Shown: in pieces, positions 1 to 64,000 of the stretch
Numbering within the stretch: position 1 is the first letter of the stretch
Layout of the letters: each line of letters opens with the position of its first letter
NCBI GenBank assembly: GCA_963847705.1
Contig: CAWKBC010000047.1
Coordinates: 192,626 to 256,625, forward strand
From: an uncultured Pseudomonadota bacterium
GTDB lineage: Bacteria > Myxococcota_A > Polyangia > Fen-1088
Reading direction: 5' to 3'
Length of the DNA: 64,000 bases
Notes under the pieces: generated by a model
The model's database searches: none
Told to the model about the DNA's origin: nothing
What the model saw: the letters and a program-made list of their open reading frames with translations, nothing else
Made by a program: the position numbers and the translations under genes

Positions 1-1373
1 GTCTGCCCGCCCAGCGTCAAGCCTGACTTCGCATCGGCGGCCGGCGCGTGGAGCCGTATCAACGTCGCGCCCGATGCGGCGGGAGCCTGCAGCGTGAGAG
101 TCCCGCCGGTCGCGGCGTCCAGGCTCAGCAGCGCCAGCCGCGTCCTGCCGTCCGGACCGACGCTGGCCCAGGCATGCAGGGTCGGCGTCGACGGCGTGAT
201 GGTCGCCGTCACCGGTGTCGCGCCGGCGGGCACGGCCAGCGAGAAGAACCGCATGCCGTAGTAGAGCGGCTCGACGGTCAGCGCGCCGCTGGACAGCGTG
301 AAGACGGCGTAATAGCTGCCGGGCGTGTGGAAGTTCAGTCCGACCGCGCCGGCCCACGCCAGCTGGAAGGCGACGTCTGCTCCCCAGAGCGCGGCCGCGT
401 ACACGTTGCTGACACCGTCGGCGCCGCCGCAGGCGACCGAGTTCAGCTCTGCCACCCGGAAGTCGACGCCCGCCGCGCGCGCCGTCTGAATGTGCGGCGC
501 CAGCTCCGCGCCCGCGCCCTGGCTGGCGGCATCGGCCAGGAGAGCGGTGACCGCTGGCGGTGCGGTGCCATTGCACACGTTGAACGGATAGCGGTGGACG
601 GTCGCCAGGGCGAGGTTCGCCTTCTCTCCGGCGTAAAGGGCGTCCAGGTTGGGCAGCCAGGACTTCCCGCTCAGGGCCGGCGCCCCATAGGGCGGCGGTG
701 GTGAGAGGACCGCGTCAAGGCCGGCGGTGAACGCGTCGTAGTCGGCCTGCCAGCCCGCGAACGTATAGCCGGACGCGCGCAGCCCGTTCTTGGACCAGAG
801 GTCGGGCTCGTTGCCGATCTCGAACGCGCGGACAGCGCCCGCCGGCAGGGCCGCCGAGATGGCCTGCGCCAGCGCGGCGGCATTTCCCGACGCGTCGGCG
901 GAGACGCCCTGGAGCGCCAGATCGAGGTCCGGGATCAGCGTGGTGCCCAGCATCGCGTTGAGTGAAGCCAGGGTCGCCACCTGCATCGAGCCGATGTCGA
1001 TCGTGATGTTCATCGGGCGTGGCGTGGCTCCGGTGGGATTCCACCAGGCCTCATCCGCGCTGTTTCCCCCGATCCGGAGCGTCGGGTGGTTCCCCTCGCC
1101 GGCGAACGCGGACAGCAGGCGAACGACGGCCGGGCTCGCGTTCCCGTCGCCGTCCCCCAGGTACTTGACGACCGACGACCACTCGGTCGAGATGCCCAGG
1201 AACGTGTCAGGAATCGCCGCACCGGGATGAGAGGAATCGACCGTGACCAGGGCGAACGGCGGCCCGGCCTCCGCGCCGGGTGCTCCGTCGTGGCCGGCGC
1301 TCGATGGGCGGCTGCTCCCGCACGCTGCGAGCGAGGACCCGACAACGAGAGCGGCGAAACGACGTGCGTTCAC
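1..1373 (-). CDS. Glycoside hydrolase family 79-like lipoprotein (3' end outside the window)
   Basis: Not in the ORF track because there is no stop in the window. Manual translation from GTG 1373 gives MNARRFAALVVGSSLAAC (lipobox), FLGISTEW, LRIGGNSAD, FEIGNEPD, RVAELNSVACGG, PLYYGM and LTLGGQT, all GH79-like motifs. Confidence 0.85.
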   Translation of the reverse strand, partial: MNARRFAALVVGSSLAACGSSRPSSAGHDGAPGAEAGPPFALVTVDSSHPGAAIPDTFLGISTEWSSVVKYLGDGDGNASPAVVRLLSAFAGEGNHPTLRIGGNSADEAWWNPTGATPRPMNITIDIGSMQVATLASLNAMLGTTLIPDLDLALQGVSADASGNAAALAQAISAALPAGAVRAFEIGNEPDLWSKNGLRASGYTFAGWQADYDAFTAGLDAVLSPPPPYGAPALSGKSWLPNLDALYAGEKANLALATVHRYPFNVCNGTAPPAVTALLADAASQGAGAELAPHIQTARAAGVDFRVAELNSVACGGADGVSNVYAAALWGADVAFQLAWAGAVGLNFHTPGSYYAVFTLSSGALTVEPLYYGMRFFSLAVPAGATPVTATITPSTPTLHAWASVGPDGRTRLALLSLDAATGGTLTLQAPAASGATLIRLHAPAADAKSGLTLGGQ

Positions 1374-1495
1374 TGCGGACGATCTTGCCTGCCACCAACA
1401 GGGCGACGCAAGAACGAGTCACAGCTCCGGCGCAGCGTGACGCCGGTTGCAGCTTTGCTGGCCGAAGCCGTGGTCGGACCATTAACCTAGCTCCG

Positions 1496-2668
1496 GTGAC
1501 GACCCCCCCGGCTCGAGGACTCTCCGCGGTCGTCGCCTACAAGCTCGGCATCGCGGTCATGGAGCTCCTGGCCGTCGTCGCCGTGGTGGTTCTACATGTC
1601 GTCCTGGGGAGGGACCTGGGCGGGCTCTCCGGCAGCGTCGAGCGCCACTGGCTGCACGGGATCGGGGCCGTGCTCGTGGAGATGGTCCGTCTCGTGGCCG
1701 GCGGGGGAGACGCGCGGCTCGTCGTCGTCGCGCTCGGCGGCGACGCCGTCACCAGCGCCGTCGAGGGCCTGCTTCTCCAGCGTGGATCCCGCTGGGCCCC
1801 CTGGCTGATCCTCGGCTCGACCGGCCTGCCGCTTCCGTGGGAGCTGGATCGCCTGGTGCGGCAGCCGTCGGTCGTGCGGCTGGCGCTGCTGTTGGTGAAC
1901 GTGGCGATCGTCGGCTGGCTCTGGTGGGCTCGACCGGGCGCGGCGGCGGGGGTTCATCGCGGGCGCCGGCACCTCGCGAAGCACGGCGCCATCGCCGCGG
2001 CGTCCGCGATCGGGGTCTGGCTGCTCCTGTCGTATCGTCTGATTCCGCTCGTCGAGCGCCACCTTCACGTCGTGGCGGCCGTTGCGGCCTCGGCCGGGCG
2101 GACCACCGATGCCGCCGGGCGTCCGGCCGATCCCGTCAACGTCGGTCTGATCGGGGAGATCGGAGAGGTGCAGCTCGCCATGCAGCGGGCCGGGTGGCTC
2201 CCCGCCCGTCCCATCACCGTGCGGAGTGCGCTCGGCATGATCGGGGCGGTCGCGCTCGACCGCTCCGATCCGCGCGCGCCTGTGAGCGACCTCTTTCTCG
2301 ACGGACGCCGTCAGGACCTGGCGTTCGAGCGCCAGGTGAACGCGAGCCCGCGCCGTCGCCACCACGTGCGCTTCTGGAACCAGGGCCAGCACGTGGACGG
2401 GCAGACGCTCTGGCTTGGTGCCGCGACGTTCGACGAGGGCGTGACGATCGCGCCCGAGAGCGGGCAGGTCACCCATCGCACGTCCCCGAACATCGACGAG
2501 GAGCGGGACACCCTGGTCGACGATCTCGAGCGGGGCGGGTGCGCGGGCGAAGTACACGACACCCCGGGCATCGGCCCGCACGCGGGCGCGCGGACGGCCG
2601 AGGGGCGTCTGATCGAAACCGACGGTCGCGTCGCCGTCGTCGAGCTCGGATGCCATCCAGGCCGCTGA
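1496..2668 (+). CDS. DUF2127-like membrane domain fused to LssY C-terminal domain
   Basis: N-terminal TM helices, then DPVNVGLIG, APVSDLFLDGRRQDLAFE, RRHHVRFW, WLGAATFD, PNIDEERD. GTG 1496 chosen as start within ORF 1280-2668. Confidence 0.75.
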   Translation: MTTPPARGLSAVVAYKLGIAVMELLAVVAVVVLHVVLGRDLGGLSGSVERHWLHGIGAVLVEMVRLVAGGGDARLVVVALGGDAVTSAVEGLLLQRGSRWAPWLILGSTGLPLPWELDRLVRQPSVVRLALLLVNVAIVGWLWWARPGAAAGVHRGRRHLAKHGAIAAASAIGVWLLLSYRLIPLVERHLHVVAAVAASAGRTTDAAGRPADPVNVGLIGEIGEVQLAMQRAGWLPARPITVRSALGMIGAVALDRSDPRAPVSDLFLDGRRQDLAFERQVNASPRRRHHVRFWNQGQHVDGQTLWLGAATFDEGVTIAPESGQVTHRTSPNIDEERDTLVDDLERGGCAGEVHDTPGIGPHAGARTAEGRLIETDGRVAVVELGCHPGR

Positions 2669-2747
2669 AGCAAATGCGTCTTCAAACTTCCATCTCCGGT
2701 CTCGGGGCGCGAGGGGTTCCTGGCGCCAAGTACGCTACGCTTCGGCG

Positions 2748-3323
2748 GTGAGCCGCGCGGTCACTCTCATCTATGGTCATCCCTACCCCAATCGCTCGCG
2801 GGCTGGACGCGTCCTGCTGGAGGGGGTGCGCGATCTGTCGGGGGTGGAGGTCCGGTCGCTGTACGACCTCTACCCGGACTTCGACATCGACGTTCAATCC
2901 GAACAGGCAGCCCTCCTCAAGGCGGATCTGATCATCTGGCAGTGCCCTTTCTATTGGTACGGCGTACCGGCGCTGGTCAATCTCTGGTTCGAGAAGGTGC
3001 TGGCGCACGGATGGGCCTACGGCGAGGGGGCCGATGCGCTCAGCGGCAAGACGGTGCTCTGGGTCCCCACCACCGGCGGCTCGCCGTCCAGCTATTCGGC
3101 GACGGGAGCGCATGGTCACCTGTTCGAGACCTTCGTCCCCGCCATCTCGCAGGTCGCTCGATTCTGCGGCATGCGCTGGGCGGACCCGCCGCTGGTGGTC
3201 CACGACGCCCACCGGCTGACGCGGGAGCAGCTGGGTGAGGCGGCCCGCCACTACCGACGCCGGATCGAAAGCATGGCCCCGGAATCGCCATCGCCGCCCG
3301 TCGAGGAGGCCGATCGTGGCTGA
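2748..3323 (+). CDS. kefF: KefF/KefG-family NAD(P)H oxidoreductase
   Basis: GHPYPNRSRA, LYDLYPDFDID, PFYWYG, GWAYG, TTGG; overlaps the kefC start. Confidence 0.9.
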   Translation: MSRAVTLIYGHPYPNRSRAGRVLLEGVRDLSGVEVRSLYDLYPDFDIDVQSEQAALLKADLIIWQCPFYWYGVPALVNLWFEKVLAHGWAYGEGADALSGKTVLWVPTTGGSPSSYSATGAHGHLFETFVPAISQVARFCGMRWADPPLVVHDAHRLTREQLGEAARHYRRRIESMAPESPSPPVEEADRG

Positions 3324-5190
3324 GCACGGCCTGTTGTTCGAGGTGATGATCTATCTCGCAGCGGCGGTGGTTTTCGTGCCGCTCGCCAGCCGTGTCGGTC
3401 TCGGTTCCGTGCTGGGCTATCTGATCGCGGGCAGCGTGATCGGGCCCTGGGGGCTGCGCCTGGTGCGCAACGCCGGGCAAATCCTGCACCTCGGGGAGTT
3501 CGGCGTCGTCTTGATGCTGTTCCTCATCGGGCTCGAGCTCGACCCCAAGAAGCTCTGGAGCATGCGCCGGTCGGTATTTGGCGGTGGGGCACTACAGATG
3601 GGGATTTGCGGAGGTTTGCTGGCGCTGGGCGGTCTGGCGGTGGGGCTCCCCTGGCAGGCCGCCCTGGTCGCCGGCCTGGCCCTCGCGCTGTCGTCCACGG
3701 CGATTTCCGTTCAGACCATGCGCGAGCGCGGCTTCCTCACGTCGCCCACCGGTGGGACGGCGTTCTCGGTGCTGCTGTTCCAGGACATCGCGGCCATTCC
3801 TCTCATCGCGCTGGTTCCGCTGCTCGCCGCCGGTCCCAGGAGCTCGGGAAGCAGCCTGTTCGCCGTTGGGCGCGTCGCCGTCGCGGTCGGCCTGGTGGTC
3901 TTGGTGGGCCGCTATCTGACCCGGCCGCTCATGCGCATCATCGCCCGGACAGGGCTGCGCGAGGTGTTCACCGGGTTCGCGTTGTTGCTGGTCGTTGGCA
4001 TCGCCCTGCTCATGGCCGCAGCGGGGATCTCGATGGCGCTGGGCGCTTTCCTGGCGGGGATCCTCCTGGCCGGGTCCGAATACCGGCGCGCCCTGGAGAC
4101 GGACATCGAGCCGTTCAAAGGCTTGCTGATGGGTCTGTTCTTCATCGCGGTGGGCATGTCGGTCGACTTCGGCCTGCTCGCCAGCCAGCCACTCATGATC
4201 GCCGCGCTGGTCCTGGGCTTCACCGTCTTGAAAGGTGGCGCGTTGCGCGTCGCCGGGAAGGCGCTGGGGATCCCGCAGGGGCAACGCTGGACGTCCGCCG
4301 CCCTGCTGGCGCAGGGGGGCGAGTTCGCCTTCGTGGTGTTCGGGGTCGCGGGGCAAGCGCGGCTTCTCCCCGGCAAGTGGGATGCGACCTTGACCCTGGT
4401 CGTGGCGCTCTCCATGGCGCTCACCCCGCTGGCGCTTCTGGCGACCGATCGGCTCGGGAGGCGCACGGGGAGGACGGAGCGACCGACCGACGCCATCGAG
4501 CCCGAGGGGGCGCGTGTCATCATCGCCGGGTTCGGCCGGTTCGGGCAGATCGTGGGCCGCATGCTGTTTGCGTCGGGCGTGCGGGCGACCGTCCTCGACT
4601 ACGACGCCGACCAGATCGAGCTGCTGCGAAAGTTCGACTTCCACGTATTCTACGGGGACGCGACCCGGCTGGATCTGCTTCAATCCGCGGGCGCGGCGGA
4701 GGCCAGCCTGCTGGTGATCGCCGTGGACGCCGTCGATGCCAGCATCAAGCTGGCCGAGATCGCGCGCCAGCACTTCCCGAACCTCGCCATCGTCGCGCGC
4801 GCCCGCAACGTCAGCCACTGGGTCGAGCTGCGCCGGCGTGGCGTCGAGCTCATCGAGCGCGAGACCTTCGAGTCCGCCCTCCGGGGAGGCCGCCGCGCGT
4901 TGGAGCGCCTGGGGATCTCCCCTTACGAGGCCCGCGAGCGCGCCGATCGATTTCGGCGCCACAACGTGGAGAACCTCAACGAGATGCTGCCGTTCTTCGG
5001 CGACGAGACGCGCCGGCTCTCGGCCGCCAAGGCGGGACGCGAGCAGCTGGAGAAGCAGTTCGCGGAGGACCGCGCCGCCCTGGATCGTTCCATCGGATCG
5101 TGGTCCCTCGAAATCGAGCCCGAGGTGCCCAGCGAGCGCGTTCCCGCTGGTGGCGCCGCCAACGCCGCACCCGAATCGAGCCCCGACTGA
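3316..5190 (+). CDS. kefC: Glutathione-regulated K+ efflux protein KefC/KefB
   Basis: CPA2 TM domain (LFQDIAAIP, IEPFKGLLMGLFF, QGGEFAFV) plus KTN domain (GFGRFGQ, YGDATR, RETFESAL). GTG 3316 follows GAGGAGG. Confidence 0.92.
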   Translation: MAEHGLLFEVMIYLAAAVVFVPLASRVGLGSVLGYLIAGSVIGPWGLRLVRNAGQILHLGEFGVVLMLFLIGLELDPKKLWSMRRSVFGGGALQMGICGGLLALGGLAVGLPWQAALVAGLALALSSTAISVQTMRERGFLTSPTGGTAFSVLLFQDIAAIPLIALVPLLAAGPRSSGSSLFAVGRVAVAVGLVVLVGRYLTRPLMRIIARTGLREVFTGFALLLVVGIALLMAAAGISMALGAFLAGILLAGSEYRRALETDIEPFKGLLMGLFFIAVGMSVDFGLLASQPLMIAALVLGFTVLKGGALRVAGKALGIPQGQRWTSAALLAQGGEFAFVVFGVAGQARLLPGKWDATLTLVVALSMALTPLALLATDRLGRRTGRTERPTDAIEPEGARVIIAGFGRFGQIVGRMLFASGVRATVLDYDADQIELLRKFDFHVFYGDATRLDLLQSAGAAEASLLVIAVDAVDASIKLAEIARQHFPNLAIVARARNVSHWVELRRRGVELIERETFESALRGGRRALERLGISPYEARERADRFRRHNVENLNEMLPFFGDETRRLSAAKAGREQLEKQFAEDRAALDRSIGSWSLEIEPEVPSERVPAGGAANAAPESSPD

Positions 5191-5289
5191 TCGCGCACCG
5201 CGATGAGGTTGACGATCGCCACGATGTGCCGGCGGCGAAGGAGGCCCGATTGATCAAACGCCTGCGCAAGGACCGGGAAGGTAACGCGA

Positions 5290-6555
5290 ATGCCTGACGA
5301 GAGCCCTTCGCATTCGCAAGATGCGGCCGGACGGTCGGAGAGTTCGAAACGGCCGTCGCAGCGGACGCTCCGGGGGCTCGACGGGCTGAATTTCCTGTTG
5401 GCCGATGTGCAGACCGGGGTGGGGCCGTTCCTCGCGATTTACCTGGCCGGCTACAAATGGAACGAAGAACGGGTCGGGCTTGCGCTGACGGTCGGCGGAA
5501 TCGCAGGAATCCTCGCGCAGACACCGGCCGGCGCCCTCGTCGACTTGCTCGAGTCGAAGCGGGCGCTCGTCGCCGTCGCCGTGGCCGCGCTGGCCGCGGG
5601 AGCTTTGCTGATCGCGCTCTGCCCGTCGCTCTGGCCGGTCATGGGCGCCCAGGTCCTCATAGGGGGCACCTCCAGCGTCTTCATCCCGGCCATCTGCGCA
5701 ATGTCGCTTGGAATCGTCGGGCGGGGCCGGTTCGACGAGCGCCAAGGTCGTAATCAGACCTTCAACTCGGCGGGCAACGTCACGGCCGCCGTGTCGATGG
5801 GTCTCCTCGGCTATCTGGTTTCCAATCGGAGCATCTTCTTCTTCGTCGTGGCTCTCGCGATACCCACGATCCTCGTTCTCTCCTTGATCAGACCCGCCGA
5901 GATCGACCACGAGGTCGCCCGCGGCGCCAACGACGGAGAAAAGGGCGGGAAAGCGGAGAGCGTCTGGGTCCTCTTCCGGGACCGACCCCTGGTGATCTTC
6001 CTCGCCTGCGCCGTCATGTTCCACTTCGCGAACGCGGCAATGCTCCCGCTGCTGGGCGAGCAGCTGGCCAAGGGTCGCGGGCGAGGTTCGATGCTCTTCA
6101 TGTCGGCGTGCGTGGTGACGACCCAGCTCGTCATCACGCTGATCGCCTCCTGGTCGGGACGGAAAGCCGGAACGTTGGGACGAAAGCCACTCCTGCTGAT
6201 CGCTTTCGGCGTCCTTCCGATTCGTGGCGTTCTTTATACCCTGACGTCCAACACAGTCTTGCTGGTGGCGATTCAGATTCTGGATGGTGTTGGGGCCGGG
6301 ATCTTCGGCGTGGTGTCGGTCCTGGTGATCGCCGATCTGACGCGCGGGACGGGCCGCTTCAACCTCACGCTCGGAGCCATCACCACCGCCGTCGGTATCG
6401 GCGCTGCGCTCAGTCAGGTGATCGCCGGAAGCATGGTCCACCACCTCGGCTCCCGCGCCGGCTTTCTATTCCTCTCGGCGGTGGCGGCGGCCGCCTTTTC
6501 AGTCCTGTACGCCTTCATGCCCGAGACGAACACCAAAAGAGCGGCTCACGCGTGA
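5290..6555 (+). CDS. MFS transporter
   Basis: About 12 hydrophobic segments; LADVQTGVGPF, FHFANAAMLP, ADLTRGTGRFN, C-terminal MPET. Confidence 0.9.
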   Translation: MPDESPSHSQDAAGRSESSKRPSQRTLRGLDGLNFLLADVQTGVGPFLAIYLAGYKWNEERVGLALTVGGIAGILAQTPAGALVDLLESKRALVAVAVAALAAGALLIALCPSLWPVMGAQVLIGGTSSVFIPAICAMSLGIVGRGRFDERQGRNQTFNSAGNVTAAVSMGLLGYLVSNRSIFFFVVALAIPTILVLSLIRPAEIDHEVARGANDGEKGGKAESVWVLFRDRPLVIFLACAVMFHFANAAMLPLLGEQLAKGRGRGSMLFMSACVVTTQLVITLIASWSGRKAGTLGRKPLLLIAFGVLPIRGVLYTLTSNTVLLVAIQILDGVGAGIFGVVSVLVIADLTRGTGRFNLTLGAITTAVGIGAALSQVIAGSMVHHLGSRAGFLFLSAVAAAAFSVLYAFMPETNTKRAAHA

Positions 6556-7835
6556 CGGGCGACGTACGCGTCGTCGCGACGCTGGTGGTCTTCGCCGCGG
6601 TGCTCGTCGCGGTCGTCGTGCGCCCGCGGGGTTGGAACGAGGCGTGGTGGACCGTGTTCGGGGCTCTCGCGATGCTGGGGCTCGGCCTCGTCTCGCCACG
6701 GGAAGCGATAGCAGCTGCGTTCGCCGGGAAGAACGCCCTTCTGTTCCTTTTGTCGCTTTTGTCGCTCTCGATGCTGGTCGGCAAGAGCGGATTCTTCGAG
6801 TGGGCTGCCCTGCGATGCGCGCGATTCGCCAAGGGCGACGCGCGCGTTCTCTATCGGAATGCATTCCTGCTCGGCGCGATCGTCACCGCCGTCCTTTCCC
6901 TCGACACCACGGCCGTCATCCTGACGCCGGTCGTGCTGGCTCTCGTCCGTAGGCTCAAGCTGCCGGCCGCGCCATACGTCGCCCTCTGCGCTTTCGTGGC
7001 GAACGTCGGCTCCCTGCTGCTCCCCGTCAGCAACCTCACGAACATTCTCTTCGCGGATGCCTTCCGCCTGGGCTTCGCCTTCTTTGCGAGTCGAATGCTC
7101 GTCCCTCAACTGACAGCGCTCTTGGCGACCTACGCCATCCTGCGCTGGCACTTTCGGGGAGAGCTTCCGGAACGGTTCGAGCACGAGTCGCTTCCGAGCG
7201 CCCACAGCGCGGTCCCGGATCGTCCCTATTTCATCATGTGCGTGACCGTCCTGATCCTGGTCCTGATCGGATACTTTCTTTTGCCCCTGGTGGGCGTCGC
7301 GCCCTACGTCATCGCGTTCGCCGGCAGCGGCGCCCTGGCGATCGCAGGCGCCGCGAGAGGACGCGTCCCGCTCCGCGCCGTCGGCGAGCTCGCCTGGGGT
7401 GTCTTTCCTTTCGTGCTCGGGTTCTTCGTCGTCGTTCGAGGCCTCGAAAACCTCGGTCTGGTCGAGCGGTTGTCGGCGTGGCTCCCGCATCTGACGCCAG
7501 GTTCAAAGGGAAGCCTTTTGGTCGTCTCCGGCGCAACGGCCGCAGCCTCGAATGTCATGAACAACCTGCCGGCCGCCTTGCTGTCGCGCAGTGTGCTCCT
7601 GGAATCGCACGCGGACGTTGGGATGGTCCTCGCCGGGCTCGTCGGCGCCGACGTCGGACCGATGATCACCCCATTCGGCTCACTGGCCACCATGCTCGTT
7701 TTGGCGCTTGCCCGGCGCGAGGGGCAAGAGCCGCGCGCTGGTCGCCTGCTGGCGCTGGGGTTGTGGGCCACCCCTCTGATTGTTGTAGCCGCCACGGTCG
7801 CCCTGACGGTCGTCGTCCACCTGGGTCTACGGTAG
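6552..7835 (+). CDS. ArsB/NhaD (SLC13-like) membrane transporter
   Basis: SLDTTAVILTP, ANVGSLLLPVSNLTN, MNNLPA, GPMITPFGSLATML; GTGA overlap with the MFS stop. Confidence 0.87.
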   Translation: MTGDVRVVATLVVFAAVLVAVVVRPRGWNEAWWTVFGALAMLGLGLVSPREAIAAAFAGKNALLFLLSLLSLSMLVGKSGFFEWAALRCARFAKGDARVLYRNAFLLGAIVTAVLSLDTTAVILTPVVLALVRRLKLPAAPYVALCAFVANVGSLLLPVSNLTNILFADAFRLGFAFFASRMLVPQLTALLATYAILRWHFRGELPERFEHESLPSAHSAVPDRPYFIMCVTVLILVLIGYFLLPLVGVAPYVIAFAGSGALAIAGAARGRVPLRAVGELAWGVFPFVLGFFVVVRGLENLGLVERLSAWLPHLTPGSKGSLLVVSGATAAASNVMNNLPAALLSRSVLLESHADVGMVLAGLVGADVGPMITPFGSLATMLVLALARREGQEPRAGRLLALGLWATPLIVVAATVALTVVVHLGLR

Positions 7836-8062
7836 GAGCCAGGGAGGCCCGGGTCGTCCGGGAGGTCGAGCGGTCTTTGCCGCTTTCCCCGCGAAGGGCC
7901 GCTCGGAGCTACGGATGGTCACGGCCTTGATGCCTGGCCTCGTCCCAGCGTGTCGAGATTTTCGCAGCGGGCCTTGACTCGTGGGCCCGCGCGCCTACCT
8001 CATTTGATGTTGTACGGAATAAGGCGAACCCTTAATCTGAGGGTCCGCGGTCGGCGACAGCC

Positions 8063-9661
8063 GTGTCCCAGCTCTTCCCGATGTCGCGCCCCATAGACAT
8101 CCTGTTGGTCGACGACGAGGCCAGAAACCTCGACGCGCTGGAGGCGATTCTGGACAGCCCCGGCTATCGGCTTCTCCGGGCCGAAGACGCCGATCGGGCG
8201 CTGCGTCTGCTCCTGGAGAACGACGTCGCGGCCATCGTCCTCGACGTCAAGATGCCTCAGGTGAGCGGCCTCGAGCTGGCGCAGATGATCAAGAACACCC
8301 GGCGTTTCCGCCAGACCCCGATCGTGTTCTTGACCGCCCACCTCATCGACGATCTGAACATCGCCGCCGGCTATGACGTCGGCGCGGTCGACTATCTGAC
8401 CAAGCCGGTGAACTCGCAGGTGCTTCGGCACAAGGTCGCCGTGTTCGCCGACCTGTTTCGCAAGACGCGCGAGTTGGCCGACCTGAACGAGAGGCTCGAG
8501 GACCGGGTGAAGGAACGGACCTTGGAGCTCGGACGGTCGGAAGCGGCACTCCGCGCGGCCGCCCAAGAGAAGGACGAGTTCTTGGCGGTTCTCGCTCACG
8601 AGCTCCGCAACCCGCTCGGACCTCTGCGCACCGGCCTCGATCTGCTGCTTCGGCGAAAGAACGCCGAGCCGGTCGTCACTCGCACCCTCGGCACGATGGA
8701 TCGGCAGCTTCGCCACATGGTTCGGTTGATCGACGATCTGTTGGATATCTCTCGAATCAGCCGGGGCCTGCTGGAGCTCAAGAAGGAGCCCGTCGATCTC
8801 GGTGAGCTCCTGGCGGAGACGGTCGAATCATTGCGGTCAGGGTTCGAGAGTCGTTGCCAGGAGCTGGTGCTTGAGAGCGAGGTCGGCATCGGAGCCGTGG
8901 CGGATCCGACTCGAGTGGCTCAGATCGTGACGAACCTGCTCACCAATGCCGCCAAGTTCACGCCGGAGGAGGGCCGGATCGGCGTCCAGTTGGCGCGGGA
9001 GGGAGACCGCGCGTTGATCCGGGTCGCCGATACCGGGGTTGGCGTACCGGCCGATCAGCTTGATCGCATCTTCGGCATGTTCACGCGGATCGAGCGACGC
9101 GAGGTCACCGGTCAGGCGGGGCTGGGAATCGGGTTGGCGCTGGCAAGACGTCTGGCGAAAATGCACGGTGGCGATTTGAGTGTGGCGAGCTCCGGTGAGG
9201 GAGCAGGGAGCACCTTCACGCTTTCTTTGCCACTCTCCGAGGTCGCGCCCGCGTCCATCAGTCCGCCGCGCCAAGGGTCGGCGAGCGACCCGGTCGACCG
9301 CGTGCGAATCGTGATCATCGAGGACAACGAAGACGTCGCCGAGTCACTCAAGGATCTTCTCGAGGAGTCGGGACATCGGGTCTGGTCCGCCCCTAGCGGC
9401 TCCCTCGGTATTCATCTGGTCCAAGAAGTGAATCCCAACGTCGTGCTGTGCGATCTTGGGCTGCCCCAGATGGGGGGCGTCGAGGTCTGCCGGCGGATTC
9501 GCGCTCTTCCCCTCGCCGTTCGACCGCTCATGGTGGCCGTGTCCGGATGGGGACGAGAAGAGGATCGTCGCCAGACGCGCGAGGCTGGCTTCGATCACCA
9601 CCTGGTCAAACCGGTGGCGGTTCACAGCTTGGACCAGTTGCTGCGCATCGTGACCAGCTGA
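8063..9661 (+). CDS. Hybrid histidine kinase (REC-HisKA-HATPase-REC)
   Basis: ILLVDD...LDVKMP, AHELRNPL, NAAKFT, DTGVG, GLGIGL, C-terminal DLGLP...KPV. Confidence 0.92.
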   Translation: MSQLFPMSRPIDILLVDDEARNLDALEAILDSPGYRLLRAEDADRALRLLLENDVAAIVLDVKMPQVSGLELAQMIKNTRRFRQTPIVFLTAHLIDDLNIAAGYDVGAVDYLTKPVNSQVLRHKVAVFADLFRKTRELADLNERLEDRVKERTLELGRSEAALRAAAQEKDEFLAVLAHELRNPLGPLRTGLDLLLRRKNAEPVVTRTLGTMDRQLRHMVRLIDDLLDISRISRGLLELKKEPVDLGELLAETVESLRSGFESRCQELVLESEVGIGAVADPTRVAQIVTNLLTNAAKFTPEEGRIGVQLAREGDRALIRVADTGVGVPADQLDRIFGMFTRIERREVTGQAGLGIGLALARRLAKMHGGDLSVASSGEGAGSTFTLSLPLSEVAPASISPPRQGSASDPVDRVRIVIIEDNEDVAESLKDLLEESGHRVWSAPSGSLGIHLVQEVNPNVVLCDLGLPQMGGVEVCRRIRALPLAVRPLMVAVSGWGREEDRRQTREAGFDHHLVKPVAVHSLDQLLRIVTS

Positions 9662-9712
9662 GCTCGTTGGCGGCGGCGCCCCGGGCTGGTGCCGACACAT
9701 CCGGAGGCATCA

Positions 9713-9820
9713 ATGGTCATGCCAGCCGCGCAGTCCATCACCAGGGCGTGGCGGGACGTCTCCATCGCGAGGAAGCTGTGCTTCGTCGCAGGGATCATGG
9801 CTTTCTTGATCGTCGGTGAG
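9713..9820 (+). pseudogene. 5' remnant of a membrane-bound sensor protein
   Basis: GGAGG RBS plus MVMPAAQSITRAWRDVSIARKLCFVAGIMAFLIVGE, resembling a sensor N-terminal TM helix; protein-likeness ends abruptly. Confidence 0.45.
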
Positions 9821-9894
9821 AGGCGTAGCCGCCGCCGCGAGCACCATTGCAGCTCGCCTATTTCGTGGGCATCGGCCAAGATTCGTGCTCTTGC

Positions 9895-11424
9895 ATGGAG
9901 CTGGAGTCCAATATCAAGACCATCGCCGAAGCGTTCGATGGGGCTCTCGATCCTGTAGTTGCTGTCGGCCACGGCGGAGTCGTGCTCTACGCCAACCCGG
10001 CGGCCCGCCACCGCTGGCCCGACCATCCTTCGATCGCGTCCATCTCGCCGTTGGGGGACGCGCTGGCCCGGGTGCTTCCAACAGGCGAACCGGCACGATT
10101 CCAATGGGGCGACACGTCTCCAGCTGGTGTCAGGTCGTGGTACGCATCCGCGGTGTCGCCGATCCGCGACGGCCAACGGACGGTTGCATGGCTCTGCGTC
10201 TCGACGGAGGTGACCGAGCTGAAGAGGAATGAGGAGCGCTTGCTGCGAGCCGAAAAGCTGATGGTCGACACCCAGGGCGTCGCCCATCTGGGCACCTGGG
10301 AGTGGGACCTCAGTGAACCGCACGCGTTTTGGTCGGCAGAGCTGTTTCGCATCTATGGACTGACACCCGAGACCTACACGCCGAGTTACGAGGCCTATCT
10401 CACCATGGTGCACCCGGATGATCGGCAGCGGGTGATGGACGCAACCAATCGCGTGTTCCATGAGCACATTCCGTACTCTCACGACGAGCGTATCTTCCGG
10501 CCAGACGGATCCATGCGCTACCTGCACACCTGGGCCCATCCTATTCTCGATGATGAGGGCAAGTTGCGCCGGCTCGTGGGCGTCTGCCAGGACATCACCG
10601 AGCTCAAGGAGGTGGAGCGGCAGGTTCGCGAGATGAACGCCGATCTCGAACGTCGCGTCGGCGAGCGCACGCGCCAGCTCGAGGCGTCGATGCGTGATCT
10701 GGAATCGTTCAATGCCATGATCAGTCACGATCTCCGCGCGCCTCTCAATGTGATCGAATTGGCGTCAACGACGATCGGTCGGCTTCCGGAGGCGGCCCGC
10801 GCCACGGAGCGCATCCGTCGCGCCGTCGGACAGATGACAATGCTGATCGACGACCTCCTCGGTCTCGCTCATATCGGTGAAGCGACCCTGCGCTGGGGGC
10901 CAGTCGACATATCCGGGATGGCCCGGGAGATCCTGGCAGATCTCAAGCAGTCCTCCCCGACGCGGGCCGTCCAGGTGGATATTGAGGACGGGATTACCTG
11001 CTTCGGAGACCCGGGCCTGATGCGGGCCGCGCTTCAGAACCTTCTGGAGAATGCCTGGAAGTACACGTCTCGTGCTGCTGCTCCGACAATCTCCGTGGCG
11101 ACGACGATCGAATACGGTCCGCGGGTCCTCGTTGTGAGCGACAACGGGGCCGGGTTCGACATGAAGGACGCCGAGCGACTGTTCCGGCCCTTCCAGCGCT
11201 TGCACGCGGACAGTGAGTTCACTGGCACCGGCGTGGGCCTCGCCTCAGTGCAAAGGATCCTGGAGCGGCACGGCGCGCGCATCTGGGCGGAAGGCGTGCC
11301 GGGCAAGGGTGCAAACTTTTTTGCCGAGCTGCCGGACGCCGAGTCGGGGCCCATTCAAGCGCGCCGGGAGCCCGCAGCGCCGGACTCGCAGACTCGCAGA
11401 CCCGTGCCGATGCCATCACCGTAA
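9895..11424 (+). CDS. PAS/PAC sensor histidine kinase
   Basis: PAS_3 (GTWEWDL, VHPDDR, RPDGS), SHDLRAPL, NAWKYT, DNGAGF, GTGVGL. Start uncertain (9847 or 9895). Confidence 0.88.
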   Translation: MELESNIKTIAEAFDGALDPVVAVGHGGVVLYANPAARHRWPDHPSIASISPLGDALARVLPTGEPARFQWGDTSPAGVRSWYASAVSPIRDGQRTVAWLCVSTEVTELKRNEERLLRAEKLMVDTQGVAHLGTWEWDLSEPHAFWSAELFRIYGLTPETYTPSYEAYLTMVHPDDRQRVMDATNRVFHEHIPYSHDERIFRPDGSMRYLHTWAHPILDDEGKLRRLVGVCQDITELKEVERQVREMNADLERRVGERTRQLEASMRDLESFNAMISHDLRAPLNVIELASTTIGRLPEAARATERIRRAVGQMTMLIDDLLGLAHIGEATLRWGPVDISGMAREILADLKQSSPTRAVQVDIEDGITCFGDPGLMRAALQNLLENAWKYTSRAAAPTISVATTIEYGPRVLVVSDNGAGFDMKDAERLFRPFQRLHADSEFTGTGVGLASVQRILERHGARIWAEGVPGKGANFFAELPDAESGPIQARREPAAPDSQTRRPVPMPSP

Positions 11425-11707
11425 CGACAAGCCGGGACCCGGGAGGGGTGCGCTTGGGCGCGGTCCTTTCAGGCGCGTCCGGCATGCTGACGCCGCTCGA
11501 AGTTTTGCTTGCGGCGAGACCCTTGTCGTTGACGCTTGCGTCCCTTATTCCCGGAGGGCTTCAGGGAGACAACGGATCCGAATCGTCGAGCGGGTCCGGC
11601 GAGAAGGGGGCGCCCCCGGACGTATCGCCGATGTGAACGCGGGCTCGGGGCTGCGCAGGGCGCTACCCCGGAGGCGCGCCCGGTCGGCTCCAGGAAGTTC
11701 GACGCAT

Positions 11708-12151
11708 TCAACCGGCCCTGACCGAGATCTGCCTGGGCCGCGCCTTCTCCACCTTCGGAAGCTCCAGCCTGAGCACGCCGTTGTCGAGCTGCGCGTCGAT
11801 CTTCATCTGATCGATCGTCTCCGACAGGCTGAATTGACGGAAGAACACTCCCGACTCGTATTCCCGGAGGACGTCGGCCTCTCTGGCGGTCTCCGGCGGC
11901 GTGACCTGCCCGGTCAGCGTCAGAACGCTTTCGCGGAGGTCAATCTTCAAGTCTTGAGCCTTCACACCCGGCATGTCCGCGAAGACGGTGATCGAGCTTT
12001 CGTTCTCGAAGATGTCGACGGCTGGCGAGTAGACGGGCCCCGGGCGGGTCTGCTCGGGAACCGTCGGAACGGTTCCTGCTTCGGATTTCTGGACGTCTGT
12101 TCTTGTTTCCCTTGCCATGGCGTTTCCCTCCTCTGGCGTCGGCGCGCTCAT
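11708..12151 (-). CDS. Hsp20/alpha-crystallin small heat shock protein
   Basis: PAVDIFE, ADMPGV, FFRQFSL, LDNGVLRLELPK, PRQISV. Confidence 0.93.
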   Translation of the reverse strand: MSAPTPEEGNAMARETRTDVQKSEAGTVPTVPEQTRPGPVYSPAVDIFENESSITVFADMPGVKAQDLKIDLRESVLTLTGQVTPPETAREADVLREYESGVFFRQFSLSETIDQMKIDAQLDNGVLRLELPKVEKARPRQISVRAG

Positions 12152-12606
12152 GCCCTCACCGTGATCTGACGCGGCTTCGCTTGCTCCGCCTTGGGCAGCC
12201 TGAGCGTAAGGATGCCCTCGGCGTAGCGAGCCTCGACCCCTTCCGCGTCGATCTCGGTCGGAAGCGTCACCGTGCGGTTGAACGATCCCTCGGCCCTCTC
12301 TTTGCGGTGGTAGCTGACCTGCTCGTGCTCTCGGGGAATCTCGCGTTGCCCCGAAATGGACACGCGATTCCGGAGCGCGGAGATCGAAATGTCGGCCGGC
12401 TTCATGCCTGGAACCTCGGCGCGCAGATAGAAGGCGTCGTCGTCCTGCGTGACGTTCATCGGCGGGAAGACGCCGGCGCCCGTCCGGGCCACAGTATCGC
12501 CCGCGGCCGTGTCGAAGAGACGCAGCACCTCGCGCCGCATCTGATCGAAGTCTGAAAATGGGTTTTCGAACGTCGGCCGCGAGGGCCAGACTCGTCGCAC
12601 AAGCAT
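12148..12606 (-). CDS. Hsp20/alpha-crystallin small heat shock protein
   Basis: FPPMNV, AEVPG, ERAEGSFNR, GILTLRLPK, KPRQITV; AGGAGG RBS. Confidence 0.93.
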   Translation of the reverse strand: MLVRRVWPSRPTFENPFSDFDQMRREVLRLFDTAAGDTVARTGAGVFPPMNVTQDDDAFYLRAEVPGMKPADISISALRNRVSISGQREIPREHEQVSYHRKERAEGSFNRTVTLPTEIDAEGVEARYAEGILTLRLPKAEQAKPRQITVRA

Positions 12607-12711
12607 GGTTGACCTCCTTGGTGGGTTGCCCGAGAAAACGATCCGGGTCGTTGTGGTTTGTCAGCTAAACACGCGGGTTTTGGCGTCAAGTGGGTCGCGG
12701 TGCGCGCACCC

Positions 12712-13002
12712 TCAGGCGTACATCTGGCCGGCGCCGCAAGAGCGGGGTGCCAGCGGCGGCGCGGGAATGAGGTCGCCGTGCCGGGGGCCAAATTCGCTCG
12801 GGTCGGCACCGGCGGCGCTCTTCGACAGATCCAATCGATCAATCGCAGCGAGTCCCACCTGCCGCTCGATGGCCGCCAGGGCGAGCAAGGTCGGGCAGTC
12901 CGTCGAGACGGTCCGGTCGACTAGCTCGACTGAATACCCGTAGGACTCGAGCACGCCCCGAACAGATCGAGCAGAGATCGCATGTGAAAGCGTAACGCGC
13001 AT
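12712..13002 (-). CDS. Hypothetical protein
   Basis: 96-aa ORF with GAGGAGGA upstream; no recognisable family. Confidence 0.35.
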   Translation of the reverse strand: MRVTLSHAISARSVRGVLESYGYSVELVDRTVSTDCPTLLALAAIERQVGLAAIDRLDLSKSAAGADPSEFGPRHGDLIPAPPLAPRSCGAGQMYA

Positions 13003-13157
13003 CTGTCTCGTCCTCCTCGGGGCACCGAATAATCACCTTCTCGCGAGCGACAAGCGGCGATGGAAGGTCGGTCCCGGCAGCCCATCGTCGGAAGAATTGT
13101 GGGGAAGAATTTTCCCGTACCCACGGTTTCGGAAGCAACTGCCCAGGGAGCTCGATC

Positions 13158-14702
13158 ATGCGCTTCGTTCACAACGCGGCGATATTCGCGGCCTTAGGCG
13201 CCGCGGGCGTATCTTGGTCCTGCAACGGGAGAGGCCTGGCGGCCAGCGCACCCGGAGACCAGGCGCCTCGAGCCGCCGTCCCGCCGGCCCGCGACCGCTC
13301 ACCGCCAGTCGCGGCCGTCAGTCCTCGCACGGAGACGCCCGACGTGGCCCGGACGCTCTCGAGGGCCTTTGCCGCGACGGCGAAGGCTGTCCGGGCGAGC
13401 GTCGTCCGGATCGACGTGCGCAAGCAGCGGCCAGCAATCGCGCAGGGACGCGGGTACCCCTGGGGCGGGGGAGCGCCCTTTGGAAACGCCCCGCCGTCCT
13501 TCCTTCCTTTCCAGTTCGGCGGAGCCCCGGACTCTCCGGGCCCCGCGACGCCCGTTGGCGGCACCGGGTCGGGCATCATCATCGACACCGCTGGCAACAT
13601 CGTCACGAACAGCCACGTGGTCGACGGCTTTTCCGAGATCGAGGTGACGCTCTCGGACGGACAGCAGATCCCGGCCAGGCTGATCGGGAAGGACAGCCGT
13701 ACCGACGTCGCGGTGGTGCGGCTCGAACGCGTCCCCAAGGATCTCGTGGCGGCGCGCCTCGGCGACTCGAATCAGATCGAGGTCGGAGAGTGGGTGCTCG
13801 CCATCGGCAGCCCGCTCGGACTGGAGCAGACGGTGACGGCAGGAATCGTGAGCGGCAAGGGTCACGTCGGGCGATTCGTGCGGATGTCCGGCGATCGCGT
13901 GCGCGAGTACATCCAGACCGACGCCAAGATCAATCCCGGCAACTCCGGCGGGCCGCTCGTGAATCTCGACGGCGAGGTCGTCGGGCTCAACACCCTCATC
14001 AAAACGGGCGCAGGCGGCGCCTACGGCTTCGCCGTGCCGGTCAACGAGGTGCGGCGCGTGGCGCAAGCCTTGCTGATGGACGGTCGGGTCCGCTACCCCT
14101 TCTTCGGTGTCAGCGTCAAAGACCTCGACGGTCTCGAAGGGGCAGTCAAGGAACAGCTCGGACCGAAGGCGCCTTCACAGGGAGCCTACGTCACGGTGGT
14201 CACGCTCGGCAGCCCGGCGGCGGCCGCCGGCGTCAGGCAGGGGGACGTGATCACGAAGCTGGACGGTGAGGCGATCAGAAGCAGCGCCGACGTGGTCGAT
14301 TACGTCTCCTCGCGCGCGCTCGGGGCGTCGATGACAGTGACGTTGTTCCGAGCCGGCGACCTGCGGCAGCTCAACGCGAGGTTGACCGCGGCTCCCGGCG
14401 ACTCCGACGACCGGAACGAGGTGCCTGCGCTGGGCCTGACGTTACAGTCGCTGACGCCGCTTCTCGCGGGATCGTTCGGGCTCCCGCCGGGAACGAGGGG
14501 CGTCGCGATCGCCGAGGTCGCGCCCGGGAGTCCGGGCGCGCGGGCCGGGCTGAAAGGGGGGGAAGTCATCCTCGATGTCGATCACCGGCCCGTGGTCACC
14601 GCGGAGGACGCGAGCCGAATCGTCGGCGGCGGGATGGCCCATCTCCTGCGTGTCTACGATCGCGCAGGTATCCGCTTCGTGACCGTTCAAGGAGCGGGAT
14701 AG
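13158..14702 (+). CDS. HtrA/DegP-like serine protease with two PDZ domains, probable lipoprotein
   Basis: TNSHVV, DVAVV, IQTDAKINPGNSGGPL triad; two GSP(A/G)A..AG PDZ motifs. Confidence 0.93.
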   Translation: MRFVHNAAIFAALGAAGVSWSCNGRGLAASAPGDQAPRAAVPPARDRSPPVAAVSPRTETPDVARTLSRAFAATAKAVRASVVRIDVRKQRPAIAQGRGYPWGGGAPFGNAPPSFLPFQFGGAPDSPGPATPVGGTGSGIIIDTAGNIVTNSHVVDGFSEIEVTLSDGQQIPARLIGKDSRTDVAVVRLERVPKDLVAARLGDSNQIEVGEWVLAIGSPLGLEQTVTAGIVSGKGHVGRFVRMSGDRVREYIQTDAKINPGNSGGPLVNLDGEVVGLNTLIKTGAGGAYGFAVPVNEVRRVAQALLMDGRVRYPFFGVSVKDLDGLEGAVKEQLGPKAPSQGAYVTVVTLGSPAAAAGVRQGDVITKLDGEAIRSSADVVDYVSSRALGASMTVTLFRAGDLRQLNARLTAAPGDSDDRNEVPALGLTLQSLTPLLAGSFGLPPGTRGVAIAEVAPGSPGARAGLKGGEVILDVDHRPVVTAEDASRIVGGGMAHLLRVYDRAGIRFVTVQGAG

Positions 14703-14725
14703 CGCGTTTTGAGGGAGGAACGAAG

Positions 14726-14998
14726 ATGAGCGACCCAGAAGGTGACGTCAACAAATCGACAGAGATCCGGCACCTCCTCCGCACGGTGAAGACTGCGCTG
14801 GAGCTGGCCGTTGTTGCCCGAGCGCCCGTGGACCTGATCAACCGGCTCGGCCGGGCGTCGGGCTTGCTCGATGCCGTCAGCCAGCTCCCGCTCGACGGAG
14901 GGCCCGCGCAAGCGATGACTGTCGGCCTCATCAACGACGCCCACGTCGCGGTCGACACCTGGAAGCGATGGGAGAAGGGACGTACGCCTGCCGCGTGA
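14726..14998 (+). CDS. Hypothetical helical protein
   Basis: 90-aa ORF with a strong GGGAGG RBS directly after htrA. Confidence 0.6.
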   Translation: MSDPEGDVNKSTEIRHLLRTVKTALELAVVARAPVDLINRLGRASGLLDAVSQLPLDGGPAQAMTVGLINDAHVAVDTWKRWEKGRTPAA

Positions 14999-15041
14999 CT
15001 GGCCACGAGATGGGCGCCACGGAGGTCGGCGATCCCATTCG

Positions 15042-15671
15042 TCACAGCCCGGAGACGAGACCCGTGGCCGATGCTTCCATCCCGCCCTTGACTTGGTTGG
15101 AAGGTCGCTGCGCTCGGCGTCGGACGAAGGCTTCCCAGATGCGCTTTGCGAGACGTGTGGTTCGTTCACCGAGGAGCTCCATGCCTTCAAGGCACAGAGG
15201 TATTCCTCTCTGACGAGAATGAGGAGACCTGTTCGTGGAGGCTGTGAGAAACGAGGCGTCGGGTCTCCCTGGCGGGGCTGGTCCTGGCCTCGAAGATGAG
15301 TACGCGACGGCAAGCCGTCGTGCGATGATCGGTAACTGAGCACTGCAATCGCGATCATTGCGCGCCGTAACGTTCTCGTGCCGTGACGCGACGTCCACGG
15401 GACCGCGAAGATCCTTCGTGACCCACACCTTTGTTGGAGTATGGATTGCATTGATCCCCGCCTTGATGGCTGCGGCTATCTGGCAGGCCGGCCTGCGGTC
15501 GTTCCCGCTTTCGGCGACGTACTCCGTGGGTGGGAACACAGCACAACGATCTCGACGGAGCAGGTAACCATTCCCCTTCATGAGCTCGTGCACCTTGTCG
15601 TAAAGATGTCGCCTTGCTCGCCAGTGTAGCGGGACGTTGAGCAGCTTGATCCTGATGCTAACCTTGCCCAT
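15042..15671 (-). CDS. Hypothetical protein, N-terminal part weakly GhoS/DUF2622-like
   Basis: ATG 15671 follows a duplicated GGAGG; IRIKL...LYDKVHELMKGNGY...FPPTEY. C-terminal half is doubtful. Confidence 0.35.
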   Translation of the reverse strand: MGKVSIRIKLLNVPLHWRARRHLYDKVHELMKGNGYLLRRDRCAVFPPTEYVAESGNDRRPACQIAAAIKAGINAIHTPTKVWVTKDLRGPVDVASRHENVTARNDRDCSAQLPIIARRLAVAYSSSRPGPAPPGRPDASFLTASTNRSPHSRQRGIPLCLEGMELLGERTTRLAKRIWEAFVRRRAQRPSNQVKGGMEASATGLVSGL

Positions 15672-15675
15672 ACAA

Positions 15676-15720
15676 CGAATTCCTCCTCCGTCCCTTCGAA
15701 TTCCTCCTCCGTCCCTTCGA
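15676..15720. repeat. 21-bp perfect tandem duplication
   Basis: cgaattcctcctccgtccctt x2 plus cga. Confidence 0.9.
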
Positions 15721-15917
15721 GAGGGCCGTCGAGGGTGCCCCGGCTGCACGGATCCTTGTCCCGTGCCCGCACGTCTCGCGCGCGAGCGTTCGAGAAAGCG
15801 AGCCCGCCTCCTTGGCGTGGCGACTGAGCCGTTCGAGCCGCGCCCCGTCGCTCCGCACCGGCACCCGCTGACCAGTGCTCCGCTTGCTGTCCGAAGTACT
15901 CCTGGTCGCGATCTTCT

Positions 15918-16124
15918 TCAGTTGACGTCAATGTCGACCGTCTCACCCTGCTTGACCACTTCCGGTTCTAGAGTGACGTTGTCGAACAGCCAAAGCGTCA
16001 AAAGGACGAGGGTTGCTACCGACCCGAGGGTTAGAAAGGTCAAGAGCATCCTGAGACGCCACCTTCGCCGAGCGCTACTCTCGACGGTCCGTTGCCGCCT
16101 GTTCCTGCTCGTCGACTCTCCCAC
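15918..16124 (-). CDS. Small single-TM hypothetical protein
   Basis: Basic N-terminus, one hydrophobic helix, GGGAGG upstream. Confidence 0.45.
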   Translation of the reverse strand: MGESTSRNRRQRTVESSARRRWRLRMLLTFLTLGSVATLVLLTLWLFDNVTLEPEVVKQGETVDIDVN

Positions 16125-16220
16125 GCGAGTCGACTGTGCCCGCCTCCCTGAGCCGGCGGTATCGGTCGGTTTTCCGAATCTCGTGTCGGGTTCCGTCCTA
16201 CACGATGTAGGAGCCCTCGG

Positions 16221-16850
16221 TCAGTCCACCAGGCCCCATGACAGCGCGTATCGAATGAGCTCGGCGTTCGATCGCAGCCGAGTCTTCTCCAGCAGGCGCG
16301 TGCGGTAAGTGCTGATGGTCTTTTCGCTGAGCGACAGCTCGCCGGCGATCTCCTTGACGGTCCGGCCCTTGGCGAGCATGCGCAGCACCTGCAGCTCGCG
16401 ATCCGAAAGGGTCTCGTGCGCCCCCGACTGACTGCCTCCGGCCAGCACGTCCACCAGCCGCTCGGCGACCGCCTCACTGACATACTTGCCCCCGGCGAGC
16501 GCCTTGCGCACGGCGCGCACCAGCTCTTCCACCGCGCAGTCCTTCGTCAGATATCCGCAGGCGCCCGCCCTGAGGGCACGGACAGCGTACTGCTCCTCGG
16601 CGTGCTGGCTCAGGATGAGAACGGGCAGGTCGGGCGCTTCGGCGTGCAGCTGCTTCAGCGCATCCATGCCGCCGCGCCGGGGCATGCTGATGTCCAGCAC
16701 GACGAGCTCGAAGGCGCTCTTCCGCGCGTATGACAGCGCCTCCTCGCCCGTCGCGGCTTCGGAGAATTCGGCGTCACCGAACGCCTCTCTCAACAGGTCT
16801 CGGACCCCCCTGCGAACGAGGGCGTGGTCATCGACGAGGAGCACCTTCAT
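16221..16850 (-). CDS. NarL/LuxR-family response regulator
   Basis: VLLVDDH, LDISMP, GYLTK, LSDRELQV, LSEKTISTYR. Confidence 0.95.
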   Translation of the reverse strand: MKVLLVDDHALVRRGVRDLLREAFGDAEFSEAATGEEALSYARKSAFELVVLDISMPRRGGMDALKQLHAEAPDLPVLILSQHAEEQYAVRALRAGACGYLTKDCAVEELVRAVRKALAGGKYVSEAVAERLVDVLAGGSQSGAHETLSDRELQVLRMLAKGRTVKEIAGELSLSEKTISTYRTRLLEKTRLRSNAELIRYALSWGLVD

Positions 16851-18166
16851 GGACCGCTCGTGGAGGCCCTGGGCAGGGCCACCCTGGCCACCGAGCCCTT
16901 GCCCGGCGCCCCCTCGATGACGAACGTGCCCCCCAGGGCCGTCGCCCGTTCGCGGATGCCGAGAAGGCCAAGCGAGCGAGCGCTGGTGGACTCGGCCAAC
17001 ACGATGCCGCGCCCGTCATCGCGCACCTCCAGGACCAATGTCGCCTGCGAAGCCTCCAGACGAACCGCGACCCGGCTGGCCTGGGCATGCCTGGCAATGT
17101 TGGTCAGCAGCTCCTGGAATATGCGGAACAAAGCCGTCGCCAGCGGGCCTTCGACGACGAGGTCCGGTCGTGGCGCGTCCAACGTCACCGTCAGGCCGGA
17201 ACGTCGCTCGTACTCGCGTGTCTGCCACTCGAGCGCGGACACCAACCCCAAATCGTCGAGCACCGCAGGCCGCAGGTCGGTCGCAATCCGGCGAACCGTT
17301 CCTATCCCCGACTCGATCACCGCTTGCATGGATTCAAGACGTTCGAGGATGTCGGCCCGCGCCGGAACCGACCCCTTCCGTCCGTCGGCAACCTCCTTGA
17401 GGCGGCGCCCGATCCAGGCCACGTCCATCTTCAGGCCCGTGAGCTCCTGGCCCAGCACGTCGTGGATCTCACGCGCCAGCTGGGTGCGCTCTTCCTCGCG
17501 AACCGTCTGCAGGTGAGCCGCCAGCGTCCGCAAGCGGCGCTCGGACGCCGCGAGCTCCAGCGCGATCCGCTTGGCGCGCAATTCGCTGGCCTTCAGACTG
17601 GCGGTGCGGCGCCGAACGCGGTGCTCGAGGTTGCGGTTGGCATCCGCCAGCATGTTCTCGCCTTTTCGGCGAAGGGTATCGTCGAGCACGAAGCAGACGC
17701 ATTGGCCGCGGTCCCGATCCAGTAGTGTCGCCCCGATCACGACGGGAACGCGCGACCCATCACGACGCTGATATTCCTTGAGATAGGGCGCCATGTACCC
17801 CAAGCGCCGCAGCTGATCGACGGCTGCGTCGTCGGCGGGCAACCACTCCGGCGGGGTCAGCTGCCGCCACTCGACCAGGCCCTGCTCGAGCTCGACTCTG
17901 TCGCACCCGACGATGCGCAGGTACTCGTCGTTGGCGTCCAGGATGCGGCCCGTGAAGTCCGCAACGATGAACCCGATGGACTTCGACTGAAACAAGGCCT
18001 GATAGCGGGACTCACTGGCATTCACCTCGGCCTTGGCCGGACGGTGGTCGGCGTTCCCCGCCTCGAGCGGCGACGCGCGCTGGTCCTGAGGTCGGTCCCG
18101 GTCCGCCGCCCCCGACGCGCTCGCGGCGAAATGATCTCTGCTCGTCATTGCACAACGTTCTCCCAC
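16847..18166 (-). CDS. PAS sensor histidine kinase, HisKA_3 type
   Basis: EEERTQLAREIHDVLGQ, LRPAVLDDLGL, QELLTNIARHA, DDGRG, GLLGIRER; overlaps the regulator start. Confidence 0.92.
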   Translation of the reverse strand: MGERCAMTSRDHFAASASGAADRDRPQDQRASPLEAGNADHRPAKAEVNASESRYQALFQSKSIGFIVADFTGRILDANDEYLRIVGCDRVELEQGLVEWRQLTPPEWLPADDAAVDQLRRLGYMAPYLKEYQRRDGSRVPVVIGATLLDRDRGQCVCFVLDDTLRRKGENMLADANRNLEHRVRRRTASLKASELRAKRIALELAASERRLRTLAAHLQTVREEERTQLAREIHDVLGQELTGLKMDVAWIGRRLKEVADGRKGSVPARADILERLESMQAVIESGIGTVRRIATDLRPAVLDDLGLVSALEWQTREYERRSGLTVTLDAPRPDLVVEGPLATALFRIFQELLTNIARHAQASRVAVRLEASQATLVLEVRDDGRGIVLAESTSARSLGLLGIRERATALGGTFVIEGAPGKGSVARVALPRASTSGP

Positions 18167-18224
18167 ACCGACGGCCCCCCAACTCGCCGGAGTTTTGATT
18201 GTACCGTCGCGCTTCTTTCGCGTC

Positions 18225-18545
18225 TACGCGTTCCCGCCGACGTTGTCGACGGCCCGCGCGTGGCTGGACGAGAGCTTCTCGTCGAGCGCCGTCCGGCGTT
18301 CGGACACGGCGGCCGTCGTGGCCACGGTCGACGGCGGCGCGCGCCGCGGCCTGGGCCTCGGCGAGCCGGGTGATGTCGAGCTTGACCGTCAGGAGATTGC
18401 CTGACGTTCCGAGGGTGTTGGACAGGCGGACCGTATCGCGGCCCGTGGCCAGCACAGAATGCCCAGCCGCCAGCGCAGCCTTGGCAATCTCGACCCCCAT
18501 GCCGCGTCCGGCGCCCGTGATGAACCAGACCTTTTTGCTTTCCAT
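18225..18545 (-). pseudogene. Truncated short-chain dehydrogenase (SDR)
   Basis: MESKKVWFITGAGRGMG...LDIT...AAVDR, then homology is lost before the NNAG and YxxxK motifs; divergent from LysR. Confidence 0.75.
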
Positions 18546-18620
18546 GAGCACAGTCTGCGGCCGGGGCCGGCGCGGAACCATGCTTCACTTTCTTCAAAGA
18601 CTCGGTAGCCTGGCTACATA

Positions 18621-19643
18621 ATGCATCGCCGCACTTTCGAGTCGCTCACGGCCTTCGCCACGATCGTCGAACGCGGAAGCTTCGTGCGGGCCGCGGCGCA
18701 TCTGGGGATCACGCCATCGGCGCTGAGCCAGACGATCCGCGCGCTCGAAGAGGAGCTGGGGGTCCCGCTGCTTCATCGCACCACCCGCAGTGTCGGCCCC
18801 ACGGCGGCGGGTGAGAAGCTGCTCGCGCGGCTGGCCCCGACCTTGCGCGAGCTCGATGCCGCCGTGACGGAGACGATTGCCAACCGGGCGGACGGCAAGC
18901 CGGCTGGATGGGTTCGCGTCAGCACCTCGAAGGCGGCCTCGGAGATCGTCATCGCGCCCAGGCTGGGGACCTTCCTGTCCACCTACCCTGACGTGGTGCT
19001 CGAGTTGGTGAGCGACGACCGTCTGGTAGACATCGTCGCGGAGCGCTTCGACGCGGGCATTCGCCTCGGTGAGCAGGTCGTGCGGGACATGGTCGCGGTT
19101 CAGATAGGCGGACGCCAGCGGTTGGTGGTCGTGGGAACGCCGAGCTACTTCGCTCGCCACGGGCGCCCTCGGCAACCAAAGGACCTGCTCACGCACCGGT
19201 GCGTCGTGCACTCCAGGTCGGGTGGCGAGGCTTACCGGTGGGAGCTGGAGAAGGGGGGCCGCGAGCGCCAAATCGCGGTGACCGGCGCGCTGTTGGAGGA
19301 CGACCCGCGTATCGCGGAGCTCGCGGTGTTGACCGGCGAGGTGATCGGCTTCGCGTTCGAGGCCCAGGTGGCACCCCATCTCGCCAGCGGCGCCCTCGAA
19401 AGTGTGCTCGATGACTGGTGCCCAAGCTTCCCGGGGTTTCACCTCTACTACCCGAGCCGCCGCCAGGTCACGCCCGCGCTCCGCGCGTTCATCGACGTCA
19501 TGAAGGGCGACGCCCAAAGGGAGGACGGCGCTCGTCGACGGAAGCACCAGCGCCCGACCGCTCTGACCATCGACGACGTCGAGCGCGACGACACGCGAGC
19601 GAAGCAGGCGCTGCGGGGGGAAAGAACCCACCGGCTAAAGTAG
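18621..19643 (+). CDS. LysR-family regulator
   Basis: GSFVRAAAHLGITPSALS, LLHRTTRSV, FDAGIRLGE, FPGFHLYYPSRR. Confidence 0.93.
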   Translation: MHRRTFESLTAFATIVERGSFVRAAAHLGITPSALSQTIRALEEELGVPLLHRTTRSVGPTAAGEKLLARLAPTLRELDAAVTETIANRADGKPAGWVRVSTSKAASEIVIAPRLGTFLSTYPDVVLELVSDDRLVDIVAERFDAGIRLGEQVVRDMVAVQIGGRQRLVVVGTPSYFARHGRPRQPKDLLTHRCVVHSRSGGEAYRWELEKGGRERQIAVTGALLEDDPRIAELAVLTGEVIGFAFEAQVAPHLASGALESVLDDWCPSFPGFHLYYPSRRQVTPALRAFIDVMKGDAQREDGARRRKHQRPTALTIDDVERDDTRAKQALRGERTHRLK

Positions 19644-19926
19644 CCCCTGAGAGGACGAAGTGCGTGAGGTGGCGGCTCTACAGAAACGGATCTTCTACCG
19701 CCGCGACGGACCATGGGTGCGGGCTATCGACCGGCGACGCTGGTCGCTCAGGAGGGGTGCCATCCGGATTGCGACGATCTAACAGCGGGCCGGCGCGGGT
19801 TGGCCTGCGAAATATTTTCGCAGGCCCCCGGCAGCAACGTGACGCTGCGCATGGCCCGATCGCTCTCATCGCGTGCGAAGTTTTAACGCATTCCCGATCG
19901 CGTCTTCGTGGCACATAGTCGCGCGC

Positions 19927-20400
19927 ATGGCTCAGATGCGGTCCGGCGTCCCGCTGCTCGCGCTGACGGTGGTCCTGGTGACCGCCGCCTGTAACGGCAG
20001 CCCGGGGATCCCGACCTCCGCCCCGTTGGTCTTCCCGGGATCGCCCGCCGCCACGGTGGCGTCCGCCTCCGGTAACCTCAGCATCGACGTCTGGTGGTCG
20101 CCCGCCCAGCCGATCGTCGGGTACGACGCGACCCAGCTCGCGATCTCGGACGCCAATGGCTCGCCCGTCTCGGGGCTGGCCCTGACGATTGTTCCCTGGA
20201 TGCCCGCGCACGGACACGGCGCGTCCGTGGAACCGACGGTCACGGAGATCTCGCCAGGGACGTACGTCGCCACGCCCATCGATTTCTTCATGGCGGGAGA
20301 GTGGGAGCTGCGCACCGCAATCACAAACGCGGCCGACGGCGGTGGCACCGACGCGGCCATGATCGACGACAGCGCCGCTCCGACCGTCAATGTCCCGTGA
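19927..20400 (+). CDS. YtkA/FixH-like lipoprotein
   Basis: Lipobox VTAAC; PWMPAHGHG and FFMAGEWEL motifs. Confidence 0.75.
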   Translation: MAQMRSGVPLLALTVVLVTAACNGSPGIPTSAPLVFPGSPAATVASASGNLSIDVWWSPAQPIVGYDATQLAISDANGSPVSGLALTIVPWMPAHGHGASVEPTVTEISPGTYVATPIDFFMAGEWELRTAITNAADGGGTDAAMIDDSAAPTVNVP

Positions 20401-21313
20401 GGGTTGGATCGTGGCGAGCGCCATCCTTTTGGTGGGAGCGGCCTGGGCGAGGCCGGCTGCGGCGCAGGCCTGTTGTGCTGGCGGCGCGCTGGTGAACCCC
20501 GCGCGGCTGACGCTGCACGAGGACTACGCCGTGGGCCTGCAGACCCGTGTACGCGACGACCTCGGCTCGTTCGATTCGAACGGCCACTACCAGTCCTCCA
20601 CCACCGAGCAAGACTTCGAGCAAGACCTGGCGGCCTCGTTCCGCCTCACGGAGCGGGCCCAGGCCGGGGTGGTGCTGCCGCTGGTCGAGACGCGACGGAT
20701 CGAGTCCCGGGTCCCCACCTGGGGGAGCGGCGTCGGCGATGTCGCGGTCGGCGCGCGCTACGACCTCCTTTTCGCGACGGAGGCGCTGTATTGGCCGGGA
20801 ATCGCGTTTCTGGCGAACGTGGTGGTGCCGACCGGCAAGCCGGTGGGAGAAGGGACCAATCCTGCTTCGACGGACGCCACCGGCACCGGCACGTACAACG
20901 CCACGGTCGGCTTCGACCTGGAGAAGGTACGTGGGCCGCTCTACTTCGCGCTCAACGCCTGGCTCACCTACTGCTGGAGCCGCACGGTTGTCGTGCCTGG
21001 CTCAGCCTCGCTCACCACCTCGTTCCCACTGCAATGGACGCTGCTCGGGGCGGCCGGATACGTCTTCGAGAGCGAAGCCGCCGTCGGCATCTACGTCAAT
21101 TTCCTGGACCGCGGCGACAACACGCTCAACGGCGTCCTTCAGTCCGGGACGACACTTCGGCTGACCACGGTGGGCGTTTCGGGGGTCCTTCCCATTCGCG
21201 ACGTGTGGCGCGTCCAGGCTTCGCTGTTCAGCGACGTGCTCGTCTCCTCGTTCGGAAGCAATGAGCTTGCGGGCGCCGGCGCCGCTCTCTCGGTGCTGAG
21301 GGTGTGGTGGTGA
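20390..21313 (+). CDS. Putative outer-membrane beta-barrel (MetA-pathway/transporter-like)
   Basis: Signal peptide then QACCAGG; GVGDVAVGARY, VPTG, TGTG; amphipathic strands; terminal W. Confidence 0.65.
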   Translation: MSREGWIVASAILLVGAAWARPAAAQACCAGGALVNPARLTLHEDYAVGLQTRVRDDLGSFDSNGHYQSSTTEQDFEQDLAASFRLTERAQAGVVLPLVETRRIESRVPTWGSGVGDVAVGARYDLLFATEALYWPGIAFLANVVVPTGKPVGEGTNPASTDATGTGTYNATVGFDLEKVRGPLYFALNAWLTYCWSRTVVVPGSASLTTSFPLQWTLLGAAGYVFESEAAVGIYVNFLDRGDNTLNGVLQSGTTLRLTTVGVSGVLPIRDVWRVQASLFSDVLVSSFGSNELAGAGAALSVLRVWW

Positions 21314-21921
21314 GGAGGGGGACGGCGCCGTCGGGCCGCCTGATTCGTGGTGGTGCGATTGCCCTGTCGGCCTGGCTGTCGCTGTCGCTGGCGCCGGCGC
21401 TCTCCGCGGGCGCCGCGTCGCCGCCTCCCGACGTGGGAGACGCGGTGCTGCGTGACGTGCACGGCGCGACGGTGCCTCTTGCCGATGTCGTGCGCGCTCA
21501 CAAGTTCACGGTCGTGACCTTCTATGCAGTGAGCTGTCCCTGCTTTGCGGCGCACGTCGAACGTCTGCGCCAGCTGGTGTCGGAGCTCACTCCGCAAGGT
21601 GTCGGCTTCCTCGTCGTGGATTCGGAACGGCACGCAAAGAGTGATCCTCCCGTCCCTCCCCAGGTGACGCCGGAGCTGCCGATCTTTCGCGACGAGAATG
21701 GCGCGCTGGCGCGCCGACTGGGTGCGAACTACGCGACCGAGTCGTACATCTTGGACGCGGCGGGGCATGTCCGTTATCGCGGCGGCGTCGACAGCGACCG
21801 AAAATACCTTCGGTCCGACGCGCAGCCTTACCTACGTCAGGCCCTGGCGAAGCTCATCGCCGGCACCGGGCCGGCGTTCGCCACGACCAAGGCGCTCGGC
21901 TGTGCGCTCCGCTTGCTCTGA
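21304..21921 (+). CDS. Exported redoxin (AhpC/TSA-like thioredoxin fold)
   Basis: Signal peptide, VVTFYAVSCPC, LARRLGA, VRYRGGVD, C-terminal ALGC. Confidence 0.8.
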   Translation: MVVRRGTAPSGRLIRGGAIALSAWLSLSLAPALSAGAASPPPDVGDAVLRDVHGATVPLADVVRAHKFTVVTFYAVSCPCFAAHVERLRQLVSELTPQGVGFLVVDSERHAKSDPPVPPQVTPELPIFRDENGALARRLGANYATESYILDAAGHVRYRGGVDSDRKYLRSDAQPYLRQALAKLIAGTGPAFATTKALGCALRLL

Positions 21922-21976
21922 CCGACCGACGTTCCCGCACAGTCAGCGTCACAGAGGACCGAGGGGAGGCCACTCG

Positions 21977-22420
21977 ATGATCGTGTCACAAATCTGCCAC
22001 GGGGGACCGCGCGGCCAGATAGGTCCCGTTCTGGCCACGGTCCTGCTCTTGGTCGTCCTCGCTGGTTGCAAGAAAGCAGACGCCGTCGACTGTACGCCGC
22101 CCCCTGCAACTCCGGCGTGCCCCGACGCCGCGCCCAGCTTCGTAGGCGACGTCTACCCGAACGTGTTCGTTCCGGTCTGCATAACCTGTCACAGCCCCAC
22201 AGGTGTCGAGCCCAGCATGCCGTTCATGAGCTACCAGCAGATCTATGGATCCGGCGGCAGCGAGGCGAAGGAGATCTTCAACCAGGTCTTCGAGTCCTGC
22301 CTGATGCCCCCGCCCGGCGCCGCTGTGTCGCTCACCGACGACCAGCGGCAGCTGCTGCTCGACTGGTTCGCATGCGGTGCACCAGACAGCGCGTCCCTCG
22401 ATGGGGGGACGCGCGACTGA
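21977..22420 (+). CDS. Small mono-heme c-type cytochrome lipoprotein
   Basis: Lipobox LAGC; CITCH; MPP axial-ligand-like motif; LLDWFACGAP. Confidence 0.7.
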   Translation: MIVSQICHGGPRGQIGPVLATVLLLVVLAGCKKADAVDCTPPPATPACPDAAPSFVGDVYPNVFVPVCITCHSPTGVEPSMPFMSYQQIYGSGGSEAKEIFNQVFESCLMPPPGAAVSLTDDQRQLLLDWFACGAPDSASLDGGTRD

Positions 22421-22422
22421 CC

Positions 22423-23112
22423 TCAAGGGACGTTGATGAAGAACGCTGCGTGACCGTGCGGCGAATCGTCCGGAGCGTCGGAGCACTCCTCGAAGAGGTG
22501 GAACCGTTCCGTCCAGGTCCCGGCAGCGTCGAAAACGATCGGACCGACCTTGTAGACACCGGGCGCTATCTCGGGCGCCGGTTGGGCAGGCGCCGGCACG
22601 CCGTGGGTGAGGCTCAGCGAGGTGTCGGCGCGAATTCCCGCACAATGCACCGGTTGCATGTCGGCGAGACGAAGAGCCGTGACCGTGAAATAGGTGTCGG
22701 CGTTCTCCTTGATCGGCGTGGCGACCCAGCTCACGTAGTACTTGCAGTCGTCGTCGTTGCCCGCCGCGCCGTACATGGTGGCTCCGTAGTCGCTGGTCGC
22801 AGCCGCATCGGTGCCACCAGCGTCGACGTCGTTGCTCCCGGTGCTTGTGTCACTGGCGAAGGTGACCGGCGAACAGGTGCTGGTAACGGACGGCACACTG
22901 GCCGGGTCGATCACCTCGCACACACCAACCGTCTGCACCATCCACCCGCCGTCGGCGCTCGCACAGTGGCTATCGAGCGGACCGAGGACCACGCCGCTCG
23001 GCGTGTCAGCGACGCTGCCGCTGGTGGTGTTGCTGCTGCTGCAGGCGGCGGACAACGCCACCGCCCAGAGGACCGAATGGATACCGAACCGCCAGGACGC
23101 CGATTGCAGCAT
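22423..23112 (-). CDS. Cys/His-rich lipoprotein with Ig/YtkA-like C-terminal domain
   Basis: Lipobox LSAAC; DDDCKY, PGVYKVGPIVF, FHLFEEC, PHGHAAFF; AGGAGAGG RBS. Confidence 0.7.
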   Translation of the reverse strand: MLQSASWRFGIHSVLWAVALSAACSSSNTTSGSVADTPSGVVLGPLDSHCASADGGWMVQTVGVCEVIDPASVPSVTSTCSPVTFASDTSTGSNDVDAGGTDAAATSDYGATMYGAAGNDDDCKYYVSWVATPIKENADTYFTVTALRLADMQPVHCAGIRADTSLSLTHGVPAPAQPAPEIAPGVYKVGPIVFDAAGTWTERFHLFEECSDAPDDSPHGHAAFFINVP

Positions 23113-23331
23113 TGTGCCTCTCCTCTTGGAAGGCACAGTAATCGTCTTCGGCTCACTCGGCGCTGTGTAAAATTTTCGCAGCGCCGTTCTCTGAATTGAT
23201 CCGCCTGGGGCTCGCTCCGATGTGGCGCAGAATTCCTCTGCCGAGCGCTCGAGGGTTGGTGTCCCCGTCGTCGCGGCAGGGAGCGAAGGGGTTGGATGTT
23301 TCCATGATGCCCGATCCCGCCCGCCACCCTC

Positions 23332-24250
23332 TCATGGCCGGGTCGCAACGTCCGCGCCCAGCGGCGCTGGACCCACACCAGCGGGGCTGCCCGGGCCGAA
23401 CTTCGCCGCCAACCAATCGAAGACGGTCGCCTGCCAGAGGCTGGGCGCGCCCACCTGGCAATGCTCGGCACCGCCGGAGGCGCGGTCATATACGACCGCG
23501 GTCACGCTGCGCGTGAGTCAGACTCTGTTTGAACGCCTCGACCTGTTCGATCGGTACGAAGTGGTCCTCGGCGCCGGCCAATATCAGCACGTCACCGCGG
23601 ATCTGTCCGGCGACGGGCGCCAGGTCGTAGGGCTTGAATGCTTCCAGGACCGAAAAGCGGTCGGTCTGACCCAGCGTCCACATTCCGTTTTGCTGCGCCC
23701 ACTTCGATCCAGGGGTCCCGTTCCGCTCGGCGAGGAGGTTCAGGAGGCCGTCGAAATGATGACGGTGCAGCGTGAAGGCGAAGCCGGGGACGTGGCGTGT
23801 CGCGACGGCGTAGCCGTCGAAGTACTCGTCGAAGGCGATGACACCGTCGATGCGGGGCTCGAAAGCGGCTGCGCGCGGCGCGAAATATCCGCCCAGGCTG
23901 ACGCCCATGATGACCATGTGGGCCGGCTTCGGGTGCCCGGCCAGGAACGCGTCGAGCACCGCCGCGTTGGGCTTTTCCCACTCGGGCGTCATGGTCAGCC
24001 CCTGCTCGCGGAGCACCGCCCCCTGGCCTGGCCCCTCGTACGTCAACACCGAGTAGCCACGTCGATAGGCCGGAACCACCACCTGGGTGTACAGCTCTTC
24101 CATCGTCCCGTCGTAGCCATTGACGACGACAAGCAGCGGCCTCGCCCCGGCGCCCGCGGGCCCCGGATAGTGGACGGCGTTCAGAGATGGTGCTGGGGAC
24201 CGTAGGGCGCTTTGATGCGCTCGTAATGGACGGCCAGCGCGTCGAGCCCC
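23332..24250 (-). pseudogene. Alpha/beta hydrolase, 5'-truncated with two frameshifts
   Basis: GYDGTMEE, EGPGQG, GVSLGGY, GAEDH. After a shift near 23510 it continues GGAEHCQVG...VFDWL to TGA 23332; second shift near 24183. Confidence 0.8.
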
Positions 24251-24365
24251 GAATAGAACGCTCCGACATTCTTCTTCCACGATTCCGGCCGCCTGGAATC
24301 GTGCGGATCAAGGAAGAACTCCGCCGTGCCCGACGACGTGCGTCCCCCGTAGACGCCCGAGCAGG

Positions 24366-26018
24366 CTACGGTGACAGGGGAATCGTCGGGCCAGGTACCA
24401 AGCCCCGCCGGCTGCCGGTGAAGACCTGAACGCTGACGAGCGGCGACGCGGAGTCTGTCACCGCGTCGGCGTACACGCCCACCACGACATCGTCGATGCC
24501 GTCGCCGTTGACGTCCCCCACGCCGCCGCGGCTCTGCTCCACCAGGGCCGTGAAGGGGACCGGCAGCGTGGTGCCGTTGGGGTCGAAGGTTCCGCCGGGG
24601 AGGCCAAGGTGAAGCTCGGTGGCGAAGCCGGCCTGGTCGCCGTTGCCGCGGCCGAGGATCAGATCCAGAAGCCCGTCGCCGTTGAAGTCTCCCGTGGCTT
24701 CCGCGGTGTTGTCGGGGCAGATCTCGCTGCCGCAGGGCCCCGCAAGGAAGGTCTGGAACGGGACGCCTGAGGGGCCCGACGGCCCGCCGCGCAGCAGCGC
24801 GAGGGCATCCTCGGCGGGGTCGATGTACCCGAGGTCGGCGAAGCCGTCGAAGTTGGAGTCGAAGAGCACCGGGACGACATGGGCGAGAGGGACGCCCGTC
24901 GTGCCTGCGACCGGGGAGGTGCGCAAGAAGGGCGTGGTCCCGCCGAAGGCCAGGACGATGGGGACCCCGTTCGAGATGTTGACCACGTCCGAAAACCCGT
25001 CACCGTCGAAGTCACCGTCCAGGCCGAAGTAGCTCAGAAAGCCGCTCAATGGCGGATCGGCGATGCCCGAGACGAGACCGATGGGGCTGCCGTAAAACGT
25101 CAGGACCTGCGCCCCGGTGGATGGCGAATAGAAGGTCGCCAGGAGATCGCCGTAGCCGTCGCCGTTCAGATCGCCGGCCGGGCCCATGTTGTTGATTCCG
25201 CCGAGGAGCGTCAGAGCCTCCTCGGCGACGCCCACGTCGAAACCGGTCCCGTTCGAGAGCATCAGGTCCGGCTGCCAGTTCGGCTCCAGCGGCGCCGGGG
25301 GAACCAGGTAATCCATCCGCATCACGTCGGTGAGTCCGTTTCCGTCGACGTCGCCGGCGGCGACGCCCGCGGTCATGGTGGTGTTGGGCCGCGTCGGCAG
25401 CATGGCGAGTGATGCCTTGCCCAGACCCCGCGGGCCGCCCAGCAGGACCCGGTCATCGGTCACGAAGTCAGCGAACCCATCGCCATTGACGTCCACCCGC
25501 GTGCCGACCGCCGTGGTCCTTGCCGCCGTGTGCGACGGCAGGAACAGCAGCCAGGTCGGGCTGGACGCGCCGCTGTCCGTCCGCCTCCCCTTCCTGATGG
25601 CGCGCGCCCGCCAGAACACCCGCGAGGCCCTGAGCGGGCGCGAAGGCGTCGCGGAGGTCGTGCCGGCCAGCTGCTCGATCACCCTGTCACAGGCACGATC
25701 CGCGCACAGGTCGACGACCGCGCCGTCGGCGCCGTCCCCGAGTTCCCAGCGCAAGAGCGGCTGGTTTGTCGAGCTCAGGCTGCCCGACAGCGGCGCAATC
25801 AACCGCACCGTGCCGGCGGGTGGCGGCGAGCCGACCGGGCCGCAATGAGGGGCGCCTCGATGGGCGGCTGGCTGCGCCGGCAACGACGTCTGTGCCGCGA
25901 CCACCGGCTCCACTTCGAGAGGCGCGGGCGCGTCATCTCGCCCGCACCCGACCAGATGTGACGTCGCAACCAAGATCGTCACGGCCGAATTCATTCCCCA
26001 CCGCTTCGTCATCCCCAT
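24366..26018 (-). CDS. FG-GAP/VCBS-repeat lipoprotein
   Basis: Lipobox LVGC; about seven DxNGDGxxD repeats. Confidence 0.88.
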   Translation of the reverse strand: MGMTKRWGMNSAVTILVATSHLVGCGRDDAPAPLEVEPVVAAQTSLPAQPAAHRGAPHCGPVGSPPPAGTVRLIAPLSGSLSSTNQPLLRWELGDGADGAVVDLCADRACDRVIEQLAGTTSATPSRPLRASRVFWRARAIRKGRRTDSGASSPTWLLFLPSHTAARTTAVGTRVDVNGDGFADFVTDDRVLLGGPRGLGKASLAMLPTRPNTTMTAGVAAGDVDGNGLTDVMRMDYLVPPAPLEPNWQPDLMLSNGTGFDVGVAEEALTLLGGINNMGPAGDLNGDGYGDLLATFYSPSTGAQVLTFYGSPIGLVSGIADPPLSGFLSYFGLDGDFDGDGFSDVVNISNGVPIVLAFGGTTPFLRTSPVAGTTGVPLAHVVPVLFDSNFDGFADLGYIDPAEDALALLRGGPSGPSGVPFQTFLAGPCGSEICPDNTAEATGDFNGDGLLDLILGRGNGDQAGFATELHLGLPGGTFDPNGTTLPVPFTALVEQSRGGVGDVNGDGIDDVVVGVYADAVTDSASPLVSVQVFTGSRRGLVPGPTIPLSP

Positions 26019-26302
26019 GGGAGAGCTCCTTTCAAGAAGCTCAGAGAGTGGGGACCTCTTGCGAAAGGACAATCGACCGGTCAGAAAACGAGGCAATCAC
26101 CCAAGGGTAGTACCGCTGATTGCAGGAGCTCGAAGCGGCGGTAATCGCCGTCGCCGGCCCGCGTCCGGAAGAGGGAGTGGGCCCGGGGAGGGCATTCACC
26201 ACACTGGCGCGCCGTTTGGCGTGATCGGTCAACTATGCGGCGCGTGCCGACAAGCGAGCTGGAAGGGCCGGCGCTATGAAGGAGCGACCACGGAGGGGGG
26301 CC

Positions 26303-26578
26303 ATGACGAAGAAGGTGTCGGGAACCGATCCCGGCCAGCGCAGACTGAACGGACCACAAACGACCGGTCGCGACTACCGCAACCTCTCGCAGCCGGAGTA
26401 CGAGATGGCGCGCGACGACGATGTGGCGGTACCGATGAGGGACGGTGTGGCCCTTCTCGCGGACGTGCACCGCCCGACCAAGCCGGGGCACTATCCGGTG
26501 CTCATCGCCGCCGCCGCCCGGTGGGTGGCAGAAATAATCTTGCCCTGGATCGGCGCGCCAGGGGTTTCCTGTGCATGA
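26303..26578 (+). pseudogene. 5' fragment of a CocE/NonD-family hydrolase
   Basis: VAVPMRDGVALLADVHRP...YPVLI, then stops; no catalytic core. Confidence 0.75.
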
Positions 26579-29500
26579 ACCGAATCCCGGCCGTTCGCCC
26601 CGTTCTCCCGATCGCCTTGCTGCTGCTGGGGACTGCCTGGACGACAACGTCCGGCGGCTGCGGCCGCGGAACCGACACCTCGGGCGCCGGCGAGGTGACC
26701 GAAACCCGGAGCGATCTCACGGCGGCGTGCACCTCCAGCTCGATCACGGTGCTAGATCTGCAGGCGGACTTTCGCGATATCTGGAAGGGGACCGAGACGC
26801 CGGACACGGGCAAGCAGACCGATCCGATCCCCACCGTCGGCGTCGACTTCAGCAGCACGGTTCAACCCTCCCAGGTCGCGGCGCAGTTCGTTCCGGTCAA
26901 CACCGACGGGACCTGCGGACCGACGGTTCCGGCGTCGTCGGGCTCCTCGGTGGTGGCTTCAGCCGTGTGGGGGACCGCCACGTCCGACAGCGCGCGCGCC
27001 CCGAACCCCTCGGCGTTCAACGTGTTCGTCCGCGACACCATCTCGGGGATCGTCAGCGCCGGGGGCGCCGTCGCGGCCGGCGGGGACGTGACCCTGTCGA
27101 GCATGGCCATCAACGGGACCGTCCACCAGCCCGTCGGCCTGATCTCGGGCGGCAAGGTGACGACCACCAGCGGCTCGATCTCCGGCAACGTCACCTACGG
27201 CGTGCAGAGCACCTTCCCGCAGACGGTCACGGTCTCGGGCACCAAGAGCTTGTCGTCGTTCAGCACCACGGCGGCCTTTCAGGACCTCGCCTCACTGTCG
27301 GCGCTGCTGGCGGACGAGACGCCGAACGGCACCACGACCAGCGCCAACGGCAACCTGCAGCTGACCGGCAGCAACGCCGCGCTGAACACCTTCCAGGTCT
27401 CGGCGGACACGTTGTCGCAGGCGTCGTTCGTTCAGATCACGGTGCCGGCCAATGCGGCGGCGATCGTCAATGTGACCGGAAACATGAGCCTGACCCTGCA
27501 AAACAAGGGGCTCTCGCTGCAGGGCGCGACGGCGGCGACGCTGCTGTGGAACATCCCGGCCGCTGCCTTCGTGCAGATCTCCGGCATTTCGCTCCAGGGG
27601 TCGATCCTGGCGCCGCGGTCGCTGGTGACCTTCGACAGCGGCAGCCTCAGCGGCACGCTGGTGGCGCAGGCGTTCATCAGCTCGGGCTCGGGCTCGCTGC
27701 AGGCGACCCCGCTCACCGTCTCGAAGCTGTTCCCGACCACGACGCCCAGCCTGGTGCGGCTCGTCCCCGCGCAGCCGCTGGTCCGCGGGTGCAGCTACCA
27801 CTTCCTCATCCCGGCGACGACGCCACTGACGACGGCGGGCGGCTGTCTCGCCGCGCCGATCGACGTTCAGTTCCGGGTGGCCTCCAGCGTGGTGCCCGCC
27901 GCCGGGCGCGAGCTGACGAACGTCCAGCCCGATCCGGCGCTGCACACGCTGCGGCGGTTCTCCGCCCGGGCCGGCGTCAACACGCCGGTCGACCAGGTGT
28001 GGGACCGGTACCAGGCGGCGATCGGGATCGCCTCGTCGAACCTGGTGCCGACGGCCATCGCCCGTCCGAGCTCGACCCTCTCGGGACAGACGGTCACCGT
28101 CTACCAGCAGTACGCGCAGGGCTATCCCGTCGCCGGATACGGCTACTTCGTGGCCACCCAGAGCGGAATCTTCCGCGCCGCCAACGGCAAGGTCATGCCG
28201 GGGCTGCCCGTGTTCGCGCCGCCGGCGGTGACGTCGGCGTCTGCGCTGCAGTCGGCGCTCACCTATCTGAAGATCTCACCGGCCCCCTGGGTCAGCAATC
28301 CGAGCGTGAACCACGCGCCCACCGGCCAGCTGGCCGTGGTCTCGAAGCACATCTATCCCACCGGGACCGACTTCGTCCTGGCCTGGGACTTCCGGTTCGG
28401 GCAGGGGACCGGCATCCTCGACCCCGCGGGCGTCCAGGTCGACGCCACGACCGGAGCCGTGCTCGCGGTGGACCCCGGCAAAATGGGGCTCACCCCGCTG
28501 CCGGCGCAGGCCAAGTACAGCGGGCAGGTGAGCAGCACGGTCGACACGATTTACAACGGAAGCGCGCGCCCGTTCAGCGTGGCGTCCTACCAGCCCCCGG
28601 GCCAGTCACTGGTGACCACCCTGGCGTCCGGGGACATCGCGGCGCCGGGCACACTGGCCACCGTCACAGGCGTGACCGAGGACAAGAACGGCAACCTGAT
28701 CGGGACGCCTCAGTTCATCGTCGATCCGACGCCGCTCACCCCTTGGGTCGCGACCGACAAGGTCGAACAGCGGATGGCCACGCTGCAGTGGGCGCTCGAG
28801 CTCTCGAACAGCTTCATGCAGTCGCTGAGCTTGAAGATGGACGGCGGCGCGCTCTGGCAGAACATCGACGGACCGGCCGCCCATCAACAGGTCCACATCA
28901 ACTACACCGACGGAACCACTCCGGCCGCCGATTCGGCGCTCTATTCGACGACGGCCAGCACGCCCGATCTGGCGCAGATCTTCATCGACCTGTCGTCCGG
29001 GTTCCCCCTGCAAGCGGGGACGATCGCGCACGAGTACACGCACGCCTTGATAGACGGCCTTCGCCGCGCGAACGGGCTCGGAGGGGCCAAAGGGGTGGGG
29101 ACGCTGGCGCTTTACAACGAGGCCGCCTCGATCAACGAGGCGCTCGCCGATCTGTTCGCGATCTCCCTGAACCACAGCAGTCCCACCCAGGCGACGCCCT
29201 GGTTCTGTATCGAGTTGGACCTCGGTTTCGGTCCCGAGTGCTACCGCAACATCTCCGATCCCACCGTGAGCCTCGGTGTCCCGCTTCCGGGCGGGCAGGC
29301 CGGTTTCGCGGACCTCTACGGGGACACCACCCATCGATACGGCAACTACGCCGCGCTCCCCGCCTCGGCGTGCACCGAGGCCGCCAACAACGACAGATGC
29401 GGCGCCCACCAGAACTCGACGATCATCAGCCGCTGGGGGTACCTGCTGGCGATGGGGACGGGCGGGCTGACCGACGTCCCCTGCGGTCTCACGTTCGGGC

Positions 29501-32409
29501 CGCTCGATCCCAATCCGGACACCGCGCTCCGGATCGTCCTCGACGTCGCGCTGACCGCGGTGTCGACGCGGACCGGTCTGACCAGCGGCGGCTTGATCTC
29601 CACCGCGACCTTCGCGGACTTCCGCGACGCGACTCTCCAGGTGGCCAGCGAGATGGTGGACGCGGGCACCCTCTCGGCGGCCATGCTCTCGAAGATCGAG
29701 CTCGCCTGGGACGCGGTGGGGCTGCCGCCGCTCACCTCGCATCCGGACGCGGCCGCGCCGGTCGTCGCTCCGGCCAACCTCGCCGGCGCCTACCCGTGGG
29801 CGACGTTCACCTGGCCTGACGTGGGCAATGGTCAATCGGCGGGATCGTGGGACTTCCAGCTCACCACGGCGACCTTCGACACCCCGACCTTCCACCAGGA
29901 ATTGGTCACGGAGCCTTCGGCGGACTCCACCTCCACGGTGCTGCCGCTGGCGCTCCCCTCCAACACGTCGGACACCTACTACTGGCGCGTGCGCCCGGCC
30001 AGCACCTCGGCGTGGGCGACCTGTTATCCGATCTATTCGTTCGTCGGCACCACCGTCCCCGATCCGGTGAACGACCTGCAGATCGCGCCGGCATCGCTGG
30101 CGTCCGTCAAAGGCGACGTGCTCCCCGGGGTCTTCACCTCCACCTGGGACTACGTGCGCGGGACGGTGACGCCCGACTACGACTTCTACATCGGCACCCA
30201 GAATCCGGGGTGCATGGTGAGCGACGGCGTCACCAAGATCTCGGGGGGAGGGGTGGCGACCGACGGCGTGACCGATACCTACGAAGCGCCCTTCGTCTCC
30301 CAGCCGAAGACCCACTACTTCCTGAACGTGCGCCCGATCGGTCCGCCCGACTTCACGGGGGCGACCACCCACGGCGACTGCAACAAGCTGGAGTTCGACA
30401 CCGCCGATCTGCTGCCGCCGACGGTCGCCACCGGGGACAATGAAGGCATGATCTACACCGATCACTGGACCATGGGCTTCAATTGGACGACCTCGGGCGG
30501 GGCCGTGAAGTCGGACATCACGCTCTACACGCGTGACGCCAACGGCGACTGCGGAACGAAGGTGGTGGGCGGGCCCTATGAGGTGCAATCGAACTGTGCG
30601 CGCAGCTGCGACGAGAACTTCGCCTTGCCCCCGACCACCACCCTGCCGAGCCCGACCGGCTATTGCTGGGCGATCACCGATGTGGCGGCCAACGGGGATG
30701 CGAGCCCGACGCCGCCACCAACGGAGATGAAGAAGGTTGGGTTCAGCGCCTTTACCCTCAACCCGCAGCCAGGGGCCCTCTGGGCGGACGTGTTCGTCGG
30801 CGATAGCGAAGGCAACCTTCCTGGCGACTCCTACGGCAAGCCGGTGACCTTCTCCTGGACGACGCTGCCCAACTTTGCCTCGGCGCCGGCGTACGGGTTC
30901 AAGATCGGGCGCTGGTTCTGGCCGCAACAGCTCTCGGCGCCCGACCCCGTGAACTGCGTCGACGGGAACACCAGCCTCAACCTCTGCCAGCGCGGCCCGA
31001 CCGCGGACACACTCTTCGAGACCGTCTTCCGTGACGGTGGCTTTACGGAGACTCTGCCCGCCGCCCAGGCCGGCAAGGGGCGCTACTGCTGGGGGGTCTG
31101 GCCAATCTTCGACGATCCCGCCCACCCGGGGACGGACGCGGCCGGGCCCTCGGTCGACTTTCAGCTCGAGTGCTACACGACCGGTCCGGCCCTGCCCCGG
31201 ATCAACGTGCCGGACGGTCCCAACTATTCAACCGATCCCAATATGCCGCCGCCCCGTTTCACCCACGATGCGATCAACGGCACCGTCGAGCTCGATTACA
31301 TCCCGGACAATCAGATGAAGGGGACCGTGACGGTGAACGGCGGCGAGACGTCGCAGTTCGACACCTCCGCCTGCCCGGTGGACCTCGACGACACAGGCCA
31401 CAGGGATGTCTACGACTGCAAGATTCCATTTTCGTTCGTCCCCCAGAAAGATTCGACCTACGTCATCGACATCCAGACCTTCAACGGCGATCAGCCCGCC
31501 ATCGCAGACGGGGCGACCCCCTTGCAGCACGTCGTCGAGACGATCACGACGGGCAGCTGCGGGGAGACCGACGGGCAATGCTGCGACGATCGAACCTGCG
31601 CCGACCCCGCTCAGGCCTGCGGTCCCGACGGGAAGTGCGTCGCCTGCGGCGCCCTCGGCAACGTTTGCTGCGCAGGCGGCGCCTGCCCACTGGCGTTGAA
31701 GAAGGGGGCCAGTCAATGTGGCACCGACGGCACCTGCGAGCTCTGCGGGAACCCCGGTCAATCTTGTTGCCAGAACATCTTCCTGGTCGGGAATCAAGCG
31801 GACGGCTGCAACCTGTTCGTCGACGCACTGAAAGGGATCACCTGCCAGGGCGGCAAGTGCGAGGATTGCGGCGACCACGGCAACGCCTGCTGCACGCCGG
31901 ACAAATCGCCTTTCCCGCCCTGCCGAAACTCGGGCGACCAGTGCATCCAAGGACTCTGCTCGAACCCGGTTCCCACCAACAACTGCGTGGTACCGCTCGT
32001 TGCGCCGAATCTGCCGGAGCCGGCCCTCTCGTTGGAGGGCATCGCGGGATGCACCCAGGACGACGTCGGTGAGCGGGCCGAGTGCATCATCGGTGGCGGC
32101 CCGGCCTCGGACCTGTGCGAATACTTCATCCCCTCCCTGCAGGGACTGCAGTTGGGATGGCCGGCGGTGCCTGGCGCGGACCACTACCGGGTGACTCAGA
32201 TCGCCGGAGACTTCACGCTCAGCACGTTCAGCGTTTCCGCCACCAGCGGCAACGTATCGACTGGGCTCCAGCTCCTCACGCCGCTGACAGGCACCCTCGA
32301 CGTGTGCGGATTCTACGGTTATGGCGTGGCGGTCACGGCCATCAACTCTTGCGGTGACGAGGGGCCCACGTCCCTTACCGGCATCGGGTTCATACCACAG
32401 GGGCCCTAG
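26575..32409 (+). CDS. Giant exported protein: choice-of-anchor A (ice-binding-like) + M4 thermolysin-like peptidase + beta-sandwich + Cys-rich repeats
   Basis: Signal with GGC; LLWNIPAA...GSILAP; propeptide-like region; HEYTH, NEALADLF, HQNS; C-terminal CGxxGxxCC repeats. Confidence 0.82.
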   Translation: MNRIPAVRPVLPIALLLLGTAWTTTSGGCGRGTDTSGAGEVTETRSDLTAACTSSSITVLDLQADFRDIWKGTETPDTGKQTDPIPTVGVDFSSTVQPSQVAAQFVPVNTDGTCGPTVPASSGSSVVASAVWGTATSDSARAPNPSAFNVFVRDTISGIVSAGGAVAAGGDVTLSSMAINGTVHQPVGLISGGKVTTTSGSISGNVTYGVQSTFPQTVTVSGTKSLSSFSTTAAFQDLASLSALLADETPNGTTTSANGNLQLTGSNAALNTFQVSADTLSQASFVQITVPANAAAIVNVTGNMSLTLQNKGLSLQGATAATLLWNIPAAAFVQISGISLQGSILAPRSLVTFDSGSLSGTLVAQAFISSGSGSLQATPLTVSKLFPTTTPSLVRLVPAQPLVRGCSYHFLIPATTPLTTAGGCLAAPIDVQFRVASSVVPAAGRELTNVQPDPALHTLRRFSARAGVNTPVDQVWDRYQAAIGIASSNLVPTAIARPSSTLSGQTVTVYQQYAQGYPVAGYGYFVATQSGIFRAANGKVMPGLPVFAPPAVTSASALQSALTYLKISPAPWVSNPSVNHAPTGQLAVVSKHIYPTGTDFVLAWDFRFGQGTGILDPAGVQVDATTGAVLAVDPGKMGLTPLPAQAKYSGQVSSTVDTIYNGSARPFSVASYQPPGQSLVTTLASGDIAAPGTLATVTGVTEDKNGNLIGTPQFIVDPTPLTPWVATDKVEQRMATLQWALELSNSFMQSLSLKMDGGALWQNIDGPAAHQQVHINYTDGTTPAADSALYSTTASTPDLAQIFIDLSSGFPLQAGTIAHEYTHALIDGLRRANGLGGAKGVGTLALYNEAASINEALADLFAISLNHSSPTQATPWFCIELDLGFGPECYRNISDPTVSLGVPLPGGQAGFADLYGDTTHRYGNYAALPASACTEAANNDRCGAHQNSTIISRWGYLLAMGTGGLTDVPCGLTFGPLDPNPDTALRIVLDVALTAVSTRTGLTSGGLISTATFADFRDATLQVASEMVDAGTLSAAMLSKIELAWDAVGLPPLTSHPDAAAPVVAPANLAGAYPWATFTWPDVGNGQSAGSWDFQLTTATFDTPTFHQELVTEPSADSTSTVLPLALPSNTSDTYYWRVRPASTSAWATCYPIYSFVGTTVPDPVNDLQIAPASLASVKGDVLPGVFTSTWDYVRGTVTPDYDFYIGTQNPGCMVSDGVTKISGGGVATDGVTDTYEAPFVSQPKTHYFLNVRPIGPPDFTGATTHGDCNKLEFDTADLLPPTVATGDNEGMIYTDHWTMGFNWTTSGGAVKSDITLYTRDANGDCGTKVVGGPYEVQSNCARSCDENFALPPTTTLPSPTGYCWAITDVAANGDASPTPPPTEMKKVGFSAFTLNPQPGALWADVFVGDSEGNLPGDSYGKPVTFSWTTLPNFASAPAYGFKIGRWFWPQQLSAPDPVNCVDGNTSLNLCQRGPTADTLFETVFRDGGFTETLPAAQAGKGRYCWGVWPIFDDPAHPGTDAAGPSVDFQLECYTTGPALPRINVPDGPNYSTDPNMPPPRFTHDAINGTVELDYIPDNQMKGTVTVNGGETSQFDTSACPVDLDDTGHRDVYDCKIPFSFVPQKDSTYVIDIQTFNGDQPAIADGATPLQHVVETITTGSCGETDGQCCDDRTCADPAQACGPDGKCVACGALGNVCCAGGACPLALKKGASQCGTDGTCELCGNPGQSCCQNIFLVGNQADGCNLFVDALKGITCQGGKCEDCGDHGNACCTPDKSPFPPCRNSGDQCIQGLCSNPVPTNNCVVPLVAPNLPEPALSLEGIAGCTQDDVGERAECIIGGGPASDLCEYFIPSLQGLQLGWPAVPGADHYRVTQIAGDFTLSTFSVSATSGNVSTGLQLLTPLTGTLDVCGFYGYGVAVTAINSCGDEGPTSLTGIGFIPQGP

Positions 32410-32454
32410 CACGAGCCTCCCCCGCTTCGGTGGCCGGATTGACCATGCCGCGAG

Positions 32455-33342
32455 CTACCCAGCAGCAGCGGTAAACGCCGGCCCGAGCACCTCACTGCAC
32501 CATGCACGATACGTGGTCGGTGTAGTCGACTCCGGGGTTCGTGGCTCGGAGCTATCGAGACCGTTGTCCTTGGCCGCGTACATGTCGATGAGGCCTTGGG
32601 CGAAGTCTTCGCTCGCGCCGTATTGCAGGAGCTGCGCCTTGTAAGTCTGGGCCGGGACCTGTTGATAGCGGACGGGGCGACCCAGCACCTCGGCAGTGAT
32701 CGCCGCGATGTCAGTGAGAGTGAGATCCTCAGGGCCCAGGACTGCGACGCCACCGGCGTCCGTCCACGACCGATCGCGGAGCAGTCGCGCGGCGGTGGCG
32801 GCGATGTCGCGCGTGGCGACGTAGGGTGCCTTCACGTCCGGACGAAGCGGGAAACCAAAGGAACCCTGCATACGGATCGACTGCACCTCGCGGAGCATGT
32901 TCTCCATGAAGCCCGGACACCAGAGGGCGCGCACGTGAAAACCGGCCCGCTCGAACTCGACATCCTTGGCCAGGGACGACGTCACGATGCCGGCCTTGGC
33001 GTCTGCATGTCGGCCGATGCCGGAGACCGTGACGACGCGCGAGACGCCATTGCGCTGCATCGCCGCACAGGCAGCGAGTGTGAACCGTAAATAGTACTCG
33101 GTCACGTTCGGCGCCCGGAAGAAGGGCGGAACGACGTGAAAGAGACTCTCGGCGCCGGTCAGCGCACGGTCGAGCACGCTTTCGTCGTCGCTGGAGCCTT
33201 GCACGACTTCGAGGCGTTCGTGAACCGAAGCGCCGAGCTTCTCCGGGTGGCGCGCGATGACGCGCACCTTCTCGTGGGCGGCGAGCAGCTGGTCGACCAG
33301 CTGCGATCCGATGGATCCGGCCGGGGTGGTGACGACGATCAT
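32455..33342 (-). CDS. NmrA-like NAD(P)H-binding protein
   Basis: MIVVTTPAGSIG, PGFMEN, VATRDIA, GPEDL, TTPTT. Confidence 0.9.
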   Translation of the reverse strand: MIVVTTPAGSIGSQLVDQLLAAHEKVRVIARHPEKLGASVHERLEVVQGSSDDESVLDRALTGAESLFHVVPPFFRAPNVTEYYLRFTLAACAAMQRNGVSRVVTVSGIGRHADAKAGIVTSSLAKDVEFERAGFHVRALWCPGFMENMLREVQSIRMQGSFGFPLRPDVKAPYVATRDIAATAARLLRDRSWTDAGGVAVLGPEDLTLTDIAAITAEVLGRPVRYQQVPAQTYKAQLLQYGASEDFAQGLIDMYAAKDNGLDSSEPRTPESTTPTTYRAWCSEVLGPAFTAAAG

Positions 33343-33365
33343 GAGGAATCCTCCGCTCGTGGCAA

Positions 33366-33390
33366 AGTAAACTACACCGTACCGTTTACT
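33366..33390. promoter_or_regulatory. Putative TetR operator
   Basis: AGTAAAC-N11-GTTTACT inverted repeat between the divergent NmrA-like and tetR genes. Confidence 0.65.
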
Positions 33391-33440
33391 CATGCAAGCT
33401 GAAAACTGGCAAGGGCCGCAGGGCCGCGCGAAGATGCCCC

Positions 33441-34076
33441 ATGGCGAAGCGCGGGGGTGAACTGAGAGACCACATTGTCTCGGTCGCCAAGAATGTTTTC
33501 CTGGAGCTTGGATTCGAGCGCGCGTCGATGGATGAAGTTGCCGCCCGCGCTCGGACGTCCAAGCGGTCGGTCTACGCGCACTTCGTGAGCAAGGAAAAGC
33601 TCTTCCTGGCGGTGATCGTTTACGTCCGGGGCCTCATCCTGGAACGATTGCAGGCCCCGGAGGCCTACTCGTCCAGGCCTGCAGAGGCGCTCGTGCAGTT
33701 TTGCGGGCGCTACCTAGAAATGTTCCTCTACGAGCCCTCGATCCAGATGCTCCGCATGACGCTCGCGGAGACGGCCCGCTTTCCAGAGGCGGCCGCGCAG
33801 CACTACGACGTCATGTTTGCCGCGGTTTCTGCGCGACTCAGTTCCTTCCTCAAGGCCACGTTCGATGTGTCCGCGCGGGTGAGCGCAGAGGGAACGCAGC
33901 GTCTACTCGGCCAGATCCTCTTCCCCCTCGTTCCTCGCGCCCTCTTCGGCCTCGAGGATCTGGTCACGGAGTTCGCGCCGCGAGGGGCCTTAGTGAAGGT
34001 CGATCTCAAGCCAGTGCGTCGAGCAGTTGCGGAGCTGATCGAGTCGCTTACACGCGACGGCCGAGGCCGGCCTTGA
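33441..34076 (+). CDS. TetR/AcrR-family regulator
   Basis: FLELGFERASMDEVAARARTSKRSVYAHFVSKEKLF. Confidence 0.93.
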   Translation: MAKRGGELRDHIVSVAKNVFLELGFERASMDEVAARARTSKRSVYAHFVSKEKLFLAVIVYVRGLILERLQAPEAYSSRPAEALVQFCGRYLEMFLYEPSIQMLRMTLAETARFPEAAAQHYDVMFAAVSARLSSFLKATFDVSARVSAEGTQRLLGQILFPLVPRALFGLEDLVTEFAPRGALVKVDLKPVRRAVAELIESLTRDGRGRP

Positions 34077-34346
34077 TGGACCTGGCTTGGATGAGGTTGG
34101 GGCTGACGTTGACGGCCTCCGGTCATCGTCGGCTCGGAGAACCGCCAGCCCTGAGCGTAAACGGCACGGTCTCTCATGGCGATGTCTGAAAGACGAAGCA
34201 GTTGAAGCCCGGACAAAGACGGTCGTGTTCTGGCATCCCACGTCTGACGGCCCACTGTCGGTGCCGCGATTCGCGCTCTCGAGCCCTGTGCGAATCCTGA
34301 CGGTCGCGAATGTCGAACCGCCGGCCCCGAGACTTTCTGTGGTTGG

Positions 34347-35240
34347 CTAGGCCGCGACCCAGGAACGAAACTCCGGCGCGAGGATCCCGTCGAGCCGCGC
34401 CGCGAGGTTGCTCGAGATCCGAGTCAGAGGCAAACGGCATTCCGGCGATGCGATCAGGCCTTGCCGCCACAGCAGATGCTTGATCGGCATGGGGTTCGCC
34501 TCGGCGAACAGCATCGGTACGATGGGAGCGAGCGGCGCCCAAGCACGGCGCGCCCCGGCCACGTCGTTTGCAGCAAAGCGATCGCGCACGGCGATGAATT
34601 GCTCCGTCATGATGTGGGATGCGGCCAGGATGCCGCCCTCGGCGCCGTTGGCCAGGCTGGTGAAGTAAAGTGCGTCTTCGCCGGTCAGTACGGCGAAGTC
34701 GGCTGGCTTGCGCGCCAGAAGATCGAGCGACTGCGCGATCGAGCCCGAGCTGTCCTTGCAGCCCACGATGTTCGCCACCTCCGCTAACTCGAGCATCGAC
34801 TCGTTGGAAAGGTTCACGGCGGTCCGGTAGGGAATGTTGTAGATCAGCACGTCGCGGTCGGTCGCTGCGGCGATGGCCTTGAAGTGGGCAATCAGCCCGT
34901 CCTGGCCCGGCCGGTTGTAGTAAGGGCAGACCGAGACGATGCCCTGGAAGCGATGGCGCTCCAACCGCTTCAGTTCTTTCTCGACCTTGGCGGTGGAATT
35001 GCCGCCGACACCGACGAGCACCGGTACGCGACCGCGTGCCACGCTGAGTGTGCGTTCGACCATCGCGTCGATCTCGGCTTCGTCGAGAACCGGCGATTCG
35101 CCAGTGGTGCCGAGCGGAAAGAGTCCATCGGCGCCCAGGCCGATATAGTGCTCGACCAGTCGGTCATAGCTCTCGAGGTCGAGCGCCCCGTCTTTGAACG
35201 GCGTCACCAGCGGAAGCCAAAGGCCTGAGATCTTCGTCAT
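34347..35240 (-). CDS. dapA: 4-hydroxy-tetrahydrodipicolinate synthase (DapA family)
   Basis: LVTPF, GTTGE, PYYNRP, YNIPYRT, GCKDS, NPMPIK. Confidence 0.88.
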   Translation of the reverse strand: MTKISGLWLPLVTPFKDGALDLESYDRLVEHYIGLGADGLFPLGTTGESPVLDEAEIDAMVERTLSVARGRVPVLVGVGGNSTAKVEKELKRLERHRFQGIVSVCPYYNRPGQDGLIAHFKAIAAATDRDVLIYNIPYRTAVNLSNESMLELAEVANIVGCKDSSGSIAQSLDLLARKPADFAVLTGEDALYFTSLANGAEGGILAASHIMTEQFIAVRDRFAANDVAGARRAWAPLAPIVPMLFAEANPMPIKHLLWRQGLIASPECRLPLTRISSNLAARLDGILAPEFRSWVAA

Positions 35241-35318
35241 GAGTCCACGCTAGGTCTGGCCCGGTCATAAGAATATCTAATGTTTCTTAAACGAGCGTTC
35301 GCATATTCTTATGATTCA

Positions 35319-36254
35319 ATGCTCGACCTGCTGAAAACCTTTCTGACCGTCGTCGAAGCCGGCGGCGTTACGCGAGCCGCCTCGGTGCTGCACATAACTC
35401 AGGCCGCGGTCAGCCAGCAGATCAAGCGGCTGGAGGAGACGGTCGAGTCGAAGCTGTTCGAGCGCGAGGGGCGGGGGCTTGCCCTGTCACCAGCCGGTGA
35501 GCGGCTCCTGGGCCGGGCGCAGCGGCTGGTAGCGCAGGGCGAGGAGCTTCTGGCCTCGATGCGCGCTCCGGTTTTCGAGGGCGAGGTCCGGTTCGGTGTG
35601 CCGTACGACATTATCGCCTCGTTCGTGCCGGCGATTCTGCGCCGCTTTGCCAAGGCACAGCCGCGCGTCCGCGTGTCGCTGGTCTGCGAGGATTCCAAGG
35701 TCATCCGCGAGCAGCTCCGTTCCGGCGGCGTCGACCTCGCGCTCACCACCGAGAGCGACTGCGGTCGCCATGGCGAAACCTTGCGCACCGACCGCCTCGT
35801 CTGGGTCGGCGTTCCGGGTGGCGATGCCCATAGACGCGATCCCTTGCCGGTCTCCCTCGGCGCGCCGGCTTGTGTCTTCCGTCCCATTGCCATCGAGGCG
35901 CTGGGCAAGGCGCGGCGCGACTGGCGTGCGGTCTGCGAGGTGAGTCGCATGGAGCCGGTATATGCCGCGATCGAAGCGGGCCTTGCGGTGGCGCCGCTGC
36001 TGCGGTCGAGCGTGCCGGAGCGCTTCGAGGTCCTCGGCCGCGCTGCACACCTGCCCGTGCTGCCCGACTTCCACATCAATCTCTATGTTTCCCCGGGCGT
36101 GAATAAGGCGGCCAGCGACCTCGCCGAGCATGTGAGGGCGAGCTTCCGGTGGAGGGGAGGAAGCCTCGGAGAAGGTGCGCGCAGTTTTTTGGACGAAAGC
36201 CCCCTTGGCCGCCGCCGTACCTCGCGAGGAATCGCAACAGGTAAGGTTCCTTAG
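35319..36254 (+). CDS. LysR-family regulator
   Basis: TRAASVLHITQAAVSQQIKRLEE; divergent from dapA. Confidence 0.92.
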   Translation: MLDLLKTFLTVVEAGGVTRAASVLHITQAAVSQQIKRLEETVESKLFEREGRGLALSPAGERLLGRAQRLVAQGEELLASMRAPVFEGEVRFGVPYDIIASFVPAILRRFAKAQPRVRVSLVCEDSKVIREQLRSGGVDLALTTESDCGRHGETLRTDRLVWVGVPGGDAHRRDPLPVSLGAPACVFRPIAIEALGKARRDWRAVCEVSRMEPVYAAIEAGLAVAPLLRSSVPERFEVLGRAAHLPVLPDFHINLYVSPGVNKAASDLAEHVRASFRWRGGSLGEGARSFLDESPLGRRRTSRGIATGKVP

Positions 36255-36443
36255 GTCGGTCGGGCTCATTTGCAATCAGCGTTCCAGCGTCAATGCAACG
36301 ACTGGAGGCGCATTTCGCGCACAGTCGGCCACGGAAAACTGACGTTCGCGCGTGCGACTATGACAAACCTCCGATTCGGCCATCCGTCGGTGGTCATTTC
36401 GACGGGAGCCGGAGGACCGACGGGTCTCGCATGACCAACGCCA

Positions 36444-37331
36444 GTGACGGGCCTTGTTGATCACCGACGAGCGGTCGACCTCGGACGAGCGGACGCGCGA
36501 CGCGGCCAGCATCGCCACAGCCGCCAACGTCACGACGCCCGCACTAGCTTGCCTTTCGGCTCTGAAAAGGTCACTCCTGCTTGCTATGTTCGCCAGGTGG
36601 CGACCTTCGCTCCCCATTCAAGCCTTAGGACGAGCGTGGTCGCCATCGACGTCGTGGAGAACGCCGTGGGGGAGGGCGCGGTGCTGCCATCGACGGGCGC
36701 CGTGCTCGGCTTTCAGTTTCGCGGCCGCGTGCGGGCGGGCGACGAACTGCTTTCCCTCGCCGGAGTGACCGGCCTTCAAGAGAGCACGCGTACGTATTCG
36801 TACCTGGGCGGGGCCGGTTCGGTGCTCGTCCGCTTCACGCCGCAAGGCGCGGCGCGCCTGGGCGTGCCCGCCGCGGAGCTGGCGAATCGCAGCGTCCCGC
36901 TCGACGAGCTGATCTCTCGTGCGCGTGCCCATGAGGTCAGCGAGCGGATTGCCGCCGCGCCCGACGACGCATCTCGCGTCGCTGTGGTCGAAGGATTCCT
37001 TCAAGAGCTTCCATTTGCTCGTGATCCCGTCGTGACCCGCGCGCTCGAACGCCTGAGCGATCCGACCAGCCGCTTGCCCCTCGCGGCGATCGCCGCGGAG
37101 CTCGCGCTCAGCGAGCGGCAGCTCGAGCGGCGGTTTCTCCTGCGCGTGGGGATGATGCCGAAGCGGTTCGCACGCTTGGCCCGGTTCCAGCGCGCGGTCT
37201 CGCTCATGAATTCCGCGCCCGCGCTCGCGACCGTCGCACAAGACGCCGGGTACTACGACCAATCTCACTTCGTCCGCGAGTTCCGGGTCTTCGCGGGCAC
37301 CCCGCCCGCCGCCTGGCGCAAGCACCGCTGA
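36444..37331 (+). CDS. AraC-family regulator
   Basis: LSERQLERRF, GYYDQSHFVREF. True start is probably near 36597. Confidence 0.88.
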   Translation: MTGLVDHRRAVDLGRADARRGQHRHSRQRHDARTSLPFGSEKVTPACYVRQVATFAPHSSLRTSVVAIDVVENAVGEGAVLPSTGAVLGFQFRGRVRAGDELLSLAGVTGLQESTRTYSYLGGAGSVLVRFTPQGAARLGVPAAELANRSVPLDELISRARAHEVSERIAAAPDDASRVAVVEGFLQELPFARDPVVTRALERLSDPTSRLPLAAIAAELALSERQLERRFLLRVGMMPKRFARLARFQRAVSLMNSAPALATVAQDAGYYDQSHFVREFRVFAGTPPAAWRKHR

Positions 37332-37434
37332 GCGCGTCCGGTGCGGCGACCCTCGTGCGATGTCCGCGGTGTCGGATTCGTACAATCGCGCGTACCGCAT
37401 GCCGGGCAGACTGTCCTTCGAAAGGATGGATGCC

Positions 37435-38013
37435 ATGCGAACCGACCTCTATGGGCTCGTCCACAAGGCCCAGCGACACCGTCTCTTTATCCTGGGGAAC
37501 GAGCTGGGGACCGCGGACATCGACGCCCCCGCGACCCGCAGCCACCTGGCGAGCACCGTTCGCGGGATTGCCGACATGCTCGCCGACCACGCCGAGAACG
37601 AGCGGCGATACATCGACCCGCTCTTTGCCACGATCGGCGGAGCCGCGGAGCGGATCGAGCACGAGCATCACGAGCTCGAGGCGCTGCTCGACGGGTGGGT
37701 GGAGATCGTCGACCAGAAACGATGGGCGGAGCTGTATGGCGCCACGATGCGGATCATCGGCCAGTACCTACTCCACATTGACGCCGAGGAGCGCGCGCAG
37801 ACCGAGGTGCTGTGGCCAAACTACACGGACGCCGAGCTCGGGACGGTCCTGGCCCGCTTCAAGGCAGAGCGCGATCCCGCCGCCGCGCGAGCCGACCTGG
37901 CGCTCCTGATTCCGGTGTTGAGCGCGCCCCAGCGGGCCGCCCTGGGCCTCGATCCGTCATCAGCTGAGGTATCGGAGGCAGGAGCGGCGTTGGCTGTAAG
38001 CTGCTCGAGCTGA
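37435..38013 (+). CDS. Hemerythrin-domain protein
   Basis: VHKAQR, HAENE, EHEH, HIDAEE. Confidence 0.8.
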   Translation: MRTDLYGLVHKAQRHRLFILGNELGTADIDAPATRSHLASTVRGIADMLADHAENERRYIDPLFATIGGAAERIEHEHHELEALLDGWVEIVDQKRWAELYGATMRIIGQYLLHIDAEERAQTEVLWPNYTDAELGTVLARFKAERDPAAARADLALLIPVLSAPQRAALGLDPSSAEVSEAGAALAVSCSS

Positions 38014-38163
38014 CCACGAAGGGCTAGCCCCCGTCGACTTCCGGCGTTAGCTGACGACCGACAACCCCCGCGCTGGCCTGACCCCGCGGCCGACCGCAAA
38101 AGCCGCCATCCGCCGGGTTGAGCGATCGGCCAGGTTGTCGTAGACAGTTCCTCGGAGGCTCCC

Positions 38164-38829
38164 ATGAGCGAAGACTGGTCCGCCGTCGACGAGTTCCTGA
38201 ACGCCCACGTCGTCCCCGAGGATCCGGCGCTGACCGCCGCGCTGGCCGACAGCGCCGCCGCCGGCCTGCCGCCCATCGCCGTGGCACCCAATCAGGGGAA
38301 GCTGCTCCACATCCTGGCGCGCCTGCGCGGCGCTCGGACGATCCTCGAGGTCGGGACGCTCGGCGGCTACAGCACCATCTGGCTGGCGCGGGCGCTGCCC
38401 GAAGGCGGACGGCTGGTCACGTTGGAGCTCGATCCGAAGCACGCCGCGGTCGCTCAGGCCAACTTGAACCGGGCCGGCGTCGCCGACAAAGTCGCGATCC
38501 GTATCGGTCCTGCGCTCGACAGCCTAAAGGCACTGGCGGGCGAAGGACTCCCGCCGTTCGATCTGGCGTTCATCGACGCCGACAAGCCCAACAACCCGAA
38601 CTACTTCGACTGGGCGCTCAAGCTGTCGCGCCCGGGCAGCCTCATCATCGTCGACAATGTCGTCCGCAAGGGGGCGGTCGCCGACGCGCGCTCGACCGAT
38701 CCCAACGTGACCGGCACGCGGCAGCTGTTCGCTCGCCTGCGCCAGGAGTCGCGGGTGATCGCCACCGCGCTGCAGACCGTCGGCCTCAAGGGATGGGACG
38801 GCCTCATCTTCGCGCTCGTCGACCGGTGA
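38164..38829 (+). CDS. O-methyltransferase (Methyltransf_3)
   Basis: LEVGTLGGYS, FIDADK, VDNVVR, KGWDG. Confidence 0.93.
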   Translation: MSEDWSAVDEFLNAHVVPEDPALTAALADSAAAGLPPIAVAPNQGKLLHILARLRGARTILEVGTLGGYSTIWLARALPEGGRLVTLELDPKHAAVAQANLNRAGVADKVAIRIGPALDSLKALAGEGLPPFDLAFIDADKPNNPNYFDWALKLSRPGSLIIVDNVVRKGAVADARSTDPNVTGTRQLFARLRQESRVIATALQTVGLKGWDGLIFALVDR

Positions 38830-39259
38830 GCGTGCGCGGCATCGGAGCGGCGCCGATCTTCCGGACGTCCGGCGGTGCCGCCGGGACGTCCGCGCGGTTG
38901 TCGCAGGAGCCCGAACCCCGGCGTCCCGCGGCCTTCGCGCCCGCCGAGCCCATTGCGAAGTCACCCTCCGCAAGCACGCCGGCCCAGGAGGCTTCTGATG
39001 ACGAGACGGTGGCTTTTCGCGTCCAGCTTCTCGGTGTCGGCCGCGCGCGCCCCCGGGCGCGCACGCAATGACCTTGGTGGTCTCGCCGAGCAGCGGCGAA
39101 ACCGCGCGGGGAACCGTCGCGCAGCCGCTGCGGGTCGGGCTGCCAACGGTGCAACCCATTAATACCCGTTAATACGGCATCAATCCGCGCAATAGTTCCG
39201 CGAACTTACCGGCACGGCCTCCGGCGTGTTTAGCCGTCAGCAGAAATCACAAAAAACTC

Positions 39260-39313
39260 AATAAAATCTGCGGGGTGGACGGGACTTGAACCCGCGGCCT
39301 CCGGCGTGACAGG
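39260..39313 (-). repeat. att-like direct repeat copy 1 (3' part of tRNA-Asp(GTC) plus tail)
   Basis: Minus strand reads cctGTCacgccggaggccgcgggTTCAAgtcccgtccaccccgc; no D-arm or 5' half. Matches 42550-42603 at 53/54 bp. Confidence 0.9.
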
Positions 39314-39611
39314 GGCGCATCCGGAGATCGCAGGGGCTAGCAGCGCTTTGCAACCAGCTGAAAACATTCAAGTTGAAGCGGCGAGTCAAGTCCAGGGATC
39401 TTCCCAATTAGCATCGATTTTCGAAAATCTACTCACAACCAGCTCACAAGGATTTCTGACGGTGAGCGAGGTGGTGAAACGGTTGGGGGTGTGTCGGTCG
39501 ACTGTGTACCAGTTGTGCGAGCGGGGGGAGTTGGGGCACGTGCGGGTGTCGAATGCGATTCGGGTGCCGGTCGCGGCGGTCGTGGCGTGCCTTTGTCGGC
39601 GGTCTAGGTAA
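39306..39611 (+). CDS. Excisionase-like HTH_17 protein
   Basis: LTVSEVVKRLGVCRSTVYQLCERGELGHVRVSNAIRV; start uncertain. Confidence 0.75.
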   Translation: MTGAHPEIAGASSALQPAENIQVEAASQVQGSSQLASIFENLLTTSSQGFLTVSEVVKRLGVCRSTVYQLCERGELGHVRVSNAIRVPVAAVVACLCRRSR

Positions 39612-40082
39612 GGGGCATTAAGCCAACCCTAAGGCAACTTCCATCGATCTGACCCAATCGGGAGCGGGGTCGAAACCCCGGCTCGTCACGATTCAATTTG
39701 AGACTGGAGATCCCCTTGTCGTGGCGTTGCGGGCGGCTTGAGGCGGCCTTCACGACGATCGGCGAATGCTCGCAGGAGACGCATCCGTTTTGGGGGGGGC
39801 GGCCGAAGCCGATGTCACCGCCGCAGTGCGGGCACCTCGAGACGCCTGCATGCGAACGTGGCTGACTCCCGCGAAAGCCGAGTCCAGGCGCGGCCTTCGG
39901 CGCACGTGAGCGCCAGCTCGAAAGGCGTGCCTCTATACTTTTCCGAGTGAACGCGCCCGCTTAGGGCAGCGTGAACTCTGACCCTTTATCTTGCAGTCCC
40001 CAGTCCCTCCGTTCGCCGTCTCGCCCTCTGTTGCAATGAGGGGGTCTGAAGCGTGTGGTTCGAGGGCAGTAGGTGATGGGGC

Positions 40083-40853
40083 TTGGTCGTCGCCTGCGCA
40101 ATCGTGTCAGCGGCGGCTCGGGGTCTGCTGCTCGCCCTGGCGGCAGTGGGTTGCGGAGGCGGTTGTCGACCGGCCGGCGAAGCCTCACCGGACCCGGGCA
40201 AAGGCAAGGTTGCCGCCGGTCAAGCGTTGGTCCCCGACGACCAAGGCCGCGTCGAGCGGTCGACGACCGGGACGACCGGCATTCAGGGCCGCTGGACCGC
40301 CTCAACCGATGCGGCAGATTGCCAGACGAAGGGGAAACACGGCGCGACCGAATGTTCCAGGATCATCACGCCTGATCCCCAGTCGCCGCGTTTTGCTCCC
40401 ACGGGGGATCTCGGGATGTGCATGGTCGCCGTCGCCGCGAAGGTGATTCTTGGATCCGATGGCCACTTCGATTTCGGCAACATCTGGGGGGCGCGCCTCA
40501 CTTTCAGCCTGCAGGACGGCGCCAGCTACGATGCGCCGGCGCACGGCGTGACCGGGTTTGCCTTTCATGTCGACGCCGAACCGCCACCGAGCACACTGCG
40601 GGTCGCCTTGGCGACTGCGATAGCCCCTGCGAATTCCCCCTTTTGGGGAGGGGTCGCCTCAGAGGTGTCACCGGTCCACGCCGGTCACAACGAGTTGAGA
40701 TGGGCCGACGTCGGGGGGCCCATATGGGCGGATCGTCCACCTCGTTTCGATCCGACCCGTCTGATCTCGATCTCATTTGTGGTTCCGGCGGATTCCCACC
40801 GCGCGAAGGCCTTCAGCTTCTGCATCGACCAGCTCACGGCGCTCACGAACTGA
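40083..40853 (+). CDS. Hypothetical lipoprotein, possibly a carbohydrate-binding beta-sandwich
   Basis: Lipobox AVGC; WGA, YDA..HGVTGFAF, FDPTRLISISF, FSFCIDQL. Confidence 0.6.
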   Translation: MVVACAIVSAAARGLLLALAAVGCGGGCRPAGEASPDPGKGKVAAGQALVPDDQGRVERSTTGTTGIQGRWTASTDAADCQTKGKHGATECSRIITPDPQSPRFAPTGDLGMCMVAVAAKVILGSDGHFDFGNIWGARLTFSLQDGASYDAPAHGVTGFAFHVDAEPPPSTLRVALATAIAPANSPFWGGVASEVSPVHAGHNELRWADVGGPIWADRPPRFDPTRLISISFVVPADSHRAKAFSFCIDQLTALTN

Positions 40854-40869
40854 GCCCGGTCTTGCGCGC

Positions 40870-41349
40870 TCAAGGCGCCGGGGCGAAGCGCACTTCGGCA
40901 TTGGATTTGGCGCGAATCACGGCATTGGCGACGCCGATGAGCTGGTTCGTCTCCGCGACCCGCGCGACAATTCGGGTGATTCGGGCGGCATTGATGGGCA
41001 AGTTGATCGCGATGGCCCCGCCCGAATAGGGAGAGTAGCCTCGAGTGACCGTCGCGGCGTCGCCATCCAACCAGGTCAAGGTGACCCTCTTGATGGCGGG
41101 TTGCCCGTTGCAATCGCTGGGAAAGAAGGAGACCGTGGCCCGGGTGGGATTGTAGGTGGTGCCCAGGTTCATCGCCTGCGGTTCCTGCTCGTTCTTTTCT
41201 TCCATCAACACCACGCGACCGACGTCCAGGTCTCCGGTTACCGGCGGCATGGTCAGGTTCACCAAGGTGTCCTGGCGGCCCGGCTTTCGGTATTCGAGGA
41301 ACACCGCCAGAGGGGGTCTGTAGAGCGAGGTATCGATCTTGATGGCCAC
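40870..41349 (-). CDS. Hypothetical protein
   Basis: 159-aa ORF with protein-like composition and GGAAGG upstream. Confidence 0.55.
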   Translation of the reverse strand: MAIKIDTSLYRPPLAVFLEYRKPGRQDTLVNLTMPPVTGDLDVGRVVLMEEKNEQEPQAMNLGTTYNPTRATVSFFPSDCNGQPAIKRVTLTWLDGDAATVTRGYSPYSGGAIAINLPINAARITRIVARVAETNQLIGVANAVIRAKSNAEVRFAPAP

Positions 41350-42437
41350 CTTCCCGTCCTGGGCCGTGATGCCAGCCGCCAGAGGAAACGCGCAACCGCC
41401 GCGCTGACCTCGTCGAGGCTGGCGCCATTCTTCAGACTACGCGACACGAACGAGTGCCTCGTCGCTGCGTACCAGCTGAGACCGACGCCGCAGGCTTTAG
41501 CAGCGTCATCCCAGCACGCCTCCACGTACTCTTTGCGGTAGCCGGTCCACCCAGACGTGCGGCGCCGGTTTTGGGGCTTCGCGGGCGCGAACGGGAACAC
41601 CAAATCGTCAGCCTTGGCGCCATGCAGCCTGCGCCTGGCCAGGTGAAGGTGCAGCACCTCCGAAGCGTCGGCAGGTGCTGGGACCCACTTCGTCTTCCCG
41701 AGCCCGCGCCGGTCTTCCTTCAGCGGTCCGCCATAACTGTGACCAACCAGTACGACTCCCTCGTGTAGGAACTCCAGGTCGCCCATCGTGAGTCCGCATA
41801 CTTCACCGAGTCGCATTCCGGACCGATTCGCCAGATAGAACATAAGCCCCACGACAGGCCCGAGTGCCTTCATCAGCCCGGGGACCTTCCCGTCGTCTTC
41901 GAGCCATTCCCCTATGGCCTTCTGGGCCGGTGAGGGGCGTTTGCCCTGGGGAACCATCTTCACTGGGTTGAACGATGCCTGTCCGCGCTCGATGGCCCAC
42001 GAGAAGAAGCGCGACAGAAGGTTCAACAGGTGCCGTTGGGTCTGGGCAGAAAGCCCAGACGCGCCCAGCTCGTCGATCCAGTCCATGACCAAGGGCAGGT
42101 CGATCTGGTCGATCGTCTGTCCTCCGAACTTGGGGACGAGGTGTTTCTTGACCTTCGAGCGGTCGTCGGCCGCGTTTCGGTTGGCCAGGCTGTCCCGCCA
42201 CGACTCCAGGAGCGGCTTGACGGCGGCTGGAACGACCGCTGGACCCGGGAACGGGTCTCGCCCAGCTGCTAGCTCGCGTTCGACGCGGGCCAGTTCCTGC
42301 TTCGCCTGGAAGTCGTTGATGACGCCCTTCAGCAGGCGATCGGTCTGCGGGCGCTTGTCGTCCACCGCGCGCCCGGTCTCGAAGCGGACGTACCACTTGC
42401 GCGCGCTCCTTGGTCCTCGTCTCCTGAGCGATGCCAT
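41259..42437 (-). pseudogene. Tyrosine integrase with C-terminal catalytic segment lost
   Basis: Arm-binding and SAM-like regions, SGMRLGE, TRHSFVS. After SLDEVSAA the expected LGH...Y is replaced by unrelated sequence. Confidence 0.8.
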
Positions 42438-42549
42438 CAGCTATGCCTCCACAGCATTGAATAGCTAACGGTACCCCCGGTTTTCGTGCAGACCGTGGGA
42501 CGGACGTGGGATGGGTCAGACCGGCTTTTGAGCGGCGGTCGAAATCCTG

Positions 42550-42603
42550 AATAAAATCAGCGGGGTGGACGGGACTTGAACCCGCGGCCTCCGGCGTGAC
42601 AGG
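42550..42603 (-). repeat. att-like direct repeat copy 2 (3' part of tRNA-Asp)
   Basis: aataaaatcagcggggtggacgggacttgaacccgcggcctccggcgtgacagg; again no tRNA 5' half. Confidence 0.9.
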
Positions 42604-42829
42604 CCTTCAAAACCGTTATCCGTCGTGATCCCTTGGTATCGAAAGTGCCCAAGTGATCGTGGAATCGCAAGGAAAACCCCGTTGGCGATGTCTCGACCGA
42701 TCACGGCAGGCCACGCATCCGTCACTACAAAATCACTACGTAACTGAAAGTGCTTCTCAATACGGTGGCTGTCGGGACAATCTTCTTCTGCCGCAGCTGC
42801 TTGGGTCTCCGGGACTGCTGACTTGTCCA

Positions 42830-44224
42830 CTAGGAAGTCCGGGCCGGTCGCGCGGGATGCACGGCGTCCGCGCACACAGGGCAGGACTTTCCGACGACGG
42901 TCCGAGCTCGAATCGGTGCCCGCCACCCGTGCCCGAGTGGGCAGCGCCACCAAGCCGGCTGGTCGGAAGTCGCAATGACTGTGGCGGGGGTTGCACCACG
43001 GTTGCGCATACGGTCCCATTCGTCGGCGATCCTCGGATACAGCTTGGCGAGGGAGTTCGTGACGCTGACCCTGCGGTTGTCGCAGAACGGGCAGGACGCG
43101 TTCGTGCGCACCGTTTGGGCCACGGGCGCCTGCCACTGATGGTCGGGACCGCGCGGGCACCGCCACCAGACGGTCTCCTTCGACCACCGCATGACCTGCC
43201 GGGGCGAGAGCCGTGGGTTCCGCGCTCGATTCCACCGGGCCGCCACCCGGGGGTGTGTCGTCGCGAGACAGTTCGTGATCGAGACCTGCCTGTTATTGCA
43301 GAAGGGGCACCCTTTCGTTTGCTTCGCGCTCTGCACCCTTCGGCTCCATTCGTGGTCGGGACCCTGGTCGCACTTCCACCACACGAGGCGCGGCGATCCG
43401 GGAAGGACGTCTGTCGGTCGAAGGCTGCCATTCTTAGTCGAGTGCCAGAACCGGGCGAGGTCTGGTCGCCGTCGTGCGAGGTTGTTGTCGGCGCACGGGT
43501 AGCGTCCCGAGCAGAACGGGCAGCCGTAGCCTCCGCTGGTCCTCTGACTGACAGTCGTCCGCCACACGTGATCCGTGCCCTTCGGGCATTTCCACCAGAT
43601 GGGCTTGTCCGATGCCGAGACGATTCCGCCGGGTCGAAGCTTGCCGTTCTTCGTCGGATGCCACTGCCGCGCGACCGCCGGAAACCTCGTGGCCAAGCTG
43701 TTGGTCCGGCTAACCCATGTCCCCCGGCAGAACGGACACCCGTGCCCGTTCGACCGCTGCACCACCGGCGATTTCCACTCGTGGTCCGCGCCTTTGGGGC
43801 ACTTCCACCAGACGCGCTGGTGCGAACCGGCGACGACCTTTTCTGGGCGGAGCGCGCCGTTGCGGGTCGGATGCCACTGCCGGCTCAGTGCAGGGAATCG
43901 GCGCGCGAGGCTGTTCGTCACACTGACCTTGAGTCCGCGGCAGAACGGACAGCCTTTCCCCTGGGAGCGCTGTAGGACCGTCGCCTGCCACTCGTGGTCG
44001 CGACCCTTCGGGCACTTCCACCAGACTCGGATGTGGCTCCCTCCAGTCACGTAGGATGGGGTCAGGTCGCCGTTCTTGCGTCTTTGCCATTGAGCAGCCG
44101 CGACGGGAAACAGCTCGGCGAGCGAACCGCCTGGTTTGGGTTTGCGGTGCGAAAGGGTCGTCATGACCGTCGCGGCCAACTCCGCTTGAGGCGGGAGGGA
44201 GAGGCTGTGTTTCGTGAGCCTCAC
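42830..44224 (-). CDS. Zinc-ribbon repeat protein (DUF4379-like)
   Basis: Six repeats of WHPTKNG...WWKCPKG.DHEW...GCPFC. Confidence 0.88.
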   Translation of the reverse strand: MRLTKHSLSLPPQAELAATVMTTLSHRKPKPGGSLAELFPVAAAQWQRRKNGDLTPSYVTGGSHIRVWWKCPKGRDHEWQATVLQRSQGKGCPFCRGLKVSVTNSLARRFPALSRQWHPTRNGALRPEKVVAGSHQRVWWKCPKGADHEWKSPVVQRSNGHGCPFCRGTWVSRTNSLATRFPAVARQWHPTKNGKLRPGGIVSASDKPIWWKCPKGTDHVWRTTVSQRTSGGYGCPFCSGRYPCADNNLARRRPDLARFWHSTKNGSLRPTDVLPGSPRLVWWKCDQGPDHEWSRRVQSAKQTKGCPFCNNRQVSITNCLATTHPRVAARWNRARNPRLSPRQVMRWSKETVWWRCPRGPDHQWQAPVAQTVRTNASCPFCDNRRVSVTNSLAKLYPRIADEWDRMRNRGATPATVIATSDQPAWWRCPLGHGWRAPIRARTVVGKSCPVCADAVHPARPARTS

Positions 44225-44565
44225 CTATCAAGAGTGTGCGAGCGAACGAGGCCATCGAGGACGGCCGCTGCGTGAAGGGACAGCTTCACAAACCTGACGC
44301 CCATTCCGTGGCCCTCCGAGGGGTGAGGGCCGTTGTACGGGCCGGGAAGCCACCGCACCTCAGCGTTTACGAAGTGGGTTTCGTCCCAGTCGGGCAACGC
44401 GAGGTGGAGCGAGACTCGTTGCCCAACAGGCGCGGGCTCGCTTGTGGCGACGAAGACCCCACCGAGACTGATGTTGCGTGTCTCGGCGGTGACCCGTTTC
44501 CCGGCGAGGGCGAGGATGACTGGAACTCGCAGCTCGATGCGACCCCGACGCGTCACGAACGACAT
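44221..44565 (-). CDS. PilZ-domain protein
   Basis: RRGRIELRVPV, TRNISLGGVFV, AEVRW, GMGVRF; GTGA overlap with the zinc-ribbon gene. Confidence 0.85.
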   Translation of the reverse strand: MSFVTRRGRIELRVPVILALAGKRVTAETRNISLGGVFVATSEPAPVGQRVSLHLALPDWDETHFVNAEVRWLPGPYNGPHPSEGHGMGVRFVKLSLHAAAVLDGLVRSHTLDR

Positions 44566-44998
44566 GCGCCTGCCAGACTAGCTGGGTCCGGAAACGGCGC
44601 CAATGGAACACTCTATCCCCACTCACAGGAGTTCCATCCGAGCCTGCTCGGTCCAATCCGAACGGCGCCGACCAGTTTCGAAACTCGGTCCGAGTTAGAC
44701 GGCGCGGGAGTCTACGGACTTGTGACTCCAAGTCGCCAAGAAGGCGCAAATCACTTTAGAGCGACCCGGTTGCGAAACCGAAACCGTGGTGATGCCCACC
44801 CATCGCTCTGCGAGGCGGGCGGCAGCGCGATCTTTTTCGTCGACGGAAATCTGCCAAGGGTTTAGCAGATGCGTGCCGGAGTGCAGGTTCGCACGACGAT
44901 GAAACAAATCGTTAGTTGACTTCCTGATTGCCAATCTGTCCAATGGCCGCGTTTCGAGGTTCTAGTAAGTCGGACAACGTTCGTGTCGGAGGAGCACC

Positions 44999-47900
44999 TT
45001 GGCGAAGCGGTCGGGTTTGTTGCGAGGTCGGAGTCACCAGTTGGCGAACTCTGGATGCGGGAAGCACAGGAAGAGGGTGCGCTCCGACTGGTCCGGGATG
45101 GCGCTCGCAGCGTTGACTGTTGCGGCGATAGCGGCCTGTCAGAACCGTGACTCGCGTAACCTCGGAGGTGTCGCGGTCGAGACACAGGCCTCGGCTCCCG
45201 CGAACGTCACGACAGCGAGCGCAAGTCAGATTCTTGCGGCGGTTCAGGCGCAGCCCGCTTCGCCCGTGCAGCCGGCTGTTGCTCAAGGGTTCGCCAGTGC
45301 TGCGGGAGGGTTGCGCCCGCAGTTCTCAGCGTCGGCGGTAGCGACGGAGCCGAAGCCGGCCAATGTGGTGTTGCCGCAACTTTGTACGGCAGCCCTGCAT
45401 TTGGCGGATGTGGCGAGCGGCGCTGCCGTCGACATCTCGCTGAACGGAGCGCTACCGGTGGCCGCCCAGACGGTCGGTGGGTACGTTGTTTATCCCAATG
45501 CCTTTGGTTTGAGCGGGACGGTCCTGCATCGGGCTCTCCCGAGCGGCAGCGAAGACTTCATCGACCTGCCGACACGTCCGGCGACGCCCGAGGTCGACTA
45601 CAGCGTTGCGCTCGGAACCGGCATCGCGGGGCTCCGGCTCGTTTCGGGGACACTCGAGATGCTCGACGCCGGTGGCGTGCCCCGTCTGCACGTCCCGCCG
45701 CCGTACATCGTGGGCGCCGACGGCACTCGCACCGACGGCGCGCTGGCCGTCAGCGGCTGCGCAGTCGACAGCGATCCGAGCGGCCCGTGGGGGCGTCCGG
45801 TCACCGCGCCCGGCGCTTCGAACTGCACGGTGCAGGTCACCTGGCCCGATGCGTCGGTAGTTTATCCGGCAATTCTGGACCCGCGCTGGACGACGACCGG
45901 CTCGATGGGGTCGCGCGCTTCGAGCACACGCTGCTGCTGCTCTCGACGGGGAAAGCCATCGCGGCAGGCGGACGCAGCTCGACCACCGGGACCACTGGGC
46001 TGACGAGCGCCGAGCTTTACGATCCGACGAGCGGCACCTGGTCGCCGACCGGGAGCATGGCCAACGCACGGCGCTTGCACACCATGACGCAGCTCGGAAG
46101 CTCGTCGAACGGCACGACGAGTGGCAAGGTATTGGTCGCCGGCGGGATCAGCGGCACGACGAGCACGAACAGCGCGGAGCTCTACTCGCCGAGCGCAGGA
46201 ACGTGGATCGCCGCCGGGAACCTGGACGTCGCCCGGCACGCCCACACTGCGACTTTGCTGGCTGACGGCCGCGTGCTGGCCGCCGGTGGCCTCAACGGCA
46301 CCTCGATGCTGACGACCGCGGCACTCTACAACCCGGCCTCGGGCGCGGGGACCTGGGTCTCGACCACGGGGCCGGTTCCGCCGGGTGGCATCAAGAACCA
46401 TACGGCGACGCTGATCCAGACCACGAACACGCAGCTCAACAACCACGTGCTCCTCGTCGGCGGCAACAACGGCACCTCGACGATCTCGGCGGTGTATCTG
46501 TTCGACCCGGTCCAGAACGCCTTCAGCACGCTGGCGTCGATCCCGAGCCCCCCGCGCGAGCAACACACGGCGGTCACGCTGACGAATACCAACGGCAAGA
46601 TCTTGGTGGCCGGGGGTAAGAACGGCTCGACCGTGCTGGCGAGCGCGATTGTGTTCGACCCCAGCTTCAGCAACGGGACCTGGTCATCGGCCGGGACGAT
46701 GAACTCGCCGCGCGTGGGTCATTCGATGACCCAGCTTCCGAGCAGCATCGTGGCGAACGGACAGCTGCTGGTGGCGGGGGGATCGTCGACGGGTAGCGAC
46801 ACGCTGGCGTCGGCGGAGCTGTTCAGTGGGACGTCGACCTGGACGGTGACGCCCTCGATGCCGGGCCCCTTGCAGAACCAGCAGGCCGTGCTGCTGGGGG
46901 GCAACATGGTGCTCGTCGCCGGCGGGCTTTCGACGACCGGCACCGTGCAGAACGCCGCGTATCTGTACGACGCCTCCTTCGGTCTTGGGTGCACCACGAA
47001 CAGCCAGTGCTCTTCGGGATTTTGCTCCGCCGGGATCTGTTGCAACACCGCCTGTAGCGGAACCTGCGGGGCCTGCAACCTGGCCGGCCACCTTGGCACG
47101 TGTACGGCTCTGACCAGCGGGACGGTTTGTCGGGCGGCGGCTGGCGCCTGTGACGTCGCGGAGACGTGCGACGGCACTGCGTTGACCTGCCCGGCCGATG
47201 CCCTCGCTCCGTCGACCACGGTCTGCCGGGCGGCTGCCGGTGAGTGCGACGCAGCGGAGACCTGCACCGGCACCTCGGCGAGCTGCCCAGCCGATAGCAA
47301 GAAAGCGAGCGGGACCGCCTGCACCGACGACGGCAACCCCTGCACGCAGGACACGTGCGACGGCAGCGCCATCACCTGCCAGCATCCGGTAGGGAATGCA
47401 GGGACCGTCTGCCGCGCCTCGGCGGGGGCCTGCGACGTGGCGGAGACCTGCACCGGGACGAGCGCGACCTGTCCCGCCGACGGATTTGCGACGGCTTCGA
47501 CCGTCTGCCGGGCCGCGGGCGGTGAGTGCGATCTGGCCGAAACGTGCACCGGCACGTCGGCGAGCTGCCCCGCGGACAGCAAGAAGACAAGCGGCACCGC
47601 CTGCACGGACGACGGAAACGTCTGCACCAAGGACCAGTGCGACGGCAGCAACGTCCTCTGCCAGCATCCAGCCGGAAACGCGGGCACGGTCTGCCGCGGG
47701 TCGACGGGCATCTGCGACGTGGCGGAGGTCTGTACCGGGACGAGCACGACCTGTCCCGCCGACGGGAAGGCTCCGAACGGGACGACGTGCAGTGATGGCA
47801 ACGCCTGCACGACGGGAGACAGCTGCCAGAGCGGGACCTGCACTGGAACCGCGGTGACCTGCACGGCCCAGGACCAGTGCCACACGGCCGGGACCTGCAA

Positions 47901-50900
47901 TCCGTCGACGGGCGTCTGCTCGAACCCGGTCCTGGCGAACGGCACGACCTGCAGCGACGGAAACGCCTGCACGACGGGAGACAGCTGCCAGAGCGGGACC
48001 TGCACCGGAACCGCGGTGACCTGCACGGCCCAGGACCAGTGCCACTCGGCCGGGACGTGCAACCAGTCGACGGGCGTCTGCTCGAACCCGGTCCTCGCCA
48101 ACGGGACGACGTGCAGCGACGGCAACGCTTGCACGACCGGCGACAGCTGCCAGAGTGGGACCTGCACCGGAACCGCGGTGACGTGCACGGCGCAAGACCA
48201 GTGCCACTCCGCGGGGACGTGCAACCAGTCGACGGGTGTCTGCTCGAACCCGGTCCTGGCGAACGGGACGACCTGCAGCGACGGCAACGCGTGCACGACC
48301 GGAGACAGCTGCCAGAGCGGGACCTGCACCGGAACCGCGGTGACGTGCACGGCCCAGGACCAATGCCACTCGGCCGGGACGTGCAACCAGTCGACGGGCG
48401 TCTGCTCGAACCCGGTTCTCGCGAACGGGACGACGTGCAGCGACGGCAACGCCTGCACGACCGGAGACAGCTGCCAGAGCGGAACCTGCACCGGAACCGC
48501 GGTGACCTGCACGGCGCAAGACCAGTGCCACTCGGCCGGGACGTGCAACCAGTCGACGGGCGTCTGCTCGAACCCGGTCCTGGCGAACGGCACGACCTGC
48601 AGCGACGGAAACGCCTGCACGACCGGAGACAGCTGCCAGAGCGGGACCTGCACCGGAACCGCGGTGACCTGCACGGCCCAGGACCAGTGCCACTCGGCCG
48701 GGACGTGCAACCAGTCGACGGGCGTCTGCTCGAACCCGCCCGTGGCGAACGGGACGACGTGCAACGACAACAACGCCTGCACGACGGCCGACTCCTGCCA
48801 GAGCGGAACTTGCACTGGAACCACGGTGACGTGCACGGCGCAGGATCAGTGCCACGCAGCCGGGACCTGTGACCCGTCGAGCGGGCTCTGCACGAATCCG
48901 ACGAAATCCAACGGCGCGAGCTGCGACGACGGCAACGCCTGCACCACCGGCGACAGCTGTCAGGCGGGAAGCTGCGTGTCGGGCACGTCGACGTGCGTCG
49001 CGCTCACGGTGACGCAGACCGACGAGGGATTTGGTACCGCCGTCCAGTTCGACGCGGGCAACAGCTTTTCAGCGAGCGTGCCGAGCGCCGTTCCAGGGGA
49101 TTCGGTCACGTTCACCGTCACCCTCACCAACACCGGCGCGTTCATGCGGGCCAACGCCGGCATGCAGGTCACGAACAACGGGACGGTGCCATTCGTCTGG
49201 GGGAGCTACCAGGTCACGATGGAGTACCAGTCGCCGGTCACCGGTGAATGGACCGCCATCGCCAAGACCTCGTTCGACGCCAGCGGCGTCCAGAGCGACG
49301 CTCCGCCGCTGCTCCACATGAACATCGACAACTTCGTCGGCACCACCATCGCGCCGAACCAGACCGTGAACCTGGATTCGACCGAAAACGTGACCCTCCC
49401 GGCCGACCTGATCAACCTCCTCGGTGACCCGGCGGAGGTCAGTCAGGTCCGGGTCGAGCTGCACATCGACACGGGCTCCGGAACATCAGGCGTCACCGCG
49501 GACCGCGACATCACCGGCTCCTTCACGGACGGCCAGACGACCGCCACCAATTTCGGCTCGGGAGTGATGGGCTTTGCAAGCAATGACGTGACTATCAGCG
49601 TTCCGCTCACGCCGAGCACGACCGTGGTCCCCCCAGGGGAAGCTGTCACGTTCACCGGGACGGCCGCGGCGCCGCCGCTGGACCCCCGCCAGCCGGACGA
49701 ATCCGACTTCCAGTACCTCCGCCGCCTCCCGGGCAGCGGGTACGAGGCGCTGCTTCACCTCGATACGTTCTTCACCGGAAACGATCGCATCTTTTTCGCG
49801 CTCCTCGATCCGGTCCTCAATCTACAGAAGTCGGGTCCCGCGCAGGGGAACGCCGGGTTCACTCTGCCGTATACGGTCGCGCTCAAGAACGTCGGAACGG
49901 CGACCGCAGGGCCGATCACCATCGTCGACCTGGTGAACGGCATCGACGTCGGCGCGCAGGTCACGGCGCCTGCTTCGCTCGCGATAGGTGGCAGCGGCAC
50001 GGCCAGCGTCAATGCCGCCAGCCCGCTCGGTCAGGCGCCGGGCGCTTACACGGATCAGGCGTCGCTGACCTGGAAGGATCGCAACGGCACCGTCTACGGT
50101 CCGATTTCGAGTACCTTCACGACGAACCTCGCGGCTGGTCATCCGGAGGGCTACCTGTCGCTGGTCGCGACGGGGGTCGGCGGGCCGCAGATCATCGGTA
50201 CGCCGGTCACGCTGACGGCGACGGCCTTGGACGCGCTCGGCCACCCGGTGGCGAACCTTCCCGTGCAGCTGGCGATCGCGGGCTCGAACGCCCAGAGCAC
50301 CACGCTGGTGACCGGCAGCGACGGCACCGCGTCGTTCACCTACGACGGCCCGACGCTGGGCCGCGACACGGCGACCGCGACGGCCGTGATCAACGGGCCG
50401 ACCGTGCAGGCGACCGCGCCCACCTACACCTGGGCGTCGTCGGACGGGCCGCCGTGCACGGGCCGCACGACGCCGCTCGACGTGATGCTGCTGGTCGACG
50501 GCTCGCCCTCGATGTTCACCAACGACACCGTGGCGGCGGCGCAGGTCGCGGCGGATGGTTTCGTCGGCGATCTGAACCCGGACCTCGATCAGGTCGCGGC
50601 GGTGTTCTTCAACTTCGACGCCGAGCTGGCGGTGCCGTTCACTTCGGACGCAGCGACGGCCGACGCAGGGATCAACCAGGCGTTCGTGGACTTTGCCAAT
50701 GCCTGCGGCGGCTTCTGTCCCCCGGACAGCACCGACTACCCGAGCGGCTTTCAGACGGCGATCGACGAGCTCCAGGGGCCTCGCCACCGCCCCGGGGCCA
50801 CGCCGCTGATGGTGTTCCTGTCGGACGGGGGCAACACCGGCGCCGATCCTTCGCCCTACGTCGCGCAGCTGAGGGCGGCCGGCGTTCGGATCATCTCCCT

Positions 50901-53900
50901 GGGGTTCGGCCCCAACACCAACGTTCCGCTGATGAAGCAGATCGCCAGCTCGACGAACGACTACTTCTATGCGCCGACGACAGGGGAGCTGGGCTGGGCG
51001 CTCAGGAACATCGTGGGCGACGCCTGCCGGACGATTCCGCCGCTGGTGAGCGGCGGCGGGAACCAGGGGATCTACAGCGCGCGCCTGCCGGACAGTCTCA
51101 CGCTGAACGGCGAGATTCACGGCAGCGGACCGCAGGGGGACTTCGGTTTGATTGCGAGCTGGAGCGAGGTGAGCGGCCCTGGGCCCGTCACCTTCGTCGA
51201 CCCCAGCTCGCCGACGACGTCGGTGGTCTTCTCCGATCCCGGCACCTACGTCTTGAAGCTGGAAGTGAGCGACGGCCAGACGACCACCGCCCAACTCGTG
51301 ACCATCACCGTCGATCCGGCGCCGTCCCTGACGGGCGCCAGCCTGGTCCTCGCCCCGTCGTCACCGGGCCCCCTGACCATCGGGACGCCGGAAACGGTGA
51401 CGGCGACTCTGATCGACGCGCAGAGCCACCCGATCGGCAACTTCGTCGTCCAGGTGGCGGTGACGGGTGCGAATCCGACCGTGGCGACCCTGTCCACCAA
51501 CGCGGCCGGCGTGGCGACCTTCACCTACGCAGGAGCGATGGTCGGTACTGACACCGTGCAGGCGACGGCGATCGGCGGGACAGCCCAGCTTCAGTCGACG
51601 CCGGTGTCCATCGTCTGGACGGGCGTGCCGCCGGTCGGCAGCGCCGCCGCTCAGGGATGGATCGGCTCGCCCGCGACGCAGACGACGGTCATGGGCTTGG
51701 TGCCGATCAAGGTGGCGTCGGGCGTGACGGTCACGTCAGGCACGCTCAGCTACTGGCCGTCGACCAAGCCGACGGACATGCACGTCCTGACCACGACTGC
51801 GGCTGGAGGCCCGGGCGCCACGCTGGCGACGCTGGACACGACGGTGCTGTCGAACGGCACCTACATCATCGACCTCGACGGCACCGACGATCACGGCAAC
51901 CAGCAGGACAGCGAAGTCCTGGTGACCGTGGCCGGCGACTACAAGCCTGGCCGCGTCGTCGTCGACGTCCCCGAGTTCACGATCCCGGTGGCCGGGATTC
52001 CGATCTCGATCGGGCGACGCTACGACAGCCTCGAGCGCGAGAAGGTCGGCGACTTCGGCAACGGCTGGTCACTGCAGGTCGGCCATCCGGACCTGCAGGT
52101 CGACCAGGGGAACAACGTCACCATCACGATGCCCAACGGCCGCCGGGCGACGTTCCAATTCGAAATCCAGCCTGAGGCGGTCGGCGCGATCGTGCTCGGG
52201 TTCATCGCCCAGCCGATTTACGTTCCTGAGCCAGGCGTCTTCGGCACGCTGACCTCCGATGGGTGCAACCTGCTGGCGTTCGATCCGAGCAACCCCAATC
52301 CGATCTGCTTCGCCAGCCTCTTCGACCCCGACACCCTCAACTACGCGCCGACGACGTACAAATACACCGATCCCTACGGCGTGGTGTACACGATGGGCGT
52401 CGACGGGACGCTGCAGTCGATCCAGGACCGCAACAACAACGTCCTCACCTTCACCGCCGACGGGATCACCAGCCCCGTCAGCGGACAGACCGTGTCCTTT
52501 ACCCGAGATGTGCAGGGGCGAATCACGGCGATCGTGACGCCGCCGGTTGAGACCGTCTTCAACACGCGTTACGAATACGACTACGCGTACGACCCGAGCG
52601 GAAATCTCGTCTCGGACACGCGACCGGCCATCATCGGTGGCACGAACGCCCTGACGTACACGTACGACGGTGATCACCGCCTGTTGACGTCGGTCGACCC
52701 AACGGGCCACGCGGCGCGAACGTCGACGTACGACGACACCGGGCGGCTGGCGACGGACACGGACGCGCTGGGGAACGTGACGAGGTATGCCTACGACCTT
52801 TCGGGCCATGTCACGACGACCACCTTCCCTGACAGCGGTGTCTTGGCCCAGACTTTCGACGACCAGGGGTTGTTGCTGTCACAGACGGACCAACTCGGGC
52901 GGACGACGCAGCACCAGTACGACGCGAACCGGAACGAGGTGAAACGCACGAACGCGCTGAGCGAGGTGACGACCTACACCTACGATGCGAACGGGAACCA
53001 GACCTCCAGCACGAACGCGCTGGGCGAAGTGACGGCGACTACCTACAATGCGTTTTCTGAGCCGCTGACGACCACGAACCCCATCGGCAACACGACCACC
53101 ATTGCCTACGATGGCCAAGGGCTGCCGACCAGCTTCACCGACAGCATGGGCCCGCTGGCGACGTTCACGTCGGCGGAGCATGGGCAGCCGATCACCGTGA
53201 CGGATGCCGCGGGGAACACCGTGTATCTCGGCTACGACGTTTCCGGCGACCTGACGGCGCGTACAGACCGCCTGGGACGGGCGACCCTGTACTCATTCGA
53301 CGGGATTGGACGAAAGGTCTCCATGACGACGCCACTTGCCGTGGCTACTACTGGCGCCAAGTGGACGTACGACTACGACCAGCGCAATGAGTTGGCCGAC
53401 GCCACTGATCCGATCAACAGCATCTTCGGGACCCATCGGTACCTCTACGACGAGAACGGAAATACCGTGGGCGACTATTTTCCGTTCTCCGGCAACAGCT
53501 TCAACTACACCTACGACCCCCTGAATCACCTGACTCTGACGCAGTATGGGGATGGGTCGACGACGCAATACACGCGAGACTTTCGAGGGAACGCGCTCAC
53601 GCAGACCGATGAGGTCGGCAACCTCACGAGCTACACGTACGATCTGGCCGGTCAGCTCGTGCAGACGATATATGCGGACGGAACGTCTATTTCTCAGGGG
53701 TACGATTCCCTCGGACGTCTCACGTCGAAGACCGACGAGCGCGGCGGGACGACGACGTACGCCTACGAGCCGGGCTGCGATTGCACCGACCGGATGACGA
53801 GCGTGACGGACCCCCTCGGGCGCACGACGTCGATGACCTACGACGGCATGAGCCGGAAGACGTCGACGACCGATGCCTCAAGCCATCAGACGTTCTACGT

Positions 53901-55827
53901 CTACGACCTACGGGGGCATCTGATTGAGACCGACTACGCGGACGGCACGGCGACGCACGACACGTACGATGCTTTGGGGCGCCGGACTGCGAGCAAGGAT
54001 CAGACTGGCGCGACGACGCACTACGGATACGACGCCGAAGGCCAGCTCATCTCGGTCACCGATCCGCTCGCCAACCTGACGCAGTATGCCTATGACGCCG
54101 ACGGTAACCTGAGCTCGTTGACCGACGCCAACGGGCACGTCACGACGTACGCCTACGACCTTCTCGACGAGAAGACGCAGCGGACGTTGCCGCTCGGAAT
54201 GTCGGAGACCTTTACCTACGACCCATTGGGCGAGCAACGCACGCACACCGATTTCCGCGGCAAGACCACGACCATGACGTACGATCCGCGGAAGCGACTC
54301 CTCAGCAAGGTCCCGGACCCCAGCCTGAACGAGCCGACGGTGAGCTACGCGTACAACCTTGATGGCACGCGCACGCAGATGAAGGACGCAAGCGGCACGA
54401 CGACCTACGGTTACGACAACCGGAGCCGACTCCTCACGAAGGCGACACCCGAGGGGACTCTGACGTACACTTATGACGCGAGCGGCAACGTGGCGAGCAT
54501 CGACTCCTCGAACACGAACGGCACATCTGTGGCGTACGCCTGGGACCCGGCGAATCAGCTGGTCTCGGTGACCGACAACCGGCTCGGCGGCATGTCCACT
54601 GCGGCATATACGGCGACCGGGCGGCCAGCGAGTCTGGCGCAACCGAACGGCGTGAACGCGACTTATGGCTACGATTCGCTCGACCAGGTGACGTCGATGG
54701 CTTGGAAGAAGGGAGCGGCGGCTACCCTAGCAAGCTGGACTTACGCTTATAGCCCACGCGGCCAGCGTCTGACGTCGACCGACGTGACTGGTCGTGAGGC
54801 AACGTACGGCTACGACACGGCCTCCCGGCTGACGAGCGAAACGATCACGGGCGACCCAAGCGGCGAGATCGGCAACGGCGCGCTCACGTACTCCATCGAC
54901 CCATTTGGGAACCGCCTTAGCCGTGCGTCCACACTTGCTGCGCTCACCCCGCAGTCGTTCGGGTACGACGCAAACGACGAACTGACGAGTGACATCCACG
55001 ACCAGAACGGCAACACTACCGCCTCTGGCGGTCATACTTACGGGTACGATTTCGAGAATCGCCTCGTCTCCAGGGACGGTGGTTCCGTTACGATCCTTTA
55101 CGACGGCGACGGGAACCGGGTCACGAAGGCCGTCGGTGCGGTGACTACGAAGTACCTCGTCGACGAACTAAACCCGACGGGGTACCTGCAGGTTATGGAC
55201 GAGGTCTCGGGAGGATCGGTGCAGGTCCGGTACACGTTCGGGAACATGCTCGTCAGTCAGACACGAGACCCTAGCACCACGTCGGCAACGAGCTTCTACG
55301 GATACGACGCCCACCGAAGCATCGCATTCCTGACCGACGCGACCGGGGCTGTCACCGACACGTACACGTACGACGCGTGGGGGATTCTGGTCGCGCAGAC
55401 CGGAGCGACGGCCAACTCGAGGCTCTACGCGGGCGAGGAATTCGATTCGGACCTCGGGCTCATCAACATGCGGGCGCGTCAGTACAAGGCGAGTACCGCG
55501 CGGTTTGTATCCGCAGACTCTCTGTTTGGAAACCGGGACCTGCCCCTCAGTCTGAACCGATATCTCTATGCGAATGGGGATCCGATTGATGGGCTTGACC
55601 CGAGCGGACACCTCGATGCTGAGGAAAATGCCGTCATACTAGGCGGAATAGCAGTTGGGGTAGCAGCGACGATAATCATCCAGGGTAAGCCCGTTGATTA
55701 TTGTTTAGTAGGAGCAGGAGGGGCCGGAGCTTATATGGCCGCCGTAGTGGCGTCAGGACCGGTGGGTCTGGCGATTACTGCAGCATTCGCGACAATCTGT
55801 CTGATGAACACTCTTCCTTCCAAGTAG
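44999..55827 (+). CDS. Giant RHS/YD-repeat polymorphic toxin-like protein, split by a 1-nt frameshift at 45907-45910
   Basis: ORF 44999-46003 (lipobox IAAC ... LDPRWTTTGSM) joins ORF 45382-55827 at VARFEHT. Then Kelch repeats, Cys repeats, Ig/Big-1, vWA (DGSPS, LSDG), PKD-like, RRYDS, YD repeats and NRYLYANGDPIDGLDPSG. Confidence 0.88.
47776..48996 (+). repeat. Intragenic 162-bp (54-aa) Cys-rich tandem repeat, 7 full copies plus a partial
   Basis: NGTTCSDGNACTTGDSCQSGTCTGTAVTCTAQDQCHSAGTCNQSTGVCSNPVLA, with mostly synonymous variation. Confidence 0.95.
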
Positions 55828-55866
55828 GAACTTAGCGCGCGCTTCCGTGCAAGTAATTACATCGAC

Positions 55867-56424
55867 GTGGCGCGTAGAGAGGCAATTCATGCGATTGCTG
55901 TCGGCTTGCGGAGCATAATGGGAACACAAAGCCTGTCCATAGAGGGCACCGCTGCCCTTACGGAACTTGACGTGACGCAGGCGCAAGTCGAGCGCGCTTC
56001 GCGGTCTCCGCTCATGACCGTCGGGATATTAGGCGGTGTGATGCTTCTGCAAGCCGCCAGGCGTGCAAGCTTGGAGGCAGCTGTCATCTCATTGATAGTG
56101 ATGGGGTTTGGCGGTCTCGTTCTCGTTCATCAGGTCCCGCGCATCATAGCGCGTCGGCTCTACCGACGCCTTGTCAGCACCGGGGAGAACCTTTGGGCCT
56201 ATCGTTTCGACGATGAGGGGGTAACGATACGAGGTCCCGGAATGGTTGTTGGGTTCGGTTACGGTCACATGTCTCGCGTGCGCGAAAATGAGAGATCTTT
56301 GCAAATTCGGACGATCTTCTCTTCGGACCTGTGGATAGTTCCCAAACGGGCGTTCTCCGCCGACGATCTGTCGCGGATCCGCGTGCTGCTAAAAACTGCT
56401 GTTGGGACCCGCTCAATCTCCTAG
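55867..56424 (+). CDS. YcxB-like membrane protein, candidate immunity protein
   Basis: Two TM helices then YRFDDEGVTI...IVPKRAFS; lower GC; directly after the RHS tip. Start may be ATG 55918. Confidence 0.65.
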   Translation: MARREAIHAIAVGLRSIMGTQSLSIEGTAALTELDVTQAQVERASRSPLMTVGILGGVMLLQAARRASLEAAVISLIVMGFGGLVLVHQVPRIIARRLYRRLVSTGENLWAYRFDDEGVTIRGPGMVVGFGYGHMSRVRENERSLQIRTIFSSDLWIVPKRAFSADDLSRIRVLLKTAVGTRSIS

Positions 56425-56588
56425 AGATGTAGGGGTGCAGATCTGGTCGGTATGCCGGTCTGCGAAGGGAAACCGCGTTGCCTGAAGAATCCGGCGGCGG
56501 CCCTCTTGCTGGTCAGCTCGCTCCGCCAATGCTGGTCGACGAGGCCGACCATCACCTCGAAGCGTTAACTGCCGCGAATCGTCGCCGG

Positions 56589-56960
56589 TCAACTCGCCCG
56601 CCTCTCCTGCTGGGCGACGAAGGCCTCGACGATCTCGATGATCTTGTCCTGCTGACGGCGAGGCAGCTGGGCGACCTTCTGGAAGGCCTTCTGAGCGCGC
56701 CCGACGGAGCCGCGCTGGTGGGTGGGCGCAAGCTCGCCGTCGGGGGTGAGGAGGGTCTCGACGCTGACGCCGAGGACGCTGGCGAGCCTGGGAATGACAT
56801 CGGAGCGCGGCGGTTTGTCGGCCTGCTCCCAGTAGGCGATGTTTCGCTGGGACTCGCCGACAACGTCGGCGAGCTCGGTCTGGGTGAGGCCGGCGGCGCG
56901 CCGTAGCGCAGCCAAGCGCGCACCCTGACGCGGTCGCGGCTTGGAGAGCTTCCTGGGCAT
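56589..56960 (-). CDS. XRE-family HTH repressor
   Basis: LRRAAGLTQTELADVVGESQRNIAYWE...LASVLGVSVETLL. Confidence 0.9.
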   Translation of the reverse strand: MPRKLSKPRPRQGARLAALRRAAGLTQTELADVVGESQRNIAYWEQADKPPRSDVIPRLASVLGVSVETLLTPDGELAPTHQRGSVGRAQKAFQKVAQLPRRQQDKIIEIVEAFVAQQERRAS

Positions 56961-57020
56961 GGAGGAAGCGTAAGGCCAGGTCTCGTGGGAAGGGCCGAGG
57001 GGTGGAGATTGCTCTTGCAT

Positions 57021-57042
57021 GATTAGAAGTATACTTCTAATC
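57021..57042. promoter_or_regulatory. Perfect 22-bp palindrome, putative XRE operator
   Basis: GATTAGAAGTA|TACTTCTAATC between the divergent xre and primase genes. Confidence 0.75.
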
Positions 57043-57109
57043 TGCGTGCAGCGATGAGAAGTCGATACATCGGCCGATTTTTCCTTGACAGCTTTTGACG
57101 GAGGACGCG

Positions 57110-60085
57110 ATGGCCCGAGTCCCTGACAGCGAGCTCGAGCGCCTCAAGAGGGAGGTGTCGGTGGCGGGCCTGGCGGAGGCGCGGGGCATCGCGCTTGCGC
57201 GGCACGGCGCCGACTTGCACGGACTCTGCCCCTTCCACGAGGACAAGAATCCGTCGCTGGTCATCAGCCCCGAGCGAAACCTGTGGCACTGTCTCGGAGC
57301 GTGCCAGGCGGGTGGGTCCGTCATCGATTGGGTGATGAAGTCCGAGGGGGTCTCGTTTCGACACGCCGTCGAGCTGCTGCGCGCGGACGCGCCGCTCTCG
57401 ACGGCAACGAAGCCGGTGAAGGTGTCGACGGTGCGGCGGCTGCCGGCGCCGGTGAGCGCGGAAGCGGATGACCGCGCGGCGCTCGCGCAGGTAGCGGACT
57501 ACTACCACGCGATGCTGAAGGAGAGCCCAGAGGCGCTGGCGTATCTCGGGAGTCGTGGGCTGGTGTCGTCGGAAATGGTGGAGCGCTTCCGGCTCGGGTA
57601 CGCGAACCGAACCCTCGGCCTGCGGCTGCCGGAGCGGAATCGGAAGGCGGGCGAGGAGCTGCGCGGCCGTCTCGAGCGGCTCGGCGTGCTGCGCGAGAGC
57701 GGACACGAGCACCTGGCCGGCTCCCTCGTCGTGCCGCTCCTCGACGAGGCGGGCGGCGTGGTGGGGATGTACGGTCGGAAGATCCGGAGCGACCTCAAGG
57801 CGGGGACGCCGCTGCACCTGTACCTGCCGGGTCCGCACCGCGGCGTCTTCAACCTGGACGCCCTCCGCGCGTCGAAGACGGTGATTCTCTGCGAGGCGCT
57901 GATCGACGCTCTCACCTTTTGGTGCGCGGGCTTCCGGAACGTGACCTCCGCCTACGGCATCGAGGGCTTCACGCCCGAGATCCTCGAGTCCTTCAAGCGC
58001 CACAACATCGAGGAGGCGCTGATCGCCTTCGACCGCGACGAAGCTGGCGACCGCGGCGCCGAGAAGGTGGCGGCGGCGCTCATCGAGGCGGGCGTCACCT
58101 GCCGGCGGGTGGAATTTCCGAAGGGGATGGACGCGAACGAATACGCGCTTCGAATGAAGCCGGCGGCGAAGGCCTTCGAGGTGGCGCTGGCGGGCGCGAA
58201 GCTGCTGGGACACGGCAAGGGACGAACGGCGAGCACGTCGCCGACGCCGAGGCTACTGCCCTCATCGGTCACGTCGCCATCACCCGCCCCGTCATCGCCA
58301 CCGCCGGCGTCGCCAGCACCGGCATCGCTGTCACCCGCCGCCGAGGTCGAGGGCGACGAGGTGCGCTTTGCTTTCGGCGATCGGCGTTACCGCGTGCGCG
58401 GCCTCGCGCGAAACACGAGCTTCGACAGCCTGCGCGTAAACCTCCTCGCCGGCCGGAGCGAGCGCTTCCACGTCGACACGCTGGACATCTACAGCGCGCG
58501 GCAGCGCGCGGCGTACGTGAAGCAGGCGACGGAGGAACTCGGCGCCCAGGAGGACGTGATCAAGGCCGACGTGGGCAAGGTGCTGCTCAAGCTGGAGGAG
58601 CTGCAGGACGCGAGCGCGCGCGAGGCGTGCAAGCCAAAGACGGCGGTGCCGGCGCTGACCGACGCGGAGACGAGCGCGGCGCTGGCGCTGCTGAAAGATC
58701 CGCACCTGCTCGATCGCATCGTGGCGGACTTCGAGCGGTGCGGCGTCGTCGGTGAGGAGACAAATAAGCTGGTCGGCTACGTCGCCGCCATCTCGCGGAA
58801 ACTCGACGAGCCGCTGGCGGTGATCATCCAGAGCTCGACGGCGGCGGGGAAGTCGTCGCTGATGGAGGCGGTGCTGGCGTTTGTGCCGGAGGAGGAGCGG
58901 GTGAAGTACTCGGCGATGACGGGGCAGTCGCTCTTCTACATGGGGGAGACGGAGCTGGCCCACAAGGTGCTGGCGATCGTCGAGGAAGAGGGAGCTGCGC
59001 GGGCGTCGTACGCGCTGAAGATCTTGCAGAGCGAGGGGGAGCTGCAGATCGCGTCGACGGGGAAAGATCCGGAGACGGGAAAGCTGGTGACGCACGAGTA
59101 CCGGGTGGAGGGGCCGGTGATGATCTTTCTGACGACGACGGCGATGGAGATCGACGAGGAGCTTTTGAACCGATGCCTGGTGCTGACGGTGGACGAGGAC
59201 CGTGGGCAGACGCAGGCGATCCACGAGCGGCAGCGGGCGGCGCGGGAGCTTGCGGGGCGGCTGGCGAGGAAGAGCCGAGACGGCATCCTGGCGCTGCACC
59301 GAAACGCGCAGCGCCTGCTGCGCCCGCTGCTCGTCGTGAACCCCTACGCGCGTCGTCTCAGCTTTCCAGATCACCGGACGCGGACGCGGCGGGATCACGT
59401 GAAGTATCTGACGCTGATCGAGACGGTGGCGCTTCTGCACCAGCACCAGCGGGCGGTGAAGACGGTGGAGCACGAGGGGAAGCTGGTGGAGTACATCGAG
59501 GTGACGCTCGACGACGTGGCGGTGGCAAATCGCCTGGCGCACCAGGTGCTGGGGCGGTCGCTGGACGAGCTGTCACCCCAGACGCGGCGGATGCTGACGC
59601 TGCTCGACGGGATGGTGGCGGCGGCGTGTGAGCGGCTGGCGATGTCGCGGAAGGATTTTCACTTTAGCCGCAAGGAGGTGCGAGCGGCGACGGGGTGGAC
59701 GGACTTCCAGGTGCGGACGCACCTCGAGAAGCTGGTGGCGCTCGAGTACGTGCTCGTGCACCGCGGCGCTCGCGGGCAGAGCTTCGTGTACGAGCTCTGC
59801 TACGACGGCAAGGGGCAAGACGGCGCGCCCTTCGTGATGGGCCTGGTCGAGGCCGCGACGCTGGCGGGCACGCGTACGACGCCGACATCGAGCATCGAAA
59901 ACGGTCGGTTCGAGGGTGGGTCGAGCCGTCAACGAGCATCCAACGAGCCCCCATCGAGGGCGGGCCTTTCGGGCGAAAACGCTGGTGAAGACGCGGGCGT
60001 CGCGCGCTCTCGGCCGCCGAGGGCGAAAACCACGCACGAGGGGCGCGGAGCCAACGGCCGGTCGTATGCGCACTCGGTGGCGTGA
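57110..60085 (+). CDS. CHC2 zinc finger/TOPRIM primase fused to a P-loop NTPase (primase-helicase)
   Basis: CPFH...WHCLGAC; CEALIDAL and FDRDEAG; Pro/Ser linker; SSTAAGKS, IVEEE, DEELLNR; wHTH-like C-terminus. Confidence 0.9.
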   Translation: MARVPDSELERLKREVSVAGLAEARGIALARHGADLHGLCPFHEDKNPSLVISPERNLWHCLGACQAGGSVIDWVMKSEGVSFRHAVELLRADAPLSTATKPVKVSTVRRLPAPVSAEADDRAALAQVADYYHAMLKESPEALAYLGSRGLVSSEMVERFRLGYANRTLGLRLPERNRKAGEELRGRLERLGVLRESGHEHLAGSLVVPLLDEAGGVVGMYGRKIRSDLKAGTPLHLYLPGPHRGVFNLDALRASKTVILCEALIDALTFWCAGFRNVTSAYGIEGFTPEILESFKRHNIEEALIAFDRDEAGDRGAEKVAAALIEAGVTCRRVEFPKGMDANEYALRMKPAAKAFEVALAGAKLLGHGKGRTASTSPTPRLLPSSVTSPSPAPSSPPPASPAPASLSPAAEVEGDEVRFAFGDRRYRVRGLARNTSFDSLRVNLLAGRSERFHVDTLDIYSARQRAAYVKQATEELGAQEDVIKADVGKVLLKLEELQDASAREACKPKTAVPALTDAETSAALALLKDPHLLDRIVADFERCGVVGEETNKLVGYVAAISRKLDEPLAVIIQSSTAAGKSSLMEAVLAFVPEEERVKYSAMTGQSLFYMGETELAHKVLAIVEEEGAARASYALKILQSEGELQIASTGKDPETGKLVTHEYRVEGPVMIFLTTTAMEIDEELLNRCLVLTVDEDRGQTQAIHERQRAARELAGRLARKSRDGILALHRNAQRLLRPLLVVNPYARRLSFPDHRTRTRRDHVKYLTLIETVALLHQHQRAVKTVEHEGKLVEYIEVTLDDVAVANRLAHQVLGRSLDELSPQTRRMLTLLDGMVAAACERLAMSRKDFHFSRKEVRAATGWTDFQVRTHLEKLVALEYVLVHRGARGQSFVYELCYDGKGQDGAPFVMGLVEAATLAGTRTTPTSSIENGRFEGGSSRQRASNEPPSRAGLSGENAGEDAGVARSRPPRAKTTHEGRGANGRSYAHSVA

Positions 60086-61200
60086 TGGCAGCGCGCGGGG
60101 AGCGGAAGCCGAAGCGCCCCATCGGCAACCTGGCCGACGCGAACGGCATGGGGCGGGCGGTGGCGGATCACCTGGGGTGGCGGCAGACGAAGGGGCAGAG
60201 CGAGAGCACGGTGACGGGGGCGCGGCAGCTGCTCGGGTACTTTGTGGCGTGGTGCGAGGAGCGCGGCATCACTAAGCCGGTGGAGGTGACGCGGGAGACG
60301 ATCGAGCGGTACCAGAAGTGGCTCCATGCGTACCGGCAGGCGAAGAGCGACAGGCCGCTGACGTTTACGAGCCAGAGCAAGCGCGCGGGGATCGTGCTGG
60401 AGCTTTTCCGATGGCTGTCGCGGGCGCACCGGATCCTGGTGAACCCCGGTGCGGACATCGAGCTGCCGAAGGTGGAGAAGCGGCTGCCGGACGTGCTGAC
60501 GGTGGCGGAGGTAGAGCGGATCCTCGGGGCGGTCGACGTGACGACGGCGCTCGGGGTGCGGGATCGGGCGATTCTCGAGACGCTGTACTCGACGGGGATG
60601 CGGCGGATGGAGCTGTGCGCGCTGTCGCTGCACGACGTGGACCTGGAGCAAGGGATCGTGAAGGTCCGGCAGGGCAAGGGGAGCAAGGACCGGGTGATCC
60701 CGATCGGCGCGCGGGCCGTCGCGTGGATCGAAAAGTATCTGGCCGAGGTGCGGCCGGGGCTGGTCGTCGATTCGGCGGAGCGGGCGCTTTTCCTGACGAT
60801 GTTTGGGGCGCCCTTCAGCAAGAGCCACGTGACGACGGCGGCGCGGGCGTACAAGGTGCTGGCGGGGGTGGAGAAGAGAGGGTCGTGCCACATCTTTCGG
60901 CACACGGCGGCGACGCAGATGCTCGAGAACGGAGCCGACACACGCTACGTGCAGGCGCTGCTCGGGCACGAGGCGCTGTCGACGACGCAGATCTACACGA
61001 AGGTGGCGATCCGAAAGCTCAAGGAGGTGCACACGGCCACGCACCCGTCAGCGCGTCTCGGCAAGCATGGCGGCGCTACAGCGGCCGCCAGCGCCGACGA
61101 CGAGGACGAAGCGACGCCAGCGACGCCGAACGGCCCCATGAGCCCCGGCCAGGCGACGAGATGGCTGCGGCGATATCGAGCCGCGACCGGCCCCACCTAG
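60082..61200 (+). CDS. Xer-type tyrosine recombinase
   Basis: Complete catalytic set: STGMR, GKGSK, HIFRH, LGH, TQIY; GTGA-coupled to the primase. Confidence 0.92.
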   Translation: MMAARGERKPKRPIGNLADANGMGRAVADHLGWRQTKGQSESTVTGARQLLGYFVAWCEERGITKPVEVTRETIERYQKWLHAYRQAKSDRPLTFTSQSKRAGIVLELFRWLSRAHRILVNPGADIELPKVEKRLPDVLTVAEVERILGAVDVTTALGVRDRAILETLYSTGMRRMELCALSLHDVDLEQGIVKVRQGKGSKDRVIPIGARAVAWIEKYLAEVRPGLVVDSAERALFLTMFGAPFSKSHVTTAARAYKVLAGVEKRGSCHIFRHTAATQMLENGADTRYVQALLGHEALSTTQIYTKVAIRKLKEVHTATHPSARLGKHGGATAAASADDEDEATPATPNGPMSPGQATRWLRRYRAATGPT

Positions 61201-61419
61201 ACGGCACGTCGCCCCGCCGGTGACCACGCCGTCGGCCGGCTCGCTTTCCTACCGCCCGTTTCGAGGGCTGCGAGTGATTTCCCGTCGGAGAATCGCTTCG
61301 GCGCGCGGTCCGAACGGCGAGAAGTATCACTAAAACACGAAGGAGACCGGGCGGTTAGGTGTGCTCACGTATCAGCGACGATCGGAGAGGTATCACCTTT
61401 TCCTTTTTCATTTGGCCTA

Positions 61420-61438
61420 GATACGCGGAACGCGTATC
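61420..61438. other. Hairpin upstream of the mobC-like gene
   Basis: GATACGCG-gaa-CGCGTATC in an AT-richer intergenic region. Confidence 0.55.
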
Positions 61439-61570
61439 AGGCCCTTTATCTTGCCTTCATGCCCGACCTCCTATGAAAGCAACTTTCGTGAGCATCGAGG
61501 AAGCATCGACGTCTACAATCGCGACGAGCTTCGTCAGCAGAATCGTGGGCCGAGAGTGGAGGAAGAGTCG

Positions 61571-61827
61571 ATGCGAACGCGGTACACCGTCGGGCAGATC
61601 GAGGTGGTGCGGCAGGCGCTGAGGAAGGTGCGGCCGACGGATCGAAAGCTGCGGCAGATGAGCAAGCAGTCAGCGATCGCGGCGCTGGGGGGGAGATCCG
61701 TCAGATGCGGCGGAAGGGTCACACGCTGGCCGACGTCGCGGCCTTCCTGTCGGAGAAGGGTGTGGAGGTCACGACGGACACGCTGAAGAACTACCTCTAT
61801 CGTCTCAAGAAGAGAGAGCGGCCGTAG
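61571..61827 (+). pseudogene. MobC-like mobilization accessory protein, frameshifted in a G7 run
   Basis: MRTRYTVGQIE...SKQSAIAALGG, then in another frame EIRQMRRKGHTLADVAAFLSEKGVEVTTDTLKNYL; G7 at 61687-61693. Confidence 0.6.
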
Positions 61828-61854
61828 CCGGCGATGTCAGCGGGGGCCGGCGCC

Positions 61855-62460
61855 TGCGTCACCGCGGACGATGGGCGGGTGTGGCGGCGGCGGTCAGCAA
61901 GGCGAGCCGTTGGCGTCACCGCGGACGATGGACGGGCGTGGCGGCGGCGGTCAGCAAGGCGAGCCGTCGGCGTCACCGCGGACGATGGGCGGGCGCAGCG
62001 GTGGCGGTCAGCAAGGCGAAGCCGTCGGCGTCATCGCGGACGATGGGCGGGCGCAGCGGTGGCGGTCAGCAAGGCCGAGCCGTCGGCGTCATCGCGGACG
62101 ATGGGCGGGCGCAGCGGTGGCGGTCAGCAAGGCCGAGCCGTCGGCGTCACCGCGGACGATGGGCGGGGGTGGCGGTGGTGGTCAGCAAGGCCGAGCCGTG
62201 GGCGTCACCGCGGACGATGGGCGGGTGTGGCGGCGGTGGTCAGCAAGGCGAGCCGTCGACGTCACCGCGGACGATGGGCGGGCGTGGCGGTGGTGGTCAG
62301 CAAGGCGAGCGGTCGGCGTCACCGCGGACGATGGGCGGGTGTGGCGGCGGCGGTCAGCAAGGCGAGCGGTCGGCGTCATCGCGGACTACTGGTGGGCGCG
62401 GCGGCGGCGGTCAGGAAGGCGAGCCATCGACATCATCGCAGCTGATCGGCGGGCGTCAAC
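61855..62460. repeat. 57/58-bp non-coding tandem array, about 10.5 copies
   Basis: Unit ggcgtcaccgcggacgatgggcggg..ggtcagcaaggcgagccgtc starting at 61855, 61912, 61969, 62027, 62085, 62143, 62201, 62258, 62315, 62372. Confidence 0.93.
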
Positions 62461-62677
62461 GCGACAGCGCGCGGTCGTCACGCGCGGCGAGCGTGATCGG
62501 AGCAGCGCCGTCAACGAAGGCGAGCACTGGCGTCGATGTGGTGGGTGTCCTGGCTTGCAAGCCGCAGGACGGCGTAGCCGGCGACCGGGGGCCGTGGTCG
62601 ACGCCGATCCCCCCTGCCCGGAGGGCCGAGGGTGGCCGGTGGCCCGAAGGGCCACTCGAGATCGGCCCCCGAGCAGA

Positions 62678-62776
62678 GCGCCCCTCCCCCCTGGGGATAC
62701 CTTATGGAGCGAGCGAAGCGAGAGACAGGGGGGTGCCAGGGGTAGGGGGTCCAGGGGGAAGGGGCGCGGCGGGGGG
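62678..62776. other. G/C-rich stem-loop with six G-tracts, origin-like
   Basis: 17-bp arms at 62678-62694 and 62751-62767 (1 mismatch); loop contains GAGCGAGCGAAGCGAG. Confidence 0.55.
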
Positions 62777-62882
62777 AGCGGCGGCCAAGGCTTGCCTGTC
62801 AGGGGGACCGGCGAGATGGGGCACGCGGCAGCCCTCGGGCGAGCGCTCGGGATCGGCGATCGCCGCGGGCCGCCCCTGTCGC

Positions 62883-63179
62883 TCAGACGTCGCGGAGAGT
62901 GATCCGGGTGTCGCCGAAGACCGCGCTCACCTCGAGCTTGCCGCCGAGACCCTCGACGAAGCGCCGGATAGTCGAGACCATGTGGTCGTCGCGGCGCTCG
63001 ATCTTCGACAGCTCCGACTGCGCCAGCTTCGACAGCAAGGCGAGCTCGGTCTGGGTCTTGCCTGCCGATTCGCGCAGCGCGCGCAAATCCATCTCGACCA
63101 GCTCCTCGATCGCCTCTCGATCGATTTTCCGGATCTCCTCCTCGGAGAACCTCATCCGTCGCAGCTCGTCCCACTTCAT
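62883..63179 (-). CDS. XRE/HigA-like antitoxin
   Basis: LRALRESAGKTQTELA...QSELSKIE...STIRRFVEGLGGKLEV; GAGGAG RBS. Confidence 0.88.
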   Translation of the reverse strand: MKWDELRRMRFSEEEIRKIDREAIEELVEMDLRALRESAGKTQTELALLSKLAQSELSKIERRDDHMVSTIRRFVEGLGGKLEVSAVFGDTRITLRDV

Positions 63180-63270
63180 TTTTTCTCCTCAAACGCTCCT
63201 TGCGCTTGGTCTTCGTCGGAACGCTCCTCGCGCCCTTGGATTAAATGTATACAGCCACGGACCTAGTCGC

Positions 63271-63291
63271 TCAAGCGAATTATTCGCTTGA
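63271..63291. promoter_or_regulatory. Perfect inverted repeat, putative TA operator
   Basis: TCAAGCGAAT-t-ATTCGCTTGA between the divergent antitoxin and toxin genes. Confidence 0.72.
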
Positions 63292-63323
63292 CCTCATAAT
63301 GCCGTCCATCCAAGCTGACGCTC

Positions 63324-63656
63324 ATGGTCGAGATCGAGACCACCGAAGCCTACAAAGACTGGTATCTCGATCTGGAGAAGCGAGAGGCGGCCGCCGTCGA
63401 CCGCAAGGTCAAGATGCTGCAGCTCCTGGGCCTCGCGCTCCCCTTCCCGCATTCGAGCGACATCAAGGGCACCAAGTACGCCTTCCGCGAGCTGCGCGTG
63501 AACAACCCACCTATCCGCGTCCTCTACGCCTTCGATCCTGAGCGCAACGCCGTGCTCATCATCGGCGGCGACAAGTCCGGCGACAATCGCTTCTACGAGC
63601 GGATCGTCCCGCAGGCCGAAAAGCTCTGGCTCGAGTACCTGGCGCAGCGACCCTGA
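63324..63656 (+). CDS. RelE/ParE-family (Gp49/HigB-like) toxin
   Basis: FPHSS, RELRV, IRVLYAFDPERNAVLIIGGDK, RFY. Confidence 0.9.
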   Translation: MVEIETTEAYKDWYLDLEKREAAAVDRKVKMLQLLGLALPFPHSSDIKGTKYAFRELRVNNPPIRVLYAFDPERNAVLIIGGDKSGDNRFYERIVPQAEKLWLEYLAQRP

Positions 63657-64000
63657 TCCCGCCCGCCGGTCCCGGCCCTCGACGGTCAGCGTGCCACAGC
63701 CGGGCCCTTTCCCTTTAGTCGCCCATCCCAGGTAAAATCGAGCCTCGGCGATGAGGGCGGCGCTCCACAGGGCAGCTAGGACGGGCAATCCCGATCGAGG
63801 CCGCGACCTCCACGACGGCCGCCGCCACGCCCGGCACGCTGCTCCGCGCTCTGGCGCGCACGCGTCCCGCTGGTGCGTCGACGAACTCGCCGAACGCGCG
63901 CCCCGGCCGCCCCGCCTTCGCGCCGACCGTCGCGCCCAGCGAACGCCTCTCGGCGGCGGAACTCGCGTCGGGCCCTCGGAACTCTATGGCTACGATGCCC

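Follow-up and report, generated by a model that had tools for sequence, protein, structure and literature searches.

We analyzed a window of 64,000 nucleotides (the whole stretch of DNA under study) and identified an element of 8,688 bp (8.7 kb; positions 55,295-63,982) located inside the 3' part of an RHS gene. The host part of this gene (45,098-55,294, plus strand) encodes Kelch, disintegrin-like repeats, vWA, Ig, DUF6531 and YD repeats; its start resembles that of a lipoprotein when read by eye, and the gene is frameshifted near 45,910 in the present assembly. The gene, with its stop at 55,827, matches Pfam RHS_repeat and NCBIfam Rhs_assc_core (65.6 bits against a cut-off of 32.5). The element supplies the end of the RHS core through the DPSG codons (55,295-55,608, plus strand), which joins the host gene in frame. 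This end reads YGYDAHR, as do all three orphan ends compared in congeners, whereas six of seven primary ends read YGYDAHG.

The core is followed by a hydrophobic tip of 72 amino acids (55,609-55,827, plus strand), a candidate toxin that matches no known toxin or other family in family searches. The preliminary description had reported a lower-GC tip with a YcxB-like neighbour, and both were recovered: GC is 0.53 in the tip versus 0.63 in the RHS core, and the next ORF (55,867-56,424, plus strand) encodes a YcxB-like membrane protein (Pfam, 6.9e-6, above the cut-off). Its position makes this ORF the likely immunity gene, and it is replaced together with the tip in relatives. The locus has YD repeats, a core ending in DPxG, a variable low-GC tip and a small downstream gene, as RHS polymorphic toxins do. 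It should be noted that the tip and the candidate immunity gene fall inside the element, not beside it.

An XRE repressor is encoded on the minus strand (56,589-56,960; its start could extend to 57,020), and a divergent XRE gene is found in most homologous loci. The perfect AT-rich palindrome of 22 bp reported earlier is present at 57,021-57,042 and is possibly the XRE operator, but the genome has 17 such perfect palindromes (22 bp or more), this one included, and it is not conserved: in the homologous upstream regions compared, palindrome arms reach at most 7 bp. A promoter scan found nothing near it.

The following ORF (57,110-60,085, plus strand) encodes a 991 amino acid CHC2-TOPRIM-NTPase fusion with a CHC2 zinc finger, a DnaG-type TOPRIM domain (E262, D308 and D310), an MCM-like AAA+ domain (Walker A K581, Walker B E625/E626, and R688) and a winged-helix-like C-terminal part. 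Both the primase and the helicase motifs are complete and invariant. The size and domains first described (about 990 amino acids) therefore stand, but the suggested kinship with P4-like proteins does not: the best fold matches of the helicase half are MCM subunits (E 2e-9, TM about 0.44), no D5 (SF3) Pfam match was obtained, and a PDB sequence search with the helicase profile returned no match. As judged from these fold matches, the helicase half is MCM-like, not P4-like SF3.

The primase-helicase stop overlaps (TGATG) the start of a tyrosine recombinase gene (60,085-61,200, plus strand), whose product matches NCBIfam PRK01287, labelled 'XerC' (405.3 bits against a cut-off of 371), and carries all six catalytic residues (R173, K198, H269, R272, H295 and Y304), in agreement with the translationally coupled, catalytically complete Xer-type enzyme described before. 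It missed the cut-offs of the chromosomal XerC and XerD models (TIGR02224, 231 bits against 335; TIGR02225, 248 against 330), of the IntI integrase (TIGR02249, 112.8 against 265) and of GmtY (25.6 against 340). In a quick tree, the two host Xer-like proteins of the genome branch apart from the element recombinase. Homologues of the latter are annotated xerC, and many genes so annotated may not be chromosome-dimer resolvases.

Beyond the recombinase lie further segments and cargo. An AT-rich segment of about 90 bp (61,368-61,457) also occurs elsewhere in the genome (C12) and in two congeners. A small basic HTH-like gene (61,571-61,827, plus strand) is frameshifted here and intact in relatives (85-105 amino acids), as lineage-specific cargo; the MobC-like label once given to it was not confirmed, with no MobC match and only weak HTH matches in Pfam, NCBIfam, PHROGs and Atlas. 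The tandem array noted before consists of 10.5 copies of a 57-bp unit (61,856-62,456; 91% matches) and is absent from the congener element. A GC-rich segment (62,550-62,820) is 91-92% conserved in two congeners, of which one (G017) has it inverted; it had been read as an origin-like hairpin, and its weak fold is only marginally better than that of shuffled sequences (z -1.98; 4 of 200 shuffles equally good). Next are candidates for a HigA-like HTH antitoxin (62,883-63,179, minus strand) and a HigB/RelE-like (Gp49) toxin (63,324-63,656, plus strand). As previously stated, no capsid, terminase, relaxase or T4SS family was matched among the element ORFs scanned, nor were capsid-remodelling or packaging genes. 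An Rfam scan was empty, and no tRNA site was found.

The element ends are set by homology, with predicted attL/attR-type cores on both sides. The left core (attL, 55,295-55,312, plus strand) spans the codons F-Y-G-Y-D-A-H and matches the copy at 63,983 in 15 of 18 bases. Tip swaps had been expected to break near the DPSG codons; the break lies 100 codons upstream of these, at YGYDA, and contigs of four runs start at 55,288-55,295. The right core (attR, 63,983-64,000, plus strand) is the start of a displaced RHS end (YGYDA), at which the contig stops. The right limit of 62,800 first proposed was therefore too short, since the HigA/HigB-like pair and a non-coding right arm (63,700-63,982, plus strand; 85% identity to the arm of congener G017) extend the element to 63,982. 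The displaced old tip of this RHS gene would fall past the contig end.

The right arm carries the motifs TTTAGYYG at -269, CRRCTAR at -210 and a GCGTC ending 13 bp 5' of the core; the first two co-occur in 2 of 30,446 genome windows. In G017, the arm is joined straight to an RHS end with a different tip, followed by XRE. A search of 89 genomes with a 301-bp arm gave one real match, the others being GC-rich noise. In 15 hand-picked left/right pairs, homology sets in 10-13 bp past the CGTC motif, and identity left of this onset is at chance level (5-12 of 30); an untrained locus (G380) fits the spacing by eye. A position matrix built from proteobacterial arms misses the proximal arm of the window (score -5.2, with 9,154 genome positions equally good), and a broader matrix scores it at 11.5, with 46 genome matches above 10. 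An empty counterpart of this very locus was not found, and searches of Ralstonia and E. coli rhs genes yielded no clean empty allele either.

The comparison with relatives of the window's genome, available as contigs only, showed that near relatives differ only in the tip cassette: in contigs from the runs of four studies, the tip-immunity cassette alone is replaced, by 984 other letters in three runs and by 1,210 in one. The tip itself has no cover in the contigs of four runs, which is uninformative alone, and is also missing from the congener ends compared. Homologues occur across many phyla (at least 562 matches). The expected enrichment of toxin genes near them is strong: among 29 loci with full flanks, which are top matches and not independent, 19 have an RHS-end motif upstream on the same strand and none on the opposite strand, against a genome baseline of 9/2,668. 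Downstream, the motif is present in 19 of 22 loci. Ten of the 29 lack the upstream motif, four of which show no toxin-like motif even by looser patterns.

The site-specific integration known from ICEs and IMEs (attL/attR and an empty attB) is found in E. coli cdiA alleles. In two allele pairs (C11 versus ZYB39 and 1303 versus C10), empty and filled alleles differ by exactly the element, and the old tip has moved downstream. One 7.8-kb element with one tip has entered two cdiA loci at the VENN codons, by way of a core of 13-15 bp; the unit is 99.97% identical between the two loci and 97.8% in a third strain. Arm-tip-immunity units are stacked like cassettes. Because the old end is pushed downstream in E. 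coli, such elements likely drive toxin-tip swapping. Together with the enrichment and the relatives that differ in the tip cassette, these alleles support the proposal that a small recombinase element transports toxin-tip/immunity cassettes and exchanges them.

The element would also excise and replicate itself, to judge by its gene content, by tandem copies and by records that resemble circles. An 11.3-kb Lonsdalea record deposited as a circular 'plasmid' contains two arm|tip junctions and lacks a host core. Exact terminal repeats, which collapsed tandem arrays can also give, occur in 6 of 76 contigs, and tandem units are present at loci L053, L084, L135, L137 and L182. Summed contig depth is higher above the element than above the RHS gene, a value that is not copy number.

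Taken together, the recombinase of the 8.7-kb element in the RHS gene probably links a circular form of the element with a short core of the toxin gene. This would fuse the new tip in frame, add a likely immunity gene and shunt the old tip downstream. The recombinase would be the cutting enzyme, as suggested by the fixed position roughly 13 bp past the CGTC motif of the arm. XRE would repress the primase-recombinase operon; on induction, the element would excise, and the primase/MCM-like helicase would copy the circle. If insertion recurs and core genes are lost, arm-tip-immunity cassettes could be left and, eventually, orphan arrays; cell-to-cell transfer would require some helper. Target codon classes track the recombinase clades in a quick tree with target labels assigned by hand, and different clades would target VENN, YxYV, YNYxR, FPGQY, FLSxDP, DPIG, GKERD and YGYDA. 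As read from sequence, the family would thus offer in-frame fusions via a very short core, with clade-specific targets. We lean, by a modest degree, towards a wider reading, in which such replicating integrative elements form a multi-phylum class that has so far gone unrecognised and serves as a dedicated engine of polymorphic-toxin diversification. Its recombinase, concealed by the label 'xerC', would rewrite RHS/CdiA genes at conserved codons, would have changed its target no fewer than eight times, and would leave footprints that explain orphan tip arrays even in strains that no longer carry the element.

A less probable but serious alternative is a helper-dependent satellite, with the same insertion chemistry, that cannot replicate by itself and relies on a phage or conjugative element to be copied or moved. 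No transfer genes were matched in the element, and its spread is patchy (8 of 300 genomes in a phylum sample and 60 of 5,426 E. coli genomes); such a distribution across phyla demands a vehicle. Against a satellite are the intact, invariant primase and helicase motifs, the circular record deposited as a plasmid, and the viral searches: none of 50,697 phage records matched, and the 16 viral-contig loci include a single full-length relative, which itself lies next to RHS.

It is unlikely, though conceivable, that the element is simply selfish: toxin genes would be a landing site that is safe and enforces itself, the change of tip a by-product, and the fused tips here non-functional as weapons. 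The extra toxin-antitoxin pairs that ride along would fit, as would the short hydrophobic peptide without a family that forms the tip here. However, the fusions are in frame and produce cdiA or rhs genes annotated at full length, some of the carried tips are annotated as nucleases and have paired immunity genes, and cassettes vary while core genes are conserved. This alternative alters the purpose and leaves the mechanism as it is.

We consider improbable an insertion by RecA homologous recombination through the carried RHS fragment, a route proposed in the portion of Jackson et al. (2009; PMC2935791) considered here, with the recombinase only resolving multimers or excising the element. RHS-type elements do carry 50-450 bp of core sequence, and exact left/right repeats are longer at a few loci (91 bp in L017 and 253 bp in L135), but the E. 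coli cdiA pairs have only 13-15 bp in common, identity between the left and the right RHS end is mostly 70-87%, and homology sets in at a constant spacing from the arm motif. Finally, a chance neighbourhood or assembly artefact, with an island merely adjoining the RHS gene, might be suspected from the frameshifts, the 85% completeness of the assembly and the contig stop at the right junction, but it has almost no credibility given the same junction in an independent congener, four independent runs and complete E. coli genomes, and the toxin-motif enrichment.

How RHS and CDI toxins gain a tip while the old one is kept downstream is a question standing since 2009. The element, as far as its sequence indicates, names a candidate vehicle, a candidate enzyme and base-exact sites, and the question could therefore be reduced to a recombination assay. 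Its parts are of known types, and carriers are a minority of genomes.

Several known systems share such parts. P4-like satellites and PICIs, SCCmec with its MCM-like Cch, and prophage primase-MCM fusions are small integrating elements with primase-helicase functions. This element differs in its target, a toxin gene in place of a tRNA or housekeeping gene, has no capsid-hijacking matches and encodes an MCM-like protein in place of the P4 alpha SF3 helicase. ICEs and IMEs share its site-specific integration and differ in the relaxase and T4SS families, which were not matched here. In Bacteroidales rAID systems, a tyrosine recombinase is linked to accumulating toxin-defence cassettes and collects immunity genes. 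Integrons take up a new cassette at the front and shunt older ones back; the arm-tip-immunity units stack similarly, but the recombinase is not IntI, lies inside the cassette and acts at a site within coding sequence.

An integron comparison also appears in the part of Kirchberger et al. (2017; PMC5361080) at hand. No description of the element was found in the literature, and subscription journals or supplements (such as Additional File 1 of PMC3482391) may hold one. The texts of a Xenorhabdus doucetiae CDI paper and of Poole (2011) contain no primase, Xer, integrase or SymE, and what was available of PMC11278526, PMC6287321, PMC10210955, PMC3486870 and preprints was irrelevant or merely placed SymE near cdi/rhs. 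The available sections on the Gamma-Mobile-Trio (bioRxiv 10.1101/2023.03.28.534373) describe a small trio with a tyrosine recombinase, clade-specific sites and antibacterial effectors; it is, however, a different trio (no GmtZ or GmtX match was found in the element ORFs), and its effectors travel as cargo instead of being joined to a host gene. In the sections of Zhang et al. (2012; PMC3482391) at our disposal, XerC/D-like recombinases lie beside polyimmunity loci, a similar link between tyrosine recombinases and cassettes, but those loci collect immunity genes, whereas the element alters the toxin gene itself and also codes for replication proteins. The accessible text of Jackson et al. (2009) describes rhs C-terminal displacement and predicts episomal circles with a core fragment and a tip, a single crossover and the old tip shunted downstream, much as the element has it, with the integrase not then known. 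The 'fossil record' of orphan cdiA-CT/cdiI arrays of Ruhe et al. (2016; PMC4927057), in the excerpts available, notes integrase genes among the orphans and has new modules enter cdiA and displace the old pair, as the element does; those excerpts name no vehicle, site or enzyme, and the E. coli cdiA alleles give candidates for all three.

The mobile element inside the RHS gene of this window is real and bounded. In homologous loci, the RHS fragments located downstream start abruptly after a non-coding right end (the arm), and in 15 left/right pairs, picked by hand in a way that favors a fixed-distance result, toxin-gene similarity begins 10-13 bp past a CGTC-type motif, with identity at chance level to the left of it. 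The window is the final 64 kb of its contig, the last 18 bases of which repeat the RHS codons at 55,295-55,312 (15/18 bases equal) and stand 13 bp after GCGTC. Position matrices by themselves are no proof of the window's arm (63,700-63,982). The congener G017 harbors a 300-bp arm, 85% identical to the window's, directly joined to an RHS end with 77% identity to window 55,295-55,485, followed by a different tip (the variable C-terminal end) and an XRE gene. In addition, two upstream arm motifs co-occur in the window's arm, a combination present in only 2/30,446 genome windows. The preliminary description had suggested comparing relatives for tip swaps, and contigs from four studies display such swaps: they start at 55,288-55,295, track the RHS end, then diverge for 984 or 1,210 letters before returning to the window's sequence at the XRE stop. 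Together, the congener junction, the paired motifs and these contigs place the element at 55,295-63,982 (8,688 bp). The fused end in the window reads YGYDAHR, as do 3/3 orphan ends (displaced downstream ends), while 6/7 congener primary RHS ends read YGYDAHG. No element genes were found at the six congener RHS loci examined, and the window's tip matched none of the congener tips listed; these tips are short, hydrophobic, cysteine-containing and of no family.

All the genes named in the preliminary description were found in the window and are single-copy in the genome. The recombinase has 6/6 catalytic residues, and its gene start overlaps the primase stop codon. It scores above the cut-off of NCBIfam PRK01287, which carries the name "XerC"; by profile scoring, it failed the models of true XerC, XerD, IntI and GmtY. 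The best structural matches of the primase C-terminal half are MCM helicase subunits (E 2e-9; predicted model, pLDDT 80), and its Walker A and arginine-finger residues are invariant among homologues. The reported palindrome is present but not conserved in homologues, the origin-like hairpin is weaker than claimed (fold z only -1.98), and the MobC label found no support in databases. A TTGACA at 57,085-57,090, kept in most homologues listed, lies ~25 bp before the primase start, too near for a usual -35 box. A ~90-bp AT-rich segment (61,368-61,457) recurs at unrelated loci (G000:C12:17,201-17,289, L147 and L148) and may represent one terminus of a different mobile element.

Escherichia coli allowed a base-exact comparison. 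Strain C11 carries cdiA with tip B; at the same locus, with flanks 96-99.8% identical, ZYB39 harbors two tandem 7,782-bp units; its cdiA is fused to tip A, and tip B has moved behind the last arm. Strain 1303 has tip C at a different cdiA locus, where C10 carries a unit 99.97% identical to that of ZYB39; here too the fused tip is A, and tip C has been displaced. The only sequence in common at the junctions is 15 bp encoding VVENN, reduced to 13 bp by a mismatch in C10. Such lengths are far under the homology requirement of RecA. Site-specific tip replacement by the element is the reading that we consider very probable. In a third strain, the unit (97.8%) sits behind a 1,359-bp tip-immunity-arm cassette; the element-free strain 1303 has an arm remnant before an orphan, and one further genome examined has tip A as an orphan without core genes. 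RHS-targeting versions are found in E. coli too. The first codons of the carried fragment are conserved but different between lineages, and target classes mostly match recombinase clades, with one exception (quick tree, labels assigned by hand). In L185 and L186 (G376 and G265), the arm joins a tip without RHS-end motif, suggesting that in some lineages crossover occurs downstream of DPxG or other toxin classes are targeted.

A circular Lonsdalea record of 11,289 bp contains two arm-tip junctions and the core genes without the host RHS, exact terminal repeats occur in 6/76 contigs, and five loci (L053, L084, L135, L137 and L182) harbor tandem units. These observations fit a circular intermediate, although the circle-like forms could be collapsed tandem arrays. 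We rate autonomous replication at about an even chance. L182 (G380:C5, 20,586 bp) is possibly an extrachromosomal multimer: within a five-contig genome, it forms a small contig of its own that holds nothing but tip cassettes and two units of the element.

The primase has at least 562 relatives in species-representative genomes, as counted in the first 600 matches to a search pattern; 76 loci were kept, from Pseudomonadota, Acidobacteriota, Myxococcota, Planctomycetota and others, with divergent XRE, primase and recombinase as the recurrent order. The predicted toxin-gene enrichment beside homologues was borne out: on the same strand, 19/29 full-flank loci have an RHS-end motif ≤4.5 kb upstream (opposite strand, 0/29) and 19/22 have one ≤3 kb past the recombinase (opposite strand, 0/22), against 9/2,668 windows of the host genome, counts that are not independent since the loci are best matches, some from one genome or genus. 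For the 10 upstream misses, looser patterns gave an RHS-end or Hint-like motif farther off in six and none in four. The family is patchy (8/300 genomes in a phylum sample; 3/60 relatives, with partial matches; 60/5,426 E. coli; 35 plasmid records), and no phage record matched it. Thirteen Leptospira plasmid records (H19-H30, H34) carry the primase, frequently in two or three copies. Planctomycetota loci L013, L018, L020, L021 and L024 encode shorter primase-helicase relatives without the zinc-finger region; there are several per genome, and in most cases no RHS motif is close by.

The RHS gene (45,098-55,827) has a lipoprotein-like start, Kelch and disintegrin-like regions, 162-bp repeats and a vWA region. 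Upstream of it, a second tyrosine integrase, of phage type, is encoded at 41,262-42,437 (minus strand); the locus is possibly part of a larger island. The product of 42,830-44,224 (minus strand) contains six treble-clef zinc fingers of the DUF4379 type, and 26,017-32,406 (plus strand), adjoining an FG-GAP repeat gene, encodes 2,130 aa that combine ice-binding-like adhesive domains with an M4 peptidase domain.

Literature searches covering sources outside subscription journals and supplements found no published account of the element. Jackson 2009 (PMC2935791) predicted circles that carry tips and reported no integrase alongside Rhs, Ruhe 2016 (PMC4927057) proposed integration with displacement, Zhang 2012 (PMC3482391) noted XerC/D adjoining polyimmunity loci, and Kirchberger 2017 (PMC5361080) drew a parallel to integrons, without an integrase. 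The trio of the GMT preprint (bioRxiv 10.1101/2023.03.28.534373) differs from that of the element.
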